Assembly: GCA_016935985.1 (NCBI GenBank)
Contig: JAFGPW010000006.1
Coordinates: forward strand, 89,047 to 153,046
From: Candidatus Woesearchaeota archaeon
GTDB taxonomy: Archaea > Nanobdellota > Nanobdellia > Woesearchaeales > JAFGPW01
Length of the DNA stretch: 64,000 nucleotides
Direction: 5' to 3'
A program made the translations under genes and the position numbers. Shown in pieces: positions 1 to 64,000 of this stretch (positions within the stretch are counted from its first letter, which is position 1; each line of letters opens with the position of its first letter). A model generated the notes under the pieces. That model was given only the letters and a program-made list of their open reading frames with translations, had not been told where the DNA came from and ran no database searches.

Positions 1-807
1 CCAGCCGCCGATACTGCCGTCGGAGGCCACCACACGGTGACATGGCACGACCGGCGCGCAGGGATTGCGCTTCATAGCCATCCCGACCGCACGATAGGCG
101 GACATCCCCATGCTGCGGGCGATATCGGCATAGGTCGTCACCTTCCCTTCAGGGACCGAGAAGCAGCGCTGCGCCACTGCGTGATGGAACGGCCGGAGGA
201 GCGCCATCTCGAGGTAGCCGAGGACCTGGCCGAAGCTCCGATCGTCCGGCGCGCCGATATACTGTCTGGCGAGCGAACGCACTATGCGCGCATCGACCGT
301 CCGCCCCATACGCTCCCAGACGGCTTCCAGGTTCCCTGACGCGACGAACTGGCAGAACTGGGTGACATTATGGGCCCTGAGCCGCAGGGCGCACCGCTCG
401 AAGTCTATGAGCACCGCATTGCCGCGGGGGGTCACGATGACGTGCCTCGTCGGATGGTGCATCTCCTCTTTCTGGAGGCCTGCGCGATCGAGGGCGTAGC
501 ACTGCGCGAAGACGTCCTGCAGCAGGCCGAGCGCCTTGCGCGGCGTCGCCGACTTGAGCCGGGGCACTATCTCCGTGCCTTCGACGAACGCCATCACGAG
601 CTCAGCGCCGTCGTACGATATGAACCGTGGGCCGATGCCGAGGCTGTTCACCCGCTGCAGCATCGCCGCCTCATGCGCGATCCTTCCCACCGCCCTGCTC
701 TCCGGCCGGGCGCGCTTGATCGCGACCTTATTCCCATCGAGCATGCCTACTTCCACGATGCCGCGCTTCCCGCGCGCGAACGGCCGTCTCTTGGTTATCG
801 CGCTCAT
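1..807 (-). CDS. ogt: Partial (3' end beyond window edge) fusion protein: N-terminal protein-kinase-like domain (Bud32/RIO/Kdo-kinase-like) + C-terminal O6-alkylguanine-DNA alkyltransferase (MGMT/Ogt) DNA-binding/active-site domain
   Basis: Manual reverse-strand translation of 1-807 gives one uninterrupted frame: MSAITKRRPFARGKRGIVEVGMLDGNKVAIKRA...VLIDFERCAL...FHHAVAQRCFSVPEGKVTTYADIARSMGMSAYRAVGMAMKRNPCAPVVPCHRVVASDGSIGGW. The PCHRV active-site motif and the TYGDIA/NP helix-turn-helix motifs of MGMT are present; the N-terminal part has a Gly-rich loop, a VAIK lysine and a DFG-like DFE. ATG at 805-807 overlaps the stop of the upstream gene (ATGA). The six-frame track does not list it because it runs off the edge. 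Confidence 0.6.
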   Translation of the reverse strand, partial: MSAITKRRPFARGKRGIVEVGMLDGNKVAIKRARPESRAVGRIAHEAAMLQRVNSLGIGPRFISYDGAELVMAFVEGTEIVPRLKSATPRKALGLLQDVFAQCYALDRAGLQKEEMHHPTRHVIVTPRGNAVLIDFERCALRLRAHNVTQFCQFVASGNLEAVWERMGRTVDARIVRSLARQYIGAPDDRSFGQVLGYLEMALLRPFHHAVAQRCFSVPEGKVTTYADIARSMGMSAYRAVGMAMKRNPCAPVVPCHRVVASDGSIGGW

Positions 808-1727
808 CGTCTCCGTACCGACAGAATTTCGGTTCCGTACACGAACGAATCGATCGACCCGTAGAGGAAGTCGGGGATGCCGTCCATCTCGAAATACCCC
901 GCCACCGGGATGCCCTTATAGGCCACGAACATGCCCCTTTTCACCTCGGCGAGGAGCTTTTTATCGAACTCGAACGCGTAGTAGGTGAGCTCGCCCTCCT
1001 GCTTGACCATCGGATGGACGAGGGCGCGCGTCTTCTTGCCGATGACCATGAAACCGGAGAAATCCGGGTCGCCGAGCAGCCTGAAGAGCGCCGAGAAAGG
1101 GTCATACCGACGCTGGTCGCCGCGCGAGAAGACATAGGAGGTGTCTTTCGGCGAGCCGCCGGGCCTCGGGACACGCTCTTCGATCACCACCGTATCGCCG
1201 CTCGCGTTGAAACTGTATCTCCTGAACCCGTCATCCCGCTCGCCGTTCTCGAGATGGATGTTCTCTGAGAAGCTGACCGGATAGCCGTGGCTGTCAAGAA
1301 GTGCCTCATACCGGTACTCGTCGAGATCGGAGAAAGCGTCGATGACCGCCGCAAGGTCGGTGACCCCGGCGGTGACGGTCCTGGTCCCAGCATCGTAGCG
1401 GAGGCTCGCGGTGCCGAGCCTGACATTCCCGAGCAGGCTGATGATCGGGATGCTCCCCTTGAGCGCATAGGTGGCGGTGAACGGTGTGTAGGGGAATCCC
1501 TCGACACGGTCGAGGACAGCGAGGTCGAGGGAGCCGAGATCATCCTCGATCATCCCGAGCCGGTCTTCGAGACCAGGAAGGAATAAGACCTGCCGCTCGT
1601 GCTGCGCCTCGAACCGCTGCTGCGGCAGCATGCCCGTCCTCGGCCCATCCTGTCCTGCGGCGTTGCCGGCAAGGCCGAGCAGGAGCGCCATCACGACCGC
1701 CTTTCTCGATAGGCCCATCATCCCCAC
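804..1727 (-). CDS. Secreted hypothetical protein (N-terminal signal peptide)
   Basis: 307-aa ORF with an N-terminal hydrophobic signal (MGMMGLSRKAVVMALLLGLAGNAAGQ). The body is non-repetitive and not a GC-shadow; no recognisable catalytic motif. Confidence 0.5.
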   Translation of the reverse strand: MGMMGLSRKAVVMALLLGLAGNAAGQDGPRTGMLPQQRFEAQHERQVLFLPGLEDRLGMIEDDLGSLDLAVLDRVEGFPYTPFTATYALKGSIPIISLLGNVRLGTASLRYDAGTRTVTAGVTDLAAVIDAFSDLDEYRYEALLDSHGYPVSFSENIHLENGERDDGFRRYSFNASGDTVVIEERVPRPGGSPKDTSYVFSRGDQRRYDPFSALFRLLGDPDFSGFMVIGKKTRALVHPMVKQEGELTYYAFEFDKKLLAEVKRGMFVAYKGIPVAGYFEMDGIPDFLYGSIDSFVYGTEILSVRRR

Positions 1728-2260
1728 CTGAGCGCGTAGACGTAGAGCCGCTCGAAATCGAGCGCCTGCTCGCGCAGCAGCTCTGCGGAATACCCTTCCT
1801 GCGCCATGATCGCCTCGACCACTTCCTTCCCGGTACGGGACGAGAAGAGCAGCAGCACTCTGCCATCAGGGTTGAGGTGGCGCTTCGCGCCCATGAGGAA
1901 CCGCTCGATCAGCTCATGGCCCCTCAGCCCGCCGTCGAGCGCGATGTCCTTCGCACGCGGGTCGTCAGGCAGGTACGGCGGATTGAAGACGATGAGGTCG
2001 AACCTGCCCTTGATGTCCGCGAAGAGATCGGACTCGATCCAGGTTATCTTCGGCAGCCGCAGACGCTTTCCGAGGACGATCGCTTGGGGGTTGATGTCTG
2101 CTGCGACCACCTCGTCCGCATACCTGGCCGATTCCCTGGCAAGGACGCCAGAGCCAGTGCCCATGTCGAGAACCCTGCCCCTGGCGTACGGCCTGATGCA
2201 CTGCAGCAGCAGGTAGGAATCCTCCCGCGGCTCATAGACCGGATGCCCCTCATCTGCCAT
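1718..2260 (-). CDS. HemK/Mtq2-family protein (release factor glutamine) N5-methyltransferase, small MTase domain
   Basis: NPPY motif (FNPPYLPDD), SAM motif I (VLDMGTGSGVLA) and VYEPREDSYLL, typical of archaeal Mtq2/PrmC-like enzymes. Start placed at MADEGHPVYEP, ~25 nt downstream of the bidirectional TATA at 2283-2296. Confidence 0.7.
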   Translation of the reverse strand: MADEGHPVYEPREDSYLLLQCIRPYARGRVLDMGTGSGVLARESARYADEVVAADINPQAIVLGKRLRLPKITWIESDLFADIKGRFDLIVFNPPYLPDDPRAKDIALDGGLRGHELIERFLMGAKRHLNPDGRVLLLFSSRTGKEVVEAIMAQEGYSAELLREQALDFERLYVYALRWG

Positions 2261-2282
2261 GCAGGGGCGGCAAATAAGCAAA

Positions 2283-2296
2283 ATTTATAAATATAG
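2283..2296. promoter_or_regulatory. Palindromic TATA element (aaatttataaatat) serving divergent genes at 2260 (-) and 2325 (+)
   Basis: AT-rich TATA box centred ~25-35 nt from both start codons in an otherwise GC-rich context. Confidence 0.5.
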
Positions 2297-2324
2297 TGTG
2301 CTCGACAGCGGTCAGGGGGAGGTC

Positions 2325-2588
2325 ATGGAGCTGGATGCTGTCCAGGACAGTGGAAAGAAGGTTTCTCAGTTCGCGAGCCAGGAGGAGTTCGACGCCTATA
2401 TCAGGAAGCTCCCCTTCACCAAGAAGTGCATGCTCATAACCGGGACCGTGGTCGCGCTGTGCTCTGACTGCACCCACCGCTGCGTCTACCGGGGGGATGA
2501 GACCTACACGCTCAGGTACGGCAAGCTCCCCGAGTGCAAGCGGGAGAACATGCTCCGGCTCAAGCGCATCCTCGGCGAACGGAAGTGA
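2325..2588 (+). CDS. Small Cys-containing hypothetical protein (CxxC...C, possible Zn-binding)
   Basis: ATG at 2325 preceded by a GGGGGAGGT Shine-Dalgarno-like sequence; 87 aa containing CSDCTHRC. The longer ORF start at 2259 lies inside the TATA region. Confidence 0.4.
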   Translation: MELDAVQDSGKKVSQFASQEEFDAYIRKLPFTKKCMLITGTVVALCSDCTHRCVYRGDETYTLRYGKLPECKRENMLRLKRILGERK

Positions 2589-2594
2589 CGACGT

Positions 2595-3020
2595 TCAGGT
2601 CACGAACGAGGTCGAGCCGCCGATCTCGAGCCGCCCTTGCGCGCAGCCCCCTTCTTCTGCGAGGAGCACCACGACCCTGAACTCCTTCTGGCTGTCTGCT
2701 ATGGTGTCGGCGTCCCAGACATAGCCGATGACCTCGAACCCTTGGGTGTCCCTGGGAAGGATCTCGGTGTCGAAGACGACGTTGAGGTTGCCGGTGAGGC
2801 CGGGCCGCGATATCTTCCAGAACTCGTCGGAATAGATGTTCGCGACCGTGCACGGCGCGCTTCCGGTGTTCGTGATCTCGAGATATATCGGGAATTCCCT
2901 GAACTGGGAGACATTGAAGGAACCAAGGTATTCAAGCTTGGTGACCTCGAGCCTGCCTTCCCCACAGCCCGCTACAAAGGGAAGGAGGATCAGCATGAGC
3001 ATTATCGGAAGCGGACGCAT
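2595..3020 (-). CDS. Small lipoprotein (lipobox LPFVAGC)
   Basis: N-terminal MRPLPIMLMLILLPFVAGC signal with lipobox cysteine; 141 aa. Confidence 0.5.
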   Translation of the reverse strand: MRPLPIMLMLILLPFVAGCGEGRLEVTKLEYLGSFNVSQFREFPIYLEITNTGSAPCTVANIYSDEFWKISRPGLTGNLNVVFDTEILPRDTQGFEVIGYVWDADTIADSQKEFRVVVLLAEEGGCAQGRLEIGGSTSFVT

Positions 3021-3263
3021 CAGCGAACCTCGCCCATATCTTGGGCATAATGCCTATTTAATACTTGCTACATATATGCCATGCCGGGCTTCGCCTCACC
3101 TTTATATATGAGAAGCGATTCTCATGATCACAGCATGCTAATCGCACGCGGAACGGACGCTGGTTCTATCATCATTATCCGGTGAGAGCCCCTTTCTCAG
3201 GGCTCCTGCAGCGAAACATTTAAAGGGCAGCATCCGCTCGCGTGGAAGGCAGAAGGGACAACC

Positions 3264-6200
3264 ATGGCAGAAGGCTACGACCCGCAGGAGATCGAGGCCG
3301 GCATCCTCAGGCACTGGAGGAAGGAGCAGACCTATCAGAAGGCCAAGGACCGGGGGAAGGGCAAGCCGCAGTGGTACTTCCTCGACGGCCCGCCCTACAC
3401 CTCAGGGAAGGTGCATATCGGCACCGCCTGGAACAAGTCCCTCAAGGACGCGATCCTGCGCTACAAGCGCATGAAGGGGCTCGACGTCTGGGACCGGGCG
3501 GGCTACGACATGCACGGCCTCCCCACTGAGAACGCCACGCTGCGCAAGCTTGGCATAGAGACCAAGGAGGAGGTCGAGCGTTTAGGGGTGCCGCGGTTCA
3601 TCGGGGAATGCAAGCGGCTCTGCGTCGAGAACATGCTCCTCATGAACGAGGACTTCCAGCGCCTCGGCGTCTGGATGGACTTCGAGGGCGCCTACCAATC
3701 CATCAGCAAGGAATTCATGGAGGGCGAGTGGTGGCTGATCAGGAAGGCGCACGAGAACGGCCGGCTGTACGAGGGCCTTCGCACCATGACCTGGTGCCCG
3801 ATATCCGAGTCCGCGCTCGCCAAGCACGAGCTCGAGTACAGGACCGTCGAGGACGACTCCATCTTCGTCAAGATGCTGATCGAGGGCACCGAGGATGAGT
3901 ACCTCGTCATCTGGACGACGACGCCGTGGACGATCCCGTTCAACCTCGCCATCATGGCAGGCCCTGACATCGACTATGTCAAGGTCAAGGTCGAAGGCAC
4001 CGGCGAGAAGTGGGTAGTCGCGAGCAAGCTCATCGGCGTCTTCATGGGAGGCGTCGTCGACAGGAAGTACGAGGTTGTCGAGGAGATGAAAGGGACCGAC
4101 CTCGAGGGCTTGCGGTACGTGCACCCCTTCTATGAGGACCTCAGGAATGTCTACGACCCGATCATCACGGCATCGAAGAAGGCCTTCTCCGTGCTGCTCT
4201 CGAGCGAGTACGTCGACACGAGCGCCGGCACCGGTCTCGTCCACTGCGCGCCCGGCTGCGGGCCCGAGGACTATGAGATAGGGTACCGGAACGGCATCCC
4301 CGCCTTCAACACGATCGACACGAAGGGCGTCTTCCCGGAGGAGATGGGCCCGTTCGCCGGGTGGACCGCGAAGAAGGACGACCCTAGGTTCATCGAGCAC
4401 CTGGAGAGGAAAGGAGCGCTCATCGCGACCACCAGGGTCGAGCACGAGTACGCGCACGACTGGCGGCACCACAAGCCCGTCATCTTCAGGACGACCAAGC
4501 AGTGGTTCTTCAGGATAGAGGACCTGAAGGAGAAGATGATCGCGGCGAACAAGGATATATCCTGGGTCCCGGAGAGCGCGTTCAACGCCTTCGAGTCGTG
4601 GCTCACGAACCTGCGCGACAACTCGATATCGAAGCAGCGGTACTGGGGGACGCCCTTGCCGATTTGGCGGAACGAGGACGACCCCGACGATTACATCGTG
4701 GTGGGATCGGCAGCAGAGCTCGAGAGGCTGTCAGGCACGAAGGTCGACGACCTCCACATACCTGCGGTCGATCCTGTCATCATCAGGAAGGGGAAGAGGA
4801 CCTACCGCCGCGTGCCTGACATCCTCGACGTCTGGGTCGACGCAGGAACGGTCTCATGGAACTGCCTCGACTTCCCGCACCGGAAAGACCTCTTCGAGCG
4901 GCTCTTCCCGGCGGACTTCATCCTCGAGGGGAAAGACCAGTTCAGGGGATGGTTCAACCTGCTCCTCGTCGCCTCAATGGTCTCGATGGAGCGGCCGTCG
5001 TTCAGGAATGTCTATGTCCACGGATTCGTCCAGGACGCGCAGGGGCGGAAGATGAGCAAGTCACTCGGGAATTACATCCTGCCGAGCGAGGTGGTGGACA
5101 CGTATGGCGCCGACGCGTTCAGGTACTACACGATCGGCGGCAGCAAGGCAGGGATAGACCTCAACTACAACTTCGACGACCTGCGCATCAAGCAGCGCAA
5201 CCTCGGCATCCTCTGGAACCTCTCCCGCTTCGTGATCGACTATGCAGCACAGCTCGGCAAGAATCCTCTCGATCTCGACAGAGGGCTCCTGGAGAAAGAT
5301 CTCGGGACCGAGGAGCGCCACATGCTCTCGCGCATGCACTCCGCGATTCGGAAGGCGGGCGATCTCTTTGAGCAGTACCGCATCGACGAGGTCCCAGCCG
5401 TCGTCGAGGATCTCTTCCTCGAGCTCTCGCGCGGCTACATCCAGTTCGTCCGCGAGAAGGCGCAAGGTGACGACGGGAACGAGCAGGAGCTGGTGCTCCA
5501 CACCATATTCTCCGTGCTCGACACCGCGCTCACGCTCTTCGCGCCGATCGCGCCCTTCATCACCGAGCGGATATTCCTCAACCTCAAGGGGCTATTCGGG
5601 CTCCCGGGGAAGAGCGTCCACCTGCGCGCCTGGCCTGAGGCGGACGTCGCGCGAATCGACCGGGCGCTGGAGAAGGAGATGGCGATCGCCGAGGAGGTCA
5701 TCCAGTCGGCGCTCAACGCGCGCGAGCGCGCGAACCTCGGGGTCAGATGGCCGGCAAAAGAGCTCGTGCTCACGACGACCGACAGGGGGATCATCGCCGC
5801 TGTCGAGCGGATGCGCGACCTTATCAAGGGCCAGGTGAACGCGAAAGACATCACCATCGTCCCGTCGTTTCACGCGGTGCGTCTCTCGGTGCGGCCTGAC
5901 TACAGGCAGATCGGGCCCGACTTCGGCGAGCGAGCGCCGCGGATCATCGCGAAGCTCGCGTCAGAGTCGGCAGCGACCATCCTCTCCCATATCGAGCGCG
6001 AGCGCAAGCACCTCATGCGGGTAGACGGCGAGGAGGTGGCGATCGTGAAGGAGCACCTCATCGTCGAACGCACGGTCGACGACCGGTATGTGGAGAGCCC
6101 GACGCGGCATGGCTTCGTCTACCTCGACACCCTGCGCGACGACGAGCTCGACGGGGAGGGCTTCGCGCGCGAGATCATGCGCAGGACCCAGGCGCTCCGG

Positions 6201-6419
6201 AAGAAGGCAGGTCTCGAGAAGAGGGACCGGATCGACCTTTTCCTCCGGCTGGGGAAGGGGCTCTACCGGCTGGTCAAGCCGCACGAGAAGGCGATCGCGG
6301 GAAAGACCGGCGCCTCGCGCATCCAACTCGCGACCGAGGATCTCAAGGGCGACTGGGAGCACGCGTCAGAGCAGAAGGTAAAGGGCGAGCGCTTCGATAT
6401 CTACCTGAAGAAGGCGTGA
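3264..6419 (+). CDS. ileS: Isoleucyl-tRNA synthetase (archaeal/eukaryal type)
   Basis: 1051 aa; class I aaRS HIGH-like motif (PPYTSGKVHIGTAWNK), KMSKS motif (GRKMSKSLGN), editing and anticodon-binding regions. Confidence 0.95.
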   Translation: MAEGYDPQEIEAGILRHWRKEQTYQKAKDRGKGKPQWYFLDGPPYTSGKVHIGTAWNKSLKDAILRYKRMKGLDVWDRAGYDMHGLPTENATLRKLGIETKEEVERLGVPRFIGECKRLCVENMLLMNEDFQRLGVWMDFEGAYQSISKEFMEGEWWLIRKAHENGRLYEGLRTMTWCPISESALAKHELEYRTVEDDSIFVKMLIEGTEDEYLVIWTTTPWTIPFNLAIMAGPDIDYVKVKVEGTGEKWVVASKLIGVFMGGVVDRKYEVVEEMKGTDLEGLRYVHPFYEDLRNVYDPIITASKKAFSVLLSSEYVDTSAGTGLVHCAPGCGPEDYEIGYRNGIPAFNTIDTKGVFPEEMGPFAGWTAKKDDPRFIEHLERKGALIATTRVEHEYAHDWRHHKPVIFRTTKQWFFRIEDLKEKMIAANKDISWVPESAFNAFESWLTNLRDNSISKQRYWGTPLPIWRNEDDPDDYIVVGSAAELERLSGTKVDDLHIPAVDPVIIRKGKRTYRRVPDILDVWVDAGTVSWNCLDFPHRKDLFERLFPADFILEGKDQFRGWFNLLLVASMVSMERPSFRNVYVHGFVQDAQGRKMSKSLGNYILPSEVVDTYGADAFRYYTIGGSKAGIDLNYNFDDLRIKQRNLGILWNLSRFVIDYAAQLGKNPLDLDRGLLEKDLGTEERHMLSRMHSAIRKAGDLFEQYRIDEVPAVVEDLFLELSRGYIQFVREKAQGDDGNEQELVLHTIFSVLDTALTLFAPIAPFITERIFLNLKGLFGLPGKSVHLRAWPEADVARIDRALEKEMAIAEEVIQSALNARERANLGVRWPAKELVLTTTDRGIIAAVERMRDLIKGQVNAKDITIVPSFHAVRLSVRPDYRQIGPDFGERAPRIIAKLASESAATILSHIERERKHLMRVDGEEVAIVKEHLIVERTVDDRYVESPTRHGFVYLDTLRDDELDGEGFAREIMRRTQALRKKAGLEKRDRIDLFLRLGKGLYRLVKPHEKAIAGKTGASRIQLATEDLKGDWEHASEQKVKGERFDIYLKKA

Positions 6420-6500
6420 GAGCCCGGAATAGGAGTCATCTCCTGCCAGGCACGGAAAAGCTTATTAAGTCCGCCAGCCAGGACACGGTCGATAGACACC

Positions 6501-7283
6501 ATGCGAACGACCATATTCTGGTTCTCCGGCACCGGCAACTCGCTGAAGGTGGCGAAAGACCTCGCCGAGAAGCTCGACGGCGACGTCACGCTCGTCCCTA
6601 TCGCGACAGCAATCCGGAAGCAGCCCGACCTCACTGCCGACAGGATCGGCCTCGTCTTCCCGACCTACGCCTGGGGGCCGCCGTACATCGTGGCGCAGTT
6701 CCTCTCGAAGGTGAAGACGAGCAAGTATGTCTTCGCGGTCGCGACCGCCGGCGCGTCCTCCGCAGGCTGCATGGAGTATGTCAAGAAGGGTCTCGCCGCC
6801 GTCGGCACCGGCCTCGACGCCGGCTGGGTCGTGCTGATGCCGTCGAACTATCTCCCGTTCGGCGGGCCGCCGGCGGAGGGGAAGCGGAAGGAGCTGTACG
6901 CCGCCGAGCAGGCGCGGATAGCCGAGATCGCGGCCGCGATAGGACAGAAACGTTCAGGCGTGCTCGAGAAAGGGAACCTCGTCGTGAACGCGATACTGAC
7001 CGGCTTCGTCTACCAGAAGGGGATCGCGCGGTTCAGGGAGGCAGACCGCGAGTTCTGGGTGAATGACCGATGCATCTCGTGCGGCAGGTGCGCGCTCATC
7101 TGCCCGGTGGGAAACATCAGGATGGCGAACGGCCACCCGACCTGGCTGCACCGCTGCGAGCAGTGCCTCGCCTGCATCCACTGGTGCCCGAGCGAGGCGA
7201 TCCAGCTCGGCACGAAGAGCGAGGGCAAGCAGCGCTACCATCATCCTGACATCGCGGTGGAGGAGCTGTTCCTGCGGACGTGA
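6501..7283 (+). CDS. Flavodoxin-like domain protein with C-terminal 2x[4Fe-4S] ferredoxin domain (EFR1-family ferredoxin-like)
   Basis: N-terminus MRTTIFWFSGTGNSLKVAKDLAEKL (flavodoxin fold) and two CxxCxxCxxxCP clusters (CISCGRCALICPVG, CEQCLACIHWCPSEA). Confidence 0.75.
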   Translation: MRTTIFWFSGTGNSLKVAKDLAEKLDGDVTLVPIATAIRKQPDLTADRIGLVFPTYAWGPPYIVAQFLSKVKTSKYVFAVATAGASSAGCMEYVKKGLAAVGTGLDAGWVVLMPSNYLPFGGPPAEGKRKELYAAEQARIAEIAAAIGQKRSGVLEKGNLVVNAILTGFVYQKGIARFREADREFWVNDRCISCGRCALICPVGNIRMANGHPTWLHRCEQCLACIHWCPSEAIQLGTKSEGKQRYHHPDIAVEELFLRT

Positions 7284-8239
7284 GGGTCATGGCGCCGAGG
7301 ATCTCCATCATCGTCCCGACGCTCGATGAGGAGGAGTACCTGCCAAAGCTCCTCGAATCGGTCAGGCACCAGACCTTCAGGGACTATGAGATCATCGTCG
7401 CCGACGCCGGGTCGTCTGACCAGACCCGCGCGATCGCGCGCGCCTACGGCGCGAAGGTCGTCGATGGAGGGATGCCCGGCGCCGGAAGGAACGCGGGCGC
7501 GAGAGCGGCGAGGGGCGAGCTCCTCTTCTTCTTCGACGCTGATGTCAAGATACCGAAGGAGTTCCTGCGAAAGGCCTACGACGAGATGCAGGAGCGCTTC
7601 CTGGACTTCGCCACCTGCGAATTCCGCCCGCTCTCGACGCATGTCCTCGACCGGTTCATCTGCAACCTCTTCAACGCGAACATCAAGATGATGCAGTACT
7701 CGGACCCGCATGCGATGGGGTTCGCGATCTTCGTGACGCGGCGGCTCTTCGAGCGGGTCGGCGGCTTCGACGAGACGATCCGGGTGTCCGAGGACCACGA
7801 CTTCGCGCGCCGGGCGAGCGTCTACCGGCCGGTTCGCGTGCTCCATTCGACGACGCTCTCCGTCTCCGTGCGCCGGCACATGAAGGAAGGGAGGCTCGCC
7901 TACCTCAACAAGTCCCTCAGGATCGTGCTGTTCCGGTTCTTCAGGGGAGAGCTGCGCGACGACATCATCGAGTACGAGTTCGGCTACGGGAAGAGGAAGC
8001 CTATCGACGACAAGCTGCGCAGGATGGAGCGCCAGCTCGAGAGCATGAACCGGAAGTACAACCACTGGGCGAAGCGGCACCTCAAGGGGGACGGGCTGAG
8101 GATTGAGGAAGGCCTCCGGAAATTCTACGGCCAACTCGATGCGCTCAACCGGCGCTTCGTCGGCTTCGTCACAGCAAAGAGGGGTCGTCCACCATCTCAG
8201 GATCAGAAAGCGAAGGCTTCTCGGACAAGAGCCTCCTGA
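7280..8239 (+). CDS. Family 2 glycosyltransferase
   Basis: ISIIVPTLDEEEYLPKLLESVRHQTF, DAGSSD and a DAD motif (FFFDADVKIP), typical of GT-A fold GT2 enzymes. Confidence 0.75.
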   Translation: MRVMAPRISIIVPTLDEEEYLPKLLESVRHQTFRDYEIIVADAGSSDQTRAIARAYGAKVVDGGMPGAGRNAGARAARGELLFFFDADVKIPKEFLRKAYDEMQERFLDFATCEFRPLSTHVLDRFICNLFNANIKMMQYSDPHAMGFAIFVTRRLFERVGGFDETIRVSEDHDFARRASVYRPVRVLHSTTLSVSVRRHMKEGRLAYLNKSLRIVLFRFFRGELRDDIIEYEFGYGKRKPIDDKLRRMERQLESMNRKYNHWAKRHLKGDGLRIEEGLRKFYGQLDALNRRFVGFVTAKRGRPPSQDQKAKASRTRAS

Positions 8240-8501
8240 CGGTCTTCTTGAAGGCCTCGATCTGCTTCTCGGTGAGCGAGTTCTGGTTGATCGCCTTGAT
8301 CTTGATGTCCCGTAGGAACGGGTCCATGCGATACAGATCCTCGGGGATGTCGCACAGCTTCGATAGCTCGGGGTCCCTGATCTTCCCGGCAAGCTGCCCC
8401 TTCTGGCAGTCGTAGCAGACCGGGAACCGGTTGCGCGTCGTCGTGAGCACGAAGTTCCTGCGGCATCGCACGCACTTCTGCTTGAATCTGGGCCGTGGCA
8501 T
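8169..8501 (-). CDS. Zinc-ribbon-containing hypothetical protein
   Basis: Only the C-terminal 110 aa of track ORF 8169-8756 look coding (MPRPRFKQKCVRCRRNF...FPVCYDCQ); the upstream part is a GC-shadow. ATG at 8499-8501. Confidence 0.4.
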   Translation of the reverse strand: MPRPRFKQKCVRCRRNFVLTTTRNRFPVCYDCQKGQLAGKIRDPELSKLCDIPEDLYRMDPFLRDIKIKAINQNSLTEKQIEAFKKTVRRLLSEKPSLSDPEMVDDPSLL

Positions 8502-8502
8502 C

Positions 8503-8931
8503 TTAACGGTACATCTCCTTGCCTTCGCGCCTGAGCTTCCGGTGCTTGAAGAGGTCATAGACCCCAGCGACCAGTTGCGGGACGATCCTGCCGCCGAGGA
8601 GCGCGATGCCGCCGGCGATCGCGCCGCCGTACGTGAGCGCCTTGTAGACCAGAGAATCATAATCGACCCGTGGATTCGAGTAGTCCTTGAAGGTGGTTCC
8701 CCGATAGCCGTTGCCGCCGAAGGTCTTCTTCCCCGAGACAGCGCTGTAGCCGGCACCGATGGGGTCCACGCACATCTTGAACCCGTCGACGAGACCGCGG
8801 ACGATGGTGTCGATCGTGCTGTAGCGGGGCTTCAGGGCATCTCCCATGTCGAGCGCAGGGGACATGCGAGACAGGGAGGCACAGCCCATATTTAAAGCCT
8901 CCTCCAGAAGGTTTATATAATGCCATTCCAT
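8503..8931 (-). CDS. Hypothetical small protein with Gly-rich C-terminal hydrophobic segment
   Basis: Coding-like part of track ORF 8503-9165 starts at MEWHYINLLEEALNMGCA (ATG 8929-8931). Confidence 0.35.
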   Translation of the reverse strand: MEWHYINLLEEALNMGCASLSRMSPALDMGDALKPRYSTIDTIVRGLVDGFKMCVDPIGAGYSAVSGKKTFGGNGYRGTTFKDYSNPRVDYDSLVYKALTYGGAIAGGIALLGGRIVPQLVAGVYDLFKHRKLRREGKEMYR

Positions 8932-9025
8932 CTCCTCATGGATAAAGGGGTGAACGAGCCCCGGCTGGTTCTCGGTTGGGATATTGATAGGTTTAGGTGA
9001 TAGGTTTAGGGCAAAGGTGATCAGA

Positions 9026-10165
9026 ATGACGAAGAGGGTGATAGGAATCCTTACCGGTGGCGGCGACGCCCCAGGCCTCAACAACGCGATAAAGCAGGTT
9101 GTCAACAGCGCTGCCGGCGAGTTCATCATAGAAGGCATCACCGAAGGATGGAAGGGAGCGATCATGATGACGAAGGGGGAGGATCCGCGGGTCTATACCC
9201 TACCGCTCATCACCAATCAGGTCAGGAGGATCGACCGCACCGGAGGGACAATCCTCATGTCGAGCAGGGCGAATCCCTTCAATTATGGGGGAGAGGACCT
9301 GTCCGACAAGGTCGCCGGTTTCCTCAGCGAGCGCTATCATGCCGTGATCGCGCTCGGCGGCGAGGACACGCTCGGCGCAGCGGGAAAGCTCTACGCAAAA
9401 GGGCTCGATATCATAGGCATCCCGAAGACCATCGACAAGGACCTCTGCCAGACGCGCTTCACGCTCGGCTTCGACACCGCGACGAACATCATCAAGGACC
9501 ACGTCATCAGCCTCAAGACCCCTGCCGGCTCGCACGGCGAGGTCTACTTCATCGAGGCGATGGGCAGGAACGCGGGCCACCTCACCTATTGGGGAGGGAT
9601 CGGCGCGAACGCCCATTTCATCACCATCCCCGAGGCTGAGATCGACGCAGAGAGGCTCATCGAGGCGATCGAGCGGCGCAGGGGTTCGCTTGTCAAGAGA
9701 CGCGGCTACTCCCTCGATGGGCTCCGCTACACCATCGTCGTCGTCTCAGAAGGGACGCGCTTTTCGGGAGTCGGCCAGATCACGAAGAAGACGATCGACC
9801 CGCACGGCAACCAGGAGCTCGGCGACGGGCTCGTCGCGCTCTATCTCCAGAGGAAATACAAGGAGCTGACCGGCTGCACGGCGAAGACCGAGGTCATCGG
9901 CCGCAGGCAGCGCGGCGGCTCGCCGAGCGCCTATGACAACCTGCTCGGCATCCTCCTCGGCCAGAAGGGGGTCGATCTCATACGGCATGGGGATTTCGGA
10001 AGGATGGCGACCTTCAACGGCGAGACCGTCGGCGACGTCCCGCTCGAGTCGGTGATCGACAAGATACGCATCCTTGACGCCGACAAGGTCTACGACCCGA
10101 AGAGGTACCGACCGATCATCGCGGCGAACAACCGGCTCTATCATGAGATAGAGGTCAGCAAGTGA
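9026..10165 (+). CDS. pfkA: 6-phosphofructokinase, PFK-A family (ATP- or PPi-dependent)
   Basis: GILTGGGDAPGLN, GGEDTLG and IGIPKTIDKDL motifs. First ATG at 9026; the track start at 8984 is a TTG. Confidence 0.85.
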   Translation: MTKRVIGILTGGGDAPGLNNAIKQVVNSAAGEFIIEGITEGWKGAIMMTKGEDPRVYTLPLITNQVRRIDRTGGTILMSSRANPFNYGGEDLSDKVAGFLSERYHAVIALGGEDTLGAAGKLYAKGLDIIGIPKTIDKDLCQTRFTLGFDTATNIIKDHVISLKTPAGSHGEVYFIEAMGRNAGHLTYWGGIGANAHFITIPEAEIDAERLIEAIERRRGSLVKRRGYSLDGLRYTIVVVSEGTRFSGVGQITKKTIDPHGNQELGDGLVALYLQRKYKELTGCTAKTEVIGRRQRGGSPSAYDNLLGILLGQKGVDLIRHGDFGRMATFNGETVGDVPLESVIDKIRILDADKVYDPKRYRPIIAANNRLYHEIEVSK

Positions 10166-10184
10166 AGGGAGCGGCAGGGGGGAG

Positions 10185-10787
10185 AGGATCATCGAGTTCG
10201 TCTGCACCGCGAACCGCGGCAGGTCGCCGTTCGCCGAGTATTTCGCGAACGAGCATCTCGTGAAGATAGGCGCCGACGGCCTCATCGCGATATCGAGCGG
10301 GTCGCACCCCGACCTCCTCCGCAAGGGATGGATGGCGCCGCCCGACAGGCTCATCATCAGGCGCGCGGTCGAGCGCGAGATCTATGACCCGACCCTGCGG
10401 CCGAAGATAACCGAAGCGACCGTCCTCCATAATGCGGAAGGGACCAGTTCGCTGTATGACATCGCATACGTCCGGTTAAGCGATGAGGAGAAGGACCATC
10501 GGGCATCGATGGAGAAGGAGCTCGATATCGAAGGCAAGCTCAAGACGATCCCAGAGCAGACCGTTGCGCGGCCTGAGACGATCGCGGCGGTCTCCCTGTC
10601 GCCGCGGAATGGGGAGAAGGCGAAGGATATCTATCATGCCGTCTGGCTCGATCCGGCGTCTACCCCCTCGACATCCAGAACACCTTCGGGAGGGTACGCC
10701 GATTACCAGAAGGCGATATTCTCTATGAAGGAGCGCGTCCTGAGGCTCGTCGACCGCATCATTTTCGGATACCGGAAAAACCTTTAA
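10185..10787 (+). CDS. Low-molecular-weight phosphotyrosine phosphatase / ArsC-like family protein (CX5R P-loop); start codon unresolved
   Basis: In-frame upstream extension of track ORF 10260-10787 encodes IIEFVCTANRGRSPFAEYFA (CX5R signature). The frame is open back to a TAG at 10149-10151, but there is no ATG/GTG/TTG upstream of the motif; it begins immediately after the pfkA stop. Confidence 0.45.
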   Translation, partial: RIIEFVCTANRGRSPFAEYFANEHLVKIGADGLIAISSGSHPDLLRKGWMAPPDRLIIRRAVEREIYDPTLRPKITEATVLHNAEGTSSLYDIAYVRLSDEEKDHRASMEKELDIEGKLKTIPEQTVARPETIAAVSLSPRNGEKAKDIYHAVWLDPASTPSTSRTPSGGYADYQKAIFSMKERVLRLVDRIIFGYRKNL

Positions 10788-10812
10788 AAACCTTGACGCC
10801 TACCCTCTGGGC

Positions 10813-12282
10813 ATGGGGGACCGCTGGACCTATCTCTGGAGCACCGACACATCCCTCTATTTCACCTGGATAGAATTCACCAAGCACTCGATATTCCGCA
10901 GGATCGACTACACGAAGCTGCCGGGAAACGAGCATCGGAACGTGCTCTGCTATGCCAAGAACGGCTTCGTCGAGCGCTACGGCCTCGCCGATGAGGTGCG
11001 GCGCGCCGCCGAGCACGGCACCCGCCTCTTCGACAGGCGGACGGCAGAGGACCTGTTCGCCGCAGCGAGGAGAGCCCGTGAGCATCATGACGCCTTCGTC
11101 GCGAAGGTGAGGGGGAAGGAATTTGCGGAGGCTTCGAACGATGAGATCCTCAGGCTCTTCATCGAGCTCGTCGACACCTGGGGCCTGGTCATCAATCACT
11201 TCCGCTTCACGAGGCCCGAGTTCCTCGTCCATCAGGAGACCCTGCTGCGCGAGACGATCAGGAAGGCGCTCGGCGACGAGCGGCTCGAGGAGCGGTTCGC
11301 GCTGCTCACGACGCCTGCCGAGGTCGACCCGATCGGCGAGGAGGAGATCGCGATCCGCAGGCTCGTCCTCGAGGCGATACCGACAGACGAGCGCCTGCTG
11401 GCGCACGCCCTCGACTATCCCTTCCTCTTCCCGAACACCTTCACCCAGGGCGAGGCTCTCCATTACCTGAAGATCAGGGTGCAGCGGCTGGTGCAGGAGG
11501 GCATCGGCACGCTCGAGCGGGAGGCCGATGGGATCGAGGAGCGGAAGCGCGCGCTGCACGAGCGCCAGGAGCGGCTTCTCAAGGATATCGGGGACGACGC
11601 CGCGCGACACCTTTCCTGGCTCTTAAAGGAGTGCGCGCTCGAGCGGCTGCGGCTGGAAGGCTGCTGGGCAGGGATCGAGTACGCCGCGCTCCCGCTCGTG
11701 CGGGAGGCCGCATCGAGGGTCGGCCTCCCCCCAGAGGAGTTCGCGCGGACCTACCGGCTCGAGGAGGTCGAGGCGTTCCTGCGGAAAGGGGCACGGTTGC
11801 CGGCTCTCGAGCTCGAGCTGCGCAAGGCCTATTATCTCGTCAGGCTCAGGGACGGCGTCCTCTCCTTCCATTCAGGCAGGGAAGCGAAGGACCTCGCGAG
11901 GGACGAGCTCGGCCGGCTCATCGGCGATGTGGCAGCCGACGAGGCGGTCGGCGCCTGCGCGAATCCGGGGAAGGCGCAAGGGACGGCACGGCTCGTGCCA
12001 ATCAGGAGCGTCAGCGACATCGTGAACGCGGAGCGCCGCTTCATGCAGGGTGATATCCTCATCACCCAGGCGGTCCAGCCGAACATGATCTTCCTCGCGA
12101 AGAAGGCAGGCGCGATCGTCACCGACGAGGGCGGCGTCGTGTCGCACGCCGCGATGATCGCGCGCGAGCTCGGCATCCCCTGCATCGTCGGGACCGGCAT
12201 CGCGACCAAGGCCTTCAGGGAGGGCGAGACGGTCGAACTCGACGCAGGCAAAGCCACAGTCCGCAGGATTGTGCAGAGTTGA
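10813..12282 (+). CDS. PEP-utilizing-enzyme mobile (swivel phosphohistidine) domain protein with uncharacterised ~370-aa N-terminal domain
   Basis: C-terminus GGVVSHAAMIARELGIPCIVGTGIATKAF matches the PEP-utilizers swivel domain (His carrier). The N-terminal region lacks ATP-grasp/PPDK_N glycine-rich motifs. Confidence 0.65.
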   Translation: MGDRWTYLWSTDTSLYFTWIEFTKHSIFRRIDYTKLPGNEHRNVLCYAKNGFVERYGLADEVRRAAEHGTRLFDRRTAEDLFAAARRAREHHDAFVAKVRGKEFAEASNDEILRLFIELVDTWGLVINHFRFTRPEFLVHQETLLRETIRKALGDERLEERFALLTTPAEVDPIGEEEIAIRRLVLEAIPTDERLLAHALDYPFLFPNTFTQGEALHYLKIRVQRLVQEGIGTLEREADGIEERKRALHERQERLLKDIGDDAARHLSWLLKECALERLRLEGCWAGIEYAALPLVREAASRVGLPPEEFARTYRLEEVEAFLRKGARLPALELELRKAYYLVRLRDGVLSFHSGREAKDLARDELGRLIGDVAADEAVGACANPGKAQGTARLVPIRSVSDIVNAERRFMQGDILITQAVQPNMIFLAKKAGAIVTDEGGVVSHAAMIARELGIPCIVGTGIATKAFREGETVELDAGKATVRRIVQS

Positions 12283-12434
12283 AAGTTTATTCTTAGAGGT
12301 TTCGAGCATCCACTGGACTCTTCGATAACAGCTCAGAATGCGTTTTTCGGCCTGCTGAACCTATGTGATGGGCGCACTGGACACAGGACTCGCTGTTGAG
12401 AGATATATATAGGCGCTCGTCCATCCCCAGGGGC

Positions 12435-12902
12435 ATGAAACAGAGAACTGTGGCCAAGGACATCCCGCTCTCTGAGGTGACGTTCCGAAAGTACGAGCGG
12501 CCGTCGGGGCTGCCGCCGCGGGAGCTCGTGAAGAAGCTCTGCCTGTCGGTCGGGCTGCTCCAGCCCGGCGACTCGCGGGACATCGTGGTGGACGTGCTCC
12601 ACGCGCTCATCATGGCGGAGCGGGAACTCTCGTCTGTCGAGGTCAGAGGCAGTGTCATACGCCTGCGCGAGGACGCGGGGCTCGCCCTCGCCGGAATCGC
12701 CGCCTCGAACATACGTCGGCAGCTCAAGCGCCTGCGCGAAATCTACGTCGTCGAGAAGGTCAAGAACAGCTACCGCATCACCGAGATGGCGCCGATCGGC
12801 GAGGCGTTCGAGGAGAAGGTGGAGCGTTTCCTGCTGCCGTCGATCATGGACAGGGTGAAGGAATACATCGACGCGGTCGACCAGTTGCGGCCGGGCGGCT
12901 GA
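12435..12902 (+). CDS. Hypothetical protein
   Basis: ATG at 12435, ~25 nt downstream of the TATA-like atatatatagg (12405-12415); 155 aa, no recognisable motifs. Confidence 0.4.
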   Translation: MKQRTVAKDIPLSEVTFRKYERPSGLPPRELVKKLCLSVGLLQPGDSRDIVVDVLHALIMAERELSSVEVRGSVIRLREDAGLALAGIAASNIRRQLKRLREIYVVEKVKNSYRITEMAPIGEAFEEKVERFLLPSIMDRVKEYIDAVDQLRPGG

Positions 12903-13310
12903 TCACCTTTTGTAGTGCGCCTCGAATGCGGCGACGATTGCACTCACCGGCACTGGCTTGATGAGGATCTCCTTCACTTTTGCCTCTTCGACATACTTCT
13001 TATAGACACCTTCCTGGGTGGTCATGGCGACTATCGGGATCCCTTTCGCCCTCGTGAAGACCGGATCGGAATACAGCGTGTCGATGATGGTCGTTCCTAC
13101 TCCGGACCTTGCCGGCGGCTCTTTGAAGTTGTAGTCAAGGAAGATCAGGCCGGCATCCTGATGGTTGCTGATCAGTTCGAGTCCTGAGGGCACATCGAAG
13201 GCGGTGAGAACGGTGTGCGGCTTCGCCTTGTAGTGTTGATGCTCAGTGAATATACTATCGAAAAGCCCGGTGATGCCCTTCTCGTCGTCAATCACGAGTA
13301 TTTTTACCAT
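12903..13310 (-). CDS. Stand-alone response regulator receiver (CheY-like REC) domain protein
   Basis: MVKILVIDDEKGITGLF...LIFLDYNF...TGIPIVAMT: phospho-acceptor Asp context and (beta/alpha)5 REC pattern. Confidence 0.7.
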   Translation of the reverse strand: MVKILVIDDEKGITGLFDSIFTEHQHYKAKPHTVLTAFDVPSGLELISNHQDAGLIFLDYNFKEPPARSGVGTTIIDTLYSDPVFTRAKGIPIVAMTTQEGVYKKYVEEAKVKEILIKPVPVSAIVAAFEAHYKR

Positions 13311-13376
13311 GGTGGCAGGAGGAAGGTGCGAACTATATTTAAGGCTTTCTATTTAGTGCCACTTTATAGTGACAAA

Positions 13377-13643
13377 TTAATGGACAGAAGGTGCGGTGGC
13401 ACCTGTCCTCGCCGCGAGAAGGGTCCAGACACCCCAGCCGATCACGATCGAGACCGTGATGACGAAGCCGAGCATGAGGTCAGGGACCGTGAACGAGAGG
13501 AGCTCTGCGTTCCAGGCGTGGTCGATCACGCCGAAGGCGGCGGCGCCGTAGAGGAGCAGTGAGAGCTTGGAGTGGTCCTTCCCGCGCCCGAACAGGCCGG
13601 AATGGAGTATAGCGGTGAGGAGCGGGACGACGTAGCATGCCAT
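13377..13643 (-). CDS. Small membrane protein (2 predicted TM helices)
   Basis: 88 aa, two hydrophobic helices. Confidence 0.4.
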   Translation of the reverse strand: MACYVVPLLTAILHSGLFGRGKDHSKLSLLLYGAAAFGVIDHAWNAELLSFTVPDLMLGFVITVSIVIGWGVWTLLAARTGATAPSVH

Positions 13644-13658
13644 GGGAATCCACCTCTT

Positions 13659-14663
13659 TCAATCCCTCTTTTTATCTCGTTTGATTTCTTTTAGTATGAT
13701 GTTCGGAAAGTAGGAATATTTATAGATTTTGATTGCCTTGTAGTAGAAGAAGGACCTGACCTTTTTAGGGAAGAGTGCGCGAATCTCCTCGATGAGGGCG
13801 TAGAACGCGCTTTGGCTTTCCAGCTCGCAGTCGAACTCGAAGTCGCTCCCTCCAATCGTGACGTCGCGATACAGGATGTGCGGGTGCTCGACGATGAACC
13901 GGTCGAGCGCAGGGATGATGCTCGGATCCTCGAGCAGCAGGTCGACCTTGTAGTATTCGAGACCGAGCTCGTGGAAGTTGATTATCGCCCGGTAGGCGAC
14001 GATAACCTTGGATTTCTCTAGCCGCTTGAGCCGGTATTTGATGGTATTGATGGGCGTGTCAAGGCGTTTCGAAAACTCGACGAGCGATATCCGAGCCTCT
14101 GTTGATATCTCTTTGAGGATCCTGATATCGGTGTCATCATAGTCGAAGATCTCATGGCTTCCTGTCGACAATGCGGTTTGGTCATGGAGCTTCACGTCGA
14201 CGAGGTAATTATGGAAGTACTGGATGAAATCGGAGAAGACGCTGAAATGCTTGTCGATGACATACTCCCGGTATTGTCCGAGAAAGGCCTCGTAGGTCTT
14301 CTGGTATGCGCGGAGATCCTTGACCAGGAGGCCGATAGCGAGCTCATAATGCCCGTCGGTATGGTAGGCGATTATCACCGAGTCCTGGTCCATCAGATAG
14401 TCCAGCATATCCTCCTCAATCTCAGCGGTCGTATTCTGGAGCTTGATGTAGAGGCGGACTAACTGGTAGCCGAGCTTGGTGAAATCGATGAGGGTGATAT
14501 AGCCGGTGATGACTCCCTTTTTTTCCAACTGGGCGATCCGATACCGCACCACATCCCGATTGAGCCGGGTTATCGAGGCAAGCTCGTTGACCGACCGCCT
14601 GCAGTTGCGGTCGAGTTCGAATAGGATACGTTTGTCTTTTTGGTCTATTTTTGTCATTATCAC
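13659..14663 (-). CDS. lrp: Lrp/AsnC-family transcription regulator, tandem duplicated (two HTH_AsnC + RAM modules)
   Basis: Two repeats of the KDxxILxxLxxNxRxSxxELAxxxxLxxxxVxxRIxxLEKxGVI pattern (residues ~5-60 and ~170-225). Confidence 0.8.
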   Translation of the reverse strand: MIMTKIDQKDKRILFELDRNCRRSVNELASITRLNRDVVRYRIAQLEKKGVITGYITLIDFTKLGYQLVRLYIKLQNTTAEIEEDMLDYLMDQDSVIIAYHTDGHYELAIGLLVKDLRAYQKTYEAFLGQYREYVIDKHFSVFSDFIQYFHNYLVDVKLHDQTALSTGSHEIFDYDDTDIRILKEISTEARISLVEFSKRLDTPINTIKYRLKRLEKSKVIVAYRAIINFHELGLEYYKVDLLLEDPSIIPALDRFIVEHPHILYRDVTIGGSDFEFDCELESQSAFYALIEEIRALFPKKVRSFFYYKAIKIYKYSYFPNIILKEIKRDKKRD

Positions 14664-14757
14664 TTAATAAATAAAGATACTATTTAAATATTTCGCAATA
14701 TTAAGTAAAAATTAATGATAAAATATATATTTCTATAAGTCTCTATATAGTAGTAAT
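14664..14757. promoter_or_regulatory. AT-rich divergent promoter/operator region between lrp and the alaE-like gene
   Basis: ~95 nt of >80% AT (taaataaagatactatttaaatatt...ataaaatatatatttctataag) in a ~63% GC genome; multiple TATA-like elements on both strands. Confidence 0.5.
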
Positions 14758-15282
14758 ATGTTGGACGACCTGATACATAGGATCCATGAAAAATATGCTT
14801 TGGTAAGGAACGCGCTTCACGACAAAGAATCCCGCACTTACACCGGCCTGATCGACACCCTGGGAAATGTAACATTTTCCCTCGCAGTCGGCAGCCTCCT
14901 CGACTATTCTTCGGGTCTGGACTGGCGGGGGATTGTAGGGTCAAGGGCTTCAGCGAGCGCGCTCAACACGACCACGGGCGGTCTCTACGGCGGCTGGAGG
15001 GACTACATATTCAGAATCACAAGGACGACCGAGAAGAGCCATTGGCTCAGGAACCGTGGCGCCGACCTGCTCGCGTTCAACACATTCCAGGTGCCGGTCT
15101 ACGCAGTCGCCCTCAGCGTCGGCAGTCTCGTCCAGGAAGGCGAGTTCGATTATTATAAGGTGCTTGAGGGCTGCAAGAACCTCGCCGTTATCTCGCCGCT
15201 CATCGCGCCGACCATGGGCATGTATATGAATCGCGTGAGGAAGTGGTTCGGCGTCAGCACGCCTGAGCAACGGGCAGAATGA
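14758..15282 (+). CDS. AlaE-like L-alanine exporter family membrane protein
   Basis: RDYIFRITR...WLRNRGADLLAFNTFQVPVYAVALSVG aligns by eye with E. coli AlaE (YgaW) RDLFMRAARK...WIKNLADILAYVTFQSPVYVAIL. Confidence 0.55.
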   Translation: MLDDLIHRIHEKYALVRNALHDKESRTYTGLIDTLGNVTFSLAVGSLLDYSSGLDWRGIVGSRASASALNTTTGGLYGGWRDYIFRITRTTEKSHWLRNRGADLLAFNTFQVPVYAVALSVGSLVQEGEFDYYKVLEGCKNLAVISPLIAPTMGMYMNRVRKWFGVSTPEQRAE

Positions 15283-15435
15283 TCACTTCAGGACATGGCC
15301 GCAGGTGTTGCAGACATGGGCCATCTTCTCCTCGTCGAAGGTGGTCGTGATGCCGTACTCTATCTTGGACTCGCACTTCGGGCAATGGGGCTCCAAGTGC
15401 TGCACAGAGTTGAAGAAATTGAACTCCCCGACCAT
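15283..15435 (-). CDS. Small zinc-ribbon protein (50 aa; CPKC...CNTC)
   Basis: Manual translation: MVGEFNFFNSVQHLEPHCPKCESKIEYGITTTFDEEKMAHVCNTCGHVLK*. Below the track's size cut-off; replaces the shadow ORFs 15254-15523(-) and 15295-15498(+). Confidence 0.45.
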   Translation of the reverse strand: MVGEFNFFNSVQHLEPHCPKCESKIEYGITTTFDEEKMAHVCNTCGHVLK

Positions 15436-15537
15436 GTCTCCGAACCCATAGACTATCCACTATATCGTTTAGTAAGGAAAAGGGGGATTCAAGTATAAAT
15501 ACTTTTCGGAAAAAAAACCGCACGAGCCACCCACGGT

Positions 15538-15550
15538 AGTTTTATATACG
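15538..15550 (+). promoter_or_regulatory. TATA box (gttttatatacg) upstream of the polB-like gene
   Basis: Located ~25 nt upstream of ATG 15572. Confidence 0.45.
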
Positions 15551-15571
15551 CAGCCAGCCACCCATCCCTCG

Positions 15572-18073
15572 ATGCCGCAGATAACCTTCTTCCTGATAGA
15601 CCTCTTCTACAAGGTGATAGCCGGAAGGCCGACCGTCGTCCTCTATGGCAAGACCCCCCGGCGGGCGCCCATCCTCGTCCATGACACGAGCTTCGAGCCG
15701 TACCTGCTCGCGCGGATCCATCCCTCGAGCTACAACGATTTCGTCGCCAGGGTGAAGAAGCTCGCCTGGACCGAAGAGGAGCGGCGCTATGCGGTGACGA
15801 GGACCGAGCTCGTGAAGCGGAAGGTCGACGGCTACGCGATGCAGCTCATCAAGGTGCACGGCAATGTCCCGAAGGCGGTGGGGCTCATCAAGAACGAGAT
15901 ACAGGGATGGGATATCGTGCAGTCGGTCTACGAGCACGACGTCTCGCTCAAGCGGAGCTATCTCATCGACAAGGGCATCTTCCCGCTCCGGCAGGTGACC
16001 GCGTCCGGCGACTTCATCAGGACCAGGAGCAAGGTGCAGGCATTCCAGGCGGTCAGGGTGGAGCCTGCCGGCGACGAATTCTACCCCGACCCGTCGATCC
16101 TCGCGATGGATGTCGGCACCATGCTGCAGGCAGAGCAGCAGGCGCTCGGGACCGAGAACCCGATCGTGCTCATCTCACTCTACAGCGAAGGGTACCGCAA
16201 GGTGATCACCTGGAAGCGGCACGAGAACGCGAAGGACTATGTCGAGTTCGTGGGGAGCGAGCACGACCTGATCATGCGGTTCAAGGACCTCATCGACCGA
16301 CTGCGGCCTGACATCCTCGTCGGCTTCCATTCCGACATGTTCGACCTGCCGTACCTCATCGCGCGCGCCAGGAAATACAGCATCCGGCTCGACATCGGCA
16401 TCGAATTCTCCCCACCCAGGGTCAGGAAGAACCCGCGGAGCGTGATGATCGCGGGCATCAACCACATCGATCTCGCGAACCTCGGCCGCGGCCTCTATCC
16501 CGAGCTGCTCGGCCTCGAGGAGTTCGACCTCGAGAGCGTCAGGCGCGTGCTCCTGAAGGCCGAGCCGCCGGAGACTGGCCAGAGAGTCCTCGTCAAGGAT
16601 GCGCCCGCCCCTGAGACCAACGCCGCTTCGCTCTGCGCGAAGGAGCACGAGCACGCGCGGCTGATATTCACCCTCAGCCACCGGCTCATGCCCTACCTCT
16701 TCGAGGTGGTGCGCCTCGTCGGCTTTACTCCCTACTCGGTCGCGAAGATGAACACGAGCATGATCGTCGAAGCGTACCTCATGCGCCAGACCCGCCAGTA
16801 CGACGAGGTCATCCTCAGGCGGCCGGGCAGGGGCCTGATCGAGCAGCGGTCAGGGACCGGCGTCCGGACGACCGTCCTCAAGGAGGCTGAGGAGGGGATC
16901 TCAAGCCAGGTCGCGCTCGTCTCCTACGCGAGCAGCTATCCCCATATCATCATCGAGCACAACATCTCCATGGGCGCGCTCAGGTGCCATTGCTGCAGGC
17001 GCGACGACCGGATGGTGCCTGACCTTGAGGAGGAGACCTGGTTCTGCCAGAACCGCCGCGGCTTCATCCCGCACGTGGTGCAGGCGCTCCTCTCGCGGCT
17101 CGAGACGATCGAGGCGATCATCGCGTCGGGCAGGAGCTCTGACCTGCTGCGGATACGGAAGGCGACGATCGAGCAGCTGCTCGCGAGCTCGCACATGGCA
17201 TTCTCCCATACCCATGCGAGATGGTATTCCTACCACTGCGCCCAGGCGGTGCACCGCTACGCGGCGTTCTACACGACGCATATCAGGAAGCGTCTCGAGG
17301 AGAAGGGCATCAGGGTTCTCTACGCGACCGAGTCGCAGCTGCACGTGTCGCTCGAGGGCAGCGGCCTCAACTGGCTCAGGCTCGCGCTCGAGGGGGCTGA
17401 GAGGAGCTACCCCCGCGTGCTCGTCTCGTCCCTTGCAGGACCGTACCTCAAGGCCCTCTACCGGACCGAGAAGGAGGGCGACCGGACGAGGACCGGCTAC
17501 GCGCTCATGGACGACGACGGCACGCTCACGCTCTCCGGCCTCGGGCCCCAGACGCGCACGCTTCCGCCGATCGCAAGGCTCGCCCTGGAGCAGGTCATCT
17601 CCATCCTCTTCAGGCAGGCTGACCGCGAGAAGGCGGCGACCTACATCCGCACGCTCATCAAGCAAGTGAGACAGAAGACCGTGCCTAAGGAGCTGATGAC
17701 GATCACGACGGCGCTCTCGAAGGACATCGACGAGTACGACACCGTCGCCCCGCACGTCGCGGTGGCGAAGCGGATGCGCAGCATCGGAATCCCGGTCGAG
17801 GCCGGGCACACGATCAGCTATATCGTCACCGCAGGCCCTGACAAGGTAGGCCAGCGCGCCCGACTGCCCAGCGAGGTCGCTCCCGGCGGCTATGACCCTG
17901 AGTATTATATCGAGAGCCACATCCTCCCCGCGATCGAGCCGATCCTCGGCATCGTCGGCATGACCCGCGAGGACCTCGAGCTCGACCGCGAGCAGGCGAC
18001 GCTCGGCTCGTTCGTCGAGGGTGAGGGGGAAGGGGATAGGGGAGAAAAGAGGGGGACGGGAAGGGATCCCTAG
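15572..18073 (+). CDS. polB: Family B DNA polymerase homologue with catalytic motifs disrupted (predicted inactivated PolB derivative)
   Basis: 833 aa with PolB architecture: Exo II FDLPYL retained; Exo I FDIET replaced by AMDVGT; motif A DxxSLYPSII replaced by LVSYASSYPHII (Asp lost); motif C YGDTDS replaced by YATESQ (both Asp lost). Confidence 0.8.
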   Translation: MPQITFFLIDLFYKVIAGRPTVVLYGKTPRRAPILVHDTSFEPYLLARIHPSSYNDFVARVKKLAWTEEERRYAVTRTELVKRKVDGYAMQLIKVHGNVPKAVGLIKNEIQGWDIVQSVYEHDVSLKRSYLIDKGIFPLRQVTASGDFIRTRSKVQAFQAVRVEPAGDEFYPDPSILAMDVGTMLQAEQQALGTENPIVLISLYSEGYRKVITWKRHENAKDYVEFVGSEHDLIMRFKDLIDRLRPDILVGFHSDMFDLPYLIARARKYSIRLDIGIEFSPPRVRKNPRSVMIAGINHIDLANLGRGLYPELLGLEEFDLESVRRVLLKAEPPETGQRVLVKDAPAPETNAASLCAKEHEHARLIFTLSHRLMPYLFEVVRLVGFTPYSVAKMNTSMIVEAYLMRQTRQYDEVILRRPGRGLIEQRSGTGVRTTVLKEAEEGISSQVALVSYASSYPHIIIEHNISMGALRCHCCRRDDRMVPDLEEETWFCQNRRGFIPHVVQALLSRLETIEAIIASGRSSDLLRIRKATIEQLLASSHMAFSHTHARWYSYHCAQAVHRYAAFYTTHIRKRLEEKGIRVLYATESQLHVSLEGSGLNWLRLALEGAERSYPRVLVSSLAGPYLKALYRTEKEGDRTRTGYALMDDDGTLTLSGLGPQTRTLPPIARLALEQVISILFRQADREKAATYIRTLIKQVRQKTVPKELMTITTALSKDIDEYDTVAPHVAVAKRMRSIGIPVEAGHTISYIVTAGPDKVGQRARLPSEVAPGGYDPEYYIESHILPAIEPILGIVGMTREDLELDREQATLGSFVEGEGEGDRGEKRGTGRDP

Positions 18074-18085
18074 GCTCTGCAGCGA

Positions 18086-18421
18086 TCACTTCCGCTGGCG
18101 CGCCAGGAACTCGTCGAGCCGACCCTTCAGCTGCTCTTTCCCCATGAAGCCAACGAGGCGCCCCGCTTCCTTCCCGTCCTTGAAAAGGACGAGCGTCGGG
18201 ATGCTCATCACATCGAAACGGGCAGCGGTGGCAGAGCTCGCATCCACGTCGAGCTTGCCGAACCTGAGCTCTGAAGGCCCGTATCCTTTCGAAACATCCT
18301 CGAATATGGGTCCCAGTATCTGGCAGGGACCGCACCAGCCTGCCCAGAAGTCGACGACAGAGGGGCTGCCGCCGGCGATGAAGCCATCGAAGTCCGCATC
18401 AGTGAGTCTTTCAGGTGCCAT
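18086..18421 (-). CDS. trxA: Thioredoxin
   Basis: WCGPC active site; 111 aa. Confidence 0.85.
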   Translation of the reverse strand: MAPERLTDADFDGFIAGGSPSVVDFWAGWCGPCQILGPIFEDVSKGYGPSELRFGKLDVDASSATAARFDVMSIPTLVLFKDGKEAGRLVGFMGKEQLKGRLDEFLARQRK

Positions 18422-18436
18422 TTCCTCATCATCCTC

Positions 18437-18898
18437 TCATCTCGTGCCATTGCCATCATCATCGTCCCCGTCGTCACTGTCCCCTGTTCCCGAGAACCGG
18501 GAGAGGAGCCGCCCGAGGAACCCCTTCTCCGAGCGGGTGCCCGTGCCGTCGGCGACGCCGAGCGAGACGTCGATCGCCTTCTCGAGCGCGGCACGGCGCG
18601 GCACGCCCTTGATGCCGATCCATTGGGGGTCGGCTGGGCCCTTGATGAGGATGGTAGGGGTCGACATGATCTCGAACCGCCGCGCCATCTGCAGGCCCAT
18701 GGGGGTCATGATATTGATCTCCTCGAACATGATGTCGTCCCTATCCGACGCGACGGTGCGGACGAGGTCCTTTGCTGGGGGGCAATGAGGACAGGTAGGG
18801 GAGAAGAACACCTTCACGTCCGCCTTCACCGTTTCGGTCGCAGAGGGGGTTGTCGCAGCCGTCATCATGTCACATCCGATTGTGAATATAGGATTCAC
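18437..18898 (-). CDS. Thioredoxin-fold / glutaredoxin-like small redox protein with acidic C-terminal tail
   Basis: CPHCP active-site motif in thioredoxin-fold context (VFFSPTCPHCPPAK...STPTILIKG); C-terminal DSDDGDDDDGNG tail. Confidence 0.6.
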   Translation of the reverse strand: MNPIFTIGCDMMTAATTPSATETVKADVKVFFSPTCPHCPPAKDLVRTVASDRDDIMFEEINIMTPMGLQMARRFEIMSTPTILIKGPADPQWIGIKGVPRRAALEKAIDVSLGVADGTGTRSEKGFLGRLLSRFSGTGDSDDGDDDDGNGTR

Positions 18899-18945
18899 AC
18901 CTATTATTTAAAGCCTGTGGAGTTGTGAAAAAAAGGAGAGGAAAA

Positions 18946-19332
18946 TCACCAGCCGTCGAGCTCCTTCGCGAACCGCTCGCTCCAGTTCCGGAAGTTCTCG
19001 CCGATCCTCTCCTTGAGGTCCGCCTTGTCGTGGATGTGGTAGACGAAGATGTAGCCGCCGCGGCCAAGGTTCTTCTGCCTACGCTCGATGATGCCCTTCT
19101 CGAGCAGCCGGGAGATCGACTTCTGCACGGTGCTGCGCTCCTTCCCCACCGCGTCCGCGAGCTCCTGGACAGGTCGGTTGTCGTGCGTCATCAGCGCCTC
19201 GAGCAGCAGGAAGTCGGTCTTGGTGATGCCGAACCCGCAGCGCACGATCTGGTCGAATGGTATCTTCGTGCAGGCGAAATTGAGGTCAGTCATGGTGGTC
19301 CTCCGGATGAAGGGGAAGCGGGTGCCAGGCAT
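18946..19332 (-). CDS. Winged-HTH transcription regulator (TrmB/MarR-like)
   Basis: LLLEALMTHDNRPVQELADAVGKERSTVQKSISRLLEKGIIERRQ is an HTH + wing pattern. True start may be the internal MTDLNF. Confidence 0.55.
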   Translation of the reverse strand: MPGTRFPFIRRTTMTDLNFACTKIPFDQIVRCGFGITKTDFLLLEALMTHDNRPVQELADAVGKERSTVQKSISRLLEKGIIERRQKNLGRGGYIFVYHIHDKADLKERIGENFRNWSERFAKELDGW

Positions 19333-19362
19333 TCAGGCGCCGGGAGTTCAGGAGCCGGGAGT

Positions 19363-20160
19363 TCAGTCCAGGTCGGCGAGCGTCACGTCGTCGTCCGGCG
19401 GGAACGGCCGCGGCTCGCGCTTGACCGGCGCCGAGAGAGGGGCCTTCAGGGGCTGATGCGACGGTCGGCGACGCTGGCCGCCGCGCCGTCCGCGGGACCG
19501 GCCTCCAGGCCTGCCGTCAGGCTGGCCGCCGCCGCGCGGCGGGCTCTGGGCCGGAGCCTGCTGCTTCTGGGGCTCGGCCACGGGCTTCGCCCGGTCCTTC
19601 GTACCGTCTGCCGCAGGCTCCTCCTTCGCCGGCCGGGTGCCGGATCTCCCGCGCTTCTCCGTCGACGCGGCGAGGTACTTCTTGAGGTCCTTGCTCATGT
19701 CGGTGAAAAGGTCCGCCTCGCTCTCGAGCATCTGCGAGGTCGTCTTCTTGAAGGATATCACCTCGCACCTGACGCCGTTCGTCTTGAGGTAGTGGAGAAG
19801 CTCCTTGAAGTCGCCGTCGCCAGAGACGAGCACCGCGACGTCGATCTTCGGCGCCATGCGGACCATGTCCATCGCGATCCCCACATCCCAATCGCCCTTC
19901 TTTGCCCCTGACGCGAAGATCTGGAGGTCCTTCGCCCTCGCCTCGATCCCTATATTGTTGAGGGCGTCATGGAAGTTGCCCTCGTCCTTCATGTCCGCCC
20001 GGATCACGTACGCTATCGCGCGGATGAGATTGCGTCCCGCGACCGCGGTCGCGAGTATCGCCTTGAAGTTCACCTTCTTCTTATACAGCTGTTTCGCTGA
20101 GTAGTACATGTTCTGCGTGTCGATGAAGACCGCCACGCGCTGGTCCTTGTGTTGTAGCAT
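19363..20160 (-). CDS. NYN-domain (LabA-like) predicted ribonuclease with Arg/Gly/Pro-rich C-terminal tail
   Basis: VAVFIDTQNMYY...DVAVLVSGDGDF is the LabA/NYN PIN-like motif set; ~90-aa disordered RG/P-rich tail. Confidence 0.7.
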   Translation of the reverse strand: MLQHKDQRVAVFIDTQNMYYSAKQLYKKKVNFKAILATAVAGRNLIRAIAYVIRADMKDEGNFHDALNNIGIEARAKDLQIFASGAKKGDWDVGIAMDMVRMAPKIDVAVLVSGDGDFKELLHYLKTNGVRCEVISFKKTTSQMLESEADLFTDMSKDLKKYLAASTEKRGRSGTRPAKEEPAADGTKDRAKPVAEPQKQQAPAQSPPRGGGQPDGRPGGRSRGRRGGQRRRPSHQPLKAPLSAPVKREPRPFPPDDDVTLADLD

Positions 20161-20193
20161 TCTGTTGCCTCCTTCATAGGCCGGCGGGCATGT

Positions 20194-21432
20194 TCAGCCC
20201 GACCGGTAGCGGGCGGCCGCGCCGATCCGCCTGAGGGCAAGGACGAACGCCGCTGTCCGCAGGCTGGTCCCCTTCTCCTCGGCGATTTCATGGATGGCGA
20301 AATACGCCTTCTCCATGACCGGCCGCAGCCGCGCCTTCACCTCGTCCTCGGTCCAGGAGTATCCCTGGAGGTTCTGCACCCACTCGAAGTAGCTCACCGT
20401 GACGCCTCCGGCGTTCGAGAGGATGTCGGGGATGACGAGCGTCCCCTTCCTGGACAGCATCGCGTCCGCTTCAGGCGTCGTGGGCCCGTTCGCGAGCTCG
20501 AGCACGACCTTCGCCCGTATCTTGTCCGCGTTCTTCGCGGTTATCTGGTTCTCGAGGGCAGCCGGTATCAGGATGTCGACGGGAAGCGTGAGGAGCTCCT
20601 CGTTCGTCACCTCCTCCGCCCGGGGAAATCCCTTGACCGAGAAGGTGCGCGCCTTGTGGTCGAAGACCTTCTCCGGATCGAAGCAGTCCTCGCAGAACAA
20701 GCCGCCCTTCGAGTCCGACACCGCGACCACCTTGAAGCCGAGCCCGTGGAGGATCCGCGCCATCACCTGTCCGGCGTTCCCGTAGCCCTGGATCGCGACG
20801 GTCAGGTCCTTCGGCCTCTTCCCCATCTTCGCGAGCGCCGCGAGAAGGACATAGACGCCGCCCTGCGCTGTCGCCGTGCCGCGGCCGAGCGAGCCGCCGA
20901 TCTCGACCGGCTTTCCCGTGATCATGGCAGGGCTCTTCCCATGGAATTTCTCGTACTCGTCGAGCATCCAGGCCATCACCTGCGCGTCGGTGTAGACGTC
21001 GGGCGCCGGCACGTCGATATGGGGGCCGAGGTTCATATGGAAGGCATCGACGTACGCCCGCGAGAGCGCCTCGAGCTCGCGTCTCGAGAGCTTCTTCGGG
21101 TCGACGACGATTCCGCCCTTCCCGCCGCCGAACGGGATGTCCACGACCGCGCACTTCATCGCCATCCAAGCGGAAAGCGCCTTGACCTCCGCGAGATCCA
21201 CCTGGGGGTGGTACCTGATGCCGCCCTTGAAGGGCCCGCGAGTGTCGTCGAACTGCACGCGGTAGGCGTCGAAGACGCGGACGCTGCCGTCATCCATCCG
21301 GACCGGGAGCGACGCCTGCAGGATGCGCTTGGGGCGCTTCAGCGCCTCCACGGTGTCGGGAGCGAGGTCGGCATGCCTCGCCGCCGTCGCGAGCTGGGAG
21401 AGGTAGTTGTCGAACGGTGTGGGATTCGCCAT
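20194..21432 (-). CDS. gdhA: Glutamate dehydrogenase
   Basis: 412 aa with GDH signature (GGGKGG, Rossmann GYGNAGQ). Confidence 0.9.
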   Translation of the reverse strand: MANPTPFDNYLSQLATAARHADLAPDTVEALKRPKRILQASLPVRMDDGSVRVFDAYRVQFDDTRGPFKGGIRYHPQVDLAEVKALSAWMAMKCAVVDIPFGGGKGGIVVDPKKLSRRELEALSRAYVDAFHMNLGPHIDVPAPDVYTDAQVMAWMLDEYEKFHGKSPAMITGKPVEIGGSLGRGTATAQGGVYVLLAALAKMGKRPKDLTVAIQGYGNAGQVMARILHGLGFKVVAVSDSKGGLFCEDCFDPEKVFDHKARTFSVKGFPRAEEVTNEELLTLPVDILIPAALENQITAKNADKIRAKVVLELANGPTTPEADAMLSRKGTLVIPDILSNAGGVTVSYFEWVQNLQGYSWTEDEVKARLRPVMEKAYFAIHEIAEEKGTSLRTAAFVLALRRIGAAARYRSG

Positions 21433-21442
21433 AGGTATCGCC

Positions 21443-22399
21443 TCATGGATTGAGCATGTCCTGCAGGCAGTAGTACGCGGACCATGCCGCGAGCGCGCCT
21501 TCGCCGGCGCCGACCACCGCCTGCTTGTAGTCGGTGTCGGTTATGTCGCCCGCAGCGAAGACGCCCTTCACGCTCGTCTTCGCCTCGCGGTCGATCCGTA
21601 TCTCGCCCTTCTCGTTCATCGCGAGGCCGAGGTCCTGTGCCACCGTGTTCGCCGGGTCGGCGCCGATCTCGATGAAGAGGCCGTCGAGCGGCAGGTCATA
21701 GGATCCCTTGTAGGGCGTGTCGAGCACGACTTTCTCGACCTTTGATGCGCCCTTGATCGCGGTGACGTTCGTGGTGTAGATGACCTCGATCTTCGGGTTG
21801 TCCTGGATGTGCTTGACCGTGATGGGCTCTGCCCGGAGCCTGGCTTTCCGGTAGATCATGTAGACCTTGTCCGCATACTCGGAAAGGAGGAGCGCCGCCT
21901 GGGCCGCGCTGTCGGATCCGCCGACGACCGCGGCGGTCTTGCCGCCGTAGAAGGGCGCGTCGCAGGTCGCGCAGTAGTGCACACCCTTCCCCTTCAGCTC
22001 CCTCTCGCCCGGGACGCCGAGCTTGCGCCGTATCGTCCCGGTGGCGATGATGACCGTCCGCGTCCGGTAGCTCCCCTTGTCGGTCGTGATGACGAAGAGG
22101 TCGCCGTCCTTCTTCGCGCCGGTGACGTTCTCGTCCGATACTGGCACCCTGAAGTGGTCCAGGTGCTCCTTGAACCTCATCATGAGCTCGAAGCCGGAGA
22201 TCGAGGAGTAGCCAGGGTAGTTCTCGACCTTGTGAGCCTCGTTGAGGAGGCCGCCGACCTCCCTGCCGAACACCTTCGTCCGCATGCGATAGCGCGCCGC
22301 GTAGATCGCCGCGGTCATGCCGGCGGCGCCGGCGCCGATGATGACGGTGTCGTACGTGCCGCTCTTCTTCGTGCTCTGTGATGGCTCCATAGAAGTCAC
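21443..22399 (-). CDS. trxB: Thioredoxin-disulfide reductase
   Basis: FAD motif GAGAAGMTAAIYAA, redox CATC motif (HYCATCDAPFY), NADPH motif GGSDSAAQAAL. Confidence 0.9.
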   Translation of the reverse strand: MTSMEPSQSTKKSGTYDTVIIGAGAAGMTAAIYAARYRMRTKVFGREVGGLLNEAHKVENYPGYSSISGFELMMRFKEHLDHFRVPVSDENVTGAKKDGDLFVITTDKGSYRTRTVIIATGTIRRKLGVPGERELKGKGVHYCATCDAPFYGGKTAAVVGGSDSAAQAALLLSEYADKVYMIYRKARLRAEPITVKHIQDNPKIEVIYTTNVTAIKGASKVEKVVLDTPYKGSYDLPLDGLFIEIGADPANTVAQDLGLAMNEKGEIRIDREAKTSVKGVFAAGDITDTDYKQAVVGAGEGALAAWSAYYCLQDMLNP

Positions 22400-22481
22400 C
22401 TGCGTACTGGAAGGCCGGAATGGTGAGGTGGTATATAAAGGTTGTGAAAACGGTTTGCACAGCCAAGGGAAAGAGATAAAA

Positions 22482-23207
22482 ATGAGGAGACACCAAGTTT
22501 ACATGAGACCCATGGTCATGTCGATCCAACTGCCGGCTATTTTCGTCAATTTCAAGACCTATGAGAAAGCGACGGCAGACCGGGCAGAGGCTCTCGCCCG
22601 CATCTGCCAGCAGGTTTCGCACGAGACCGGCGTGCAGGTAGTCGTCGCAGTCCAGGATGCCGACATCTATCGTGTCTCGAGAAGGGTTACCATCCCTGTC
22701 TTCGCCGAGCACATCGATCCGGTGGGGTATGGGTCCTATACCGGCCAGATCATCCCTGAGGCGGTCAAGCTCAATGGCGCGCAAGGGACCATCCTCAACC
22801 ATTCTGAAGACCGGGTGCGGCTCGATGTGCTCGAGACAGCTATCAGGCGAGCGCATGAGGTCGGATTGATAACCCTCGCGTGCGCGAACACGCCCGAGGC
22901 CGCCGCTTCGATCGCCGAGCTCGGTCCTGACCTCATCGCCGTCGAGCCGCCTGAGCTCATCGGGTCAGGACGATCGGTCTCGAAGGCGAAGCCTGAGGTC
23001 ATCACTGACACGCTCGCGCGGGTGCGCAAGGTCGCGAACATCCCGGTCTTGTGCGGCGCCGGAATCGTCGACGCCGATGACGTCCGCCGGGCCATCGCTC
23101 TCGGCGCGCGCGGGATCCTCGTCGCGAGCGCGGTGACGAAGGCGAAGGATCCGGAGAAATCTCTTAGGGACCTCGCGAGAGGGTTCTCGAGAATCGAACA
23201 TGCCTAA
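22482..23207 (+). CDS. tpiA: Triosephosphate isomerase (archaeal type)
   Basis: AIFVNFKTYEKAT...ILNHSEDRV...AVEPPELIGSG matches archaeal TIM. First ATG after the TATA at ~22430; alternative starts at 22512/22518. Confidence 0.85.
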   Translation: MRRHQVYMRPMVMSIQLPAIFVNFKTYEKATADRAEALARICQQVSHETGVQVVVAVQDADIYRVSRRVTIPVFAEHIDPVGYGSYTGQIIPEAVKLNGAQGTILNHSEDRVRLDVLETAIRRAHEVGLITLACANTPEAAASIAELGPDLIAVEPPELIGSGRSVSKAKPEVITDTLARVRKVANIPVLCGAGIVDADDVRRAIALGARGILVASAVTKAKDPEKSLRDLARGFSRIEHA

Positions 23208-23824
23208 CCGATCTCTATATAGAGCTTATAGGCATTGTTGCCGTAGCTCTCCATGTTCGCGATGTCACACCCTGTCGGCTGCATACGCGGACAGGTCTTC
23301 ACAGTCACGGTGAATGCGAAGACATCGCTGCAGAATCCTTCATCATCGGCATCAATCTTGATGATGAATGAACTCTTCGCATTATTCTCGATGGTAGACG
23401 ATATCGAGACCTCATCCAGGGGGGTGACTATGGTCCGCTGATCAGTGATAGTCTGCATGACGAAATCTTGGGCATAGCAGCCCGCGACCTCCGACGGTTT
23501 GATGGTAATCCTGAAGTCACGCGTCTGACCTAAGACATTCATGACACCGATCGCGAAGGTGGACGCAGCGCCAGGACGGACGGTCTTGCGCGAGAGCGGG
23601 ATGGCGACACGCTCTCCCCTGTCCAGCAGACGTCTTATCTGCATCTCGGTCTGCGAGTCGACGTCCGCCTTGAGGCCTTCTGCTTTCTGGAAGAATGTCC
23701 GTGCGAACGAGATTCCCAGGCCGAAGACGACGACGGCGAGGACGAGGATGACCACAAAGCCGACCGAGAGTTCGATGGCGCGCTTGTTCAATCTCATGCG
23801 GGCGCGGGCGGGCTTCATTTTCAT
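23204..23824 (-). CDS. Signal-anchored / pilin-like secreted protein with 4 Cys (paralogue of 25561-26052)
   Basis: N-terminus RLNKRAIELSVGFVVILVLAVVVFGLGISFA: positive n-region, ~23-aa hydrophobic stretch, resembling class III (prepilin/TadE-like) signals or a signal anchor; mature part contains 4 Cys. Confidence 0.45.
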   Translation of the reverse strand: MKMKPARARMRLNKRAIELSVGFVVILVLAVVVFGLGISFARTFFQKAEGLKADVDSQTEMQIRRLLDRGERVAIPLSRKTVRPGAASTFAIGVMNVLGQTRDFRITIKPSEVAGCYAQDFVMQTITDQRTIVTPLDEVSISSTIENNAKSSFIIKIDADDEGFCSDVFAFTVTVKTCPRMQPTGCDIANMESYGNNAYKLYIEIG

Positions 23825-25257
23825 CTGCTCAGGTCGACGAAGACGAACTGCTCGTCATAGGTATTGCTGAACACGGCATCGTAGAGTGTGTAGGGCTCGC
23901 CTGCCCGATCGTTCAGGGCGACGTTGTAATGCAACCGGAGCGTCATCTTCCCGGTCTGCTCTGCAGTCTCGAGCGAGAAATCTATGGGGACATCGACGAC
24001 AATCGTCTCCCGCAAGGTGTCGAGAGTGTTTCCGTTAAAGAGGTCCTTCTTGCCGAGCAGCTCCTCACCGTCGACCAGCTCGATTCGGGTCACTTCGAGC
24101 GGACCGACGAAGTTGTCCCGTATCCCCGACAGCTGGATGGATATCGAGACGCTGTCCTCTCCGACGTGGATTGGCTTTTGCGCGTTCAACTCGGTAATGA
24201 GCTGGTACTCGTCGGCAGAATCTGTATAGAGGAGCTTAGTTTCTGATCGAGTATCGTCCCGAATCCGTTTGACGCAGCTGTTCGAAACGCAACGCCATTC
24301 GAGATGGTCCGAGTAGTCCCCCTCGCAGGTGCCGCAGTCGACCGCACAGGAGCACTTGTTCTCCGTGCTCTCGCACTCGAGGTTCCCGCAGATGCCGGGA
24401 ATCGGCGTGTGGATGCAGAGGAGCTTACCCTCGACGCATTCGTCTTCGGTGGCGTCATTACCGTCATCGCAGAAATCAGAGGCGCAGGCATAGGGTGTCG
24501 TCGGTTTCAGGAAGATGACGTTTGGAAGCTTTAGGTCCCGGCTTGCGGAAAGGGGGTCATACGCAGCCCGGTTGGGCTTGATCTTCCCGTAGTCAACAGA
24601 AACGCGGATCGTGAGATCTCCCGTCGTTTCGATAGAGGAGAAGGCGCGGTCCTTGAGAATAATGCTCTTGGAATATCCATCCCCACGACGCTCGAGCAAC
24701 AGATTCAGGGGGATAGTCGCGAGGGTCTCTTCGACACCATCGATGGTCGTCGTCAGTTCTATCGATGTGATCGTGATGTCGTTCGCATAATCCAGGTTCC
24801 TGTCTGATATATAGGTTATACTCGAAAGTTCAACGGTAAGGTTGAGATAGTTAGAGAACAGGTTGAAGGGGTTCGCATACCCTGCGGTGACCTTCAGCTC
24901 GAATCCCTCAAATTGCATCTTGGTCGCTACTTGTTCCTTATCGATGAGGTCCTTCACGATGTCCATGACACATTCGTCATTGACGCATAGCGTCTGGAAA
25001 TAGCGGCTCTCACTCACGCCTTCGCACGCTCCCACGTCCTCGGGGCAGCTGCACTTGGTCTCGTTCCTGTCGATGAGGCCGTTGCCGCAGCAGTTAAGGA
25101 GGGGCGAATAGGTGCAGATGCCCTTCACGCACTTGACGGTGTGGCAGGTCTTCTGGACGCAGTCGGCGTTCTGCTCGCATTCCGCCGGCCCGCAGCCGGC
25201 GAGGAGCAGGAGAACGGCCAGGGAGAATGCCAGGAGCGGGTATCTGATTGCCATCAC
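23821..25257 (-). CDS. Cys-rich secreted lipoprotein with internal duplication ([Cys-rich module + ~190-aa beta-rich domain] x2)
   Basis: Lipobox LLLAGC. Two homologous Cys-rich modules each ending KCSC...C..CEG (residues ~22-78 and ~266-322). 4-nt overlap with the downstream gene. Confidence 0.5.
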   Translation of the reverse strand: MMAIRYPLLAFSLAVLLLLAGCGPAECEQNADCVQKTCHTVKCVKGICTYSPLLNCCGNGLIDRNETKCSCPEDVGACEGVSESRYFQTLCVNDECVMDIVKDLIDKEQVATKMQFEGFELKVTAGYANPFNLFSNYLNLTVELSSITYISDRNLDYANDITITSIELTTTIDGVEETLATIPLNLLLERRGDGYSKSIILKDRAFSSIETTGDLTIRVSVDYGKIKPNRAAYDPLSASRDLKLPNVIFLKPTTPYACASDFCDDGNDATEDECVEGKLLCIHTPIPGICGNLECESTENKCSCAVDCGTCEGDYSDHLEWRCVSNSCVKRIRDDTRSETKLLYTDSADEYQLITELNAQKPIHVGEDSVSISIQLSGIRDNFVGPLEVTRIELVDGEELLGKKDLFNGNTLDTLRETIVVDVPIDFSLETAEQTGKMTLRLHYNVALNDRAGEPYTLYDAVFSNTYDEQFVFVDLSR

Positions 25258-25327
25258 AATCCCTTTTGAGGAAGAGAGGTATAAAAAGGTATCGGAATGA
25301 AAAGAGAAGAAAGGGAGGGGAAACCCC

Positions 25328-25549
25328 TCACTTGATGATCTCGTACTCCTTCACGATGAGCATCATGAAGAGTATGAGCACGATCGCGCCCGCGACCATG
25401 AACGAGAGCCCGCGGAGCACCTCGGTCGTCGTGCCGTTGACCATGACCCACATGCCGAAGGCCATGATGGCGAGCCCGAGCCAGAGGAACTTGTCGAGCA
25501 CCAGCTTCATGATCTCGAACTCTTCCGCCTGGGTTAAGCGTTTCTTCAT
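25328..25549 (-). CDS. Small membrane protein (2 TM)
   Basis: Coding-like part begins at MKKRLTQAEEFEIMKLV (ATG 25547-25549), 12 nt after the stop of the upstream gene; two hydrophobic helices. Confidence 0.35.
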   Translation of the reverse strand: MKKRLTQAEEFEIMKLVLDKFLWLGLAIMAFGMWVMVNGTTTEVLRGLSFMVAGAIVLILFMMLIVKEYEIIK

Positions 25550-25560
25550 GACGACCACCT

Positions 25561-26052
25561 TTAGGAAACCTGGACGACTATCTGCTTGGTCAGGCCTCCG
25601 CCGGCACCGATGGTGCACACCGACGATCCTGAACCGGTCATGTCAGCTGCCTCGACTACGACCTTGAAGCTTCTGAACGCTTCAGCAGGCACGGTCTGCG
25701 CAATGCCCGTGATAGGACTAGCAGGAGTTGCGGTAACGACTCCGCCCGTAGCGCATACGATCTGAGGAGTCATCGTTTGGTTTGATGTCGCGTCATTATA
25801 GATGTTCACTGGGATGACGCAGTCCTTGTTCTGGCTGCATTTAATCGTGTCAGAATAGACCACGACCGGCTCGTCCGCCGTCGCAGGGATGTTCGGCGGC
25901 TCGACCTCGAGCTTACCTTGCAGTTTCCCGAACATGCCTTTCGTGAACGCCAGGCCAAGACCGAGCATGGTGATGCCCAGCACCAGGACGACGATCGCGT
26001 TGACGGAAAGCTGGAGCGAACCGTCCTTGTTCCTTGCGAAAAACCTCATCAC
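25561..26052 (-). CDS. Signal-anchored / pilin-like secreted protein with 4 Cys (paralogue of 23204-23824)
   Basis: N-terminus RNKDGSLQLSVNAIVVLVLGITMLGLGLAFT shares the [RK]..LSV..VV.LVL...GLG..F pattern with 23204-23824. Confidence 0.45.
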   Translation of the reverse strand: MMRFFARNKDGSLQLSVNAIVVLVLGITMLGLGLAFTKGMFGKLQGKLEVEPPNIPATADEPVVVYSDTIKCSQNKDCVIPVNIYNDATSNQTMTPQIVCATGGVVTATPASPITGIAQTVPAEAFRSFKVVVEAADMTGSGSSVCTIGAGGGLTKQIVVQVS

Positions 26053-26281
26053 GCTTCACCTCTTTTCCATAGCTCAATGGTTTGGGTAGTACCGTAAATT
26101 CCGGGCATCGGTGATGCCATCGGGGAGCTTATCCCCTTTTATGATAATACTCTTTTATAAACTTTTCGGTAAAAATCCTCTAAAGGTTTATTCATTCATG
26201 AGTAAAGAAAACAGGAGGCTCCTCGTTTTCAGCAAAGGAAAACTTTTTAAATGAACATGTTTTTCTGAGGGCCGACAACCT

Positions 26282-26809
26282 ATGGCACGGCTCAGGAAAT
26301 TCAACGCGTACCGCCGGCTGGAGCGGCCGTACACCCGGAAGAGCAAGAAGAAGGGCAAGAACTACGTGCGCGCCTTCCCGAACAACAAGGTCGTCATGTT
26401 CGACATGGGCGACCCGAAGCGCGACTACGACTACCAGGTGGACCTCATCTCCAAGGACCCCCTCCAGATCAGGCACAACTCCATCGAGTCGGCGCGCCAG
26501 ACCGCGAACAAGGCGCTCGAGAAGGCGCTTGGCAAGAACCAGTACCACTTCAAGATCCGCATCTTCCCGCACCACGTGCTCAGGGAGAACCCGCTCGCCG
26601 CCGGCGCCGGCGCGGACCGCATGAGCACGGGCATGAAGAAGTCGTTCGGGAAACCTATCGGCCTCGCCGCGCGCATCCGGACCGGCCAGAAGCTCTTCAC
26701 CGTCAAGGTCATGAAGGGCCAGGTGAAGGCGGCGCAGGACGCGATGAAGCGGGCCGGCCACAAGGTGCCCTGCGCGTGCCAGATCGCGACGAGCCAGATC
26801 GCGAAGTGA
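26282..26809 (+). CDS. rpl10e: 50S ribosomal protein L10e (uL16)
   Basis: MARLRKFNAYRRLERPYTRKSKKKGKNYVRAFP is the canonical L10e N-terminus; TATA (cttttaaatg) ~35 nt upstream. Confidence 0.9.
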   Translation: MARLRKFNAYRRLERPYTRKSKKKGKNYVRAFPNNKVVMFDMGDPKRDYDYQVDLISKDPLQIRHNSIESARQTANKALEKALGKNQYHFKIRIFPHHVLRENPLAAGAGADRMSTGMKKSFGKPIGLAARIRTGQKLFTVKVMKGQVKAAQDAMKRAGHKVPCACQIATSQIAK

Positions 26810-26849
26810 GCGATTAGATTTCTCAGAATCAGATTATCGGGAGACCGCT

Positions 26850-27818
26850 TCAGACCCGCGAGAGGATCATCCGCCTGAGCGTCTTGAGGTCGGCGATCCC
26901 CGAGTACTGCTCGACGAACTCCCGCGTCGCCTCGGCAGGCGCGATGTCCGTCTTGCTCACGTAGACGATGAGGCCATGCTCCTCTCTGAGCTGCTCGTAG
27001 AGCCGCTTCTGGTCTTCGATCGGATAGCCGCCGGTCGGGTCGAAGACGTAGACGATCGCCTTCCCGTAGTGCTTGAGGACGAGCTGCGTCTGCCGCTCGA
27101 TCAGGTTCATCTTCGCGCCGCGGTTGAGGGTCCCCGGCGTGTCGATGAGCTGGATCTTCCTCCGCCCCTGCCCGAGGTAGGCGACGTTCAGCCCCTTGGT
27201 GGTGAAAGGGTAGCTGTCGATCGCCGGCGTCGAGCCGGAGAGCCTGGCGAGGAGCGTGGTCTTGCCGACGTTAGGGAAGCCGATGATGACCGCGGTGCGC
27301 ATGTCCTTGATCGTCGGGAACGATCGCAGCGTCCTGCGCGCGAGGTCGAGCGCCTTGAGGTTCTCGCGGACCTGCCGCATCACCGACGAGACCCGGCCGT
27401 AGCACTCCTTCTGGTGCGCCTCGATCGCGCGCATGTCGCGGCCCGACGTGATCTTCCTGAGCGCGTCGTCGATGAAGAAGTTGACCTTCCCCTTCGCCCA
27501 TTTGAGCGCGCCGAGGCTCTTTCGCACCGCGTCGAGCTCGAGGTTGTTCCGCGCGAGCTCCTGATAGAAGGCAGGCATCTGCGAGAAGCTCGGGAACTGT
27601 TCCATCAGCTTCTGGAGGTTTCCCGAGAGCGCGCCTCCCGCCGCCTTCAGCTTCTCGATGCCGATCGACTTCGCGCGGCCGACGGGGTCGCGGAAGCGCT
27701 TCTGGCGCATGCTCTCCGCGCGCTTCCTCCCTGCTGAGAACGCGATGTCGAGGTAGCCCTTGTCGGTCTGCACCGGCGGTATCTTCTGGAAGTCCATACA
27801 CCAGCTAATGCCACCCAT
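26850..27818 (-). CDS. NOG1-family GTP-binding protein
   Basis: G1 GFPNVGKTTL, G3 DTPG, NOG1-like N-terminal domain; TATA (catttatatatggg) ~22 nt upstream on the minus strand. Confidence 0.8.
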   Translation of the reverse strand: MGGISWCMDFQKIPPVQTDKGYLDIAFSAGRKRAESMRQKRFRDPVGRAKSIGIEKLKAAGGALSGNLQKLMEQFPSFSQMPAFYQELARNNLELDAVRKSLGALKWAKGKVNFFIDDALRKITSGRDMRAIEAHQKECYGRVSSVMRQVRENLKALDLARRTLRSFPTIKDMRTAVIIGFPNVGKTTLLARLSGSTPAIDSYPFTTKGLNVAYLGQGRRKIQLIDTPGTLNRGAKMNLIERQTQLVLKHYGKAIVYVFDPTGGYPIEDQKRLYEQLREEHGLIVYVSKTDIAPAEATREFVEQYSGIADLKTLRRMILSRV

Positions 27819-28002
27819 ATATAAATGGTTTTGGGTGGGGGATCAGGCAGCGTTGCTGAAAAGGTGATCAGCGCCATGGGGAGAAGGCCAGGAGGGGTTG
27901 TCCCTTACGGGGATTCCGGCCCTCTGAGGGTCCGGTGCGCGCCTGAGCGTCGGCGCTGACCCGAGCGAAGGCGAGATTTTCAGCAGGGCCGGATAAGGCA
28001 CA

Positions 28003-28013
28003 ACATTTATAAA
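28003..28013 (+). promoter_or_regulatory. TATA box (atttataaata) for the rps6e-eif2g operon
   Basis: AT-rich element 57 nt upstream of ATG 28070. Confidence 0.5.
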
Positions 28014-28069
28014 TATCGCCGTAATCCGTCGGCATACTTCTCTCAAGCGAAAGTGGAGGGACACACACG

Positions 28070-28615
28070 ATGGTAAGCTTCAAGCTCGTTATCAGCGATC
28101 CGAAAACCAAGCGGTCACACCAGAAAGAGGTCCAGGACCCTGAGGCCTCGTACTTCTTGGGGAAGAGGCTCGGCGAGGCGGTCAAGGGCGACCACTTCGG
28201 CATGGCAGGCTATGAGATGCAGATCCGCGGCGGCTCGGACAGCTCTGGGTTCCCGATGCGCGCAGACGTCTCCGGCACCGGCAGGAAGCGCGTGCTCGCG
28301 GTCGAGGGGGTCGGCATGCGCAAGAAGGGCAAGGGCCAGAAGCAGCGCAAGACCGTCTGCGGCAACACGGTCCATGAGGGCATCTCCCAGATCAATCTCA
28401 AGGTGACAAAGGAGGGGAAAGAGAAGCTCGGCGGCGCGGCAGAGGCGCCGGCAGAGGCGCCGAAGGAAGAGAAGAAACCTGGACCGAAGAAGCAGGAGAA
28501 GCCCGCAGAGGGGAAGAAGGAAGCGCCGAAGGAAGAGAAGAAGGAGAAGCCGAAGCAGGAGAAGAAGCCGGAGCCGAAGAAGGAAGAGAAGCCGGCCGAG
28601 GAGAAGCAGGGATAA
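28070..28615 (+). CDS. rps6e: 30S ribosomal protein S6e (eS6) with Lys/Glu/Pro-rich C-terminal extension
   Basis: MVSFKLVISDPKTKRSHQKEV...GFPMRADVSGTGRKRVL is the S6e core; the C-terminal ~70 aa are (EEKKPxPKK)-like low complexity. Confidence 0.9.
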   Translation: MVSFKLVISDPKTKRSHQKEVQDPEASYFLGKRLGEAVKGDHFGMAGYEMQIRGGSDSSGFPMRADVSGTGRKRVLAVEGVGMRKKGKGQKQRKTVCGNTVHEGISQINLKVTKEGKEKLGGAAEAPAEAPKEEKKPGPKKQEKPAEGKKEAPKEEKKEKPKQEKKPEPKKEEKPAEEKQG

Positions 28616-29868
28616 TGCCGCGCGCGAAGAAGACCGATACCACGGTCCAGCCGGAGATCAACATCGGCCTGATCGGCCACGTCGACCACGGGAAGACGAC
28701 GCTCACCGAGCGGCTGTCCGGCAAGTGGACCGACACGCATTCTGAGGAGCTCAAGCGCGGCATCACCATCAGGCTCGGCTATGCGGACACGACCTTCCGC
28801 AAGTGCGGGAAATGCGATGAGCCCGCCTGCTACACCACGAAGCAGAAGTGCGAGAAGGACGGGAGCGCGACGGTCCCCTTGCGCAAGGTCTCGTTCGTCG
28901 ACGCGCCGGGGCACGAGTCGCTGATGGCGACGATGCTCTCGGGCGCCACCATCATGGACGGCGCGCTGCTCCTCATCGCCGCGAACGAGGAGTGCCCGCA
29001 ACCGCAGACGCGCGAGCACCTGATGGCGCTGCAGATCATGGGCGTCAAGAGCGTGGTCGTCGTCCAGAACAAGGTCGATCTCGTCTCCAAGGAGGATGCG
29101 GAGCGCAACCACAAGCAGATCATCGCGTTCCTGAAAGGGACCGCCTTCGAGAGCGCGCCGATCATCCCGATATCGGCGACGCACAACATCAACATCGACC
29201 TGCTCATCCGGACGATCCAGGATACCATACCCACCCCTGCGCGCGACGAGAAGAAGGACCCGATCATGTTCGTCGCCCGCTCATTCGACATCAACAAGCC
29301 CGGGACCGACATCACGGACCTCAAGGGCGGCGTGCTCGGCGGCGCGCTGAAATCCGGACGGCTCAAGAAGGGCCAGGAGATCGAGATCAGGCCCGGAAGG
29401 ATCATCGAGGAGCACAGCAAGAGGGTGGGGAGACCCCTTATCACCAAGATCACCGGCATCATGACCGGCTCAGCCATCACCGATTCGGTGGGCCCTGGCG
29501 GATCGATCGGAGTGCTCACCGATCTCGACCCTTCCATCGTCAAGTCAGACAACCTCGCCGGGAACATCGTAGGACTCCCGGGCAAGCTCCCGCCGGTCTG
29601 GGACCACATGCGGCTCGAGGTGGACCTGCTCAAGCGCGTGGTCGGCACCGAGCAGGAGCTCGACGTGGAGCCGCTCAAGCAGAACGAGGTCCTCATGCTC
29701 AACGCGAACTCGGCCGCGACGGTCGGGGTCGTCAGGGAGTTCAAGCGAGGCATCGGCTCCCTCGATCTCAAGCACCCGGTGTGCACCGAGGTCGGCTCGC
29801 GGGTGACGATATCCCGACGGATCGGCAACCGGTTCCGGCTCATCGGTGTCGGCATCCTCAAGGAGTGA
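28615..29868 (+). CDS. eif2g: Translation initiation factor aIF2 gamma subunit
   Basis: GHVDHGKTTL (G1), DAPGHE (G3), NKVD (G4), Zn-knuckle CGKCDEPAC; start overlaps the rps6e stop (TAATG). Confidence 0.95.
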   Translation: MPRAKKTDTTVQPEINIGLIGHVDHGKTTLTERLSGKWTDTHSEELKRGITIRLGYADTTFRKCGKCDEPACYTTKQKCEKDGSATVPLRKVSFVDAPGHESLMATMLSGATIMDGALLLIAANEECPQPQTREHLMALQIMGVKSVVVVQNKVDLVSKEDAERNHKQIIAFLKGTAFESAPIIPISATHNINIDLLIRTIQDTIPTPARDEKKDPIMFVARSFDINKPGTDITDLKGGVLGGALKSGRLKKGQEIEIRPGRIIEEHSKRVGRPLITKITGIMTGSAITDSVGPGGSIGVLTDLDPSIVKSDNLAGNIVGLPGKLPPVWDHMRLEVDLLKRVVGTEQELDVEPLKQNEVLMLNANSAATVGVVREFKRGIGSLDLKHPVCTEVGSRVTISRRIGNRFRLIGVGILKE

Positions 29869-29975
29869 CGTTCCCTCGGGAAAAATCCAAACCTTTTTAT
29901 AGGAGCTTTCTCAGGAATAGTCCTGCATAGTCATGCAGCCTGCCAACGCGGGCGCCAAAAAGGAGGTCATCGACA

Positions 29976-30176
29976 ATGGGTGCTCTATTCGGTACTGTTC
30001 TTCTGGCTCTGGTGCTCGGCGGACTCATCGCTGTCGCGTACATCCTCAAGGGGCTCATCATCCACAAGAAGGAGAAGCTCAAGTCCCTGGAGGCAGACGC
30101 CGCGAAACGAGTGGCCAAGACAGCGCCCGCCAAGGCCGCGCCGAAGAGGAAGCCGGCGAAGCGCGGGAAGAAGTGA
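29976..30176 (+). CDS. Small membrane protein with Lys/Ala-rich basic tail
   Basis: 66 aa; one TM helix then KEKLKSLEADAAKRVAKTAPAKAAPKRKPAKRGKK; AGGAGGT SD-like sequence upstream. Confidence 0.35.
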   Translation: MGALFGTVLLALVLGGLIAVAYILKGLIIHKKEKLKSLEADAAKRVAKTAPAKAAPKRKPAKRGKK

Positions 30177-30221
30177 ACCCCTTTTTCCTTCCCTTTTCAC
30201 GCTTTCTCCTGTCCCTTCTGT

Positions 30222-30722
30222 TCATTCCTTCGTGAAGAAGCTGAAGGTGGTCGCTCCCACGATCCCCACGCTCTGTCCCGCGAGGAAGTAGCGGATGAGC
30301 AGCAGGGTGCTTATGTCCGCTGTCATCTTGTTGAGGATGATGAGCAGCAGGATGACGGTGACGAACACGCTCAGGTAGATGTAGGAGAACCGCTTCGCGA
30401 GCGCTGCGAGGAACTTGGGGTTGAAGGAGAAGGTGCTGCGGTACTTGAAGTTGAGCGCGGTCACCACGCAGAACAGGAAGAAGAGGTGGAGAACCAGCAT
30501 CTGGCCGGTGGAGACGAGCGGCAGGTAATCCCAGAAGCTCGTGTTGATGAAGGCCGGAAGCCCGAAGACCCCGGCGCCGATGACCCCTTGCGCGAAGTCG
30601 GCGAAGGTGAAGCGCTTGACCTCATCGCGCTGGATGGTCTTGTGCTTCTTCTCCTCATCCTCCATCGCGAGCTCGAGGATCTTCTGCTGGGTCTTGAGCG
30701 TTGGGGAGAGCTGCTCCTTCAT
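30222..30722 (-). CDS. Hypothetical integral membrane protein
   Basis: 166 aa, 4 predicted TM helices; not a GC-shadow (AT-richer, hydrophobic). Confidence 0.45.
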   Translation of the reverse strand: MKEQLSPTLKTQQKILELAMEDEEKKHKTIQRDEVKRFTFADFAQGVIGAGVFGLPAFINTSFWDYLPLVSTGQMLVLHLFFLFCVVTALNFKYRSTFSFNPKFLAALAKRFSYIYLSVFVTVILLLIILNKMTADISTLLLIRYFLAGQSVGIVGATTFSFFTKE

Positions 30723-30795
30723 GCCTGCCCCTGGGGCCGGGCGGTATAAAAAGATTAGTTGTAATCAAGGAGGGGGGACAGGCGTTTCCGAAGGG

Positions 30796-31002
30796 TCACT
30801 GTTCAGGCCGGGAACGGCCCTCATGCCTCTCATTCTCCATCATGCTCCGGTAGAAGCCGCAGTCGTGGCAGGCGTCGGTATTGCTGCAGTGGCCTGAGCC
30901 GAGGTCGCACCTGCCGACATACCCTGAGAATGAGGTTGTGTGGCCTTCCCTGGCCGGCCTGCGGCGCCCTTCCTCGAGCTCGGCGATGTCGGTGAGCGAC
31001 AT
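30796..31002 (-). CDS. Small Cys4 (Zn-binding-like) hypothetical protein
   Basis: MSLTDIAELEEG...CDLGSGHCSNTDACHDCGFYR; TATA (tatataaagg) upstream on the minus strand at ~31025-31035. Confidence 0.3.
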   Translation of the reverse strand: MSLTDIAELEEGRRRPAREGHTTSFSGYVGRCDLGSGHCSNTDACHDCGFYRSMMENERHEGRSRPEQ

Positions 31003-31080
31003 GCTGCCATGGAAAATCACAACCTTTATATACTTATCTTTTTACCACCACCCAATACTCATTTATTGGGGGACAGAAGC

Positions 31081-32304
31081 ATGAGAAAAGCGTTCCTGCT
31101 CATCATGGCAATCATTCTTGCGGCTGTCGCCGCAGGCACGGCCTCTGCCCAGTGCTACGAGATCCAGGAGGTCGAGGTCGGCGGCACCGAGCTTGCGCCC
31201 GGCACCACCACTATCCTCGCCCAGGACCGGAACGAGGACATCGAGGTAAGGGTGCAGATCCTCGCGCTCTGCGACCAGGACAACGTCCAGGTCGAGGCTA
31301 TGATGCGCGGGTATGACCACGACGACCGAATCGAGGACATCACCGACGTCTTCGATGTCCAGGAGAACCGGACATATGTCCGCTGGCTGAACCTGCGGCT
31401 GCCGCTCAGGATGGACGTCGACCAGTACAAGCTGCGCGTGCTCGTGACCGACCGGAACCACCCCTCGATCGAGGCCTCGTTCGACCTCGAGATCGGGACC
31501 GCACGGCACCAGGTAGGCATCAGGGACGTGATCTTCGAGCCGGGCCAGGAGGTCCAGGCGGGACGGAGCCTCATAACCAGCATACGGCTCAAGAACTACG
31601 GCGCCGAGGACGAGGACGACATCAAGGTGTCTGTCGCGATCCCGGCGCTCGGGCTCTACGCGAGCGACTATATTGATGAGGTCGAAGCGGATGAGTCCCG
31701 CACGAGCGAGGAGCTCTACATGCGCATCCCGATGTGCGCGACGCCGGGGAGCTACACGCTCGAGGCGAAGCTCACCTATGACGACGGCGATGAGTACTTC
31801 ACCGAGACCTACGAGATCGTGGTCGAGGAGGGCGAGGGCTGCGCCGCCGAGGCGGCTGCCGCAGAGAAGGCGCCCATGGGCGGCCTCTCCATCGAGCCCA
31901 CCCTCCCGGTGAGCGCGAGCGCAGGCGGCTCGGCCTCCATCCCTCTCCTCATCACGAACCATGGCACGGCCGGCATCTTCCAGGTGTCGGTGCCAGGCAT
32001 GACCTCCTACGGATCCTACACGGTGACGCCGTCGCACGTCCTCGAGATCGGCGCCGGCGCGACCGAGGTAGCGATCGTGACTCTCGGCTTCGACGCAGGT
32101 GTCTCGGGCGACAGGATCCTCATCGCCGAGGTCGGGACCGTCGGCGGCGAGGACAGGATCACCGCGCCGCTCATCGTCTCGGTCCAGGGATCGCCTGCTG
32201 CGGCGCAGGAGGGCATCCCCCTGCGGACCGTGCTACTCGCTGCCCTCGCGGCGCTCCTCGTGGTCCTCGTCGTGCTCGCTGCCCTCGCGCTCGCGAGACG
32301 CTAA
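31081..32304 (+). CDS. Cell-surface protein with CARDB-like domains, N-terminal signal peptide and C-terminal TM anchor
   Basis: Signal MRKAFLLIMAIILAAVAAGTASAQ; LKNYGAEDEDDIKVSV-type CARDB/DUF11 motifs; C-terminal LLAALAALLVVLVVLAALALARR anchor. Confidence 0.55.
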   Translation: MRKAFLLIMAIILAAVAAGTASAQCYEIQEVEVGGTELAPGTTTILAQDRNEDIEVRVQILALCDQDNVQVEAMMRGYDHDDRIEDITDVFDVQENRTYVRWLNLRLPLRMDVDQYKLRVLVTDRNHPSIEASFDLEIGTARHQVGIRDVIFEPGQEVQAGRSLITSIRLKNYGAEDEDDIKVSVAIPALGLYASDYIDEVEADESRTSEELYMRIPMCATPGSYTLEAKLTYDDGDEYFTETYEIVVEEGEGCAAEAAAAEKAPMGGLSIEPTLPVSASAGGSASIPLLITNHGTAGIFQVSVPGMTSYGSYTVTPSHVLEIGAGATEVAIVTLGFDAGVSGDRILIAEVGTVGGEDRITAPLIVSVQGSPAAAQEGIPLRTVLLAALAALLVVLVVLAALALARR

Positions 32305-32340
32305 TTTATTATACTACTTCTGCCTGTGGCGGACCCGACG

Positions 32341-32484
32341 ATGGGGGTACTTCAGCAGTGCCCTGACTGCGGCGGGACGGTGAAGAGGATCGACACCATC
32401 CGTTCCCTCAGCATCGACTATGACGTGTACCTGTGCGGCATCTGCGGCAGGCGCCATGTCAGGGTCAGCAGGTTCAAGGAGTGA
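32341..32484 (+). CDS. Small zinc-ribbon protein (47 aa; CPDC...CGIC)
   Basis: Manual translation MGVLQQCPDCGGTVKRIDTIRSLSIDYDVYLCGICGRRHVRVSRFKE*; TATA (taatttattatac) at 32302-32316; stop 3 nt before the next ATG. Confidence 0.4.
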   Translation: MGVLQQCPDCGGTVKRIDTIRSLSIDYDVYLCGICGRRHVRVSRFKE

Positions 32485-32486
32485 CG

Positions 32487-34022
32487 ATGATAGGAGGCAT
32501 ATGGCAGAAGATGCGGGGGAGGCCGGTGCTGATAGCGATACCGCTCATCATCCTCATGACCGTGATCGTTTCGGCCTGGCTGCTCAGGGGCGTGACCCCG
32601 CACGGGTACGATGTCATCAAGCCCCCTTCCCCGGGCTATGTGCGAGAGGCGCAGGTGGCAGGCCAGTTCTACCCGCTCTTCAAGATCGACCTCGAGCTCG
32701 CGGTCGACAACCTCCTCGCCAAGGCGAAGACGACGCCCGTTCCTGAGGGCAGGGAGCTGAAAGCCCTCGTGGTGCCGCACGCGGGCTACATCTACTCAGG
32801 CCAGGTGGCGGCCGACGGCTTCGCGCTCGTGCCGCCCAGCACCCACCGCGTCTACCTGATCGGCTCGAACCACAACAGCGAGGCGCGGTTCTCCGGGATA
32901 TCGGTCGGCAACTACACCCACTTCCGGACCCCCCTCGGGCTGGTGCCGGTCGACACTCTGGCCACCGGACGGCTGCGCGCCCTCTCCAGCGCCCAGTTCG
33001 TCGCCGACGACGCGCCGCACGATTCCCATATCCTGGAGGTGGAGCTGCCCTTCCTCCAGCGGCGATTGCCGGAGTTCACGATCGTCCCGATGGTCACTGG
33101 CTGGATCGCCCAGGAGGAGATCCCCCATTATGCCGCTGCGCTCGAGAACGTGATGAGGCGCGACCCTGGCCTGCTCGTCGTGTCCTCAGACCTCTCGCAC
33201 TACCACCCGTACGATGAGGCGGTCGTCCTTGACACCGCCTGCGTCTCGGCGATAGCGGCGGTCGACTACAGTGCCGCCACATCCTGCGAGGCGTGCGGCT
33301 ACCACGCGATCCTGATGCTCCTCGACATCGCTGTCCGCAGCGACTGGACCGCGACGCTGATAGAGTACGCGAACTCCGGCGATGCCGCCGGCTCGAAGGA
33401 CTCGGTCGTCGGGTATTCCGCGATCGCCTTCTTCGGGCCCGCGTCGGCTGTCAGCGACCCCTATCCGAGCAGCGAGAAGTCGTGGATGCTCGCGCTCGCG
33501 CGCCGGGCGGTGGAGGGATGGGTGCGCACGGGGACGAAGGTCACGGTCGACGCTTCTGAGGTGCCGGCGCGGCTGAAGGAGACGCGCGGCTGCTTCGTGA
33601 CGCTCAACGAGGGCGGGGCGCTGCGCGGCTGCATCGGCCACATCATCGCGCAGGAGGAGCTGTACAAGTGCATCATCGACAACGCGATAAACGCCGCGTC
33701 GAACGACGCGCGCTTCGAGCCGGTCGCCGCGTCAGAGCTCGACGATATCGCGATCGACATCTCGATCCTGACGCATCCCGAGGAGCTCGCGTTCGGCTCG
33801 CCCGAGGAGCTGCTGGGAAAGCTCGTCCCCTTGCGCGACGGCGTCGTGCTCGAGAGAGGCTGGAGGACGAGCACGTACCTGCCGCAGGTCTGGGAGCAGC
33901 TGCCGGGAAAGGAGGAATTCCTGACGCAGCTGTGCAAGAAGCAGGGGAGCGAAGGCGACTGCTGGCGCGACCCAGGCACTAAGGTCTACGTCTACCGCAC
34001 AATCGTGTTCGGGGAAGAATGA
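32487..34022 (+). CDS. Fusion protein: N-terminal TM helix + MEMO1-like (AmmeMemoRadiSam system protein B) domain + AMMECR1 domain
   Basis: VVPHAGYIYSGQVAADGF...VVSSDLSHYHPY (Memo) and CFVTLNEGGALRGCIGHI (AMMECR1 signature) in a single 512-aa ORF. Confidence 0.8.
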   Translation: MIGGIWQKMRGRPVLIAIPLIILMTVIVSAWLLRGVTPHGYDVIKPPSPGYVREAQVAGQFYPLFKIDLELAVDNLLAKAKTTPVPEGRELKALVVPHAGYIYSGQVAADGFALVPPSTHRVYLIGSNHNSEARFSGISVGNYTHFRTPLGLVPVDTLATGRLRALSSAQFVADDAPHDSHILEVELPFLQRRLPEFTIVPMVTGWIAQEEIPHYAAALENVMRRDPGLLVVSSDLSHYHPYDEAVVLDTACVSAIAAVDYSAATSCEACGYHAILMLLDIAVRSDWTATLIEYANSGDAAGSKDSVVGYSAIAFFGPASAVSDPYPSSEKSWMLALARRAVEGWVRTGTKVTVDASEVPARLKETRGCFVTLNEGGALRGCIGHIIAQEELYKCIIDNAINAASNDARFEPVAASELDDIAIDISILTHPEELAFGSPEELLGKLVPLRDGVVLERGWRTSTYLPQVWEQLPGKEEFLTQLCKKQGSEGDCWRDPGTKVYVYRTIVFGEE

Positions 34023-34043
34023 AAAAAAAGGAGATGAAGCACC

Positions 34044-34328
34044 ATGATGTCAAAAATTCCCTTAGACCTCGGGAGGCTCAGCAATGAGACCATCGATAGG
34101 GAGATACTGCGGGCAGGGATGATTGCGGAATTGGATGCGGTGAACATGTACGAGCAGATGGCCGCGTTCGCAAAGGACCCGAATATCAAAAAGATGCTGC
34201 TTGACATCGCGAAGGAGGAGAAGACCCATCTCGGCGAATTCCAGAGGCTTCTTCTCAATAGGGATCAGGAGCAGGTAGCGGAGCTCGAGAAGGGGGAAGA
34301 GGAGGTCAGGAAGGAAGTGGGCGAATGA
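34044..34328 (+). CDS. Small ferritin-like (rubrerythrin-type ExxH half-motif) protein
   Basis: ELDAVNMYEQMAAFAK...IAKEEKTHLGEFQ resembles one diiron-binding helix pair of the rubrerythrin/ferritin-like fold. Confidence 0.4.
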   Translation: MMSKIPLDLGRLSNETIDREILRAGMIAELDAVNMYEQMAAFAKDPNIKKMLLDIAKEEKTHLGEFQRLLLNRDQEQVAELEKGEEEVRKEVGE

Positions 34329-34445
34329 AAGATCCCGTGCTCCTCCATTCCACTATATTTTCCCGCCATACAATCTTTTTCCTTCGCCATCCTTCAAGAA
34401 CCCCGATAGAAAAAATTTAAATATGATGAATCCCCGACACGTCCT

Positions 34446-35177
34446 ATGGCGAAGCTATCCTTCAGGCGGCGCATGCGCGTCGGCGAGATGATCCGGCTCG
34501 CGTGGGAGCCGTTCATGGCCAACCTGAACACCATCCTGATCATAATCGCCGTGTTCTACCTGCCGCTGCACATGCTCGGGCTCGTCTTCAACCTCATGTT
34601 CGGCACGCCTGAGCCCGGCATCGTCCCCGGCTTCGCCGGCGCGTCCGCCGGCGTCGCGATCGCGCTCGCCTTCATCCGGCTCCTCGGCACCATCGCCATC
34701 ATGCTCGCGGTCCACAGCCACCTGAAGGGGAAGGACATCACCTGGACCGAGGCCCTCAACCGTGCGTTCCCGCGCTACTGGTCCGCCCTCGGGACAGGGG
34801 TCATGGCCGCGGTCTTCATCATCGGGCTGCTCCTGCTCCTGATCGTCCCGGGAATCATCTTCGCGGTCTTCTGGATGTTCATCCTTTACCTCGTGGTCCT
34901 GCGGGACAAGGTCGGCAGGGCAGCCCTGCGGGCGAGCAGGGCGCTCGTCCAGGGCAGGTGGTGGCGGACGCTCGGCTACGCGCTCGTCATCGGGCTCTTC
35001 AGCGTCGCCGTCATGGTCATCATCGCCATCCCGCTCTCGGTCATGTTCTTCCTCGCGCCGCAACCGATCCTGACCTTCGTGATCGACGTCCTCGCCGAGG
35101 CAGTCGCCGCGTACACCGGCATCGTCTCCCTCATCCTCTTCCTCAACTGGGAGGCGACGAATCGGGCGCCGGCATAG
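34446..35177 (+). CDS. Hypothetical integral membrane protein (6 TM)
   Basis: 243 aa, hydrophobic throughout. Confidence 0.5.
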   Translation: MAKLSFRRRMRVGEMIRLAWEPFMANLNTILIIIAVFYLPLHMLGLVFNLMFGTPEPGIVPGFAGASAGVAIALAFIRLLGTIAIMLAVHSHLKGKDITWTEALNRAFPRYWSALGTGVMAAVFIIGLLLLLIVPGIIFAVFWMFILYLVVLRDKVGRAALRASRALVQGRWWRTLGYALVIGLFSVAVMVIIAIPLSVMFFLAPQPILTFVIDVLAEAVAAYTGIVSLILFLNWEATNRAPA

Positions 35178-35212
35178 GAAAGCATTTATTCTAGCGGCCA
35201 TCACCCCCGAGC

Positions 35213-35668
35213 ATGGCCAATGTGCTGTCCATCGAATCACAGGTGAGATACCAGAGGCATGGAGCGGCAATCGACACCGTGTACTCCATCAGCGCCTCGT
35301 TCAGGGGATGGAACTACCAGTTCGGCCGGCTGCAGCCGGTCCCGGACCTGCGCACCATGACCGCGAACGGCATCATCACCTTCGTCCTGAAGGATGCGCA
35401 GCCGTCGCCCTGGACATGCAACTACATCGTCGTCTCGACAGACCTGGTCGGGCGGCACTCTGCTGTCGGCTTCGTCGACTTCCCGACGTCGTCCAATCCC
35501 AAACCGACCTATTACACCATGGGCGACGACCTCGAGATCAGGCTCGATGACACGACACGGGCCGCATTCAGGCAGATCAAGGAAACTGTGGGATACGGGT
35601 ATCAGGAGGGGAAGACACCGCTCCCGGAGCACCTCGTCAGCCTCCTCGATCCCATCCATCTCAACTGA
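35213..35668 (+). CDS. Hypothetical protein
   Basis: 151 aa with amino-acid-like composition (not a shadow); no motifs recognised. Confidence 0.35.
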   Translation: MANVLSIESQVRYQRHGAAIDTVYSISASFRGWNYQFGRLQPVPDLRTMTANGIITFVLKDAQPSPWTCNYIVVSTDLVGRHSAVGFVDFPTSSNPKPTYYTMGDDLEIRLDDTTRAAFRQIKETVGYGYQEGKTPLPEHLVSLLDPIHLN

Positions 35669-35966
35669 TCCTGTCGAGGACGATCCGCTCCGAGAATCCG
35701 CCGCGCCTCTCCGCCTTCTCCATGCGCATGCGCTCGAGCTCCTTCCACGGCACCTTCTTCTCCTCGCTGAGCGCTTTTACCACCTCGAGGATGTCGGCGA
35801 GCTCGTCCACATCGCCGGATTCTGAGAACTCGTCGACCTCCTCATAGAGCTTCTCGAGGAGGCGCTTGCGGTACTCGACGGCGTCGGCGACGTGCGTCTT
35901 CGGCACCTGCTTATCCTTCCGGATGATCTCAGGGATGCGGTCGCGGACGAGCTTGTCGGATGGCAT
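35661..35966 (-). CDS. MazG-like / PRA-PH-like all-alpha nucleoside triphosphate pyrophosphohydrolase
   Basis: MPSDKLVRDRIPEIIRKD...EELADILEVVKAL matches the MazG-like NTP-PPase family. Confidence 0.6.
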   Translation of the reverse strand: MPSDKLVRDRIPEIIRKDKQVPKTHVADAVEYRKRLLEKLYEEVDEFSESGDVDELADILEVVKALSEEKKVPWKELERMRMEKAERRGGFSERIVLDRIS

Positions 35967-36313
35967 GTTCGAGAGTTTAGCCGCTCCTGTTTATAATTTT
36001 TTCGTAAGAAAAGGAGGGACATGAAGCCCGTGTGCTCCTGCGCCGAGAGCGAATGGACGGCTCCTGCCTCCATGCGGATGAAGGCGCCGGGCCGCATCGG
36101 GACCTTCTTCCCTTCGAGGATGAAGGTGCCGTCGCCATCGACCATGTAGGCTATAGCGGTCCGCGCCGAGGTGTGCCCGGACATCGAGGTGCCGGCCGCC
36201 ATGCAGAAGAGGGTCGTCTCGACGTCGTCACTCGTGGTCTGCTTCGAGGCGATCGCTCCCTCAGAATAGGATATCAGCCCTGACATGTCCTTTGTCGTAT
36301 GCGCCAGGGACAC
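35777..36313 (-). CDS. Cupin-domain protein (ORF extends in a different frame over the 5' end of the MazG-like gene)
   Basis: TAIAYMVDGDGTFILEGKKVPMRPGAFIRMEAGAVHSL is a cupin beta-barrel motif; the last ~60 codons overlap 35777-35966 out of frame. Confidence 0.45.
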   Translation of the reverse strand: MSLAHTTKDMSGLISYSEGAIASKQTTSDDVETTLFCMAAGTSMSGHTSARTAIAYMVDGDGTFILEGKKVPMRPGAFIRMEAGAVHSLSAQEHTGFMSLLFLRKNYKQERLNSRTCHPTSSSATASLRSSGRISRCRRRTSPTPSSTASASSRSSMRRSTSSQNPAMWTSSPTSSRW

Positions 36314-36348
36314 TCAACCACGGCTAAGCACTATAAATGATTGCCTGT

Positions 36349-38531
<2,183 letters not shown>

Positions 38532-38535
<4 letters not shown>

Positions 38536-40001
38536 CTGCCGCACCCGCAGCCGCCGCCCATGCCGCAGCTCCCGCCTGCCGCCGGCCCCGGCGCCGCCGC
38601 GAGCGCCTTCTGAACAGCAGTCGCATCCGCCGTATCGATTCCGTCCACCACGACGAAGGTGCCGGAAATCATGCCCATCCAGCAGCTCCACGACACCACG
38701 CCTGCCTCTGTCGGCGTGAACTCGATCTCCTGGATACCCGGCCTGATGGGGAAGCTGAGCCCGTAGGCAGGCACCTGGATCGCGTTGTTGCAGCTGGTGA
38801 TCTCGACGCCGTCGATGCGCCATCTCACCGGCACGCCCTTCTTGAGCACGAACCGGTCCGGCTCCCAGCCGGAGCGGGTGACCTTCATCTCGATCACCTG
38901 GTAGCCGTCCTCGGGCTGGAGCGGCGCGTCGTCGGCCTCATACGCGATGACCGGGAGGATGCCGCCCTGCCCTGCCTTGGCCATGAGCGACGTCACGTCA
39001 TAGCCGGTGCCGGTGAGCGCGAGCCCGGTGTTGAGCATGACGATGCCGAGGACGATCACAAGCGCGCCCGAGGCCTTCAGGATCTTCGTCGTCGCCCTGC
39101 TCGATATGATGCTCGTGACATAGCCGAAGCCGAGGAGGACGGGGAGCGTGCCGAGCCCGAAGACGAAGAGGAGCTTGGCTCCCTCGAGCATGCTGCCGGT
39201 GCCGGCAGCCATGATGTAGATTGCCTGGAGCGGGCCGCAGGCGATCATCAGCCCGTTGAGGAGCCCGATGACGAGCGGACTCGAGTGCCTTCGCGAGGTC
39301 GTGCCGGCGAAACGCGCCACTGCCGACGGCATCCTGAGCCCGAAGCGGCGCAGCGACGGGAAGATGTTGAGCATCTTCAGCCCGAAGACGATGAGGAAGA
39401 GCCCGGCGAGCACGCCTGCGACCCCGCGCATCGCGGGGGTGAAGGCGATGATGGAGCCGAGCAGGCCGAATGCGGCGCCGATGACAGTATAGGAGACGGT
39501 CTTGCCGACAGCATACATGAGATGGAGCCGCGCGGGCCTGACGCCCTTCTGGGCTCCGTGCGCGGTGTAGGAGACGACGAACCCGCCGCACATCGCGACG
39601 CAGTGGAAGCCGGTGAGGAGCCCCACCGCGAAGAGCAGGCCAAGACCCGTGTTCTGCGATATCGTCGGGATAGGGATCGTCTCCGCCATCCGGAGGAGGA
39701 AATAGCCCACGATGAGCAGGCCGAGAAGGCCGAAGAACCAGCCGGCAGTCCGCGAGCCTGCCGTCCGGGGGGCGGGCGCATCGGCGAGGATCGAGCAGGA
39801 GTAGCCCTTCTCCCCGATCTTGAGGAGGATGGTGTCGATATCGGCCAGTCCGGGATCGTAGGTCACGGTGCCGGTCTCGGACGGATAGTCGAACGTGACG
39901 CTCGTCACGCCGGCGACTTTCAGCGCCTGCCGCCTGATGACCTCTGCGCACGACTCGCAGGTCGTTCCCTCCGCCATGAATCCTCTCGTCTCCTCTGCCA
40001 T
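38532..40001 (-). CDS. Metal-binding membrane protein: HMA domain + DsbD/TauE-like multi-TM permease domain + C-terminal cupredoxin-like domain + Cys/Gly-rich tail
   Basis: [21 protein letters not shown] (HMA); ~8 TM helices with paired Cys ([15 protein letters not shown]); C-terminal beta-rich domain; [10 protein letters not shown] tail. Start at MAEETRGF (alternative MGCADM at 40016). Confidence 0.7.
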
Positions 40002-40002
40002 G

Positions 40003-40209
40003 TCAGCGCACCCCATAGCCTTCCTTCTCGATGATGCTCCTGACCAGCGCAGCATCGACCTTGCGCTCGTCGTACCTGATCATGGCCGTCCCCCGGGAAT
40101 GGGACACGACCGCGCTCGCGATGCCGTCGGTCTCCTCGAGACTGTCCTGCAGCAGCGTCTCGCAGCCCGGGCAGTGCATGCCCGACACGTCTATGGTGAG
40201 TTCTTTCAT
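40003..40209 (-). CDS. copZ: Copper chaperone CopZ (HMA domain)
   Basis: MKELTIDVSGMHCPGCETLLQDSLEETDGIASAVVSHSRGTAMIRYD; 68 aa. Only this C-terminal part of track ORF 40003-41244 is coding. Confidence 0.8.
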   Translation of the reverse strand: MKELTIDVSGMHCPGCETLLQDSLEETDGIASAVVSHSRGTAMIRYDERKVDAALVRSIIEKEGYGVR

Positions 40210-40289
40210 CGTACAGACCACCTCGTGGGCATCCGGACGAGCGAAACGGCATATCAAAGAAGCGGTGAAACTGGTTTCAGGCGCCGGTA

Positions 40290-40775
40290 TCAGTGCCTGA
40301 GGAGCACCACGTTCGTCATGCCGCGGCGCTTGCGCTCGATCAGCCCTTTCCCTTCGAGGCGGTCGAGGATGCGCGTGGTCTTGACCTTGGAGAAGCCAGT
40401 CTTGGCGACGAGGTCGGACTGGAAGAGCGAGCCCTTCGCGTCGATGACGAGCATGAGGAGCCGCCGGTCGTCGTCGCCCATGGCGGCGAGCTCGTCCTTG
40501 TAGTCCTCCGGCTTCGGCGCCGGCCTGCGCTGCGCCTGCGGATGCGTCGGCTCCGGCGTGAAGATGATGAGATAGCCGCCGATGGCCGCGACGAAGACCA
40601 TGATGCCGACCGAGACGTAGGTCTGGAAGTTGAGCGTCCCCCACATGGGGCAGGCAGGCCCGTGCGAGCAGGCCGTGTTGACGATCTGCGTCATCGCGCG
40701 GTTGAAGGCCCAGATGATGAAACCGATCAGGAGCGCGATGCCGATGACGAGGACGCCGACCGTGCGGTTCTTCAT
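40290..40775 (-). CDS. Membrane-anchored winged-HTH regulator: two TM helices bracketing a CSHGPACP loop + C-terminal TrmB/MarR-like wHTH
   Basis: TM1 VGVLVIGIALLIGFIIWAF, loop ...TACSHGPACPMWG..., TM2 VSVGIMVFVAAIGGYLIIF, then LLMLVIDAKGSLFQSDLVAKTGFSKVKTTRILDRLEGKGLIERKRRG. Confidence 0.6.
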   Translation of the reverse strand: MKNRTVGVLVIGIALLIGFIIWAFNRAMTQIVNTACSHGPACPMWGTLNFQTYVSVGIMVFVAAIGGYLIIFTPEPTHPQAQRRPAPKPEDYKDELAAMGDDDRRLLMLVIDAKGSLFQSDLVAKTGFSKVKTTRILDRLEGKGLIERKRRGMTNVVLLRH

Positions 40776-40863
40776 GCTCCCATGGTCTGGCGTGTCGTAT
40801 ATAAATATTCAGGAGCCCCCTTCCTCCAAAAGGTTTATAAGGGCTGCAGACAAGGACCTGCCC

Positions 40864-41334
40864 ATGAAAGGGGTTGCGTCGCTCATCCTCATCCTGCTCC
40901 TCGCGACCTCTGCCGCGGGCCTCGACCTCGCGGATGCCGTCACCGAGCGCTACGGCTTCCCGGTTGCCTTCGTCCAGGGCGAGGGCACGCTCTATCTCGA
41001 TTCCGGCCTGCAGGGCTCCTATTTCGTCCTTTTCGATGACGGCAGCAGGTGCGAGCTTGTCGATTTCGCCTATAGCGGCTGCGGGAAGGACCGGATCCCC
41101 GCCGACGCCTGTGTCCCCGAGGCGAAGCCGGTCTGGCCGGCTGAGCGCTGCTGCGGGACCGCGAAGAAGGTCGCAACAGGCGCCGGCGGCCTCATCTGCG
41201 CCGAGCTCGAGGGCATCGACCGGTTCAGGTATGAGCTGCGCCACAACCCACGCTGGTGGGTGCAGGCTGGCGTGGCGGTCTTCGCGAGCCTGCTTCTCGC
41301 CGCGACCGTAGTGGAGCTCCTCAGGAGGGATTGA
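40864..41334 (+). CDS. Small secreted protein with signal peptide, 6 Cys and C-terminal TM anchor
   Basis: MKGVASLILILLLATSAAG signal; C-terminal WWVQAGVAVFASLLLAATVVELL helix. Confidence 0.4.
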   Translation: MKGVASLILILLLATSAAGLDLADAVTERYGFPVAFVQGEGTLYLDSGLQGSYFVLFDDGSRCELVDFAYSGCGKDRIPADACVPEAKPVWPAERCCGTAKKVATGAGGLICAELEGIDRFRYELRHNPRWWVQAGVAVFASLLLAATVVELLRRD

Positions 41335-41472
41335 GGCCGCAGCCTAAGAAAAATTAATATAGGTGCCCCGCTCTTGAGCATAAGTACTATTCAAAAATAG
41401 TAACATTTATATATCATTAGTACCTGCTGGGTGGTGAAATAGAGCATATTTCCGTTCAGGGGGTTATCGAAA

Positions 41473-43467
41473 ATGAATAAGCACGGTTTCATCGGCCTCA
41501 TCTGCACCGTTCTCGCCGTCCTGATGGCGTCGACCGCCTTCGCGGCGCTCGAGATATCGGGCGAGACGACCTCGCTCGCCGGTACGAACGGCGACACGCC
41601 CACGGGCTCCTTCGACGTCACCAACACCGGCGGAAGCGCGGTGAGCGACGTGCATTCGACCGACACCCACCCCTACGGCATCGGCTACGTGCCGGACGGC
41701 TTCGGGCTCGCCGCTGGCGCGACCGAGACGGTCGACTTCACGGTCACCATCCCCGCCGACGCGAAGGTCGGTTCCTACCAGGGCATCGTCACCGCCGAGG
41801 ACAACCTCAGCCAGACCGACACCTTCATCCTGACGGTCGAGGTCCAGGACAACGGCCTCGGGCTCGTCAAGTCGAGCGACCCCACGCCCCTGACGACCGA
41901 CTCAGGTCTCACCATCGAGGGCAGCTTCAGTGTCGAGAACGAGAGGAACGACGACATCACCGCGACGCTCTCCGGCGTGCTGACGAAGGGGAGCGACGAG
42001 CTCACCATCACGGGAAAGCAGGTCACCCTGCCGTATCTCACCACGACCACGGTCACGTTCCAGATCGCCGTGCCTGACAGCGCGCCTGCCGGCACCTATG
42101 TGGGCGACATCAGCCTCGCCTACGGCTCAGACACGCTCATCGCCGCGGCGACTGTCACCGTCAACCCGACCGCGATCATCAGCGTCGCGGACGTCTCGCA
42201 GAACATCCTTCCCGGCGACAGCGAGAGCGCGACCATCACGATCCATAACACCGGCAACGTCGATGTCGCGGGGCTCGGGATCAACTACACCGCGAGCGAC
42301 TTCAGGGACAACGACGGTGACGAGCTCGACCTCTCGTTCTCCCCGATGACGGGGATCGACATCGCGGCGGGCGGGAGCGCGACGGTCACCGTCACCGCCG
42401 ACGCGCCGACGAGCCTCGACCGCGGCACCTACTCGGGCACGGTCACGGTCACGGACAGCGCGGTCCAGGATACTTTCACCCTCTCCTTCCAGACCCTCTC
42501 GGTCCTCAGGATAGGCGACGTGACGTTGACGAGCGAAGGGAAGGACGTCGAGGTCAGGCCCGGCGAGGAGTTCGAGGTCGAGGTCGAGGTCGAGAACGTC
42601 GCCGACGAGATCGACGTCGAGAACATCGTCGTCACGGTCTGGTTCGAGAACGGCGGCAGGCTCGAGGACGACGAGGGCGACGACCTCGAGGACGAGAGCG
42701 ACGAGTTCGACCTCGACGAGGGCGACGAGGAGACCGTCGTCTTCTCCTTCATCATGCCCTACGGCGTCGAGGACGGCGACGACTACACCATCCATGTCGA
42801 GGCGGAGGGCAGGAACGCCGACGACCGCACCCAGCGCATCTTCGACGAGGACGATAGCGAGACGATCGAGGTCGTGAAGGAGAAGCATGAGATCGTCTAT
42901 GACCATGTCGCGCTGCGCTCGTCCACGCTCGCCTGCGAACGGACGACCTCGGTCGAGGTGACGGTCCGCAACACCGGCCAGAAGGACGAGGATGTCGAGC
43001 TCATGATCACGAACGACGACTTCGACATCGAGATCATCGACTTCTTCACGCTCGACGCGGACTATGACGACGACGAGAACGAGTATGACGGCAGCTACGC
43101 GATCAGCGTTCCGTCAGGGACGAAGAAGGGCGAGTACGAACTCGAGGTCCGCGCCTACTACGACGACGGAGACAAGTACCTCTCCGCCGACCTCTCGCTC
43201 ACGGTGGGCGACTGCAGGCAGACCACACCTACCGAGGATCAGGAGGAAGGGGAAGAGCAGGAGGAGGTAGAGGAGCAGGAGGAGGGGATGATTGTCATCA
43301 CCCCGCCGTCGAAGCCCGGCGAGGGCGAGGTCATCGTCAAGCCGCCCATCGAGGTGACGGAAGAGGCCGCTGCGACGAACGGCTACCTATGGCTCCTCAT
43401 CATCGCCGATGCGGTGCTGCTCGCATCGATCGTCGCGGTCATCTGGCTGCTCCTGAGGAAGAGGTAA
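41473..43467 (+). CDS. Large cell-surface protein with multiple CARDB-like domains, acidic repeat region and C-terminal TM anchor
   Basis: Signal MNKHGFIGLICTVLAVLMASTAFA; repeated xTNTGxxxV motifs; DE-rich stretches; C-terminal YLWLLIIADAVLLASIVAVIWLLLRKR. Confidence 0.6.
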   Translation: MNKHGFIGLICTVLAVLMASTAFAALEISGETTSLAGTNGDTPTGSFDVTNTGGSAVSDVHSTDTHPYGIGYVPDGFGLAAGATETVDFTVTIPADAKVGSYQGIVTAEDNLSQTDTFILTVEVQDNGLGLVKSSDPTPLTTDSGLTIEGSFSVENERNDDITATLSGVLTKGSDELTITGKQVTLPYLTTTTVTFQIAVPDSAPAGTYVGDISLAYGSDTLIAAATVTVNPTAIISVADVSQNILPGDSESATITIHNTGNVDVAGLGINYTASDFRDNDGDELDLSFSPMTGIDIAAGGSATVTVTADAPTSLDRGTYSGTVTVTDSAVQDTFTLSFQTLSVLRIGDVTLTSEGKDVEVRPGEEFEVEVEVENVADEIDVENIVVTVWFENGGRLEDDEGDDLEDESDEFDLDEGDEETVVFSFIMPYGVEDGDDYTIHVEAEGRNADDRTQRIFDEDDSETIEVVKEKHEIVYDHVALRSSTLACERTTSVEVTVRNTGQKDEDVELMITNDDFDIEIIDFFTLDADYDDDENEYDGSYAISVPSGTKKGEYELEVRAYYDDGDKYLSADLSLTVGDCRQTTPTEDQEEGEEQEEVEEQEEGMIVITPPSKPGEGEVIVKPPIEVTEEAAATNGYLWLLIIADAVLLASIVAVIWLLLRKR

Positions 43468-44049
43468 TCATATTTTTTCTATTCCTTTCTCCAATACGCG
43501 TATCCTATCGCCGTTCTCTCGCATACGCTCGTTGCCCTTCCCGACGAGCAGCTCGAGAAAGCCCTTATCCACGAATTTCGTGCCCCCGACAGCGACCGGC
43601 GCGTCGATGTACTCTGTCGAGAGCAGTTCGACCATGATCTTCGACGGCCGCATGCTGATGATGCCGCTGCGCTTGAACCCGGCATCACGGGCTGCGCCGA
43701 TGAGCCGCCCGGCGGCATCGATCGTGCGGCACGCCGCATGGAGGATGAATCCCTCCTGCAGGAACCAGAGGTCGTCCGGTCCGCTGTAGCCCCCGATCGC
43801 GGCTGCCACCTCGTCAGGCCGCACCGGCGCGTGAGATTTCAGCACCCAGGCCGACCCCTTCTTGCTGCCGGAGGCAGGCCGGGTCACGAGCACGATGCGG
43901 CCGGCGCAGGAGCTCGTGGTGACATAGTCCGGCTTCCTGTTCAGGGTGCCGACGAGGCGCCTGATCGGGGCGTCGATCCTCCCTTCCCGGCTCTTGTCCG
44001 CGCGCGCGAGGATGTCGCGCTTCATCGCGTCGAAGCGGCTGCCCTGCAT
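43468..44049 (-). CDS. taw3: tRNA wybutosine-synthesis protein Taw3/TYW3 (SAM-dependent methyltransferase)
   Basis: YVTTSSCAGRIVL matches the TYW3 signature (SSCSGRI); 193 aa. Confidence 0.75.
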   Translation of the reverse strand: MQGSRFDAMKRDILARADKSREGRIDAPIRRLVGTLNRKPDYVTTSSCAGRIVLVTRPASGSKKGSAWVLKSHAPVRPDEVAAAIGGYSGPDDLWFLQEGFILHAACRTIDAAGRLIGAARDAGFKRSGIISMRPSKIMVELLSTEYIDAPVAVGGTKFVDKGFLELLVGKGNERMRENGDRIRVLEKGIEKI

Positions 44050-44090
44050 GGCAGGCGGGACGGCAGGCAGGTATAAGAAGGTTGCGGCGG

Positions 44091-44888
44091 TCAGCCGAGC
44101 GCACGATAGGAAGCGAGCCCTGCGGCCGAGGTGACGGCATAAGGGATCGGCTGCGACGAGGCGAGCCTCTCGACATGCGGGAGCCGCAGGAGCGTCCGGT
44201 ACGAGACATCGTTGATCGAGCGGACGATGAGGTGCGCCTTATGGGTGAAGTCAGGCGTAAGGTTGGTGTGCTCGGTAGGGATGCCGATGACATACATGCC
44301 TGCCGCCCATGCCGAGATGACCCCTTTCTCCGCATCCTCGATCGCCACGATCCGGTCAGGCTTCAGGCCGAGCGCGATCCCTCCGGCCCGGTACGGCTCG
44401 GGATCAGGCTTGGGCCGACTGACATCGTCCTTCGTGATGACCGACGAGAAGTATCCGCGCAGGCCGGTGATGTCGAGCACATAGTCAACGTCCTCCCTGC
44501 GCGAGTTCGTAACGAGCCCCACCTTCCCTTCGAACCGCTGAGTGAAGTCGATGAGCCTCTCCTCGATGCCGTCGAAGACGATGGCACTCCCCCTATTGCT
44601 CAGCAGCTCGCGGTAGGCCTTCCGTTTCTCCTCCTTTAGCGGCGGGATGTCGTCCTTCAGTATCGGCAGCTGACGCTTCTCGATGAAGTCCTCGACCCCG
44701 CCGCCCCTGTTCGTCCAATGGTCGTAGTAGTCGTCCTCGCGGACCGTGTATCCCATGCGGCGGAAGGCCTGGATATAGGCCTGGCAGTGCAGCGGCTCGG
44801 TGTCGACGAGAACGCCGTCCATGTCGAGGAGGACGCCCCGTATCGTACGATGATTATGCCTCGAGAAGAGACGGTTCCTGCCCCCCAT
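44091..44888 (-). CDS. HAD-superfamily hydrolase (beta-phosphoglucomutase-like subfamily)
   Basis: Motif I LLDMDGVLVDTE, motif II VTNS, motif IV IEDAEKG. Confidence 0.7.
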   Translation of the reverse strand: MGGRNRLFSRHNHRTIRGVLLDMDGVLVDTEPLHCQAYIQAFRRMGYTVREDDYYDHWTNRGGGVEDFIEKRQLPILKDDIPPLKEEKRKAYRELLSNRGSAIVFDGIEERLIDFTQRFEGKVGLVTNSRREDVDYVLDITGLRGYFSSVITKDDVSRPKPDPEPYRAGGIALGLKPDRIVAIEDAEKGVISAWAAGMYVIGIPTEHTNLTPDFTHKAHLIVRSINDVSYRTLLRLPHVERLASSQPIPYAVTSAAGLASYRALG

Positions 44889-44960
44889 AAGGGAAAGGTG
44901 AGGGCGGCGGGTATTTAATGGTTATTAAGGATTCGGGAGACCCATCCGGGGAAATCCATC

Positions 44961-45824
44961 CTATCTCTCGTAGATGACGCGGCGCATCTCCCTGACGAAG
45001 CCGTCGGCCTCCTGGTACAGGGTATCGAACTCCCTGCCTGAGACCTCGTGCCGCTCCTTGTGGAGGATCTCCTTAGAGAGCCTATAGAACTTCCTCATCA
45101 CGGCCGCGTACTTGGGCTTGACGATGCCTGCCTTCACCATCCTCTCGTCGATCATGTCGGCGACGTGGCTCGGGCTCGGCGGTATCTCGCCGAGCTTCAT
45201 GAGCGCGGCATGCCCCGCATCGATCACCGCCCAATACAGGTCGAGGCTTGCTTGAAGCAGGTGCCACTTGCTGTTCCCGAGCGTGCGGGGGGCGCGGTGG
45301 TAGTAGACATGCACCGCTTCCGCGCTCGGCCGGACGCGGCCCTGGAAGAGCAGCGCCTGCATCGGCTCGAAGAAGCCGGTGTCGACGAGCGGGACGCCGT
45401 CGCGCAGCAGGTTGATCCCCACCGGGTCGCCGGCGCGGATGTATTCCCAGAAGGTCGTGAGCTTCAGGGTCGTCAGATGGATCTTGTCCGAGGTCTCGCG
45501 GATGATCTTCTCGGCGATCAGGCGGTAGCTCTCGACCACGTGCGCCGAGAGCTCTATCTGGACATCATCCACCACCACGAGGATGTCGATGTCGTTAGAG
45601 CCCTGCTGCTTCCTCGCGATCGAGCCGAAGAGGACGACCGCGCGAAGGAATATCCCGAACTCGGCATAGAGCCTCTTGGTGAACAGGTAGGCGATGTCGA
45701 GCTCGTCCTTCTTGTAATATTTGGTGTTCGCGTTCCCCGGCCGTTTCACGTCGAACTGCACTCGTCTCCCACCTTCTTGCCTTCTTCTCAGGGTCCCGAT
45801 GGGTTTAATAAGTTTTATGACCAT
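44961..45824 (-). CDS. Fusion of minimal nucleotidyltransferase (Pol-beta superfamily) and HEPN-like domain
   Basis: LFGSIARKQQGSNDIDILVVVDD is the classic hG[GS]...D.D NTase motif; all-alpha C-terminal half. Confidence 0.6.
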   Translation of the reverse strand: MVIKLIKPIGTLRRRQEGGRRVQFDVKRPGNANTKYYKKDELDIAYLFTKRLYAEFGIFLRAVVLFGSIARKQQGSNDIDILVVVDDVQIELSAHVVESYRLIAEKIIRETSDKIHLTTLKLTTFWEYIRAGDPVGINLLRDGVPLVDTGFFEPMQALLFQGRVRPSAEAVHVYYHRAPRTLGNSKWHLLQASLDLYWAVIDAGHAALMKLGEIPPSPSHVADMIDERMVKAGIVKPKYAAVMRKFYRLSKEILHKERHEVSGREFDTLYQEADGFVREMRRVIYER

Positions 45825-45856
45825 CAGAGGATGGTACCAGCAAGGGACTCGGGAAG

Positions 45857-46606
45857 ATGGGTCCAGGAAACGGTCGGAAGGGGCATTCGGGAAAACAGCA
45901 TTGGCCAGTAGTAAGAATAAAAAGTTTTTTATACATGCGCTCCGCCCGTGCGACGACCTTGGCCCCTTATGGACTCTCCAACGACGAATTCGCGTTCTTC
46001 AGGACGCTGTCGTCGCCCGAGCGCATCCAGGACCGCCTCGATTCGCTCCCCTACAACTGGTGCGCCGACGGCTACGAGTGCAAGTCGCCGCGGCGCGTGC
46101 TGCGGGAGGGCAACGCCCACTGCCTCGAAGGCGCGCTCTTCGCGGCGGCGGCGCAGCGCGTGAACGATAACCGGCCGCTGGTCATCGAGATCCAGCCCGA
46201 AGACCCTGCCCAGGGCGATGAGTACCATTTCATCGCGCCCTTCAGATGGAAGAGGTACTGGGGAGCAATGGCGAAGTCAAGGACGTATGTCCTCACCTGG
46301 CGAGACCCGATCTACCGATCGGTCAGGGAGCTGGCGGTAAGCTATGTGCCGCTCGAGATCGCCGACGGAAAGCTCCCACTGAGGAGGTATTGCCTGCCGT
46401 TCGACCTCGGACTCCACGATCGGAAATATGCCTGGATGATCACAGAGAGGAGCCTGGAGCCGCTCGCCGAAGAGCTGGACTATGTCAGGCATTTTCGCAT
46501 CGTCCCTGCAGGACTCACCCTCAGGCCGCCGTTCCCCGAGCTCGAGGAGCGGCTCATCAGGCACCAGGACTCCGGCCTGGACGAGCAGGCGCAACAGCTC
46601 GCCTGA
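45857..46606 (+). CDS. Hypothetical protein (possible transglutaminase-/papain-like Cys-His fold)
   Basis: EGNAHCLEGALFAAAAQRVNDNRPLVIEI ... DEYHFIAPF resembles the Cys/His motifs of transglutaminase-like proteases. Start uncertain (45857 vs 45935). Confidence 0.35.
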   Translation: MGPGNGRKGHSGKQHWPVVRIKSFLYMRSARATTLAPYGLSNDEFAFFRTLSSPERIQDRLDSLPYNWCADGYECKSPRRVLREGNAHCLEGALFAAAAQRVNDNRPLVIEIQPEDPAQGDEYHFIAPFRWKRYWGAMAKSRTYVLTWRDPIYRSVRELAVSYVPLEIADGKLPLRRYCLPFDLGLHDRKYAWMITERSLEPLAEELDYVRHFRIVPAGLTLRPPFPELEERLIRHQDSGLDEQAQQLA

Positions 46607-46639
46607 GATAGGGCTCGTACGCCGGCACCTCGATTCTTT

Positions 46640-46685
46640 CCGCAAAATATATAAACAGCCGGAGGGATGATCTGTATTTATATAG
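46640..46685 (+). promoter_or_regulatory. Two TATA-like elements (aaatatataaac; gtatttatatagg) upstream of the pilus-assembly operon
   Basis: AT-rich boxes followed by a ~140-nt GC-rich leader before ATG 46830. Confidence 0.4.
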
Positions 46686-46829
46686 GTACCAGACCATAGG
46701 GAAGATGAGGGAGTCCTGCTCGGCTGACGCCTCGCCGTCGCCGCGGCTGCTCGACCTTGCCGGGAGATGATATCTCGCGGATGCCGCGACCCTGGCGATG
46801 ACGGACTCCCGACATGAAAGAGGTGGGAG

Positions 46830-48449
46830 ATGGCAGAGGCTGAGACGACGGCTCCTGCGCCCAAGGCGCAGGCCGATGCGGCGGCAGAGACCGCGCGCAG
46901 GAAAGGCACCTTCTACATCGACCTCCGGCCACGCCTGATGCGCCTCCCCTCCTTCCGGGAGAAGGAGCGAATCAACATCCGCTACCCGCTCATCTACCCC
47001 TACTCCTTCGCCCACATCTTCTGGGACGAGAAGAACAAGGAGCTCGTCTACTTCGTCGAGGAGCCGATCCTCAACGACACCGAGCGCGAGATCCTGAAGC
47101 TCATCCAGCTCGGGCTCGAGGAGATGATCAACGTCAGCTTCATCAAGGCGAAGGAGCTCAACATCATCCTCGACTACCTGGAGCGCAACGTCCAGTCGAT
47201 CCTCATCGAGCTCGGCACCAAGGTGAGCAAGGAGACCTACCAGAAGATGATGTATTACATCTACCGCGATGCGGTGGGCCTGAACCAGATCGAGCCGCTG
47301 CTCAACGACTACTACATCGAGGACATAGAGTGCAACGGGAAAGGGGTGCCCATCTACATCGTCCACCGCAGCTATGAGAACATGCGGACGAACATCGTGT
47401 ATCGCGACAACCAGGACCTGATCAACTTCATCGAGAAGCTCGCCCAGAAGGCGGGGCGGTACGTCTCCTACGCGAAGCCGCTGCTCGACGGCACTCTCCC
47501 CGACGGATCCCGCGTGAACGCCACCTACACGGACGACGTCACCACGCGGGGGCCCACCTTCACCATCCGCAAGTTCACGAAGGAGCCCTGGACGCCGATC
47601 CACCTCATCCAGAAGGGGACGGCGACCGCCGAGGTCTTCGCCTTCCTCTGGCTCGCGATCGAGCACAAGTTCAACATCATGTGCGTCGGCGAGACGGCGT
47701 CGGGCAAGACCACGTTCCTGAACGCGATCATCCACTTCATCCCGCCGGAGGCGAGGATTTGCTCGATCGAGGACACGCGCGAGATCAACATCGCGCACGA
47801 GAACTGGCTTCCCTCGGTCACGCGCTCGGGCTTCGGCATCCCGAACATCCTCGGCAAGATGTACGGCGAGATCACGCTCTTCGACCTGCTCAAGGAATCC
47901 TTCAGGCAGAACCCCGACTATGTCATCGTCGGCGAGATCAGGGGCGAGGAGGCGTACGTCCTCTTCCAAGGCATGGCATCAGGGCATCCGTCGTCGTCCA
48001 CGTTCCACGCGGCGAGCGTCGAGACGCTCGTGCGGCGCCTGCAGACCCCGCCGATCAGCCTCTCGCCCTCGCTCATCGAGTCGCTCGACATCGTGTGCGT
48101 GCTCACGCACATCAAGGACCAGGAGAAGTCGGTGCGCAGGCTGAAGGAGGTCGACGAGGTGATAGCGGTCAAGGACGCTGCGGGGGCCGTCGACTACAAC
48201 AGGGTCTTCCTCTGGGACCCGGCGCGCGATACCGTCCAGCTCAGGGGGCAGTCCTACATCCTGCAGCGGATGATCAAGCAGAGCGGGAAGACGATCCAGG
48301 ATTTCGGGTCGGAGCTCAAGCGGCGGACGCTGCTCCTATCGAAGCTCGCCGAGATGAACATCACCAACTACAAGGAAGTCAACCAGGTCCTCAACGCCTA
48401 CTACAAGAACCCGCAGGCGGTGCTGGACAATTACGGGATACAGGCCTGA
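46830..48449 (+). CDS. Type IV filament assembly ATPase (FlaI/ArlI-EpdL-TadA-like, VirB11 superfamily)
   Basis: Walker A CVGETASGKTTFLNAI, Walker B/Asp box DYVIVGEIRGEEA, His box; 539 aa. Confidence 0.85.
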   Translation: MAEAETTAPAPKAQADAAAETARRKGTFYIDLRPRLMRLPSFREKERINIRYPLIYPYSFAHIFWDEKNKELVYFVEEPILNDTEREILKLIQLGLEEMINVSFIKAKELNIILDYLERNVQSILIELGTKVSKETYQKMMYYIYRDAVGLNQIEPLLNDYYIEDIECNGKGVPIYIVHRSYENMRTNIVYRDNQDLINFIEKLAQKAGRYVSYAKPLLDGTLPDGSRVNATYTDDVTTRGPTFTIRKFTKEPWTPIHLIQKGTATAEVFAFLWLAIEHKFNIMCVGETASGKTTFLNAIIHFIPPEARICSIEDTREINIAHENWLPSVTRSGFGIPNILGKMYGEITLFDLLKESFRQNPDYVIVGEIRGEEAYVLFQGMASGHPSSSTFHAASVETLVRRLQTPPISLSPSLIESLDIVCVLTHIKDQEKSVRRLKEVDEVIAVKDAAGAVDYNRVFLWDPARDTVQLRGQSYILQRMIKQSGKTIQDFGSELKRRTLLLSKLAEMNITNYKEVNQVLNAYYKNPQAVLDNYGIQA

Positions 48450-48480
48450 CCGGCGGGAGGGCCAGGGGGGACGGGCACGC

Positions 48481-48681
48481 ATGAGGCTCGCTGAACTGGA
48501 AGAGAACATCGAACGCATGATAGCGACCATGGAATTCTACCAGGAGCTCCTCGCCACGAAGACGCTCGACGAGGACGGCTTCGAGGCGCTCCAGGTGAAG
48601 GCCCGCTACGCGAAGGAGCAGCTGCTGCGCCTCACCCTCACCAACACGAGGCTCATCAAGCGGATGGAGAAGGGGCTCTGA
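48481..48681 (+). CDS. Small coiled-coil protein (66 aa)
   Basis: Short ORF between the ATPase and platform genes. Confidence 0.3.
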   Translation: MRLAELEENIERMIATMEFYQELLATKTLDEDGFEALQVKARYAKEQLLRLTLTNTRLIKRMEKGL

Positions 48682-48684
48682 GGG

Positions 48685-50802
48685 ATGGACGAGAAGAGGT
48701 TCAAGGACATGAAGGGACGGGCCCTGCGGATGCTCGAGATCATCAGGGAAATCCGCGTCCTCGAGGCGTACAAGGTCAGGATCAGCGAGACCGCGCGGAC
48801 GATCGAGGAGAATTACCAGAAGGGCGTCTACGGCTACTTCAGGTACCAGAACCTGCTCCACGAGCACCTCAAGGACAAGGGCCTCAAGGAGTGGGTCGAT
48901 TACTACAACGCGAGCATCATGGAGCTCCTTGCCGAGACAGACTTCCTCAACGCCCAGGTCTTCTACGACGTCTACCATGACGAGACGCGGCTCTCGCTCA
49001 AGGCGCTCAGGGTCCATCGGGTAACGAGGAAGGAGCCTGAGCCCCATCTCCCGGGCTATCCGGTCGATCCCGGGAAGGTGAAGGAGGAGAGGGCGCGGCT
49101 CTTCAGGCCGGTCCTCAGGAAGAAGATAACGACCGGGCTCACGCACCCTGAGACGGCGAAGCCAGCTCCCGCACCGCCGGTACCCGCGCCGGCTCCGGCC
49201 GAGGCGGCCCCCCTGCCCCCGCACCGCCCGCGCCTCCCGTTCTGGCATCGCTTCAGGCTGTCGCTCAGGGACCTGCTCCATCTGAAGACTAAAGCCGGTC
49301 CGCGGGCTAAGCCCGGGACGAGGAAGGCTCCCGCACCGCCAGCGTCGGCTCCGCCGCCCGCGCCAGAGGCATTCGCGCAGGGGCCGGAGAAGGCGCAGGC
49401 CCGCATGCCGCCGAGCGGGCCGGAAAAGGAGCCGGAGTTCATGGACCTCGACATCGGCGACGCCGGGAAGGTCACGACCGAGGCGCCGGCCGAGAAGGAG
49501 GGAAAGCCCATCTTCATGATACGGCCGCGCGGCGCCGCCGACGTGCTCCCCTGGCTCGAGGAGGGGGCGCGGGCGCGCACCCCGACGCTCGGGGAGCGCA
49601 TCACCGCCGCGTTCAGGGGGAAGCGGCGGAAGAGGACGCTCTTCGAGGACCTGCACGAGGAGGAGCCTGAGGCCGGCGGCGAGCCCATCGGCCTGCAGTT
49701 CAACATCATCAGGATGGTGAAGCGGATGCTGTCCGAGCGCCAGCAGTACATGGGCACGAAGACCGAGATATCGCCGACGCTCCTCTCGCTGCGCCGCTAC
49801 CGCGAGGGCACCATCACCGAGGTTGGCAAGGAGGACGTGAACGCGACGCTGCTCGCGAAGGAGGCGAGGCGCATCAAGAGAATCATAGGGAAGGAGTCGC
49901 GGTTCTCCATCTACAACCCTTCCTCAATCGGCTCGATCGCGAACGTGCTCGTCCGCAGGATCAGCCTCTACTTCATCGACCAGTATCCCGAGTTCTTCAA
50001 GGCCTTCTACAACAACCTGCGGCTCGCGAACATCAGGATCCTGTCCAACACCTATGTCAACATGATGACGCTCGCGGTGCTCTCCTCGCTCGGCGTCTTC
50101 ACGACGTTCTTCGCCGTGTTCTTCTGGGTGCTCGGCTACCCGCCCCTGCAGATCCTCGCGCGCACGCTCCTCGCCTCGAGCCTGTTCGGCATCCTCTCCT
50201 TCGTCCTGTTCTACACCTACCCGATCAGCCGCATCAGGCAGCGCCGGCGCTCGATCAGGACGAACCTGCCGTTCGCGATCAACCACATGTCGGCGGTCGT
50301 GTCCTCGGGGGTCCCCCCTGACGCGATGTTCCGGCTGATCGTCGAGTCGAGCGAGTACGGCGAGATCGTCGTCGAGATCGAGAAGATCGTCGAGTACGTC
50401 GACCTCTTCGGCTACGACCTCCTCACCGCGGTGAACAGCGTCGCGCAGATGACGCCGGCCGACGAGCTGCGCGAGTTCTTCGCCGGCTTCGTCTCGACGA
50501 TCGAGTCCGGCGGCGACCTCAAGGACTACCTCCAGCAGAAGGCCGAGGAGGCGATGCTCTCGTACAAGCTCGAGCGCCAGAAGTACCTCGAGTCGATCTC
50601 GACCTATTCCGACATCTACACCGGCATCCTCATCGCCGCGCCGCTCTTCTTCGTGGTCGCGCTCTCGCTCGTCAGCATGCTCGGCGGGCAGATCGGCGGC
50701 ATGGAGATCAACACCGTCATCGCTATCGGGACCTATGCGGTCATCCCGCTGCTGAACCTCGGCTTCCTCGTGTTCCTGCAGCTGAACCAGCCGGAGGTGT
50801 GA
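48685..50802 (+). CDS. Type IV filament platform protein (T2SSF domain; TadB/EpdJ-like) with ~420-aa cytoplasmic N-terminal extension containing Pro/Ala-rich linkers
   Basis: C-terminal ~280 aa carry TM helices and a T2SSF-like cytoplasmic domain (LPFAINHMSAVVSSGVPPDAMF...DLFGYDLLTAVNSVAQ). Confidence 0.7.
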   Translation: MDEKRFKDMKGRALRMLEIIREIRVLEAYKVRISETARTIEENYQKGVYGYFRYQNLLHEHLKDKGLKEWVDYYNASIMELLAETDFLNAQVFYDVYHDETRLSLKALRVHRVTRKEPEPHLPGYPVDPGKVKEERARLFRPVLRKKITTGLTHPETAKPAPAPPVPAPAPAEAAPLPPHRPRLPFWHRFRLSLRDLLHLKTKAGPRAKPGTRKAPAPPASAPPPAPEAFAQGPEKAQARMPPSGPEKEPEFMDLDIGDAGKVTTEAPAEKEGKPIFMIRPRGAADVLPWLEEGARARTPTLGERITAAFRGKRRKRTLFEDLHEEEPEAGGEPIGLQFNIIRMVKRMLSERQQYMGTKTEISPTLLSLRRYREGTITEVGKEDVNATLLAKEARRIKRIIGKESRFSIYNPSSIGSIANVLVRRISLYFIDQYPEFFKAFYNNLRLANIRILSNTYVNMMTLAVLSSLGVFTTFFAVFFWVLGYPPLQILARTLLASSLFGILSFVLFYTYPISRIRQRRRSIRTNLPFAINHMSAVVSSGVPPDAMFRLIVESSEYGEIVVEIEKIVEYVDLFGYDLLTAVNSVAQMTPADELREFFAGFVSTIESGGDLKDYLQQKAEEAMLSYKLERQKYLESISTYSDIYTGILIAAPLFFVVALSLVSMLGGQIGGMEINTVIAIGTYAVIPLLNLGFLVFLQLNQPEV

Positions 50803-51722
50803 GGGTGGCGTTCAGGCTGCAGTTCGACCTCAGGCACTCCCTCACGATGGGGATGGGGCTGATCCTCATCGGGCTCGACGCCGTGTTCTTCTTCGGGACG
50901 CCCCTCTTCATCCCGCTGATCGTCGTCGCGGTGACACTCGGGTGGAGCCAGTACTGGATCGACTTCTTCAGGGAGCGGGCGGCGCAGGGCCAGTACGAGG
51001 CGCAGTTCGGCGAGTTCGTGCGGAACCTCGTCGCGGGCATCAAGTCGGGCATGCCGGTGTCGCGCGCGATCATCCACGTCGCGAAGAACGACTACGGAGC
51101 GTTGTCCCCCCATGTCAAGAAGCTCGCGAACCAGATCGAGTGGACGATCCCCGTGCACAAGGCGCTCGTCAACTTCGGCGCCGCGACGCGGAACCCGATC
51201 ATCGCGCGCGCGATATCGACGGTGATCGAGGCGGAGCAGAGCGGCGGCAACATCGAGGACGTGCTCGAGTCGATCACCATCTCGCTGATGGAGATCAAGA
51301 AGATCAAGCAGTCGCGCAAGGCCTCGATCCAGGGCCAGGTCATCCAGTCCTACATCATCTTCTTCGTCTTCCTCGGCGTGATGATCATCATCCAGAACCT
51401 GCTCATCCCCTACATCTCGAGCATGGAGGCGAGCGGGTTCGGCATCGGGGAGGGGGGAATCAACCTGGCGCAGACGCGCGCGGTCCAGATCGAGGAGTCG
51501 ATGGCGATCGACTACCGCTCGCTCCCGCGCTTCTTCGAGACCTTCGGGCTGTGGCTCGTCTCCCTCCACGGCATCTTCCTCTCGCTCACGCTCGTCCAGG
51601 GGCTGTTCGCCGGGCTCGTCATCGGCAAGCTCTCGGAAGGGGACATCCAGGCAGGCATCAAGCACAGCCTGATCCTGATGACCCTCGCCTTCTTCGTGAT
51701 CAGCCTGGCGCAGGGGTTCTGA
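50799..51722 (+). CDS. Second type IV filament platform protein (single T2SSF domain; TadC/EpdK-like)
   Basis: GTGA start overlapping the upstream stop; 307 aa, N- and C-terminal TM helices flanking a T2SSF-like cytoplasmic domain. Confidence 0.65.
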   Translation: MRVAFRLQFDLRHSLTMGMGLILIGLDAVFFFGTPLFIPLIVVAVTLGWSQYWIDFFRERAAQGQYEAQFGEFVRNLVAGIKSGMPVSRAIIHVAKNDYGALSPHVKKLANQIEWTIPVHKALVNFGAATRNPIIARAISTVIEAEQSGGNIEDVLESITISLMEIKKIKQSRKASIQGQVIQSYIIFFVFLGVMIIIQNLLIPYISSMEASGFGIGEGGINLAQTRAVQIEESMAIDYRSLPRFFETFGLWLVSLHGIFLSLTLVQGLFAGLVIGKLSEGDIQAGIKHSLILMTLAFFVISLAQGF

Positions 51723-51775
51723 ACTGTCACCACTGACCGATAGGATTATAAAGGCATCCGGCCTCCCTCCGCCAC

Positions 51776-52531
51776 ATGCGCGACCATTTCCACACCGCGA
51801 AGACAGCCCTCCAGGAGCGGTTCGGCGACTACCTGAAGGCGAAGAACTATAAGGTCGACCACCGGCTGAAGGACGTCAACAAGCTCTATCTCCTGGAGAA
51901 GCGCTATGACCTCTTCCTGCTCGACCGGGACTGCACGCTCCACGGCTATCATGCGGCGGCGAGGGAACCGGCGTTCGAGCTCACGCTCGAGCACCTCAAG
52001 GGCAAGAGCGATCTCGTCTCGAACTCGTCGTACGACGAGGTGCGGCGGATCCGCGACATCTTCGGCGACCTCATGCCGGTCTCGATGATGGTGAGGATGG
52101 AGGCCTCGGACCATCCGATCCTCCTCAGGTTCGTCGGCGGGAAGCTCAACGCGATGGAGTACCATGACGACGACGGCAGCTTCCTCCACCGCACCGCCGA
52201 GCTCGTCGGCCCTGACGAGCGGCTCCTCTCCCCTGTCATCCACAAGTTCAAGAAGCCCAACCCCGAGATACTCACCGCCGTCATCCAGGCGAACGTGCTC
52301 GAGGGCCGCGTCAGGCACGACCCGCGCGTGCTCATGGTGGGCGACCGTTACCTCACCGACATCGTGGCGGGCAACCTCGCGGACGTCGACACCGCGCTCG
52401 TCAGGCCGTTCAGGCCCTTGACCGACAAGCTTGAGCTCATCGCCGTCAGGTATGCGCTCGACCTGCCGCTCGGCACGGTGATGCGGAACATCCACGCGCT
52501 CTCGGGATCATCCTACGCCCTACCGTATTGA
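51776..52531 (+). CDS. HAD-superfamily phosphatase (YqeG/IIIA-like)
   Basis: DxDxT motif (FLLDRDCTLHGY), KKPNPE, GDRYLTDI; TATA (gattataaagg) 25 nt upstream. Confidence 0.6.
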   Translation: MRDHFHTAKTALQERFGDYLKAKNYKVDHRLKDVNKLYLLEKRYDLFLLDRDCTLHGYHAAAREPAFELTLEHLKGKSDLVSNSSYDEVRRIRDIFGDLMPVSMMVRMEASDHPILLRFVGGKLNAMEYHDDDGSFLHRTAELVGPDERLLSPVIHKFKKPNPEILTAVIQANVLEGRVRHDPRVLMVGDRYLTDIVAGNLADVDTALVRPFRPLTDKLELIAVRYALDLPLGTVMRNIHALSGSSYALPY

Positions 52532-52570
52532 CCGCAACGAATATATAGTCGTCGGTTCCTGCTGCTTCTC

Positions 52571-53395
52571 ATGGTCACCGTCGATATAGATGTCACGAAA
52601 TCCGTCGAGGAGAACGCGGCACGCTATTTCGAGGAGGCGAAGAGGGCGAAACGCAAGCTCGAGGGCGCGGCAGAGGCCTATAAGGCGTCGGTCGCCGCGT
52701 ACGAGAAGGCGAGAAAGGAGAAGGACTCCTACCTCGCGCGGTTCGAGGAGGAGGAGCGGCGCAGGAAGCGGTTCGCGCAGCGCAGGCGCCACTGGTACGA
52801 GAAATTCCGCTGGTTCTACAGCTCCGACGGCTTCCTCTGCGTCGGCGGCCGCGACTCGACGACGAACGAGGTCCTCATCAAGAAGCACGCCGAACCCGGC
52901 GACAAGGTGCTCCACACCGACATGGCCGGCGCGCCGTTCTACGTGGTAAAGGCGAAGGGGCGGCCGGTCCCCCAGACCACGCTCGAGCAGGCGGGCGTCG
53001 CCGCGGCCTCGTTCTCGAAGGCGTGGAAATCGGACCTGACGACCGCCGAGGTTTTCCACGTCGACCCTGATCAGGTGTCGAAGACCGCCGAGACGGGCGA
53101 GTACCTGACGAAGGGCGCGTTCGTCATCCGCGGGAAGACGAGGTACCTCCATCCCCGGCTCGAGCTCGGGGCAGGGCTCTTCGACTCCAAGGACGAGATC
53201 ATCATGGTCGGCCCGCGCGACGCTGTCATGGCGAACTGCGGGCGCTGGCTCGAGGTCTCCAAGGGCGCGCTGAAGACGAGCGACGCCGCGAAGCGCATCC
53301 AGAACATGCTCGGCGGCGAGCTCGACCAGATCATCCAGCAGCTACCGCCGGGTGGTGTCAGCATCACGGCGCCGCGGGAGAGGCCGAAGCACTAA
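52571..53395 (+). CDS. Coiled-coil + NFACT-R (DUF814) domain protein
   Basis: KFRWFYSSDGFLCVGGRDSTTNEVLIKKHAEPGDKVLHTDMAGAPFYVV is the DUF814/NFACT-R signature; the NFACT-N domain is absent. Confidence 0.6.
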   Translation: MVTVDIDVTKSVEENAARYFEEAKRAKRKLEGAAEAYKASVAAYEKARKEKDSYLARFEEEERRRKRFAQRRRHWYEKFRWFYSSDGFLCVGGRDSTTNEVLIKKHAEPGDKVLHTDMAGAPFYVVKAKGRPVPQTTLEQAGVAAASFSKAWKSDLTTAEVFHVDPDQVSKTAETGEYLTKGAFVIRGKTRYLHPRLELGAGLFDSKDEIIMVGPRDAVMANCGRWLEVSKGALKTSDAAKRIQNMLGGELDQIIQQLPPGGVSITAPRERPKH

Positions 53396-53449
53396 CATTT
53401 TTATAGTAACATGCCGATGAGAGGCGATGAATGAGGAGGTAGCGCCAGC

Positions 53450-55171
53450 ATGGAGAACATATTTCTCGATATAGGAATGATCATCCTCGTCGCGACCGCC
53501 ATCTCCTATATCGCGCGGCTGCTCAAGCAGCCCCTCATCCCGGCCTATATCCTGACCGGGCTCGTCATCGGCCCGATGATGGGGCTGATCAAGAACCAGG
53601 AGGTCATCGCGACCCTCTCGGAGATCGGCATCGCGTTCCTCCTCTTCATCGTCGGGCTTGAGATCGACTTCCGGCGCCTCAAGGACGTCGGGCTCGTCTC
53701 GACCCTCGGCGGCACCATCCAGGTGCTGATCGTCTTCATCTTCGGCTACCTCATCTCCGTCGCGCTCGGCTTCGCGCCCATCCATTCCTTCTACCTCGGG
53801 CTCATCCTCGCCTTCTCATCCACGATGGTGGTGGTGAAGATCCTCTCGGACAAGCGCGAGCTCGACACGCTCCACGGCCGCATCGTGCTCGGCATCCTGC
53901 TCATGCAGGACGTGATCGCGATCCTCGCGCTCTCGGTGCTCTCGACGCTCGCCGAGTTCAGCTCGATGTTCCTCCTCATCTCCGTCGGGAAGGGCTTCGT
54001 CCTCGCGCTCACCGCGGCCTTCTTCGGCCACTTCATCTTCCCGCAGGTCTTCAAGTTCGCGGCAAAAAGCCAGGAGTTCTTCTTCCTCGTCTCCGTCGCG
54101 GTCTGCTTCTCGTTCGCGATCCTCTTCCATATGGTGGGCTTCTCGATCGCCATCGGCGCGTTCGTGGCGGGGATCACGCTCGCGAACCTCGAGTACAGCT
54201 TCGAGATCATCGGGAAGGTCAGGTCCTTGAAGGACTTCTTCGCGATCCTCTTCTTCGTCTCGCTGGGGATGCAGCTCTCGGTGGGCACCATGCAGGGGCT
54301 CGTCTGGCCGCTCGTCATCCTCACCGTGTTCGTGCTGGTGTGCAAGCCCCTCGTCATCATGATCGTCTCCTCGCTCTTCGGCTACAAGAAGCGCACGAGC
54401 TTCATCTCCTCGGTCAGCCTCGCCCAGATCTCCGAGTTCAGCCTGATCATCGTGGCGCTCGGGATGACGCTCGGGCAGGTGAGCGACGAGATCGTCACGA
54501 TATCGATCCTGCTCGCCATCATCACGATCACCATCACCTCCTACACCCTCAAGTACGAGAAGGAGCTCTACGACTTCTTCGCGAAGATGCTCAATATCTT
54601 CGAGACGCTCTCGTCCGGGATGGACGACCTCGAGTTCCTGCCGGCCAAGCAGAAGCGCGACGTCGTGCTCTGCGGCTACGACCGGACCGGCTACTCGATC
54701 CTGAGGAAGATCAAGGAGCTTCGGAAGGAGGTGGTGATCGTCGACTTCAATCCGGATATCATCAAGCGCCTGATCAGGGAGAAGGTCCCGTGCATCTACG
54801 GCGACATGAGCTCCGAGGAGATCATCGAACGGATCGGTCTCGAGCGGGTCAAGCTCATCATCTCGACGATCCCCGACGTCCAGACCTCGCATGTCCTCAT
54901 CAAGAAGGCGCGGGCGATCAACAGGGATATCATCATCTTCGTCACCGCCTACCAGGTGGACGACGCGCTCGACCTCTACGACACGGGCGCCGACTATGTC
55001 ATCCTGCCCCATTTCCTCGGCGGCGAGCACGTCTCGCTCATCCTCGAGGACGTGACCGCCGACCTCAACAAGCTGCTCAAGACCAAGGTCGACCATATCA
55101 GGGAGCTGCACACCCGCCGGGATCTCGGCCACCACCACCCGCAAGGCCTTCAGAAGAGCAAGGAGGACTGA
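53450..55171 (+). CDS. CPA2-family monovalent cation:proton antiporter with C-terminal RCK/TrkA-N domain (KefB/C-like)
   Basis: ~12 TM helices, then a Rossmann RCK domain (VVLCGYDRTGYSILRKI). Confidence 0.8.
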   Translation: MENIFLDIGMIILVATAISYIARLLKQPLIPAYILTGLVIGPMMGLIKNQEVIATLSEIGIAFLLFIVGLEIDFRRLKDVGLVSTLGGTIQVLIVFIFGYLISVALGFAPIHSFYLGLILAFSSTMVVVKILSDKRELDTLHGRIVLGILLMQDVIAILALSVLSTLAEFSSMFLLISVGKGFVLALTAAFFGHFIFPQVFKFAAKSQEFFFLVSVAVCFSFAILFHMVGFSIAIGAFVAGITLANLEYSFEIIGKVRSLKDFFAILFFVSLGMQLSVGTMQGLVWPLVILTVFVLVCKPLVIMIVSSLFGYKKRTSFISSVSLAQISEFSLIIVALGMTLGQVSDEIVTISILLAIITITITSYTLKYEKELYDFFAKMLNIFETLSSGMDDLEFLPAKQKRDVVLCGYDRTGYSILRKIKELRKEVVIVDFNPDIIKRLIREKVPCIYGDMSSEEIIERIGLERVKLIISTIPDVQTSHVLIKKARAINRDIIIFVTAYQVDDALDLYDTGADYVILPHFLGGEHVSLILEDVTADLNKLLKTKVDHIRELHTRRDLGHHHPQGLQKSKED

Positions 55172-55250
55172 TTCTCCTTTTGCTGGCGGAGGCCGACCAC
55201 AAGGTTTTAATACAACGTTCGCATCAGCCGAGGCATCGGTATCGAGGTGA

Positions 55251-55514
55251 ATGACTATGAAGATTAAGCATACCAATACCGTGGCGGTGCGGTTCAACCC
55301 CGGACGGCAGGCCCTCACGATAGTCGCGGCAGGCAAGGTCCACCGGGAAGGCGAGATCCTCGCCGAGGATCCCATCACCATCACCATCGAGCTGCAGGGG
55401 AAAGGGGTCCTCGACATCGCGCACGCGTTCGGCCAGGAGACCGCGGACGTCAAGACATGGATATCGCCGGGCGGAAGGTTCGGGCGCATCAAGCCCAGCA
55501 TCGATCTCGATTAG
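55251..55514 (+). CDS. Small hypothetical protein (87 aa)
   Basis: ORF immediately upstream of the yhbY-like gene; no motifs. Confidence 0.3.
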   Translation: MTMKIKHTNTVAVRFNPGRQALTIVAAGKVHREGEILAEDPITITIELQGKGVLDIAHAFGQETADVKTWISPGGRFGRIKPSIDLD

Positions 55515-55519
55515 GCACC

Positions 55520-55867
55520 ATGGGAACAGGAGCGATCGGATACGCCGAATTCGGCGACAGGCGGCTCCTCGCGGAGCTGCGCGGCCGCGCCCAGGCGCTC
55601 GCGCCGGCGATGCAGGTGGGCAAGAACGGCGTGACCCCGAACGTGGTGGCGGACCTGAAGCGGCACCTGAAGCGGCGCCGGCTCGTCAAGGTCCGGCTCC
55701 TCAAGGGCTTCATCGAGGGCAGGGACCGGTTCGCCGAGGCGCAGGCCATCGCCCAGGCAACGGAGAGCACGCTCATCCAGGTGGTCGGCTTCTCGGTGGT
55801 GCTGTACAAAGCGCCGGCCGCAGGGCTTTCCGGCCGAAATGTTTTTAAAGGCGGCTCCCGAGAGTGA
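55520..55867 (+). CDS. CRS1/YhbY (CRM) RNA-binding domain protein
   Basis: QVGKNGVTPNVVADLKRHLKRRRLVKVRLLKG ... TLIQVVGFSVVLYK matches the YhbY/CRM fold. Confidence 0.75.
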   Translation: MGTGAIGYAEFGDRRLLAELRGRAQALAPAMQVGKNGVTPNVVADLKRHLKRRRLVKVRLLKGFIEGRDRFAEAQAIAQATESTLIQVVGFSVVLYKAPAAGLSGRNVFKGGSRE

Positions 55868-55891
55868 TGGGGAGGGAAAGAGGTACGCCAC

Positions 55892-57316
55892 GTGGTCAAG
55901 CTCTCAGATTACGGATTCAAGGAAGAGAAGATGGAGATCACGCGGGGCCAGCCGCCGATCCCCACCGGCTTCCCGGCGACGAAGAAGCGGGAATGGCTGA
56001 TCTTCGAGTCGGTCAACCAGTCGATGGAAGAAGTCTACTACTGGGTGCTCGAGCACCTCAGGATCGACCAGTCCTGCATCGTCGAGGACAAGATAAGCGA
56101 CGTGTTCGCAGCGAGCGAGCATTCCGCGTTCTTCGGCGTCGCCCAGCAGCGGATCGGCCTCCAGCAGGACAAGGTCTCCCAGTTCCTCGCGACCATCGGC
56201 AAGATGGTGAAAGAGCTCTTCCAGCTCGTCCGCGAGCTCCGCATCCTCGACGAGCGCCTCTCCTACTACAAGGACTCGTATTCAGGCAGCAAGAGCGCGC
56301 TGTCGGCGGAAGTGACGCTCAAGGGGATCTGGATCGACATGGTCGAGCAGGGCGCGAAGAACCCGGCGAGCGTCTACGGCATGGCGCGTGACCTGCAGTT
56401 CGTGACCCTTCCTGACCTCTTCTTCAGCGCGCCGCCGATGCGCAAGAGCGATGTGGACGGCCATGTCATGAGGCTCGACTTCAACCGCAAGGTGAAAGAG
56501 GTGCTCTCGCGCAAGCTCCGCACCTTCATCGAGTGGAAGGAGGCGACCTATAAGGAGCTCAAGACGAAGAGGCTTTTCACCGTCAAGTACCTCAAGCAGC
56601 ACTACGACATCATCAAGATGTACATGTCCTGGGTAAAGCCGTACCTGCGGAACCTCCGCCGGCTCGGGCTTTCTGAGAGGCACATGAACAGCCCCGACCT
56701 CGTGGGCGCCTTCGAGTCCTCGGCAATCGAGGTCGAGTTCCTGGCGAAGAAGATCGCGAAGGAGGGGAGCAAGGTCTGGGGGGTCATCATCGCCCACTTC
56801 AAGTACCGGACCATGCCCCAGATGAGCTTCCAGCGCGAGGGCTACCAGCGCGGGCCGCTCCATATGGGCCATGCCGAGTTCGTGCTGCGCGCGTATGCCT
56901 GGACCGAGGAGGAGATCACGAGGTACAAGGAGTACCGCGATGCCGAGGACATGGAGATCCTCGGCTCTATCGACGCGAGCGTGAAGGCCGCGATGGAGGC
57001 GCTGGGGGACGAGCTGCAGAAGTACCTCGCCGAGGCCGAAGGGAAGGTGTACTCGCCGCCCACCACGGCGAAGAGGAGCGCCGCCGAGGCTGCGATATCG
57101 GCAGCAGACCCCTTCCTCGGCATCTTCCGCGGATTCGGCGACATGTTCTCAGCCCTGACCTCGATACGGTTCTCCGGGGACGGCAAGGGAAAGCCCACCG
57201 CGAGCAGCATGTACAAGGAGGACTCGGACAGGAAGACCGCGTATTCCTCTGTAGAGCGCTCCGCCTGGCTCTGCTACAAGAATTTCAAGAAGGCCCACCG
57301 GATGCTCACCTGGTGA
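55892..57316 (+). CDS. Large hypothetical protein (474 aa), mostly alpha-helical
   Basis: Coding-like composition, no nucleotide-binding or catalytic motifs recognised. Confidence 0.45.
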   Translation: MVKLSDYGFKEEKMEITRGQPPIPTGFPATKKREWLIFESVNQSMEEVYYWVLEHLRIDQSCIVEDKISDVFAASEHSAFFGVAQQRIGLQQDKVSQFLATIGKMVKELFQLVRELRILDERLSYYKDSYSGSKSALSAEVTLKGIWIDMVEQGAKNPASVYGMARDLQFVTLPDLFFSAPPMRKSDVDGHVMRLDFNRKVKEVLSRKLRTFIEWKEATYKELKTKRLFTVKYLKQHYDIIKMYMSWVKPYLRNLRRLGLSERHMNSPDLVGAFESSAIEVEFLAKKIAKEGSKVWGVIIAHFKYRTMPQMSFQREGYQRGPLHMGHAEFVLRAYAWTEEEITRYKEYRDAEDMEILGSIDASVKAAMEALGDELQKYLAEAEGKVYSPPTTAKRSAAEAAISAADPFLGIFRGFGDMFSALTSIRFSGDGKGKPTASSMYKEDSDRKTAYSSVERSAWLCYKNFKKAHRMLTW

Positions 57317-57320
57317 GCGT

Positions 57321-57659
57321 TCAGTTGCGCCGTGCGTTCTGGTGGGGGATACCCCGGACAGGACGGTAGACCGTATCGCCGAAGTACTGCTTGGAGAAGA
57401 GGGCTTTGCTCCCTGACTCGAGTATCACCCTGAAGAAGGTGCCGTTCGGCGTCCCGAGCTTGCTATGATACTGTAACCGGTTGTCAGGCAGCCCCAATTC
57501 CTTCATCTTGCGAAGGTCCATCACCAGGTAGTCGCCTCGCGTGATGTTGTCGATGCTCAGCGGTTCTACCCCTATGACGACCTTTGCCAGCGGCTCGTCA
57601 TTCCGAATCTCTGTATCGTTGAGCTTTATCGGGTACGTGTTCTTGAATTGGGAAACCAT
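57321..57659 (-). CDS. Small hypothetical protein (112 aa)
   Basis: AT-richer ORF convergent with the 474-aa gene. Confidence 0.35.
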   Translation of the reverse strand: MVSQFKNTYPIKLNDTEIRNDEPLAKVVIGVEPLSIDNITRGDYLVMDLRKMKELGLPDNRLQYHSKLGTPNGTFFRVILESGSKALFSKQYFGDTVYRPVRGIPHQNARRN

Positions 57660-57780
57660 CTGCTTTCACCTCAGGGGATTGATCCCGACACATCTGAATG
57701 GCATCCTCTATATAAACCTTTCCATTTTATAGTCCCTTTATAGTGGTAACAACAGAAAATATAAATAGCAAGTTCCCTCC

Positions 57781-58356
57781 GTGGCGGCTGGGATGGCCGA
57801 TTTCGACGCGAAGAGCCTAGAGAAGCTGTCGCCTGCGGAGCGGATAGCGAAGCTCAAGGATCTCGAGAAGACCCGGAAGGAGGAGCAGGAGGAGATAGCA
57901 AGGCTACTCAAGAAGAGCGAGGAGGAGCGCCGGCGCCAGATCGAGGAGATGCTCGACGATGTCGAGGTGCCAGACGAGGTCGATCTGGAGAGCAGGTTCA
58001 GGCCTGACGATGAGGAGAGCCTGGATGCCCAGGTCGAGACGGAGGCGCCTGAGGCGGAGGAAGAGCATGCCATCCATTCCCGATATCAGACCTTCCTCGC
58101 CAGGCAGGCCTTCGATGATCTCTACTCGAACATCGTCGGCATGGCGAGCGAGGCGAGCGAGGCAGGCTACACAACGCCTGACATGATGGGCCGGGCGGTC
58201 GACATGGCCTATGCCATCCGCCAGAAGCAGGATGACATCGCCCGCGGCGCATACAACTCCCAGAAGCTGCTCGACGAGCAGATGGATGCGGCGAAGAGGA
58301 TCCTCGACATGGTCATGGGGATGTACAAGCCGGAACGTCGGGTCGGCCCCTACTGA
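57781..58356 (+). CDS. Acidic coiled-coil hypothetical protein (191 aa)
   Basis: Highly charged N-terminal helix (KLKDLEKTRKEEQEEIARLLKKSEEERRRQIEEM) and acidic linker; TATA (aatataaatagc) upstream. Confidence 0.4.
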   Translation: MAAGMADFDAKSLEKLSPAERIAKLKDLEKTRKEEQEEIARLLKKSEEERRRQIEEMLDDVEVPDEVDLESRFRPDDEESLDAQVETEAPEAEEEHAIHSRYQTFLARQAFDDLYSNIVGMASEASEAGYTTPDMMGRAVDMAYAIRQKQDDIARGAYNSQKLLDEQMDAAKRILDMVMGMYKPERRVGPY

Positions 58357-58437
58357 ACACACACTGATGAATAAATAACCACTTTATAGTAAGGAAGTAA
58401 AGCAATATTTAAATACCACCAGCCGCTCACCCCACGC

Positions 58438-60489
58438 ATGACGACAGCGACAGCCGTCTATCAGACAGAAGTCGTCGGTCGGGCACGGGAGCTCAACCAG
58501 GGCCTGGACAGAATCTCCATCCTCCTGAGGCCCTACTCCCAGGACCACCTCGATCTCGCCCGCCGTATCAGCGCGCTCACCACAGGACTCTACGACGCGA
58601 TCGGCGCTTCGCTCGATACGCTGCATACCGACCTCGCCGGCTTCGCCACCATCCCGAAGACCTCGATCGCCATCGCCGGCGAGCACCTGCTCGCATCCCA
58701 CCGGGTGTTCGAGGACCGCAGGGGAGAATGGCAGCGGAAGACCGGCTATCCCCCCCTCAGTTACCTCAACCGTTCTGACAAGCTCGTCAGCGACACCCTC
58801 CTCGCCGTAGGCTACAAGCTCGGCGCGGCCATCAAGAGACACTATTCGTTCCACCACATCCATGCTATAGCCCGCGACATCACCAAGCCATTCTGGGACG
58901 GGAAGAAGGTCAGCGTGACAGATGACACCTTCATCCCGCTCATGCTGCAGGGATATCATCTCCTCTCCGAAGCCGACGAGCGCCTGCAGGCGCATCTCGC
59001 GCATGAGCACACGGAGACTATCGCGACCGACGCGATAGTCGCTGCCGCCGGGAAGCGCCTCGGCACCGCGATCGACCGCATATTCCAGGAATTCCATCGT
59101 CGGAACGGGAATAAGCTCAGGGAAGAGATCGAGAGTATCGATCGCAAGATCGACACGAACCTCGAGCGGCTCGGCCACCCGCAATATCTCATGCATGGCT
59201 TTCCTGAACCCGGCGTCGGCGACGAGCTCGTCGCCTTCTGGCTCAGGCTCATCACGACCCGGCAGCTCCTCGACTGCTATCGGAAGGGGGAGCAGTCCTC
59301 CGAGAGGTATGCGACGATTATCGAGAAGGGGGATCGGGCTCTCGACCGCCACGCCCAGACCGGGATCGCAGCAGGCCTGCTCGCCGGTCTCCAGGAGACG
59401 GGCAAGGAGATCGACGCCATGATCGCGCATGACAGGGGGCATATCGATGACATCATCACCTATGGCACCGGCCAGCTCGACATCGGCAAGCGTCTCGAGC
59501 AGGCCGAGGAGACAGTCAGGTACTTCGCGCGCCAGGAACGCCAGGACCGGCTCGCCGTCCCACGGCCCTTCTTCAGGACCATCAAGCGGCTCTATGACGG
59601 CGTGCAGGCGAGATTCGGACCGTGGAAAGAGCTCCATCATCTCAAGACCGACCTCTATGTCATGGACGAGATGCTCCATTCCGAAGACAAGGACATCACG
59701 GTGAATTTCAAGAACGCCTCGAGCGTCGAGTACTTCACCGCGCTCCTCGGCAACGCGCGGCACCGGATCACGCGCCACCTCAGGAGAGAGAGCGCCGGCA
59801 ATCCGCCGAGCTATCTGTCCAGGGAGGCGATCGGCGCGCTCTCACGAAAGCTCTCCCGAATCGGCTCCGATTTCAGGAAGGGCCTCGCTGACGCGGAAGG
59901 CCGATCGCTCCCCGAGTGGATTGAAGGGCTCCCGATGACCCAGCAGCGGAAGAGCAGGCGCAGGCGCCGCACGCCCGAAATCGAGGATAAGACCAAGAAG
60001 CGGGGATGGTGGAAGTACGCAGCGGTCGCCGCCGGGGCGCTGGGAATCGGCCTGCTCGCGACATGGTACTCGATGAAGCCGGTAACGGTTCCGCAGCAGG
60101 AGCCTGCCACCGCACCGGCCGCATCGAAGAGCGCCGATGTGGAGCGCCACTGGCTCGCGTCGATGGTGGGGGAGACCTTCACCGCGGAGATGACCCCTGC
60201 CGACCGGAACTTCACCCTCTTCGCGCGCAGGATCGGCATCCCGCGAGATCTCGAGCAGCGGTTCGTCCTCGACCTCCAGAAGCGGAACGGCTGGAAGGCG
60301 ATACCCGGGAAGAACGACTGGTGCTCGGGGATCGAGGGCAGGGTCGTCGGAACGAGGGAGGATCCGCGATCCGACGGCGCGATCGACGACATCGGCATCG
60401 TGCCTGCCGACAGGAAGGTCTTCCTGCCGCAGGGGTACTGGCGGCTCTATGATTATTCGGCGGTCACGAGCACGCTCACCATCCGCTGA
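58438..60489 (+). CDS. Large hypothetical protein (683 aa) with single TM helix near residue 520
   Basis: ~510-aa N-terminal soluble region, basic stretch KSRRRRRTPEIEDKTKKRGWW, TM helix YAAVAAGALGIGLLATWY, ~165-aa C-terminal domain; TATA (aatatttaaatacc) upstream. Confidence 0.45.
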   Translation: MTTATAVYQTEVVGRARELNQGLDRISILLRPYSQDHLDLARRISALTTGLYDAIGASLDTLHTDLAGFATIPKTSIAIAGEHLLASHRVFEDRRGEWQRKTGYPPLSYLNRSDKLVSDTLLAVGYKLGAAIKRHYSFHHIHAIARDITKPFWDGKKVSVTDDTFIPLMLQGYHLLSEADERLQAHLAHEHTETIATDAIVAAAGKRLGTAIDRIFQEFHRRNGNKLREEIESIDRKIDTNLERLGHPQYLMHGFPEPGVGDELVAFWLRLITTRQLLDCYRKGEQSSERYATIIEKGDRALDRHAQTGIAAGLLAGLQETGKEIDAMIAHDRGHIDDIITYGTGQLDIGKRLEQAEETVRYFARQERQDRLAVPRPFFRTIKRLYDGVQARFGPWKELHHLKTDLYVMDEMLHSEDKDITVNFKNASSVEYFTALLGNARHRITRHLRRESAGNPPSYLSREAIGALSRKLSRIGSDFRKGLADAEGRSLPEWIEGLPMTQQRKSRRRRRTPEIEDKTKKRGWWKYAAVAAGALGIGLLATWYSMKPVTVPQQEPATAPAASKSADVERHWLASMVGETFTAEMTPADRNFTLFARRIGIPRDLEQRFVLDLQKRNGWKAIPGKNDWCSGIEGRVVGTREDPRSDGAIDDIGIVPADRKVFLPQGYWRLYDYSAVTSTLTIR

Positions 60490-60526
60490 TTCAGGTATAC
60501 CACTTCTTAGTATACACATTTGTATA

Positions 60527-60566
60527 CAAAGGTATATAAATAGTAAAGTATATAAACTAGCGATGC
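60527..60566 (+). promoter_or_regulatory. Strongly AT-rich promoter region (ggtatataaatagtaaagtatataaac) upstream of the 756-aa gene
   Basis: Tandem TATA-like elements ~35-70 nt upstream of ATG 60600. Confidence 0.45.
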
Positions 60567-60599
60567 CCTAGACCCTGATGCAGCTAGAGGAATGATCCT

Positions 60600-62870
60600 A
60601 TGGCATTCGGCGAATATTATTCCACCATGGACCGCGGGTATGCGAGCGTCGCCCCGCCGAACACGCTCGCCGACCTGCCGGAGATGAACAGCGAGTTCTC
60701 CCCACTCTCAGCCAACCCAGGCGACCCCTCGCCGGACATCTCGGAGGACATGATCCCGGCACCTGCCCCTATCGACACGTCATGGAGCGATCCTGACCGG
60801 ATAGGACCCTTCCGGCCTGACTTCGAGTCCCAGTCGAGCGGCGACCCTGCCGCACGGGTCGGCATGAAGGAAGTCGGCGTCTCGGTGACCGAAGGCAACA
60901 GGTTCGGCAGCTTCCTGCAGACAGTCACCTCGGCGATCCGTCTGGGCGGTTCGGCGATCGAGCTCCAGCCCCAGCTCGGAGGCGGCGCCGAGGCGACCGG
61001 CGTCGAGAGCTACGGCATCGAGGCGAGGAAGGCGCTGCGCGACCTCGCGCGCGTGAACCAGGTCAAGCTCACGACTGTCCACACGCCGAGCCAGATAGGC
61101 AACCTCTCCGGCTTCAACCCCCAGCATGGCTTCTCCGACGACCAGCGGCTCGCGAGCATCGAGGAGGTCAGGAAGGCGATCGACTTCGCGGCAGACGTCA
61201 CCGGCGGCGGGCCGGTGGTCGTGCACACCGGCGAGTACCAGCGGCCGATCTCCGAGCAGGAGTGGGCGAAGAACCCGGACGGCAGCTACCGGTTCCTCGG
61301 CTATGCGGAAGAGCCGGGGCGCGCCATCACCTACATGGTGGATGACCGCACCGGCCGCATCATCTCCGACGTGCGCAAGAGCCAGATCATCCGCGAGCCG
61401 GTCTACAAGGAGGCAGACCATGATTACACAGACAAGAACGGCAAGAAGGTTTTCAAGGGCGACTGGATCGACAAGGACGGCAACTACATCGACCCGGCGA
61501 ACCCCGACGACCTCTTCAGCCGGATCCCCCGATGGGATTCCGACAAGACGAGGTTCCAGACGCGAAAGCTCTCCTGGACCGAGATCCAGGAGCGGGCGGA
61601 CAAGTTCAACCGACGTCATCCCGGAGAGAACATAACCCCCGAGGAGATGGCGTTCCGCATCCAGATGGAGACCCAGATGCTGCAGTACCGCGGCTCGTCC
61701 CTCTACCACGGCAGGTTCTACGACCAGGTCAAGGACCGGAGGGAAAAGTACCTCGAGGCCCTGGACTGGTGGACGAAGTTCGAGGGGGCGATCCCGAAGG
61801 AGAAGCTCGACGAGGTGAAGGTGATCGCCGACGACGCGTCCCGCTACCTCGGCGCCCAACATATCGTCGCCTATGACAAGAAGCTCCCGACCCAGCTCCT
61901 CCAGGACGCGATCAAGCAGGCGAACCAGGAGATGCAGTACACGCACGAGGCGAGCGCGTCGGCCGACGCGCAGGCCGACACCATCCAGGACACGCTCGAC
62001 CACGTGAAGCCGATCTCGCAGTACGCGATAGAGCAGTCGCTCAAGAGCTATGCGGAGGCCGGCATCCATGCGATGCTCCAGACCAAGCACAACAAGAACG
62101 TCACGCGCGACATCTTCGTCGCGCCTGAGAACATCTTCCCCGAGACGGGCTACGGCTCGCATCCCGAGGAGCTCATCGAGCTCGTCGAAAAATCCCGCGA
62201 GCGGATGGTCGACTACCTGACCAGCCCAAAGGTCGAGGACCCGACCGCGCAGCGCGACAAGGACGGCAACCTCAAGAAGGTGAAGAACCCCTATTACATG
62301 CCGGGGGTCAGCAAGGAGCAGGCGAAGCGCGAGGCGGAGAAGCATATCAAGGCCACGTTCGACACCCAGCATCTCGGCATGTGGCGCAAGCACTTCCAGC
62401 CGCAGTACAATAAGGGCGAGGGCCGGATGGAGACCAAGCAGGAGACCGACAAGCGTTTCAGGGGATGGTACATGGACCAGATCGGGAAGATGCAGAAGCG
62501 GGGCGTGCTCGGCCACCTGCATCTCGTCGACTCCATGGGCACCGGCCATACCCACCTGCCGATCGGCCAGGGCATGAACCCGGCGATCGAAGCGGTGGAG
62601 TACCTCAAGAAGAAAGGATTTTCCGGCACCATCACCTCAGAGGGGTTCGCCGAGGAGCAGCACCAGCCCGGCCGGCAGTTCACCGAGGTCCTCAACGCCT
62701 TCGGCAGCCCGATCTATTCGAGCGGCTTCTTCGGCCCGGCCCCCGGCATGGCCAGATGGACCGACATCGAGGACAGCTATTTCAGGCAGATGCAGACCCC
62801 CTACTTCATCTTCGGCTCCTACTCACCGTCGAACGACTGGACGCTCTGGAGCCAGGTCCCGCTCGAATGA
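60600..62870 (+). CDS. Xylose-isomerase-like TIM-barrel (sugar phosphate isomerase/epimerase, AP endonuclease 2 family) protein with ~90-aa disordered N-terminus and a ~300-400-aa insertion
   Basis: N-terminal half: AIELQPQLGG...VKLTTVHTP...AADVTGGGPVVVHTGEY. C-terminal half: GHLHLVDSMGTGHTHLPIGQGMNPAIEAVEYLKKKGFSGTITSE. Several hundred residues of K/E/D-rich sequence lie between. Confidence 0.5.
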   Translation: MAFGEYYSTMDRGYASVAPPNTLADLPEMNSEFSPLSANPGDPSPDISEDMIPAPAPIDTSWSDPDRIGPFRPDFESQSSGDPAARVGMKEVGVSVTEGNRFGSFLQTVTSAIRLGGSAIELQPQLGGGAEATGVESYGIEARKALRDLARVNQVKLTTVHTPSQIGNLSGFNPQHGFSDDQRLASIEEVRKAIDFAADVTGGGPVVVHTGEYQRPISEQEWAKNPDGSYRFLGYAEEPGRAITYMVDDRTGRIISDVRKSQIIREPVYKEADHDYTDKNGKKVFKGDWIDKDGNYIDPANPDDLFSRIPRWDSDKTRFQTRKLSWTEIQERADKFNRRHPGENITPEEMAFRIQMETQMLQYRGSSLYHGRFYDQVKDRREKYLEALDWWTKFEGAIPKEKLDEVKVIADDASRYLGAQHIVAYDKKLPTQLLQDAIKQANQEMQYTHEASASADAQADTIQDTLDHVKPISQYAIEQSLKSYAEAGIHAMLQTKHNKNVTRDIFVAPENIFPETGYGSHPEELIELVEKSRERMVDYLTSPKVEDPTAQRDKDGNLKKVKNPYYMPGVSKEQAKREAEKHIKATFDTQHLGMWRKHFQPQYNKGEGRMETKQETDKRFRGWYMDQIGKMQKRGVLGHLHLVDSMGTGHTHLPIGQGMNPAIEAVEYLKKKGFSGTITSEGFAEEQHQPGRQFTEVLNAFGSPIYSSGFFGPAPGMARWTDIEDSYFRQMQTPYFIFGSYSPSNDWTLWSQVPLE

Positions 62871-62943
62871 TGCCGCGGAGGGGGGCGCAGGGGCGGGGAA
62901 CCGGTCGGAACATTTATATTGTCAGGAGGGCCTCCAACCGCCC

Positions 62944-63531
62944 ATGGGGGATACGGTGGACGGCCGGTTCAAGCGGTACAAGCTCATCGAGGCCGCGTAT
63001 GACGACTATGAGCGAGAGATGATCGACCAGGGCGTCTATCCCATGCGGGAGACCGACCTCGGTTTCTGGGGCACCTCCACCATCGGCAACATCTACGAGC
63101 TCTTCATCAAGATACGGCTGCAGGACTGCCGCAGCTTCGTGGATCTGGGCAGCGGCGACGGCAGGGTCGCGAACCTCGCGAGCGTCTTCACGAGTTCGAC
63201 GGGGATCGAGTATGACAAGCCCCTCTTCGAGCGGAGCCTCGCCTTCAAGCGGCAGCTGGGCCTCTCGACCGAGTTCGTCAGGGACGATTTCCTCTCGGTC
63301 GACCTCTCCGGCTACGACGTCGCTTTCATCTACCCTGACAAGCGGTTCACCCTGCGCTTCGAGAACAAGCTGGAGCGCGAGTTCACAGGGAGGCTCTTCG
63401 TCTATACCAGCGTCTTCCACCCCTCATGCCTCGTGAAGGGGAGGACCTACTGGGTGAACCAGACGCCGGTGCTCTCCTTCACCGCGAGGGGCCAGTGGCT
63501 GCTGCGGCAGGAGAAGGGCAAAGGCGGATAG
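62944..63531 (+). CDS. Class I SAM-dependent methyltransferase-like protein
   Basis: Motif I FVDLGSGDGRVANLA and post-I acidic residue; 195 aa. Confidence 0.5.
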   Translation: MGDTVDGRFKRYKLIEAAYDDYEREMIDQGVYPMRETDLGFWGTSTIGNIYELFIKIRLQDCRSFVDLGSGDGRVANLASVFTSSTGIEYDKPLFERSLAFKRQLGLSTEFVRDDFLSVDLSGYDVAFIYPDKRFTLRFENKLEREFTGRLFVYTSVFHPSCLVKGRTYWVNQTPVLSFTARGQWLLRQEKGKGG

Positions 63532-63589
63532 GCAGGGCAGGCCGCACGGCCCGTGATCCAGCCCGACTCACGCATGATTCGTTCAGGGA

Positions 63590-63979
63590 TTAGGTGATGT
63601 CCTTCGCCCTTATCGAGAGGAAGTCCGCCTGCGACTCGAGCGTGATCTCGAGGTCGTAGTCGAAGTTCGCCGAGTCCACGCTGTAGATGACGGACACGTA
63701 GTCGGCGTTCGTCTGGTTGGTCGCCGGGAACATCGCGCTCGTCACGACGCCCTCGCTGTTCGCAGGGTCAGACGGGTCGCCGATCGCGAAGTCGAAGGTG
63801 CCGTTCACCGACGCGTTCGTCTCCTTGAGGAAGATCCATTCCACGATGTCGGAGAGGTTGATGGACTGGTTGCCGAACCTGTTCAGCCGCACCCGTATGC
63901 GGGAGTTCTCGAGGATGTAGTGGGAGCCGTGCTCGTAGGAGTTGACATCCACGTTGGAGGAGATGACGAGGTTGCCCAT
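63590..63979 (-). CDS. Hypothetical protein (possibly 5'-truncated by window edge)
   Basis: Coding-like ORF; Asn/Ser/Thr-rich, beta-strand-like. Confidence 0.3.
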   Translation of the reverse strand: MGNLVISSNVDVNSYEHGSHYILENSRIRVRLNRFGNQSINLSDIVEWIFLKETNASVNGTFDFAIGDPSDPANSEGVVTSAMFPATNQTNADYVSVIYSVDSANFDYDLEITLESQADFLSIRAKDIT

Positions 63980-64000
63980 GCGTATCTTGGTCCGCGGCTC

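Follow-up and report, generated by a model that had tools for sequence, protein, structure and literature searches.

A predicted non-archaellar type IV pilus assembly core with a split platform and a tethered N-terminal module in Woesearchaeota

The four-gene core and its split platform

Four genes on the plus strand of a Woesearchaeota (DPANN) contig encode an assembly ATPase, a small helical-hairpin protein and two platform proteins with T2SSF domains. An earlier note on this DNA listed four open reading frames here, and all of them were verified at the coordinates claimed. The window is the whole stretch of 64,000 nucleotides that was analysed. The four genes, the segments of the long platform protein and two groups of pilin-like genes are listed below.

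46830-48449, plus strand: assembly ATPase of the GspE/FlaI/VirB11 family, 539 aa
48481-48681, plus strand: small cytoplasmic helical-hairpin protein, 66 aa
48685-50802, plus strand: long platform protein, T2SSF, N-half, 705 aa
48685-48984, plus strand: N-module of the long platform protein (residues 1-100), a three-helix unit
48985-49833, plus strand: disordered hypervariable tether (residues ~101-383)
49834-50043, plus strand: conserved juxtamembrane cytoplasmic segment (residues ~384-453)
50044-50802, plus strand: membrane core of the platform N-half, with TM1-TM2, the cytoplasmic T2SSF helical bundle and TM3-TM4
50805-51722, plus strand: short polytopic platform protein, T2SSF, C-half, 305 aa (307 aa if the start is GTG 50799)
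23204-26052, minus strand: genome-specific cluster; its products are two class-III-signal-peptide-like proteins (163 and 206 aa), a two-TM protein of 96 aa and a Cys-rich lipoprotein-like protein of 478 aa
63590-64000, minus strand: 3' part of the last cognate pilin-like gene (257 aa in full), whose cluster continues past the window edge

The identical four-gene cassette occurs in at least 60 species-level Woesearchaeota/Nanoarchaeota genomes, which defines a conserved core. In species-representative genomes, 58 loci with conserved gene order were found, essentially all of them from Woesearchaeota/Nanoarchaeota. A homology search with the conserved part of the long platform protein gave 476 homologues at E <= 1e-20; this query was used because the whole 705-aa protein returned only 3 matches, probably owing to its low-complexity linker. 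A tRNA scan and an Rfam scan of the 64-kb window were both empty. Type IV pili are the main candidate host-attachment organelles of DPANN archaea, and to our knowledge the type IV pilus machinery of these archaea has hardly been examined.

The ATPase matches the Pfam T2SSE domain (E = 2e-31). Its translation shows Walker A (GETASGKT), an Asp box, Walker B and a His box, and contains the motifs SIEDTRE, DYVIVGEIRG and SGHPSSSTFHA; the N-terminal tail is short, Ala/Pro-rich and disordered. Its relatives in the PDB are secretion and pilus ATPases, and its identity to the counterparts in 30 related loci is 52-67%. Each platform protein has a single T2SSF domain, at residues 532-658 of the long protein (E = 3e-17) and residues 73-198 of the short one (E = 4e-18). 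These Pfam matches bear out the earlier description of a type IV filament assembly module with two separate single-T2SSF platform proteins.

The two platform proteins are collinear with the N- and C-halves of FlaJ/ArlJ. The 705-aa protein covers the N-half of the ArlJ model (6-248 of 555), and the short protein covers the C-half (328-442 of 555 in one model and 190-379 of 465 in another). In a Foldseek search, the membrane core of the N-half resembled the cytoplasmic domains of EpsF, OutF and PilC (TM ~0.75). Every locus examined encodes the two halves in separate genes, unrelated genes intervene between them in about 10 genomes, and a sister subfamily that lacks the N-module likewise has a split platform. 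One apparently fused platform, in locus L053, is an artefact of masked N's, which appear as a run of X and bridge two ORFs. The platform split is thus ancient and universal in the Woesearchaeota/Nanoarchaeota family, and a two-gene platform is already known in kind. Tight coupling of the two platform genes through a GTGA overlap had also been claimed. The coupling itself holds, with the start of the short gene at GTG 50805, 2 nt past the stop of the long gene. The GTGA start at 50799 is probably unused because a Shine-Dalgarno sequence (GGAGGTG, 50793-50799) favours GTG 50805 as the start, and the public gene call agrees.

Pilus type and affinities of the assembly core

In relatives, a set of class-III pilin-like genes together with genes for giant secreted Ig-like proteins lies directly upstream of the ATPase gene; here, the set lies about 12 kb downstream and is inverted. 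The gene at 63590 has its homologue in the pilin-like gene that, in relatives, immediately precedes the ATPase gene (E = 7e-13 to 1e-65). The full set is found on contig L064 (window-equivalent 63590-67004, minus strand) and encodes, in order, proteins of 257 aa (63590-64363), 146 aa, 112 aa (with two TM helices), 220 aa, 161 aa and 185 aa, ending with Ig/fn3-like proteins of 790 aa and more than 1361 aa. The cluster proteins carry class III signal peptides. The 220-aa protein passes TIGR02537 (26.8 bits, cut-off 20), and the 257-aa protein has a faint DUF7289 match.

The earlier note had placed its pilin candidates at 23.2-26.1 kb. The proteins encoded at 23204-26052 do have prepilin-like N-termini of class III type, and their single family signal is a faint match to the UpsA N-terminus. 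However, homologues of these genes were absent from about 65 related loci, and the cognate pilin genes are those of the conserved cluster from 63.6 kb onward; the proteins from 23-26 kb are possible extra substrates of the pilus. It had also been stated that neither pilin nor prepilin peptidase genes are adjacent to the module. For pilins this is true of the immediate neighbourhood, although the window does contain the 3' part of the cognate gene. The statement on the peptidase stands: the 64-kb window yielded no Peptidase_A24 prepilin peptidase, and neither did the annotated flanks of related loci. The sole multi-TM candidate, a 6-TM ORF at 34446-35177, is not a Peptidase_A24 protein.

Several matches point towards an archaellum. 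The best NCBIfam match of the ATPase is the FlaI equivalog, which it matches in full length (NF058587, 417.3 bits; BasE gives 227), the platform halves match only the ArlJ, UpsF and BasF models, and some homologues are automatically annotated as 'FlaJ'. Among curated models, each of the three core proteins thus scores best with those of the archaellum core ArlI-ArlJ, and a hexameric ATPase under a polytopic platform is common to both systems. However, every curated cut-off was missed by a wide margin: that of the FlaI model is 550 bits, and the two platform proteins reach at best 99.7 and 43.7 bits with ArlJ models, whose cut-offs lie at 400-570. ArlJ combines two domains in one protein, whereas the platform here is encoded by two genes. 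Genes for ArlH/KaiC-like proteins, ArlF/G, ArlB and ArlC/D/E/X were absent from the called genes in the window flanks and in about 65 related loci. The earlier note had named arlB, arlF, arlG or arlH nearby as evidence that would speak for a canonical archaellum, and its view that the locus is not an archaellum is upheld. The neighbouring conserved filament genes encode proteins without archaellin domains, and the giant Ig-like and adhesin-like neighbours better suit an adhesion pilus. A divergent archaellum motor core with arl accessory genes elsewhere in the genome is therefore very improbable.

The label Epd/Tad-like, which the earlier note had given to the module, fared less well. It would place the locus in an Epd-like clade ancestral to bacterial Tad, with platform genes that share the fission of EpdJ/EpdK and TadB/TadC. 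Epd-like and Tad systems are defined partly by two single-T2SSF genes, and their two proteins go back to the splitting of one internally duplicated gene (PMC6668835). Two tandem single-T2SSF genes are conserved in all loci of the present family, as in the Epd system of M. maripaludis (EpdJ/EpdK/EpdL) and in bacterial Tad (TadA/TadB/TadC), and at a deeper level the split could share an origin with theirs. A split platform is not diagnostic of Epd, however, because many clade-2 euryarchaeal systems also have two tadC-like genes (PMC4858521). The ATPase is much nearer to A. fulgidus GspE (2OAP, 403 bits) and FlaI (284 bits) than to CpaF (only 148 bits) among its PDB relatives, and it scores 143 bits with the TadA model TIGR03819, against a cut-off of 373. 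The PilB3_C domain is present in its family. The gene order of ATPase, small gene, N-half and C-half differs both from that of Epd (J, K, L, FlaH-like gene, i.e. platform genes before the ATPase gene) and from that of Tad (tadZ-tadA-tadB-tadC, with a C-half-like tadB before an N-half-like tadC) (PMC6668835). A FlaH/TadZ-like second ATPase is absent from all cassettes, and the pilin-like proteins of 146-257 aa are not short as those of Epd and Tad are. Membership in the Epd/Tad group is thus improbable, and most simply the platform fission was independent of Epd/Tad or is shared with clade 2. The split in Woesearchaeota also bears on the scenario of a Tad origin from Epd-like archaea, which partly relies on the split-platform character.

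Clade 2, the group of Haloferax volcanii PilB3-PilC3/PilB4-type systems ('Halo pilus' group, Denise et al. 2019), has nanoarchaeal members (PMC4858521). At the family level, the PilB3-type C-terminal domain is common to clade 2 and the present ATPases: PilB3_C was found in 25 of 31 family members (best E = 6e-10), although the window ATPase itself scores 15.6 bits, below the gathering cut-off of 27. As in clade 2, the ATPase would belong to the group nearest to the archaellum ATPases. In clade 2, as here, the ATPase/TadC module is separable from the pilin genes, many loci have two platform genes, and several distinct pilin-like genes, including one of ~250 aa, stand with large S-layer- or adhesin-like neighbours (PMC4858521). 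Unlike clade 2, the present family has a ~100-aa module on a disordered tether at its platform N-half and a dedicated small hairpin gene between the ATPase and platform genes, and its host lineage is DPANN. Our data suggest that the region probably encodes the core that assembles, at the cytoplasmic membrane, a non-archaellar archaeal type IV pilus, presumably adhesive and of a clade 2/PilB3-like kind, the clade assignment being based on score ratios and one domain match that is below cut-off in the window ATPase.

N-terminal extension of the platform and the small hairpin protein

The long platform protein begins with a cytoplasmic extension of three parts. The N-module, the N-terminal ~100 aa, is conserved across dozens of genomes and is modelled as three helices (H3-45, H51-62 and H67-97; pLDDT 94). 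It stands at the extreme N-terminus of the full-length platform protein in 71 of 142 newly listed matches of a representative search and in 65 of 123 proteins scanned from homology searches. The tether that follows mostly has a pLDDT below 50 (about 111-336), with short isolated helices only, for example at 186-199. Its length ranges from 24 to 596 aa across the family (median 213). Its composition follows genomic GC (r = 0.85) and is Pro/Ala/Arg/Gly-rich in this genome; the Pro/Ala-rich linkers that had been called unusual are thus the GC-driven composition of a hypervariable disordered segment. Amphipathic aromatic/basic 14-mers are more frequent in the family linkers than in shuffled ones (56 observed, 15.6 +/- 3.8 in shuffles). 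The juxtamembrane segment is found in all family members, including those that lack the N-module, and its pre-TM HMM matches every full-length member. Its invariant or near-invariant columns include E393, Y410, G416, N420, P435, F438 and R446, and pLDDT is ~60-75 at residues 384-410 and 94-97 from residue 411.

The extension proposed earlier is genuine: it is cytoplasmic and belongs to the platform ORF itself, and its presence is a family hallmark shared beyond this genome. Its size needs correction: instead of ~420 aa, the first TM helix starts at about residue 454, and the part added relative to the module-less homologues is about 365-385 aa. Two observations could suggest an annotation artefact, in which the platform protein starts near residue ~380 or the 66-aa ORF and the long ORF are joined by TGA readthrough. 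A module-less platform subfamily of ~340 aa exists, and in the window the two ORFs share a frame with only TGA GGG between them. However, GC3 in the long ORF's own frame is 0.80-0.98 over its entire length, and the ORF is single and unbroken. It also stays unbroken across linkers that vary from 24 to 596 aa, in genomes with GC contents of 30-62%, and the N-module heads many full-length platform proteins. Only 14 of 39 loci have the two ORFs in a common frame, as expected by chance, and the small and long genes are -35 to +189 nt apart; on these grounds, a joining of the two ORFs by readthrough or fusion was rejected. A separate, mis-annotated ORF, which the earlier note had named as a possible objection, was checked, and one continuous coding ORF was found instead; an artefact of this kind is scarcely credible. 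In the literature on DPANN pilus machinery, nothing specific was found on such extensions, and the N-module is an undescribed portable cytoplasmic domain.

The small ORF between the ATPase and platform genes is present in 39 of 39 complete loci with a conserved alignment pattern. Its product is 58-96 aa long, with one exception of 191 aa (locus L024), and the gene also occurs in two short-linker loci. A search of Pfam and NCBIfam with the 66-aa protein gave no family match. A paralogous relationship of the protein to the N-module was rejected, as hhalign gave a probability of 0.3%. All 41 loci with the N-module have the small gene, and the three independent loci without the module lack it, although the pair may have been gained only once, so that this co-occurrence effectively counts as one event. 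Residual covariation between the small protein and the N-module gave a partial Mantel r of 0.29 (reached by 2 of 2000 permutations), compared with 0.085 for the juxtamembrane control (411 of 2000), in a mirror-tree approach that is prone to rate artefacts. The folded helical module on its disordered tether and the small hairpin protein, which always co-occur, are a lineage-specific addition to the core.

Predicted assembly mechanism and module-bearing surface proteins

The filament system is predicted from its genes, and both its production of a filament and its role are putative. By analogy with known machines, the two platform halves would form a heterodimer that mimics an internally duplicated platform, and the hexameric ATPase would dock on the cytoplasmic T2SSF bundles of this platform. 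ATP-driven movements might then lift prepilins from the membrane into the growing filament. Prepilins are assumed to be processed by an A24 peptidase encoded elsewhere, because the window and the fetched loci yielded no prepilin peptidase. With moderate to low confidence, we suggest that the small protein binds the tethered module to give a putative helical bundle, and that this pair may be a flexible adaptor in the cytoplasm, through which the ATPase is recruited or regulated or the machine is clustered. For other coiled-coil proteins that serve type IV filament or flagellar systems in the cytoplasm, namely arCOG07564 (halobacterial subclade 4F), H. pylori HP0958 and ArlX/FlaX, a sequence relationship was not detected. 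Unlike in those systems, one partner here is covalently linked to the platform by its tether, and surface proteins carry the module as well.

One to four copies of the N-module precede the TM helix of seven single-pass proteins, two of which are LamG giants (P0238 and P0240). Because it also heads these giants, the module may act as a shared docking handle in the cytoplasm that brings pilus machines and adhesins to the same place, a suggestion made with moderate to low confidence. The module and its small hairpin partner could further couple the pilus machine to the LamG adhesins, whose cytoplasmic tails bear the module, with the tether as a leash of variable reach, and so organise an attachment site, possibly for host contact; as a complete account this is speculative and rather doubtful. 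The module, tether and small protein might instead form an auto-inhibitory or regulatory switch, in which the module blocks the ATPase docking site until it is released by the small protein or a signal. The cytoplasmic location, the flexible tether and the strict co-occurrence of the small protein are equally compatible with such a switch, and small coiled-coil subunits of another archaeal type IV pilus subclade have been proposed to be 'regulatory' (arCOG07564; PMC4858521). A switch would, however, account neither for the presence of the module, often as tandem copies, on giant LamG surface proteins lacking an ATPase partner nor for the 25-fold freedom of tether length; we consider it unlikely.

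The occurrence of the module on giant lectin-type surface proteins hints at a handle shared between pilus and adhesin. If the coupling of module and adhesins is true, ultrasmall and probably episymbiotic archaea would have a dedicated attachment site, and the link would provide a testable molecular model of how the attachment apparatus is organised in genome-reduced symbionts. If it is false, the extension would be decoration on an otherwise ordinary archaeal pilus core. For one module-bearing surface protein (P0185), pilus genes are not encoded nearby, and a 98-aa gene upstream of it does not belong to the small-hairpin family. The named members of the clusters of module-bearing surface proteins come from Nanoarchaeota MAGs.

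The split-platform cassette and its relatives

The type IV filament cassette consists of four ORFs, which were confirmed where the earlier note had placed them, all on the plus strand:

46830-48449, plus strand: ATPase ORF, 539 aa; Pfam T2SSE (E = 2e-31)
48481-48681, plus strand: small ORF, 66 aa; without Pfam family
48685-50802, plus strand: long platform ORF (N-half), 705 aa; one T2SSF domain, residues 532-658 (E = 3e-17)
50799-51722, plus strand: short platform ORF (C-half), 307 aa; one T2SSF domain, residues 73-198 (E = 4e-18)

The long protein matches the N-terminal half of the NCBIfam ArlJ/FlaJ models (positions 6-248 of 555), and the short protein matches the C-terminal half (328-442 of 555; 190-379 of 465). 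Therefore, the two genes represent one FlaJ-like platform that is split collinearly. A Shine-Dalgarno sequence, GGAGGTG, is located at 50793-50799, 5 nt ahead of a second GTG (50805), and the public gene call starts at 50805. The short gene therefore probably begins 2 nt past the stop of the long gene, and the GTGA overlap first thought to couple the two is probably unused. The neighbours of the cassette are archaeal housekeeping genes, for example TYW3, NFACT-R and CRS1_YhbY, and scans of the window for tRNA and Rfam RNAs found none. At 3.4 kb upstream of the cassette (41473-43467, plus strand) lies the gene of a possible S-layer or surface protein of 664 aa, which starts with a signal sequence, ends in a TM anchor and has several domains of the Ig-like, fn3 and CARDB types.

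With the whole 705-aa protein as query, a first homology search returned only two relatives, both sharing the four-gene order; the low-complexity linker probably dominated the word index. When only the conserved C-terminal part was used as query, 476 proteins were matched at E <= 1e-20. Species-representative genomes scanned with a three-sequence alignment gave 58 loci, essentially all from Woesearchaeota/Nanoarchaeota MAGs, and the label 'uncultured Methanosarcinales' on some third-party assemblies is probably wrong. The order in all scanned loci is ATPase, a short gap with a small ORF, a long T2SSF protein (545-1019 aa) and a short T2SSF protein (~300 aa). The N-half and C-half are separate genes in every locus, which bears out the initial reading of two single-T2SSF platform proteins. 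In about 10 genomes the halves are 0.45-3.7 kb apart with unrelated DNA between them, where readable ORFs include PIN toxin genes, an opposite-strand AlaX-like gene and a membrane methyltransferase-like gene. Therefore, the halves work as independent polypeptides. A sister subfamily without the N-terminal extension (N-half 340-347 aa) is likewise split, for example into 341 and 279 aa, and thus the fission is older than the extension. An apparent fused platform in the related locus L053 was an artefact, in which an X run from a masked assembly gap bridges two ORFs.

Some variations of the cassette were also observed. The contig of locus L021 carries, besides the main cassette, a second and far more divergent one (7867-11286), in which two single-T2SSF genes come after an ATPase that scores 252 bits with the window ATPase. 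Weak BLAST matches suggest that the halves of this second cassette stand in the opposite order, C-half-like and then N-half-like. The ATPase N-terminal tail (46830-46910 in the window) is hypervariable, disordered and Ala/Pro/Gly/Lys-rich and precedes a conserved F-Y-I-D-L-R-P core; it spans 26 aa in the window ATPase and reaches ~225 aa among relatives (L002, L005, L007, L008, L043). Inteins are inserted in the ATPases of several relatives, each ending in HN followed by Ser. They comprise ~445 aa after FQGMA (window-ATPase residue 383) in L010, L011, L045, L054 and L057, and 515 aa after LPDG (residue 226) in L047. Precomputed Pfam annotation lists Intein_splicing and LAGLIDADG_3 in L065-L068, and the window ATPase has no intein.

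Filament type and pilin genes

The locus is not an archaellum. The earlier note had named arl accessory genes as the sign against its pilus reading, and the genes called around the cassette, in the window and in relatives, included none for ArlH/KaiC-like, ArlF/G, ArlB or ArlC/D/E/X proteins. The filament proteins lack an archaellin domain. The ATPase scored 417 bits against the NCBIfam FlaI equivalog (cut-off 550), and the platform halves scored at most 100 bits against the ArlJ models (cut-offs 400-570).

The locus had been called Epd/Tad-like. Denise et al. defined the Epd-like + Tad clade partly by two single-T2SSF genes derived from fission, with TadC as the N-half and TadB as the C-half; Epd platform genes stand before the ATPase, and the clade has a FlaH/TadZ-type second ATPase and short pilins (PMC6668835). 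The two single-T2SSF genes are the only likeness to our locus. The gene order here is ATPase, N-half and then C-half, the cassette has no second ATPase, and the pilin-like proteins are 146-257 aa long. The ATPase scored 403 bits with A. fulgidus GspE, 284 with S. acidocaldarius FlaI and 148 with the Tad ATPase CpaF, and only 143 bits against the TadA model (cut-off 373). We therefore read the label as fitting one shared architectural trait, the split platform, whereas gene order, second ATPase, pilin length and ATPase scores speak against it. Makarova et al. reported two tadC-like genes in many clade-2 euryarchaeal loci, placed nanoarchaeal members in clade 2 and noted that the pilins of ATPase/TadC modules are often encoded away from them (PMC4858521). 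Pfam PilB3_C matches 25 of 31 ATPases of the cassette family (best E = 6e-10), with only 15.6 bits for the window ATPase. From the scores, the domain match and the locus features, we read the locus as a putative clade-2/PilB3-like adhesion-pilus core.

In relatives, a conserved pilin cluster immediately precedes the ATPase gene and has the same orientation. It encodes a pilin-like protein of ~160 aa, a two-TM protein of ~100 aa, a pilin of ~185 aa, a protein of ~140 aa and a pilin-like protein of ~235 aa. The N-terminus of the ~185-aa pilin is near-invariant among relatives (KAVSPLIATVLLIAFAVALGAVVM). Two regions of the window are relevant here:

63590-64000, minus strand: truncated ORF at the window edge, homologue of the last gene in the relatives' pilin cluster
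23204-26052, minus strand: genome-specific cluster coding for proteins of 163 aa and 206 aa (both with class-III-like signal peptides), 96 aa (two-TM) and 478 aa (Cys-rich)

In the overlapping public contig L064, the whole cluster is found just past the window edge on the minus strand, with products of 257, 146, 112 (two-TM), 220, 161 and 185 aa. The cognate cluster of this genome is therefore shifted ~12 kb downstream and inverted. The 112-aa protein is 62% identical to its relatives, and the 220-aa protein reaches 26.8 bits with the NCBIfam model of the archaellin/type IV pilin N-terminal domain (cut-off 20). The genes at 23204-26052 had been proposed as the pilins. The N-termini of the 163-aa and 206-aa proteins are indeed prepilin-like, being alike and having class-III-like signal peptides, and the 478-aa protein has a lipobox-like N-terminus. 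However, this cluster has no homologues in ~65 related loci and is not the conserved set; its products may be extra substrates. As first noted, no prepilin peptidase is adjacent, and no Peptidase_A24 was found in the window.

Giant secreted proteins are often encoded upstream of the relatives' pilin cluster. In L064, the pilin cluster is followed by Ig/fn3/filamin-like proteins of 790 and >1361 aa. In L002, the closest low-GC relative, giant NosD/beta-helix proteins of 3078, 1076 and 986 aa flank the pilus locus (1-4777; 12856-19177). The associated giants therefore vary by lineage.

The long platform protein and its small neighbour

For the long N-terminal extension, the earlier note had named a mis-annotated separate ORF as what would refute it. 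GC3 is 0.80-0.98 in its own frame from the first to the last codon, so the extension is real and coding. Alignments and an AlphaFold2 model made from 56 sequences divide the protein into four parts:

residues 1-100: N-module, three helices (3-45, 51-62, 67-97), pLDDT 87-98
residues ~101-383: tether, mostly pLDDT <50, its helices short and isolated
residues ~384-453: juxtamembrane segment, conserved in alignments
residues 454-705: membrane core, TM1-TM2, T2SSF bundle and TM3-TM4, pLDDT ~83-98

Modelled alone, the N-module reached pLDDT 94 and pTM 0.79. The T2SSF bundle resembles the solved cytoplasmic domains of EpsF, OutF and PilC (TM ~0.75). The TM1-TM2 loop has 4 residues, and the strongly basic stretch RIRQRRRSIR lies between TM2 and the cytoplasmic bundle. 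From this topology we therefore infer that the N-terminus and the whole extension are cytoplasmic.

The tether is 24-596 aa long across the family (median 213), and its Pro+Ala+Gly+Arg content correlates with locus GC (r = 0.85). The window genome is an unusually GC-rich Woesearchaeote. With 62% GC and GC3 >0.9 the window is the highest of 61 loci (compared with L002-L063), the rest being at 30-53%, and this accounts for disordered regions being rich in Pro, Ala and Arg. The striking PAPAPPVPAPAPAEAAP stretch therefore reflects drift of composition in a spacer free of constraint. The spacer does have some features, however: linkers of the family show an excess of amphipathic aromatic/basic 14-mers (56 observed; 15.6 +/- 3.8 after shuffling, maximum 27). 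The window linker fails the strict 14-mer filter, and AlphaFold2 predicts a helix at 186-199 (LPFWHRFRLSLRDLLHL).

The small ORF between the ATPase and platform genes is present in 39 of 39 complete loci. Its product is 58-96 aa long, but 191 aa in L024, and aligns with a conserved two-helix pattern. Two short-linker, module-bearing members (proteins of 425 and 443 aa) have it too. In three independent module-less loci, the platform gene begins 1-2 nt past the ATPase stop, and the small-protein HMM had no match anywhere in them. Downstream synteny (Archease, RtcB, OapB) is common to these loci and the short-linker ones, and the two groups thus appear orthologous. The co-occurrence of module and small gene may reflect a single gain. 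The small protein and the module retained residual covariation in a mirror-tree test that took divergence of the platform core and of the ATPase into account (partial Mantel r 0.29, reached in 2 of 2000 permutations); for the juxtamembrane control, r was 0.085 (411/2000). This is suggestive only, mirror-tree signals being sensitive to rate effects. hhalign detected no relation between small protein and N-module. In the window, the small and long ORFs are in the same frame with only TGA GGG between them (48679-48687); readthrough was rejected, as the frame is shared by chance (14 of 39 loci).

The N-module on surface proteins and its possible role

When 1.8 billion representative proteins were searched exhaustively with a profile of the N-module, 417 clusters matched at E <= 1e-3, 138 of them at E <= 1e-10, nearly always at residues ~1-100. 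The T2SSF core was also present in 71 of the 142 newly listed proteins, and most others were fragments. Seven listed proteins have one to four tandem N-modules followed directly by a single TM helix and a large C-terminal region:

P0185: 1135 aa, four N-modules, TM at residue 305
P0238: 3196 aa, two N-modules, three Laminin_G_3 (ConA-like lectin) domains
P0240: 3014 aa, two N-modules, five Laminin_G_3 (ConA-like lectin) domains
P0227, P0249, P0252 and P0260: the remaining four

The cluster of P0185 is labelled Nanoarchaeota, and a partial sequence in the P0227 cluster has the label Patescibacteria. As a domain, the N-module is portable and previously undescribed.

The analysis establishes which genes are present and conserved, their domain identities, the topology argument, the disorder of the tether, the co-occurrence of module and small gene, and the N-module on surface proteins. 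By analogy with established type IV filament machines, the two half-platform proteins would pair and recreate a pseudo-twofold platform, below which the ATPase hexamer would dock. Prepilins would be cut by an A24 peptidase encoded elsewhere and then assembled into a filament, which is probably adhesive, judging by the neighbouring Ig-like giants. The small hairpin protein might bind the tethered module, although we propose this direct interaction only tentatively. The module could further act as a shared cytoplasmic handle that gathers pilus machines and lectin-type adhesins; we consider this stronger coupling unlikely. The main alternative is that the module is purely regulatory and auto-inhibitory, but such a role leaves its presence on adhesins unexplained.

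The ATPase and split-platform core is of a known kind and would not surprise a specialist; Epd, Tad, clade 2 and Thermoproteales systems are already known to have split platforms. The triad of module, tether and small protein, conserved across a DPANN order, and the N-module on giant LamG surface proteins are new; neither was found in Pfam, NCBIfam or the literature searched. The adaptor idea is probably worth testing. At the P0185 locus, where pilus genes are absent, a presenilin-type signal-peptide peptidase (PF06550; L072 5323-6225, L073 1456-2358) is encoded 1.4 kb upstream of this surface protein with four tandem N-modules.

Follow-up and report, generated by a model that had tools for sequence, protein, structure and literature searches.

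The window, a stretch of 64,000 nucleotides, comes from the chromosome of a DPANN archaeon represented by a Candidatus Woesearchaeota MAG. A region of 62% GC content within it includes five open reading frames on the plus strand, named here genes A (474 aa, nucleotides 55892..57316), C (191 aa when read from a GTG start, 57781..58356), D (683 aa, 58438..60489), E (756 aa, 60600..62870) and F (195 aa, 62944..63531). A first-pass annotation had described them as five consecutive genes. All five are present with the positions and sizes given there, and they can be considered real coding sequence because their GC3 values are 0.83-0.91 as compared to 0.61-0.63 in long antisense ORFs. They are not consecutive, however, as a sixth gene, B (112 aa, 57321-57659), is found on the minus strand between A and C. 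The gap between A and C is 464 nt and contains the antisense gene B, while that between C and E is 2,243 nt and contains D. Upstream of A, the plus strand between nucleotides 53450 and 55867 carries a gene for a Na+/H+ exchanger (53450-55171) that includes a TrkA_N domain, an ORF of 87 aa and, at 55457-55867, a gene for an RNA-binding protein of the YhbY/CRM type. This group of three genes is kept in about half of the relatives and is regarded as context, outside the module proposed below.

The claim that each gene has its own strong TATA element held, since the AT-rich boxes are real and one start-proximal box is found for each gene. Nine of the ten runs of at least 8 A/T bases between 55.4 and 64 kb are located upstream of a gene start. 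The start-proximal box lies ~27-55 nt upstream of the start codon in every gene, a distance that fits leaderless or short-leader transcripts. The box of gene A (TTTTTAAA, 55842..55849, plus strand) falls within the 3′ end of the yhbY-like gene, and that of gene C (57756..57767, plus strand) is an A/T run in the spacer between B and C, which also includes two boxes (57709-57716 and 57724-57731) that can serve the minus-strand gene B. On the plus strand, gene E is preceded by two adjacent boxes (60533..60556, with runs at 60533 and 60549), and the boxes of genes D (58404..58415) and F (62912..62920) are at positions that fit leaderless transcripts. A further A/T run, at 58370, was assigned to gene D. 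The short gaps and lack of internal promoters that would define an operon are therefore not found within the window, where the gaps are long and each gene has a TATA-like box.

Proteins encoded by genes A, C, E and F

Scans of A, B, C, D and the E insertion against Pfam, NCBIfam, PHROGs and PADLOC, carried out with whole proteins and with separate domain pieces, returned no significant match. Nor did anything emerge from the PDB when it was searched, by sequence and by profile, with A, with a diverse profile of A, and with C and D. The earlier statement that A, C and D have no assignable motifs agrees with these results; no significant sequence or structure match to any known protein family or fold was obtained for the three proteins, and no description of these protein families was found in the literature.

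Gene A, the anchor of the conserved module, codes for a basic protein (pI 9.1) that is encoded by 328 GTDB species representatives. Its homologues include 1,486 matches at ~55% identity, every one of them labelled hypothetical, and the family comprises 700 clusters at 50% identity. The predicted structure consists of an alpha/beta domain, a long helical hairpin (residues 92-131 and 199-260), a disordered linker (385-434) in which a motif rich in Phe is conserved, and a C-terminal helix that is basic and amphipathic and closes with an invariant Trp; the last 18 residues have a hydrophobic moment of ~0.56 and a positive net charge. This confidently predicted helix may pack on the protein instead of binding a membrane. 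No match to A was found among Pfam families, PDB sequences or PDB folds, the missing fold match being weak evidence because the model is of moderate confidence (pLDDT 71, pTM 0.57). Residues that stay invariant across divergent members of the family are for the most part W, P, G, F, Y and L, with a few Lys, Arg and Glu, no His/Asp/Cys cluster was found among them, and the protein looks non-enzymatic. Gene A is the slowest-evolving gene of the neighborhood, with a mean pairwise distance of 0.60, whereas the antiporter reaches 0.78 and E 0.98.

Gene C, the second member of the conserved core, had been described as a charged coiled-coil protein of 191 amino acids. The product is indeed acidic (pI 4.6) and helical, but its length is probably 187 amino acids, with the start at the ATG at 57793 as gene callers have it; the exact 191-aa form is absent from the protein collection searched. 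The protein has a conserved N-terminal motif, L-SPEERIKKLKELEE..., and the family was found in 57 of 80 related loci, directly after A or after E. Comparison with the coiled-coil defence proteins of PADLOC gave values of 0.009 or weaker. Weak matches of the coiled-coil type were also observed, with a minor head protein of phages and with DruG/LmuB. The idea of a virus or capsid protein raised by the "minor head protein" matches was rejected, as these map to residues 21-136 of C, a part that is charged, acidic and rich in coiled coil, and A was not found in the 2.9 million viral contigs of IMG/VR.

Gene E, the third core member, codes for a xylose-isomerase-like TIM barrel that had been recognized as split by a long insertion, an assignment confirmed by the Pfam AP_endonuc_2 model (53 bits versus a cutoff of 31.1, in two stretches). 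All 120 E homologues among the matches listed carry this domain (PF01261), and the split architecture is the same throughout the family. In the predicted structure the strands of a (beta/alpha)8 barrel lie within residues 92-209 and 505-680, so that instead of a single contiguous domain of 250-300 residues the 756-aa protein has a barrel broken after beta4. The insertion of ~290 residues between beta4 and beta5 (residues 213-500) is composed of a beta subdomain and a five-helix bundle, a second insertion of ~50 residues precedes beta6, and neither one matches any known structure. The protein is acidic (pI 5.5), with a disordered N-terminus and a C-terminal tail that is disordered yet invariant (PYFIFGAYSPSNDWxLWSQVPxE). 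Eight potential metal-ligand positions are invariant (H161, H209, E510, D588, H591, H641, H650 and E681) and sit at the ends of predicted strands beta3 to beta8. Four of them, E510, D588, H641 and E681, which do not vary in 26 sequences, correspond to a metal site made up of Glu, Asp, His and Glu at the C-terminal ends of strands beta5 to beta8, an equivalence taken from motif and strand order and not from a solved structure. The closest solved relative was MJ1311 of Methanocaldococcus jannaschii (PDB 3WQO, E-value 5e-8 with the E profile), followed by UlaE (5e-5) and D-tagatose 3-epimerases (0.03-0.1), over beta7-beta8 only. MJ1311 and other PF01261 barrels share with E the motifs VHxP, VVVHxG, DTxH, HxxD...H and SE. 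They differ in that they are about 270-290 amino acids long and lack the two insertions, the disordered termini with the invariant C-terminal tail, and the dedicated conserved partner genes.

The product of gene F had been called a small SAM-MTase. It is a class I SAM-dependent methyltransferase, and its family can be assigned as well: profile matches to Sulfolobus aKMT4 (5fa8, 1e-10), 5jwj (2e-9) and DOT1L (about 1e-5 to 9e-8) place it in the aKMT/DOT1-like protein-lysine methyltransferases, with lysine methylation as the predicted activity. In its DLGSGDG motif D67, G69, G71, D72 and G73 do not vary, and S70 is almost invariant. F agrees with aKMT4/DOT1 in size (about 180 aa) and SAM motif; on the other hand, it is extended at the N-terminus by a segment in which a GFWG motif is conserved, and although a homologue passes the Pfam DOT1 cutoff of 23 bits with 33 bits, the window's own F remains below it (16.8 bits). 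A match to the methyltransferase domain of PADLOC mad2 was weak (4.8e-5).

Conservation and gene order of the A-C-E module

The 80 related loci were the best matches, and as such may over-represent one clade; synteny was counted in 41 loci with at least 7 kb of sequence downstream of A. Within those 7 kb, C or E was found in 40 loci, E in 34, C in 31 and F in 21. E and A share a strand in all 59 tblastn matches. In most relatives A, C and E follow one another head-to-tail, and the median gaps are 5 nt from A to C and 2 nt from C to E, short gaps of the kind expected in an operon, which imply co-transcription. Regarding the possible co-occurrence of the proteins of 474, 683 and 756 amino acids, A and E are accompanied by C, all encoded on one strand, in nearly every related genome, whereas D was absent from the 80 loci.

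The orders A-C-E, A-E-C and A-F-C-E were observed, F, a looser neighbor of the core, being located between A and C in three loci. The flanking contexts vary by locus: four or more were found upstream, and the downstream neighbors are F, NTP_transf_2, T2SSE, DNA ligase or surface proteins. A lineage (L085) whose A scores only 196 bits against that of the window, with 32% identity by tblastn, retains the trio, as does a metagenome contig of 37% GC (L087). In ~15% of the genomes (L049, L052, L067, L072 and L081) A and C are found without E nearby, and one locus (L083) has A with neither C nor E nearby. A scan of metagenomes with divergent A sequences yielded two loci only. A bacterial origin of the divergent A of L083, which is located beside a sigma-70 gene, was considered and rejected because an NCBI record from Woesearchaeota is part of its protein cluster and sigma-70 genes are common in Woesearchaeota (PMC8204110). 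Genes A, C and E thus constitute a real, previously undescribed gene module that is specific to the Woesearchaeota lineage.

Could the three genes be unrelated housekeeping genes that remain adjacent because rearrangement is slow among related Woesearchaeota, with no functional module? The linkage could in part be phylogenetic inertia, as the antiporter, YhbY, NTP_transf_2, DUF483 and TYW3 recur near A too. The separate promoter of each gene in the window, and the fact that the rest of the window is ordinary chromosome (with IleRS, PolB and a P-type ATPase), are also compatible with this explanation. Mirror-tree co-evolution of A and E had to be discarded as evidence since its signal is unspecific, the distance matrices of A and E being correlated (r = 0.76-0.80) no more strongly than those of A and NTP_transf_2, an unrelated neighbor (r = 0.86). 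However, A, C and E stay together despite changing flanks and a permuted internal order, with gaps of a few nucleotides that imply co-transcription, and they are retained in a deeply divergent lineage. Other recurrent neighbors behave differently: the antiporter is upstream of A in only 28 of 56 loci, and in the window the NTP_transf_2/TYW3 block is 10 kb away and inverted. We regard simple adjacency of housekeeping genes as an unlikely explanation.

A proposed scaffold with a metal-dependent enzyme

Our preferred reading, to which we assign a probability of about 0.5, is that of a vertically inherited Woesearchaeota module with a core of A, C and E and with F as a frequent satellite, in which E would be catalytic, A a scaffold and C an adaptor. 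In this genome the ancestral operon would have been broken up by B between A and C and by D between C and E, with a TATA-type promoter for each gene. E would be a divalent-metal TIM-barrel enzyme of the xylose-isomerase/endonuclease IV superfamily, probably bi- or trinuclear, acting on a sugar, a sugar-phosphate or a phosphoester, and its large inserted domain could provide the specificity. A is proposed to be a non-enzymatic and probably self-associating scaffold; it evolves more slowly than the other genes of the neighborhood and lacks invariant residues of a catalytic type. Its basic amphipathic helix at the C-terminus may tether it to the membrane. C, an acidic coiled-coil protein, would serve as an adaptor to A, which is basic, and the invariant tail of E could be a docking peptide or, alternatively, mediate contacts within a homo-oligomer, a DPFxSVFKGFG motif of A being another candidate contact site. 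The formation of a complex, A as its scaffold, the association with the membrane and the substrate class are what we infer.

The organization resembles that of MbnB-MbnC, TglH-TglI and the C-glycoside deglycosidases DgpB/C or CarB/C, in which a metal-dependent barrel from the same superfamily is accompanied by an adjacent, co-inherited non-catalytic partner. The resemblance is one of organization, as A and C have no similarity to MbnC, TglI or DgpB. FtsA and MinD are peripheral-membrane polymers anchored by a C-terminal amphipathic helix that follows a flexible linker, and self-assembling proteins are typically very strongly conserved. By analogy, the linker of A followed by a conserved basic aromatic amphipathic helix, together with its very strong conservation, may point to a comparable behavior, although A has no ATPase fold or motif and no sequence or fold similarity to these proteins, and its membrane binding and polymerization are hypothetical. 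A bolder form of the proposal, which we put forward as a speculation with a low chance of being correct, would have A as the subunit of a self-assembling membrane-associated scaffold of a kind not seen before, a cytoskeletal or coat element found only in DPANN archaea of the Woesearchaeota type, that together with C recruits the multinuclear-metal enzyme E by short aromatic docking motifs. The trio would then be a new archaeal machine essential to these ultra-small symbionts, and the slot between C and E would take lineage-specific accessory genes like D.

A different function was considered for E, that of an endonuclease IV-like phosphodiesterase, in which case A-C-E would be a DNA/RNA repair or processing complex with the basic A binding nucleic acid or acting as a scaffold. 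The ligands of the three zinc ions in E. coli endonuclease IV (Nfo), the sequence of which was verified against 1QTW, we take to be H69, H109, E145, D179, H182, H216, D229, H231 and E261. In E each of the nine positions appears to be filled by a potential ligand, and the order of the strands is kept; the eight invariant positions are joined by H652, which is nearly but not fully invariant. Eight are the same residue as in Nfo and the remaining one is a change of Asp229 to His. The basic nature of A and the YhbY RNA-binding gene just upstream would fit such a complex. MJ1311 has been listed as a predicted endonuclease IV homologue of M. jannaschii (PMC2770678). Against this assignment, E gave no match to the NCBIfam sequence models of endonuclease IV, and hhalign comparison of the E barrel with Nfo, with and without the insertion, was not significant (probability 0.3%). 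E also has the large insertion, no DNA-recognition loops could be identified in it, and the protein is acidic. At the sequence level its relatives are sugar epimerase-like, namely UlaE and MJ1311, the latter deposited as D-tagatose 3-epimerase-like, and the His residues of beta3 and beta4 are also present in non-nuclease members such as MJ1311. We regard the nuclease assignment as doubtful.

The proposal of the first-pass annotation, a single undescribed system made up of all five large genes including the single-TM protein D, was based on their being contiguous and co-directional, each with a strong promoter, and on a recognizable domain being present only in E and F. The single TM helix of D is probable (residues about 525-547, N-in), with flanks of +7 and -1 that fit the N-in topology; its hydropathy, on the other hand, is borderline (Kyte-Doolittle 19-residue maximum of 1.47 at 528-546). 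The gene is present only in this MAG and its sample. No homologue of D was found in the 80 related loci, by tblastn in phages or plasmids, or in a collection of 5.8 billion proteins, from which the self-match is missing too, the representative of D's 90% cluster being a 42-aa fragment; this absence indicates that D is not a conserved component. B is a singleton cluster with no homologue in the 80 loci and no family match, and lies outside the conserved module. The GC3 values of D (0.83) and B (0.76) are lower than those of A, E and F (0.90-0.91), and in most relatives C abuts E directly. As far as sequence comparison can tell, D and B are strain-specific insertions that split an ancestral operon, and a system of five genes is very improbable. 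Different genes are found at the C-E position in two other genomes (L087 and L037), and the slot itself could be meaningful.

The view of the module as a mobile or defence island, or as one derived from a virus, which might be taken from the two orphan genes of lower GC3 inside the cluster and the phage and DruG/LmuB matches of C, is largely refuted for A, C, E and F by the absence of A from viral contigs and of D from phages and plasmids, the lack of any significant PADLOC or PHROG match (only weak ones, above 1e-5), the conserved position beside housekeeping genes in hundreds of genomes, and the high GC3 that A, E and F share with the core genes of the window.

Significance for the Woesearchaeota

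Few uncultivated archaea are as widespread as the Woesearchaeota, yet the majority of their genes lack annotation. Castelle et al. (2021) defined a 'Module 98' of 51 protein families, mostly without predicted function, that are widespread in Woesearchaeota and Pacearchaeota and absent elsewhere (PMC8204110). A, C and E fit its description and may be among these families, for which that study reports neither a gene cluster nor a structure or function. The identification of D and B as orphan insertions and of F as an aKMT-type methyltransferase removes the false leads of the five-gene hypothesis. The remaining trio is a tractable experimental target, consisting of three soluble proteins of which one has a predictable active site, and could also serve as a lineage marker. 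A is among the best-conserved proteins of the lineage, with ~55% identity across hundreds of species, and evolves more slowly than the neighboring cation antiporter. Because of this strong conservation, the lack of any relative or fold match and the operon-like tie to a modified metal enzyme, it is likely that A does something central to Woesearchaeota cell biology.

Gene content and conservation of the neighbourhood

The first-pass annotation described a five-gene neighbourhood of large unexplained proteins as a candidate undescribed system. ORF calling located all five plus-strand ORFs: A (474 aa, 55892-57316), C (57781-58356; 191 aa from a GTG, the most likely start being the ATG at 57793, which gives 187 aa), D (683 aa, 58438-60489), E (a 756-aa TIM-barrel protein, 60600-62870) and F (a 195-aa methyltransferase, 62944-63531). 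They were judged to be coding because their GC3 is 0.83-0.91 as compared to 0.61-0.63 in antisense ORFs. As a consequence of the high GC content of the window (62%, GC3 about 0.9), very long spurious antisense ORFs are found, including minus-strand non-genes of 464 aa (58384-59778) and 591 aa (60780-62555), both with a GC3 of about 0.62. This genome has a GC3 of 0.9-0.97 at 62% GC, and related MAGs have mostly about 32-44% GC, judging from their names and from one metagenome contig (L087, 37%). A is identical to JXB02_04920, annotated as a hypothetical protein in a Woesearchaeota MAG, where its contig is 163 kb long. A sixth gene, B (112 aa, 57321-57659, minus strand), is located between A and C. 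The proposal that each gene has its own TATA element was borne out: between 55.4 and 64 kb there are ten A/T-only runs of at least 8 nt, all but one of them upstream of a gene start, and the start-proximal A/T box precedes the start codon of every gene by about 27-55 nt.

ORFs were clustered from 80 loci around homologues of A; these loci are the best matches, and one clade may be over-represented among them. C or E was found within 7 kb downstream of A in 40 of the 41 loci whose downstream DNA extends for 7 kb or more (E in 34, C in 31, both in 25, F in 21), and E was on the same strand as A in all 59 tblastn matches. The gene orders found were A-C-E, A-E-C and A-F-C-E. The surroundings vary, with an antiporter and YhbY, a GTPase and HisRS, NAD(P)HX dehydratase or others upstream of A, and F, DUF483, NTP_transf_2, TYW3, T2SSE, DNA ligase or surface proteins downstream. 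The spacing in loci with the order A-C-E is operon-like: the median gap is 5 nt between A and C (at most 30 nt in 25/33) and 2 nt between C and E (at most 30 nt in 19/25). In L085, a lineage with a score of just 196 bits between its A and that of the window, the trio is still present: A is followed by a 183-aa coiled-coil protein and a 620-aa AP_endonuc_2 protein, the genes overlapping or abutting. The order in L087 is antiporter-YhbY-A-C-(141 aa)-(267 aa)-E, which indicates that unrelated genes are found between C and E in other genomes too. A few genomes lack E near A-C, and in one divergent Woesearchaeota A stands by itself.

Other housekeeping neighbours of A are likewise partly syntenic, and a distance-matrix (mirror-tree) comparison did not single out the A-E pair (r = 0.76-0.80, versus 0.86 for A and NTP_transf_2). 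Our conclusion is an ancestral A-C-E operon with F as a frequent satellite; in this genome, the insertion of B and D together with the individual promoters has broken it up. Thus, the system originally proposed persists as a real conserved module of three genes (A, C, E) plus one (F) but not as one of five. On the question of whether the 474-, 683- and 756-aa proteins co-occur, A and E do so in 34/41 loci, while D is absent from the 80 loci.

With a cutoff as permissive as E ≤10, no homologue of D turned up in the 80 related loci, and phages and plasmids gave no match. None was found either in a collection of 5.8 billion proteins, a negative weakened by a database artefact: the 90% identity cluster of D is represented by a 42-aa fragment, so that the D query misses even D itself. 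B is a singleton cluster in the same collection. B and D are strain-specific insertions. The single-TM topology proposed for D agrees with its only hydrophobic segment, which is borderline (residues 528-546, KD 1.47), and with the charges of the flanks (+7 on the N-side, -1 on the C-side). Unrelated lineage-specific genes occupy the position of D in L087 (10331-11710) and, between A and E, in L037; the C-E junction may be a preferred gene-insertion site.

The remainder of the window and related loci

The window is ordinary chromosome. Its genes encode IleRS, a family B DNA polymerase, a P-type ATPase, a HAD hydrolase, a Na+/H+ exchanger, a YhbY protein, the C-terminal half of RqcH, and a type IV pilus-like ATPase with platform genes; neither tRNA genes nor Rfam matches were found in it. 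The product of the RqcH-like gene (52571-53395, plus strand) consists of NFACT-R only and aligns with positions 381-644 of the archaeal RqcH model, which has 645 positions. The same short form, about 260-270 aa in length, is present in at least 21 related loci, and RqcH seems to be truncated or split in this lineage. The type IV pilus/archaellum-like cluster (46830-51722, plus strand), consisting of a T2SSE ATPase, a 66-aa ORF and two T2SSF platform proteins, precedes the module both here and in L053. A T2SSE/T2SSF set is directly 3' of E in three other genomes (L045, L055, L069). Many relatives have NTP_transf_2, TYW3 and a large surface protein in a block behind E or F. In the window this block is at 41473-45824, about 10 kb upstream of A and inverted, which shows a local rearrangement that kept A-C-E-F together.

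A minus-strand gene (13659-14663) encodes a 334-aa protein with two winged-helix/AsnC-type HTH domains. Its GC3 is atypically low, below the 0.74 used as the filter for accepting genes, and it is in the low-GC patch at 14001-16000 (GC 0.525), next to the lowest-GC stretch of the window; it may have been recently acquired. The lowest GC3 among accepted genes, 0.74, is that of a 478-aa orphan-like ORF (23821-25257, minus strand) with no Pfam match. Near the divergent A homologue of the Woesearchaeota contig L083, a full bacterial-type sigma-70 gene (regions 1.2, 2, 3 and 4) is located at 16800-17644, in agreement with PMC8204110, which reports that sigma-70 genes are often found in Woesearchaeota.

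The TIM-barrel protein E and the methyltransferase F

A Pfam AP_endonuc_2 match confirms that E is a split TIM barrel, and the homologues listed all share the 680-800-aa split architecture. In the AlphaFold model (pLDDT 76.7, pTM 0.74, confident core at residues 90-700) the predicted barrel strands are 92-97, 119-123, 156-161, 204-209, 505-510, 585-588, 637-642 and 677-680. These positions place the main insertion, of about 290 residues and modelled as a small β subdomain and five long helices, after β4. The nearest solved sequences by profile are MJ1311 (5e-8) and UlaE (5e-5). A set of 26 homologues has no variation at H161, H209, E212, E510, D588, H591, H641, D644, H650 and E681. By strand order and motif (DTQH/DTCH, HLVD/HLND, GHTHLPIGQG/DRHHSLGEG, SE/LE), these residues appear to correspond to the nine ligands that bind zinc in E. 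coli endonuclease IV (Nfo), whose sequence was checked against 1QTW. A profile comparison of E with Nfo nevertheless found no significant relationship. MJ1311 also has the extra histidines seen in E. From these residues, E appears to be an active metal enzyme, either an isomerase/epimerase or a phosphoesterase, and within its known superfamily it represents a new architecture. There is no variation in the last 23 residues despite their predicted disorder, which suggests a docking or oligomerisation peptide. This aromatic-rich, strongly conserved C-terminus (residues 734-756, window 62799-62870) reads PYFIFGAYSPSNDWxLWSQVPxE.

The Pfam methyltransferase signal in F is weak. Since a profile of F and its homologues matches Sulfolobus aKMT4 (1e-10), another archaeal protein-lysine methyltransferase (2e-9) and DOT1L, we assign F by profile similarity to the known family of aKMT/DOT1-like lysine methyltransferases. 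F can thus be placed in a family. The initial view that no motif can be assigned stands for A, C and D; neither these nor B gave anything significant in searches of Pfam, NCBIfam, PHROGs, PADLOC and PDB sequences.

Proteins A and C and the possible role of the module

A and C matched nothing known, and no description of the A-C-E cluster was found in the literature searched; Castelle et al. 2021 (PMC8204110) report only a block of 51 unannotated families common to Woesearchaeota and Pacearchaeota. More than 1,486 homologues of A were found among the candidates scored. Those among the matches listed are 52-60% identical along their entire length, all unannotated, and come from Woesearchaeota or "Nanoarchaeota" MAGs. 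A is encoded by 328 GTDB species representatives, its family comprises 700 clusters at 50% identity in an exhaustive profile search, and it had no match in viral contigs. C is an acidic (pI 4.6), fast-evolving coiled-coil protein with a conserved N-terminal motif.

The predicted structure of A is of moderate confidence (pLDDT 71, pTM 0.57). The N-terminal part of the model consists of strands and one helix, and next come a very long hairpin of helices, three long strands and more helices. Residues 385-434 are predicted to be disordered and precede a C-terminal helix that is modelled with confidence. Most residues that stay invariant in divergent members are W, P, G, F, Y or L, along with a few Lys, Arg and Glu; the set does not resemble a catalytic constellation. 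A is slower-evolving than E and the neighbouring antiporter, is basic (pI 9.1), ends in an 18-residue basic amphipathic helix (hydrophobic moment about 0.56), and has DPFxSVFKGFG conserved in its disordered linker. Because of these features, A is probably a non-enzymatic, self-associating scaffold, and it may bind the membrane. The linker motif extends to DPFxSVFKGFGExF (residues ~407-420, window 57110-57150), aromatic-rich and strongly conserved within the predicted-disordered segment; the last residue of A is an invariant Trp. The aromatic-rich motifs of the A linker and the E C-terminus may be docking peptides.

The nearest organisational analogy to A-C-E is that of MbnBC, TglHI and DgpBC, in which a TIM-barrel enzyme has a dedicated adjacent partner, although those partners have no homology to the ones in this module. 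A scaffold-plus-enzyme mechanism is proposed with moderate-to-low confidence. While conserved hypothetical proteins are common in DPANN, A is distinguished by its extreme conservation, the absence of any detectable relative, and a tractable enzyme partner.
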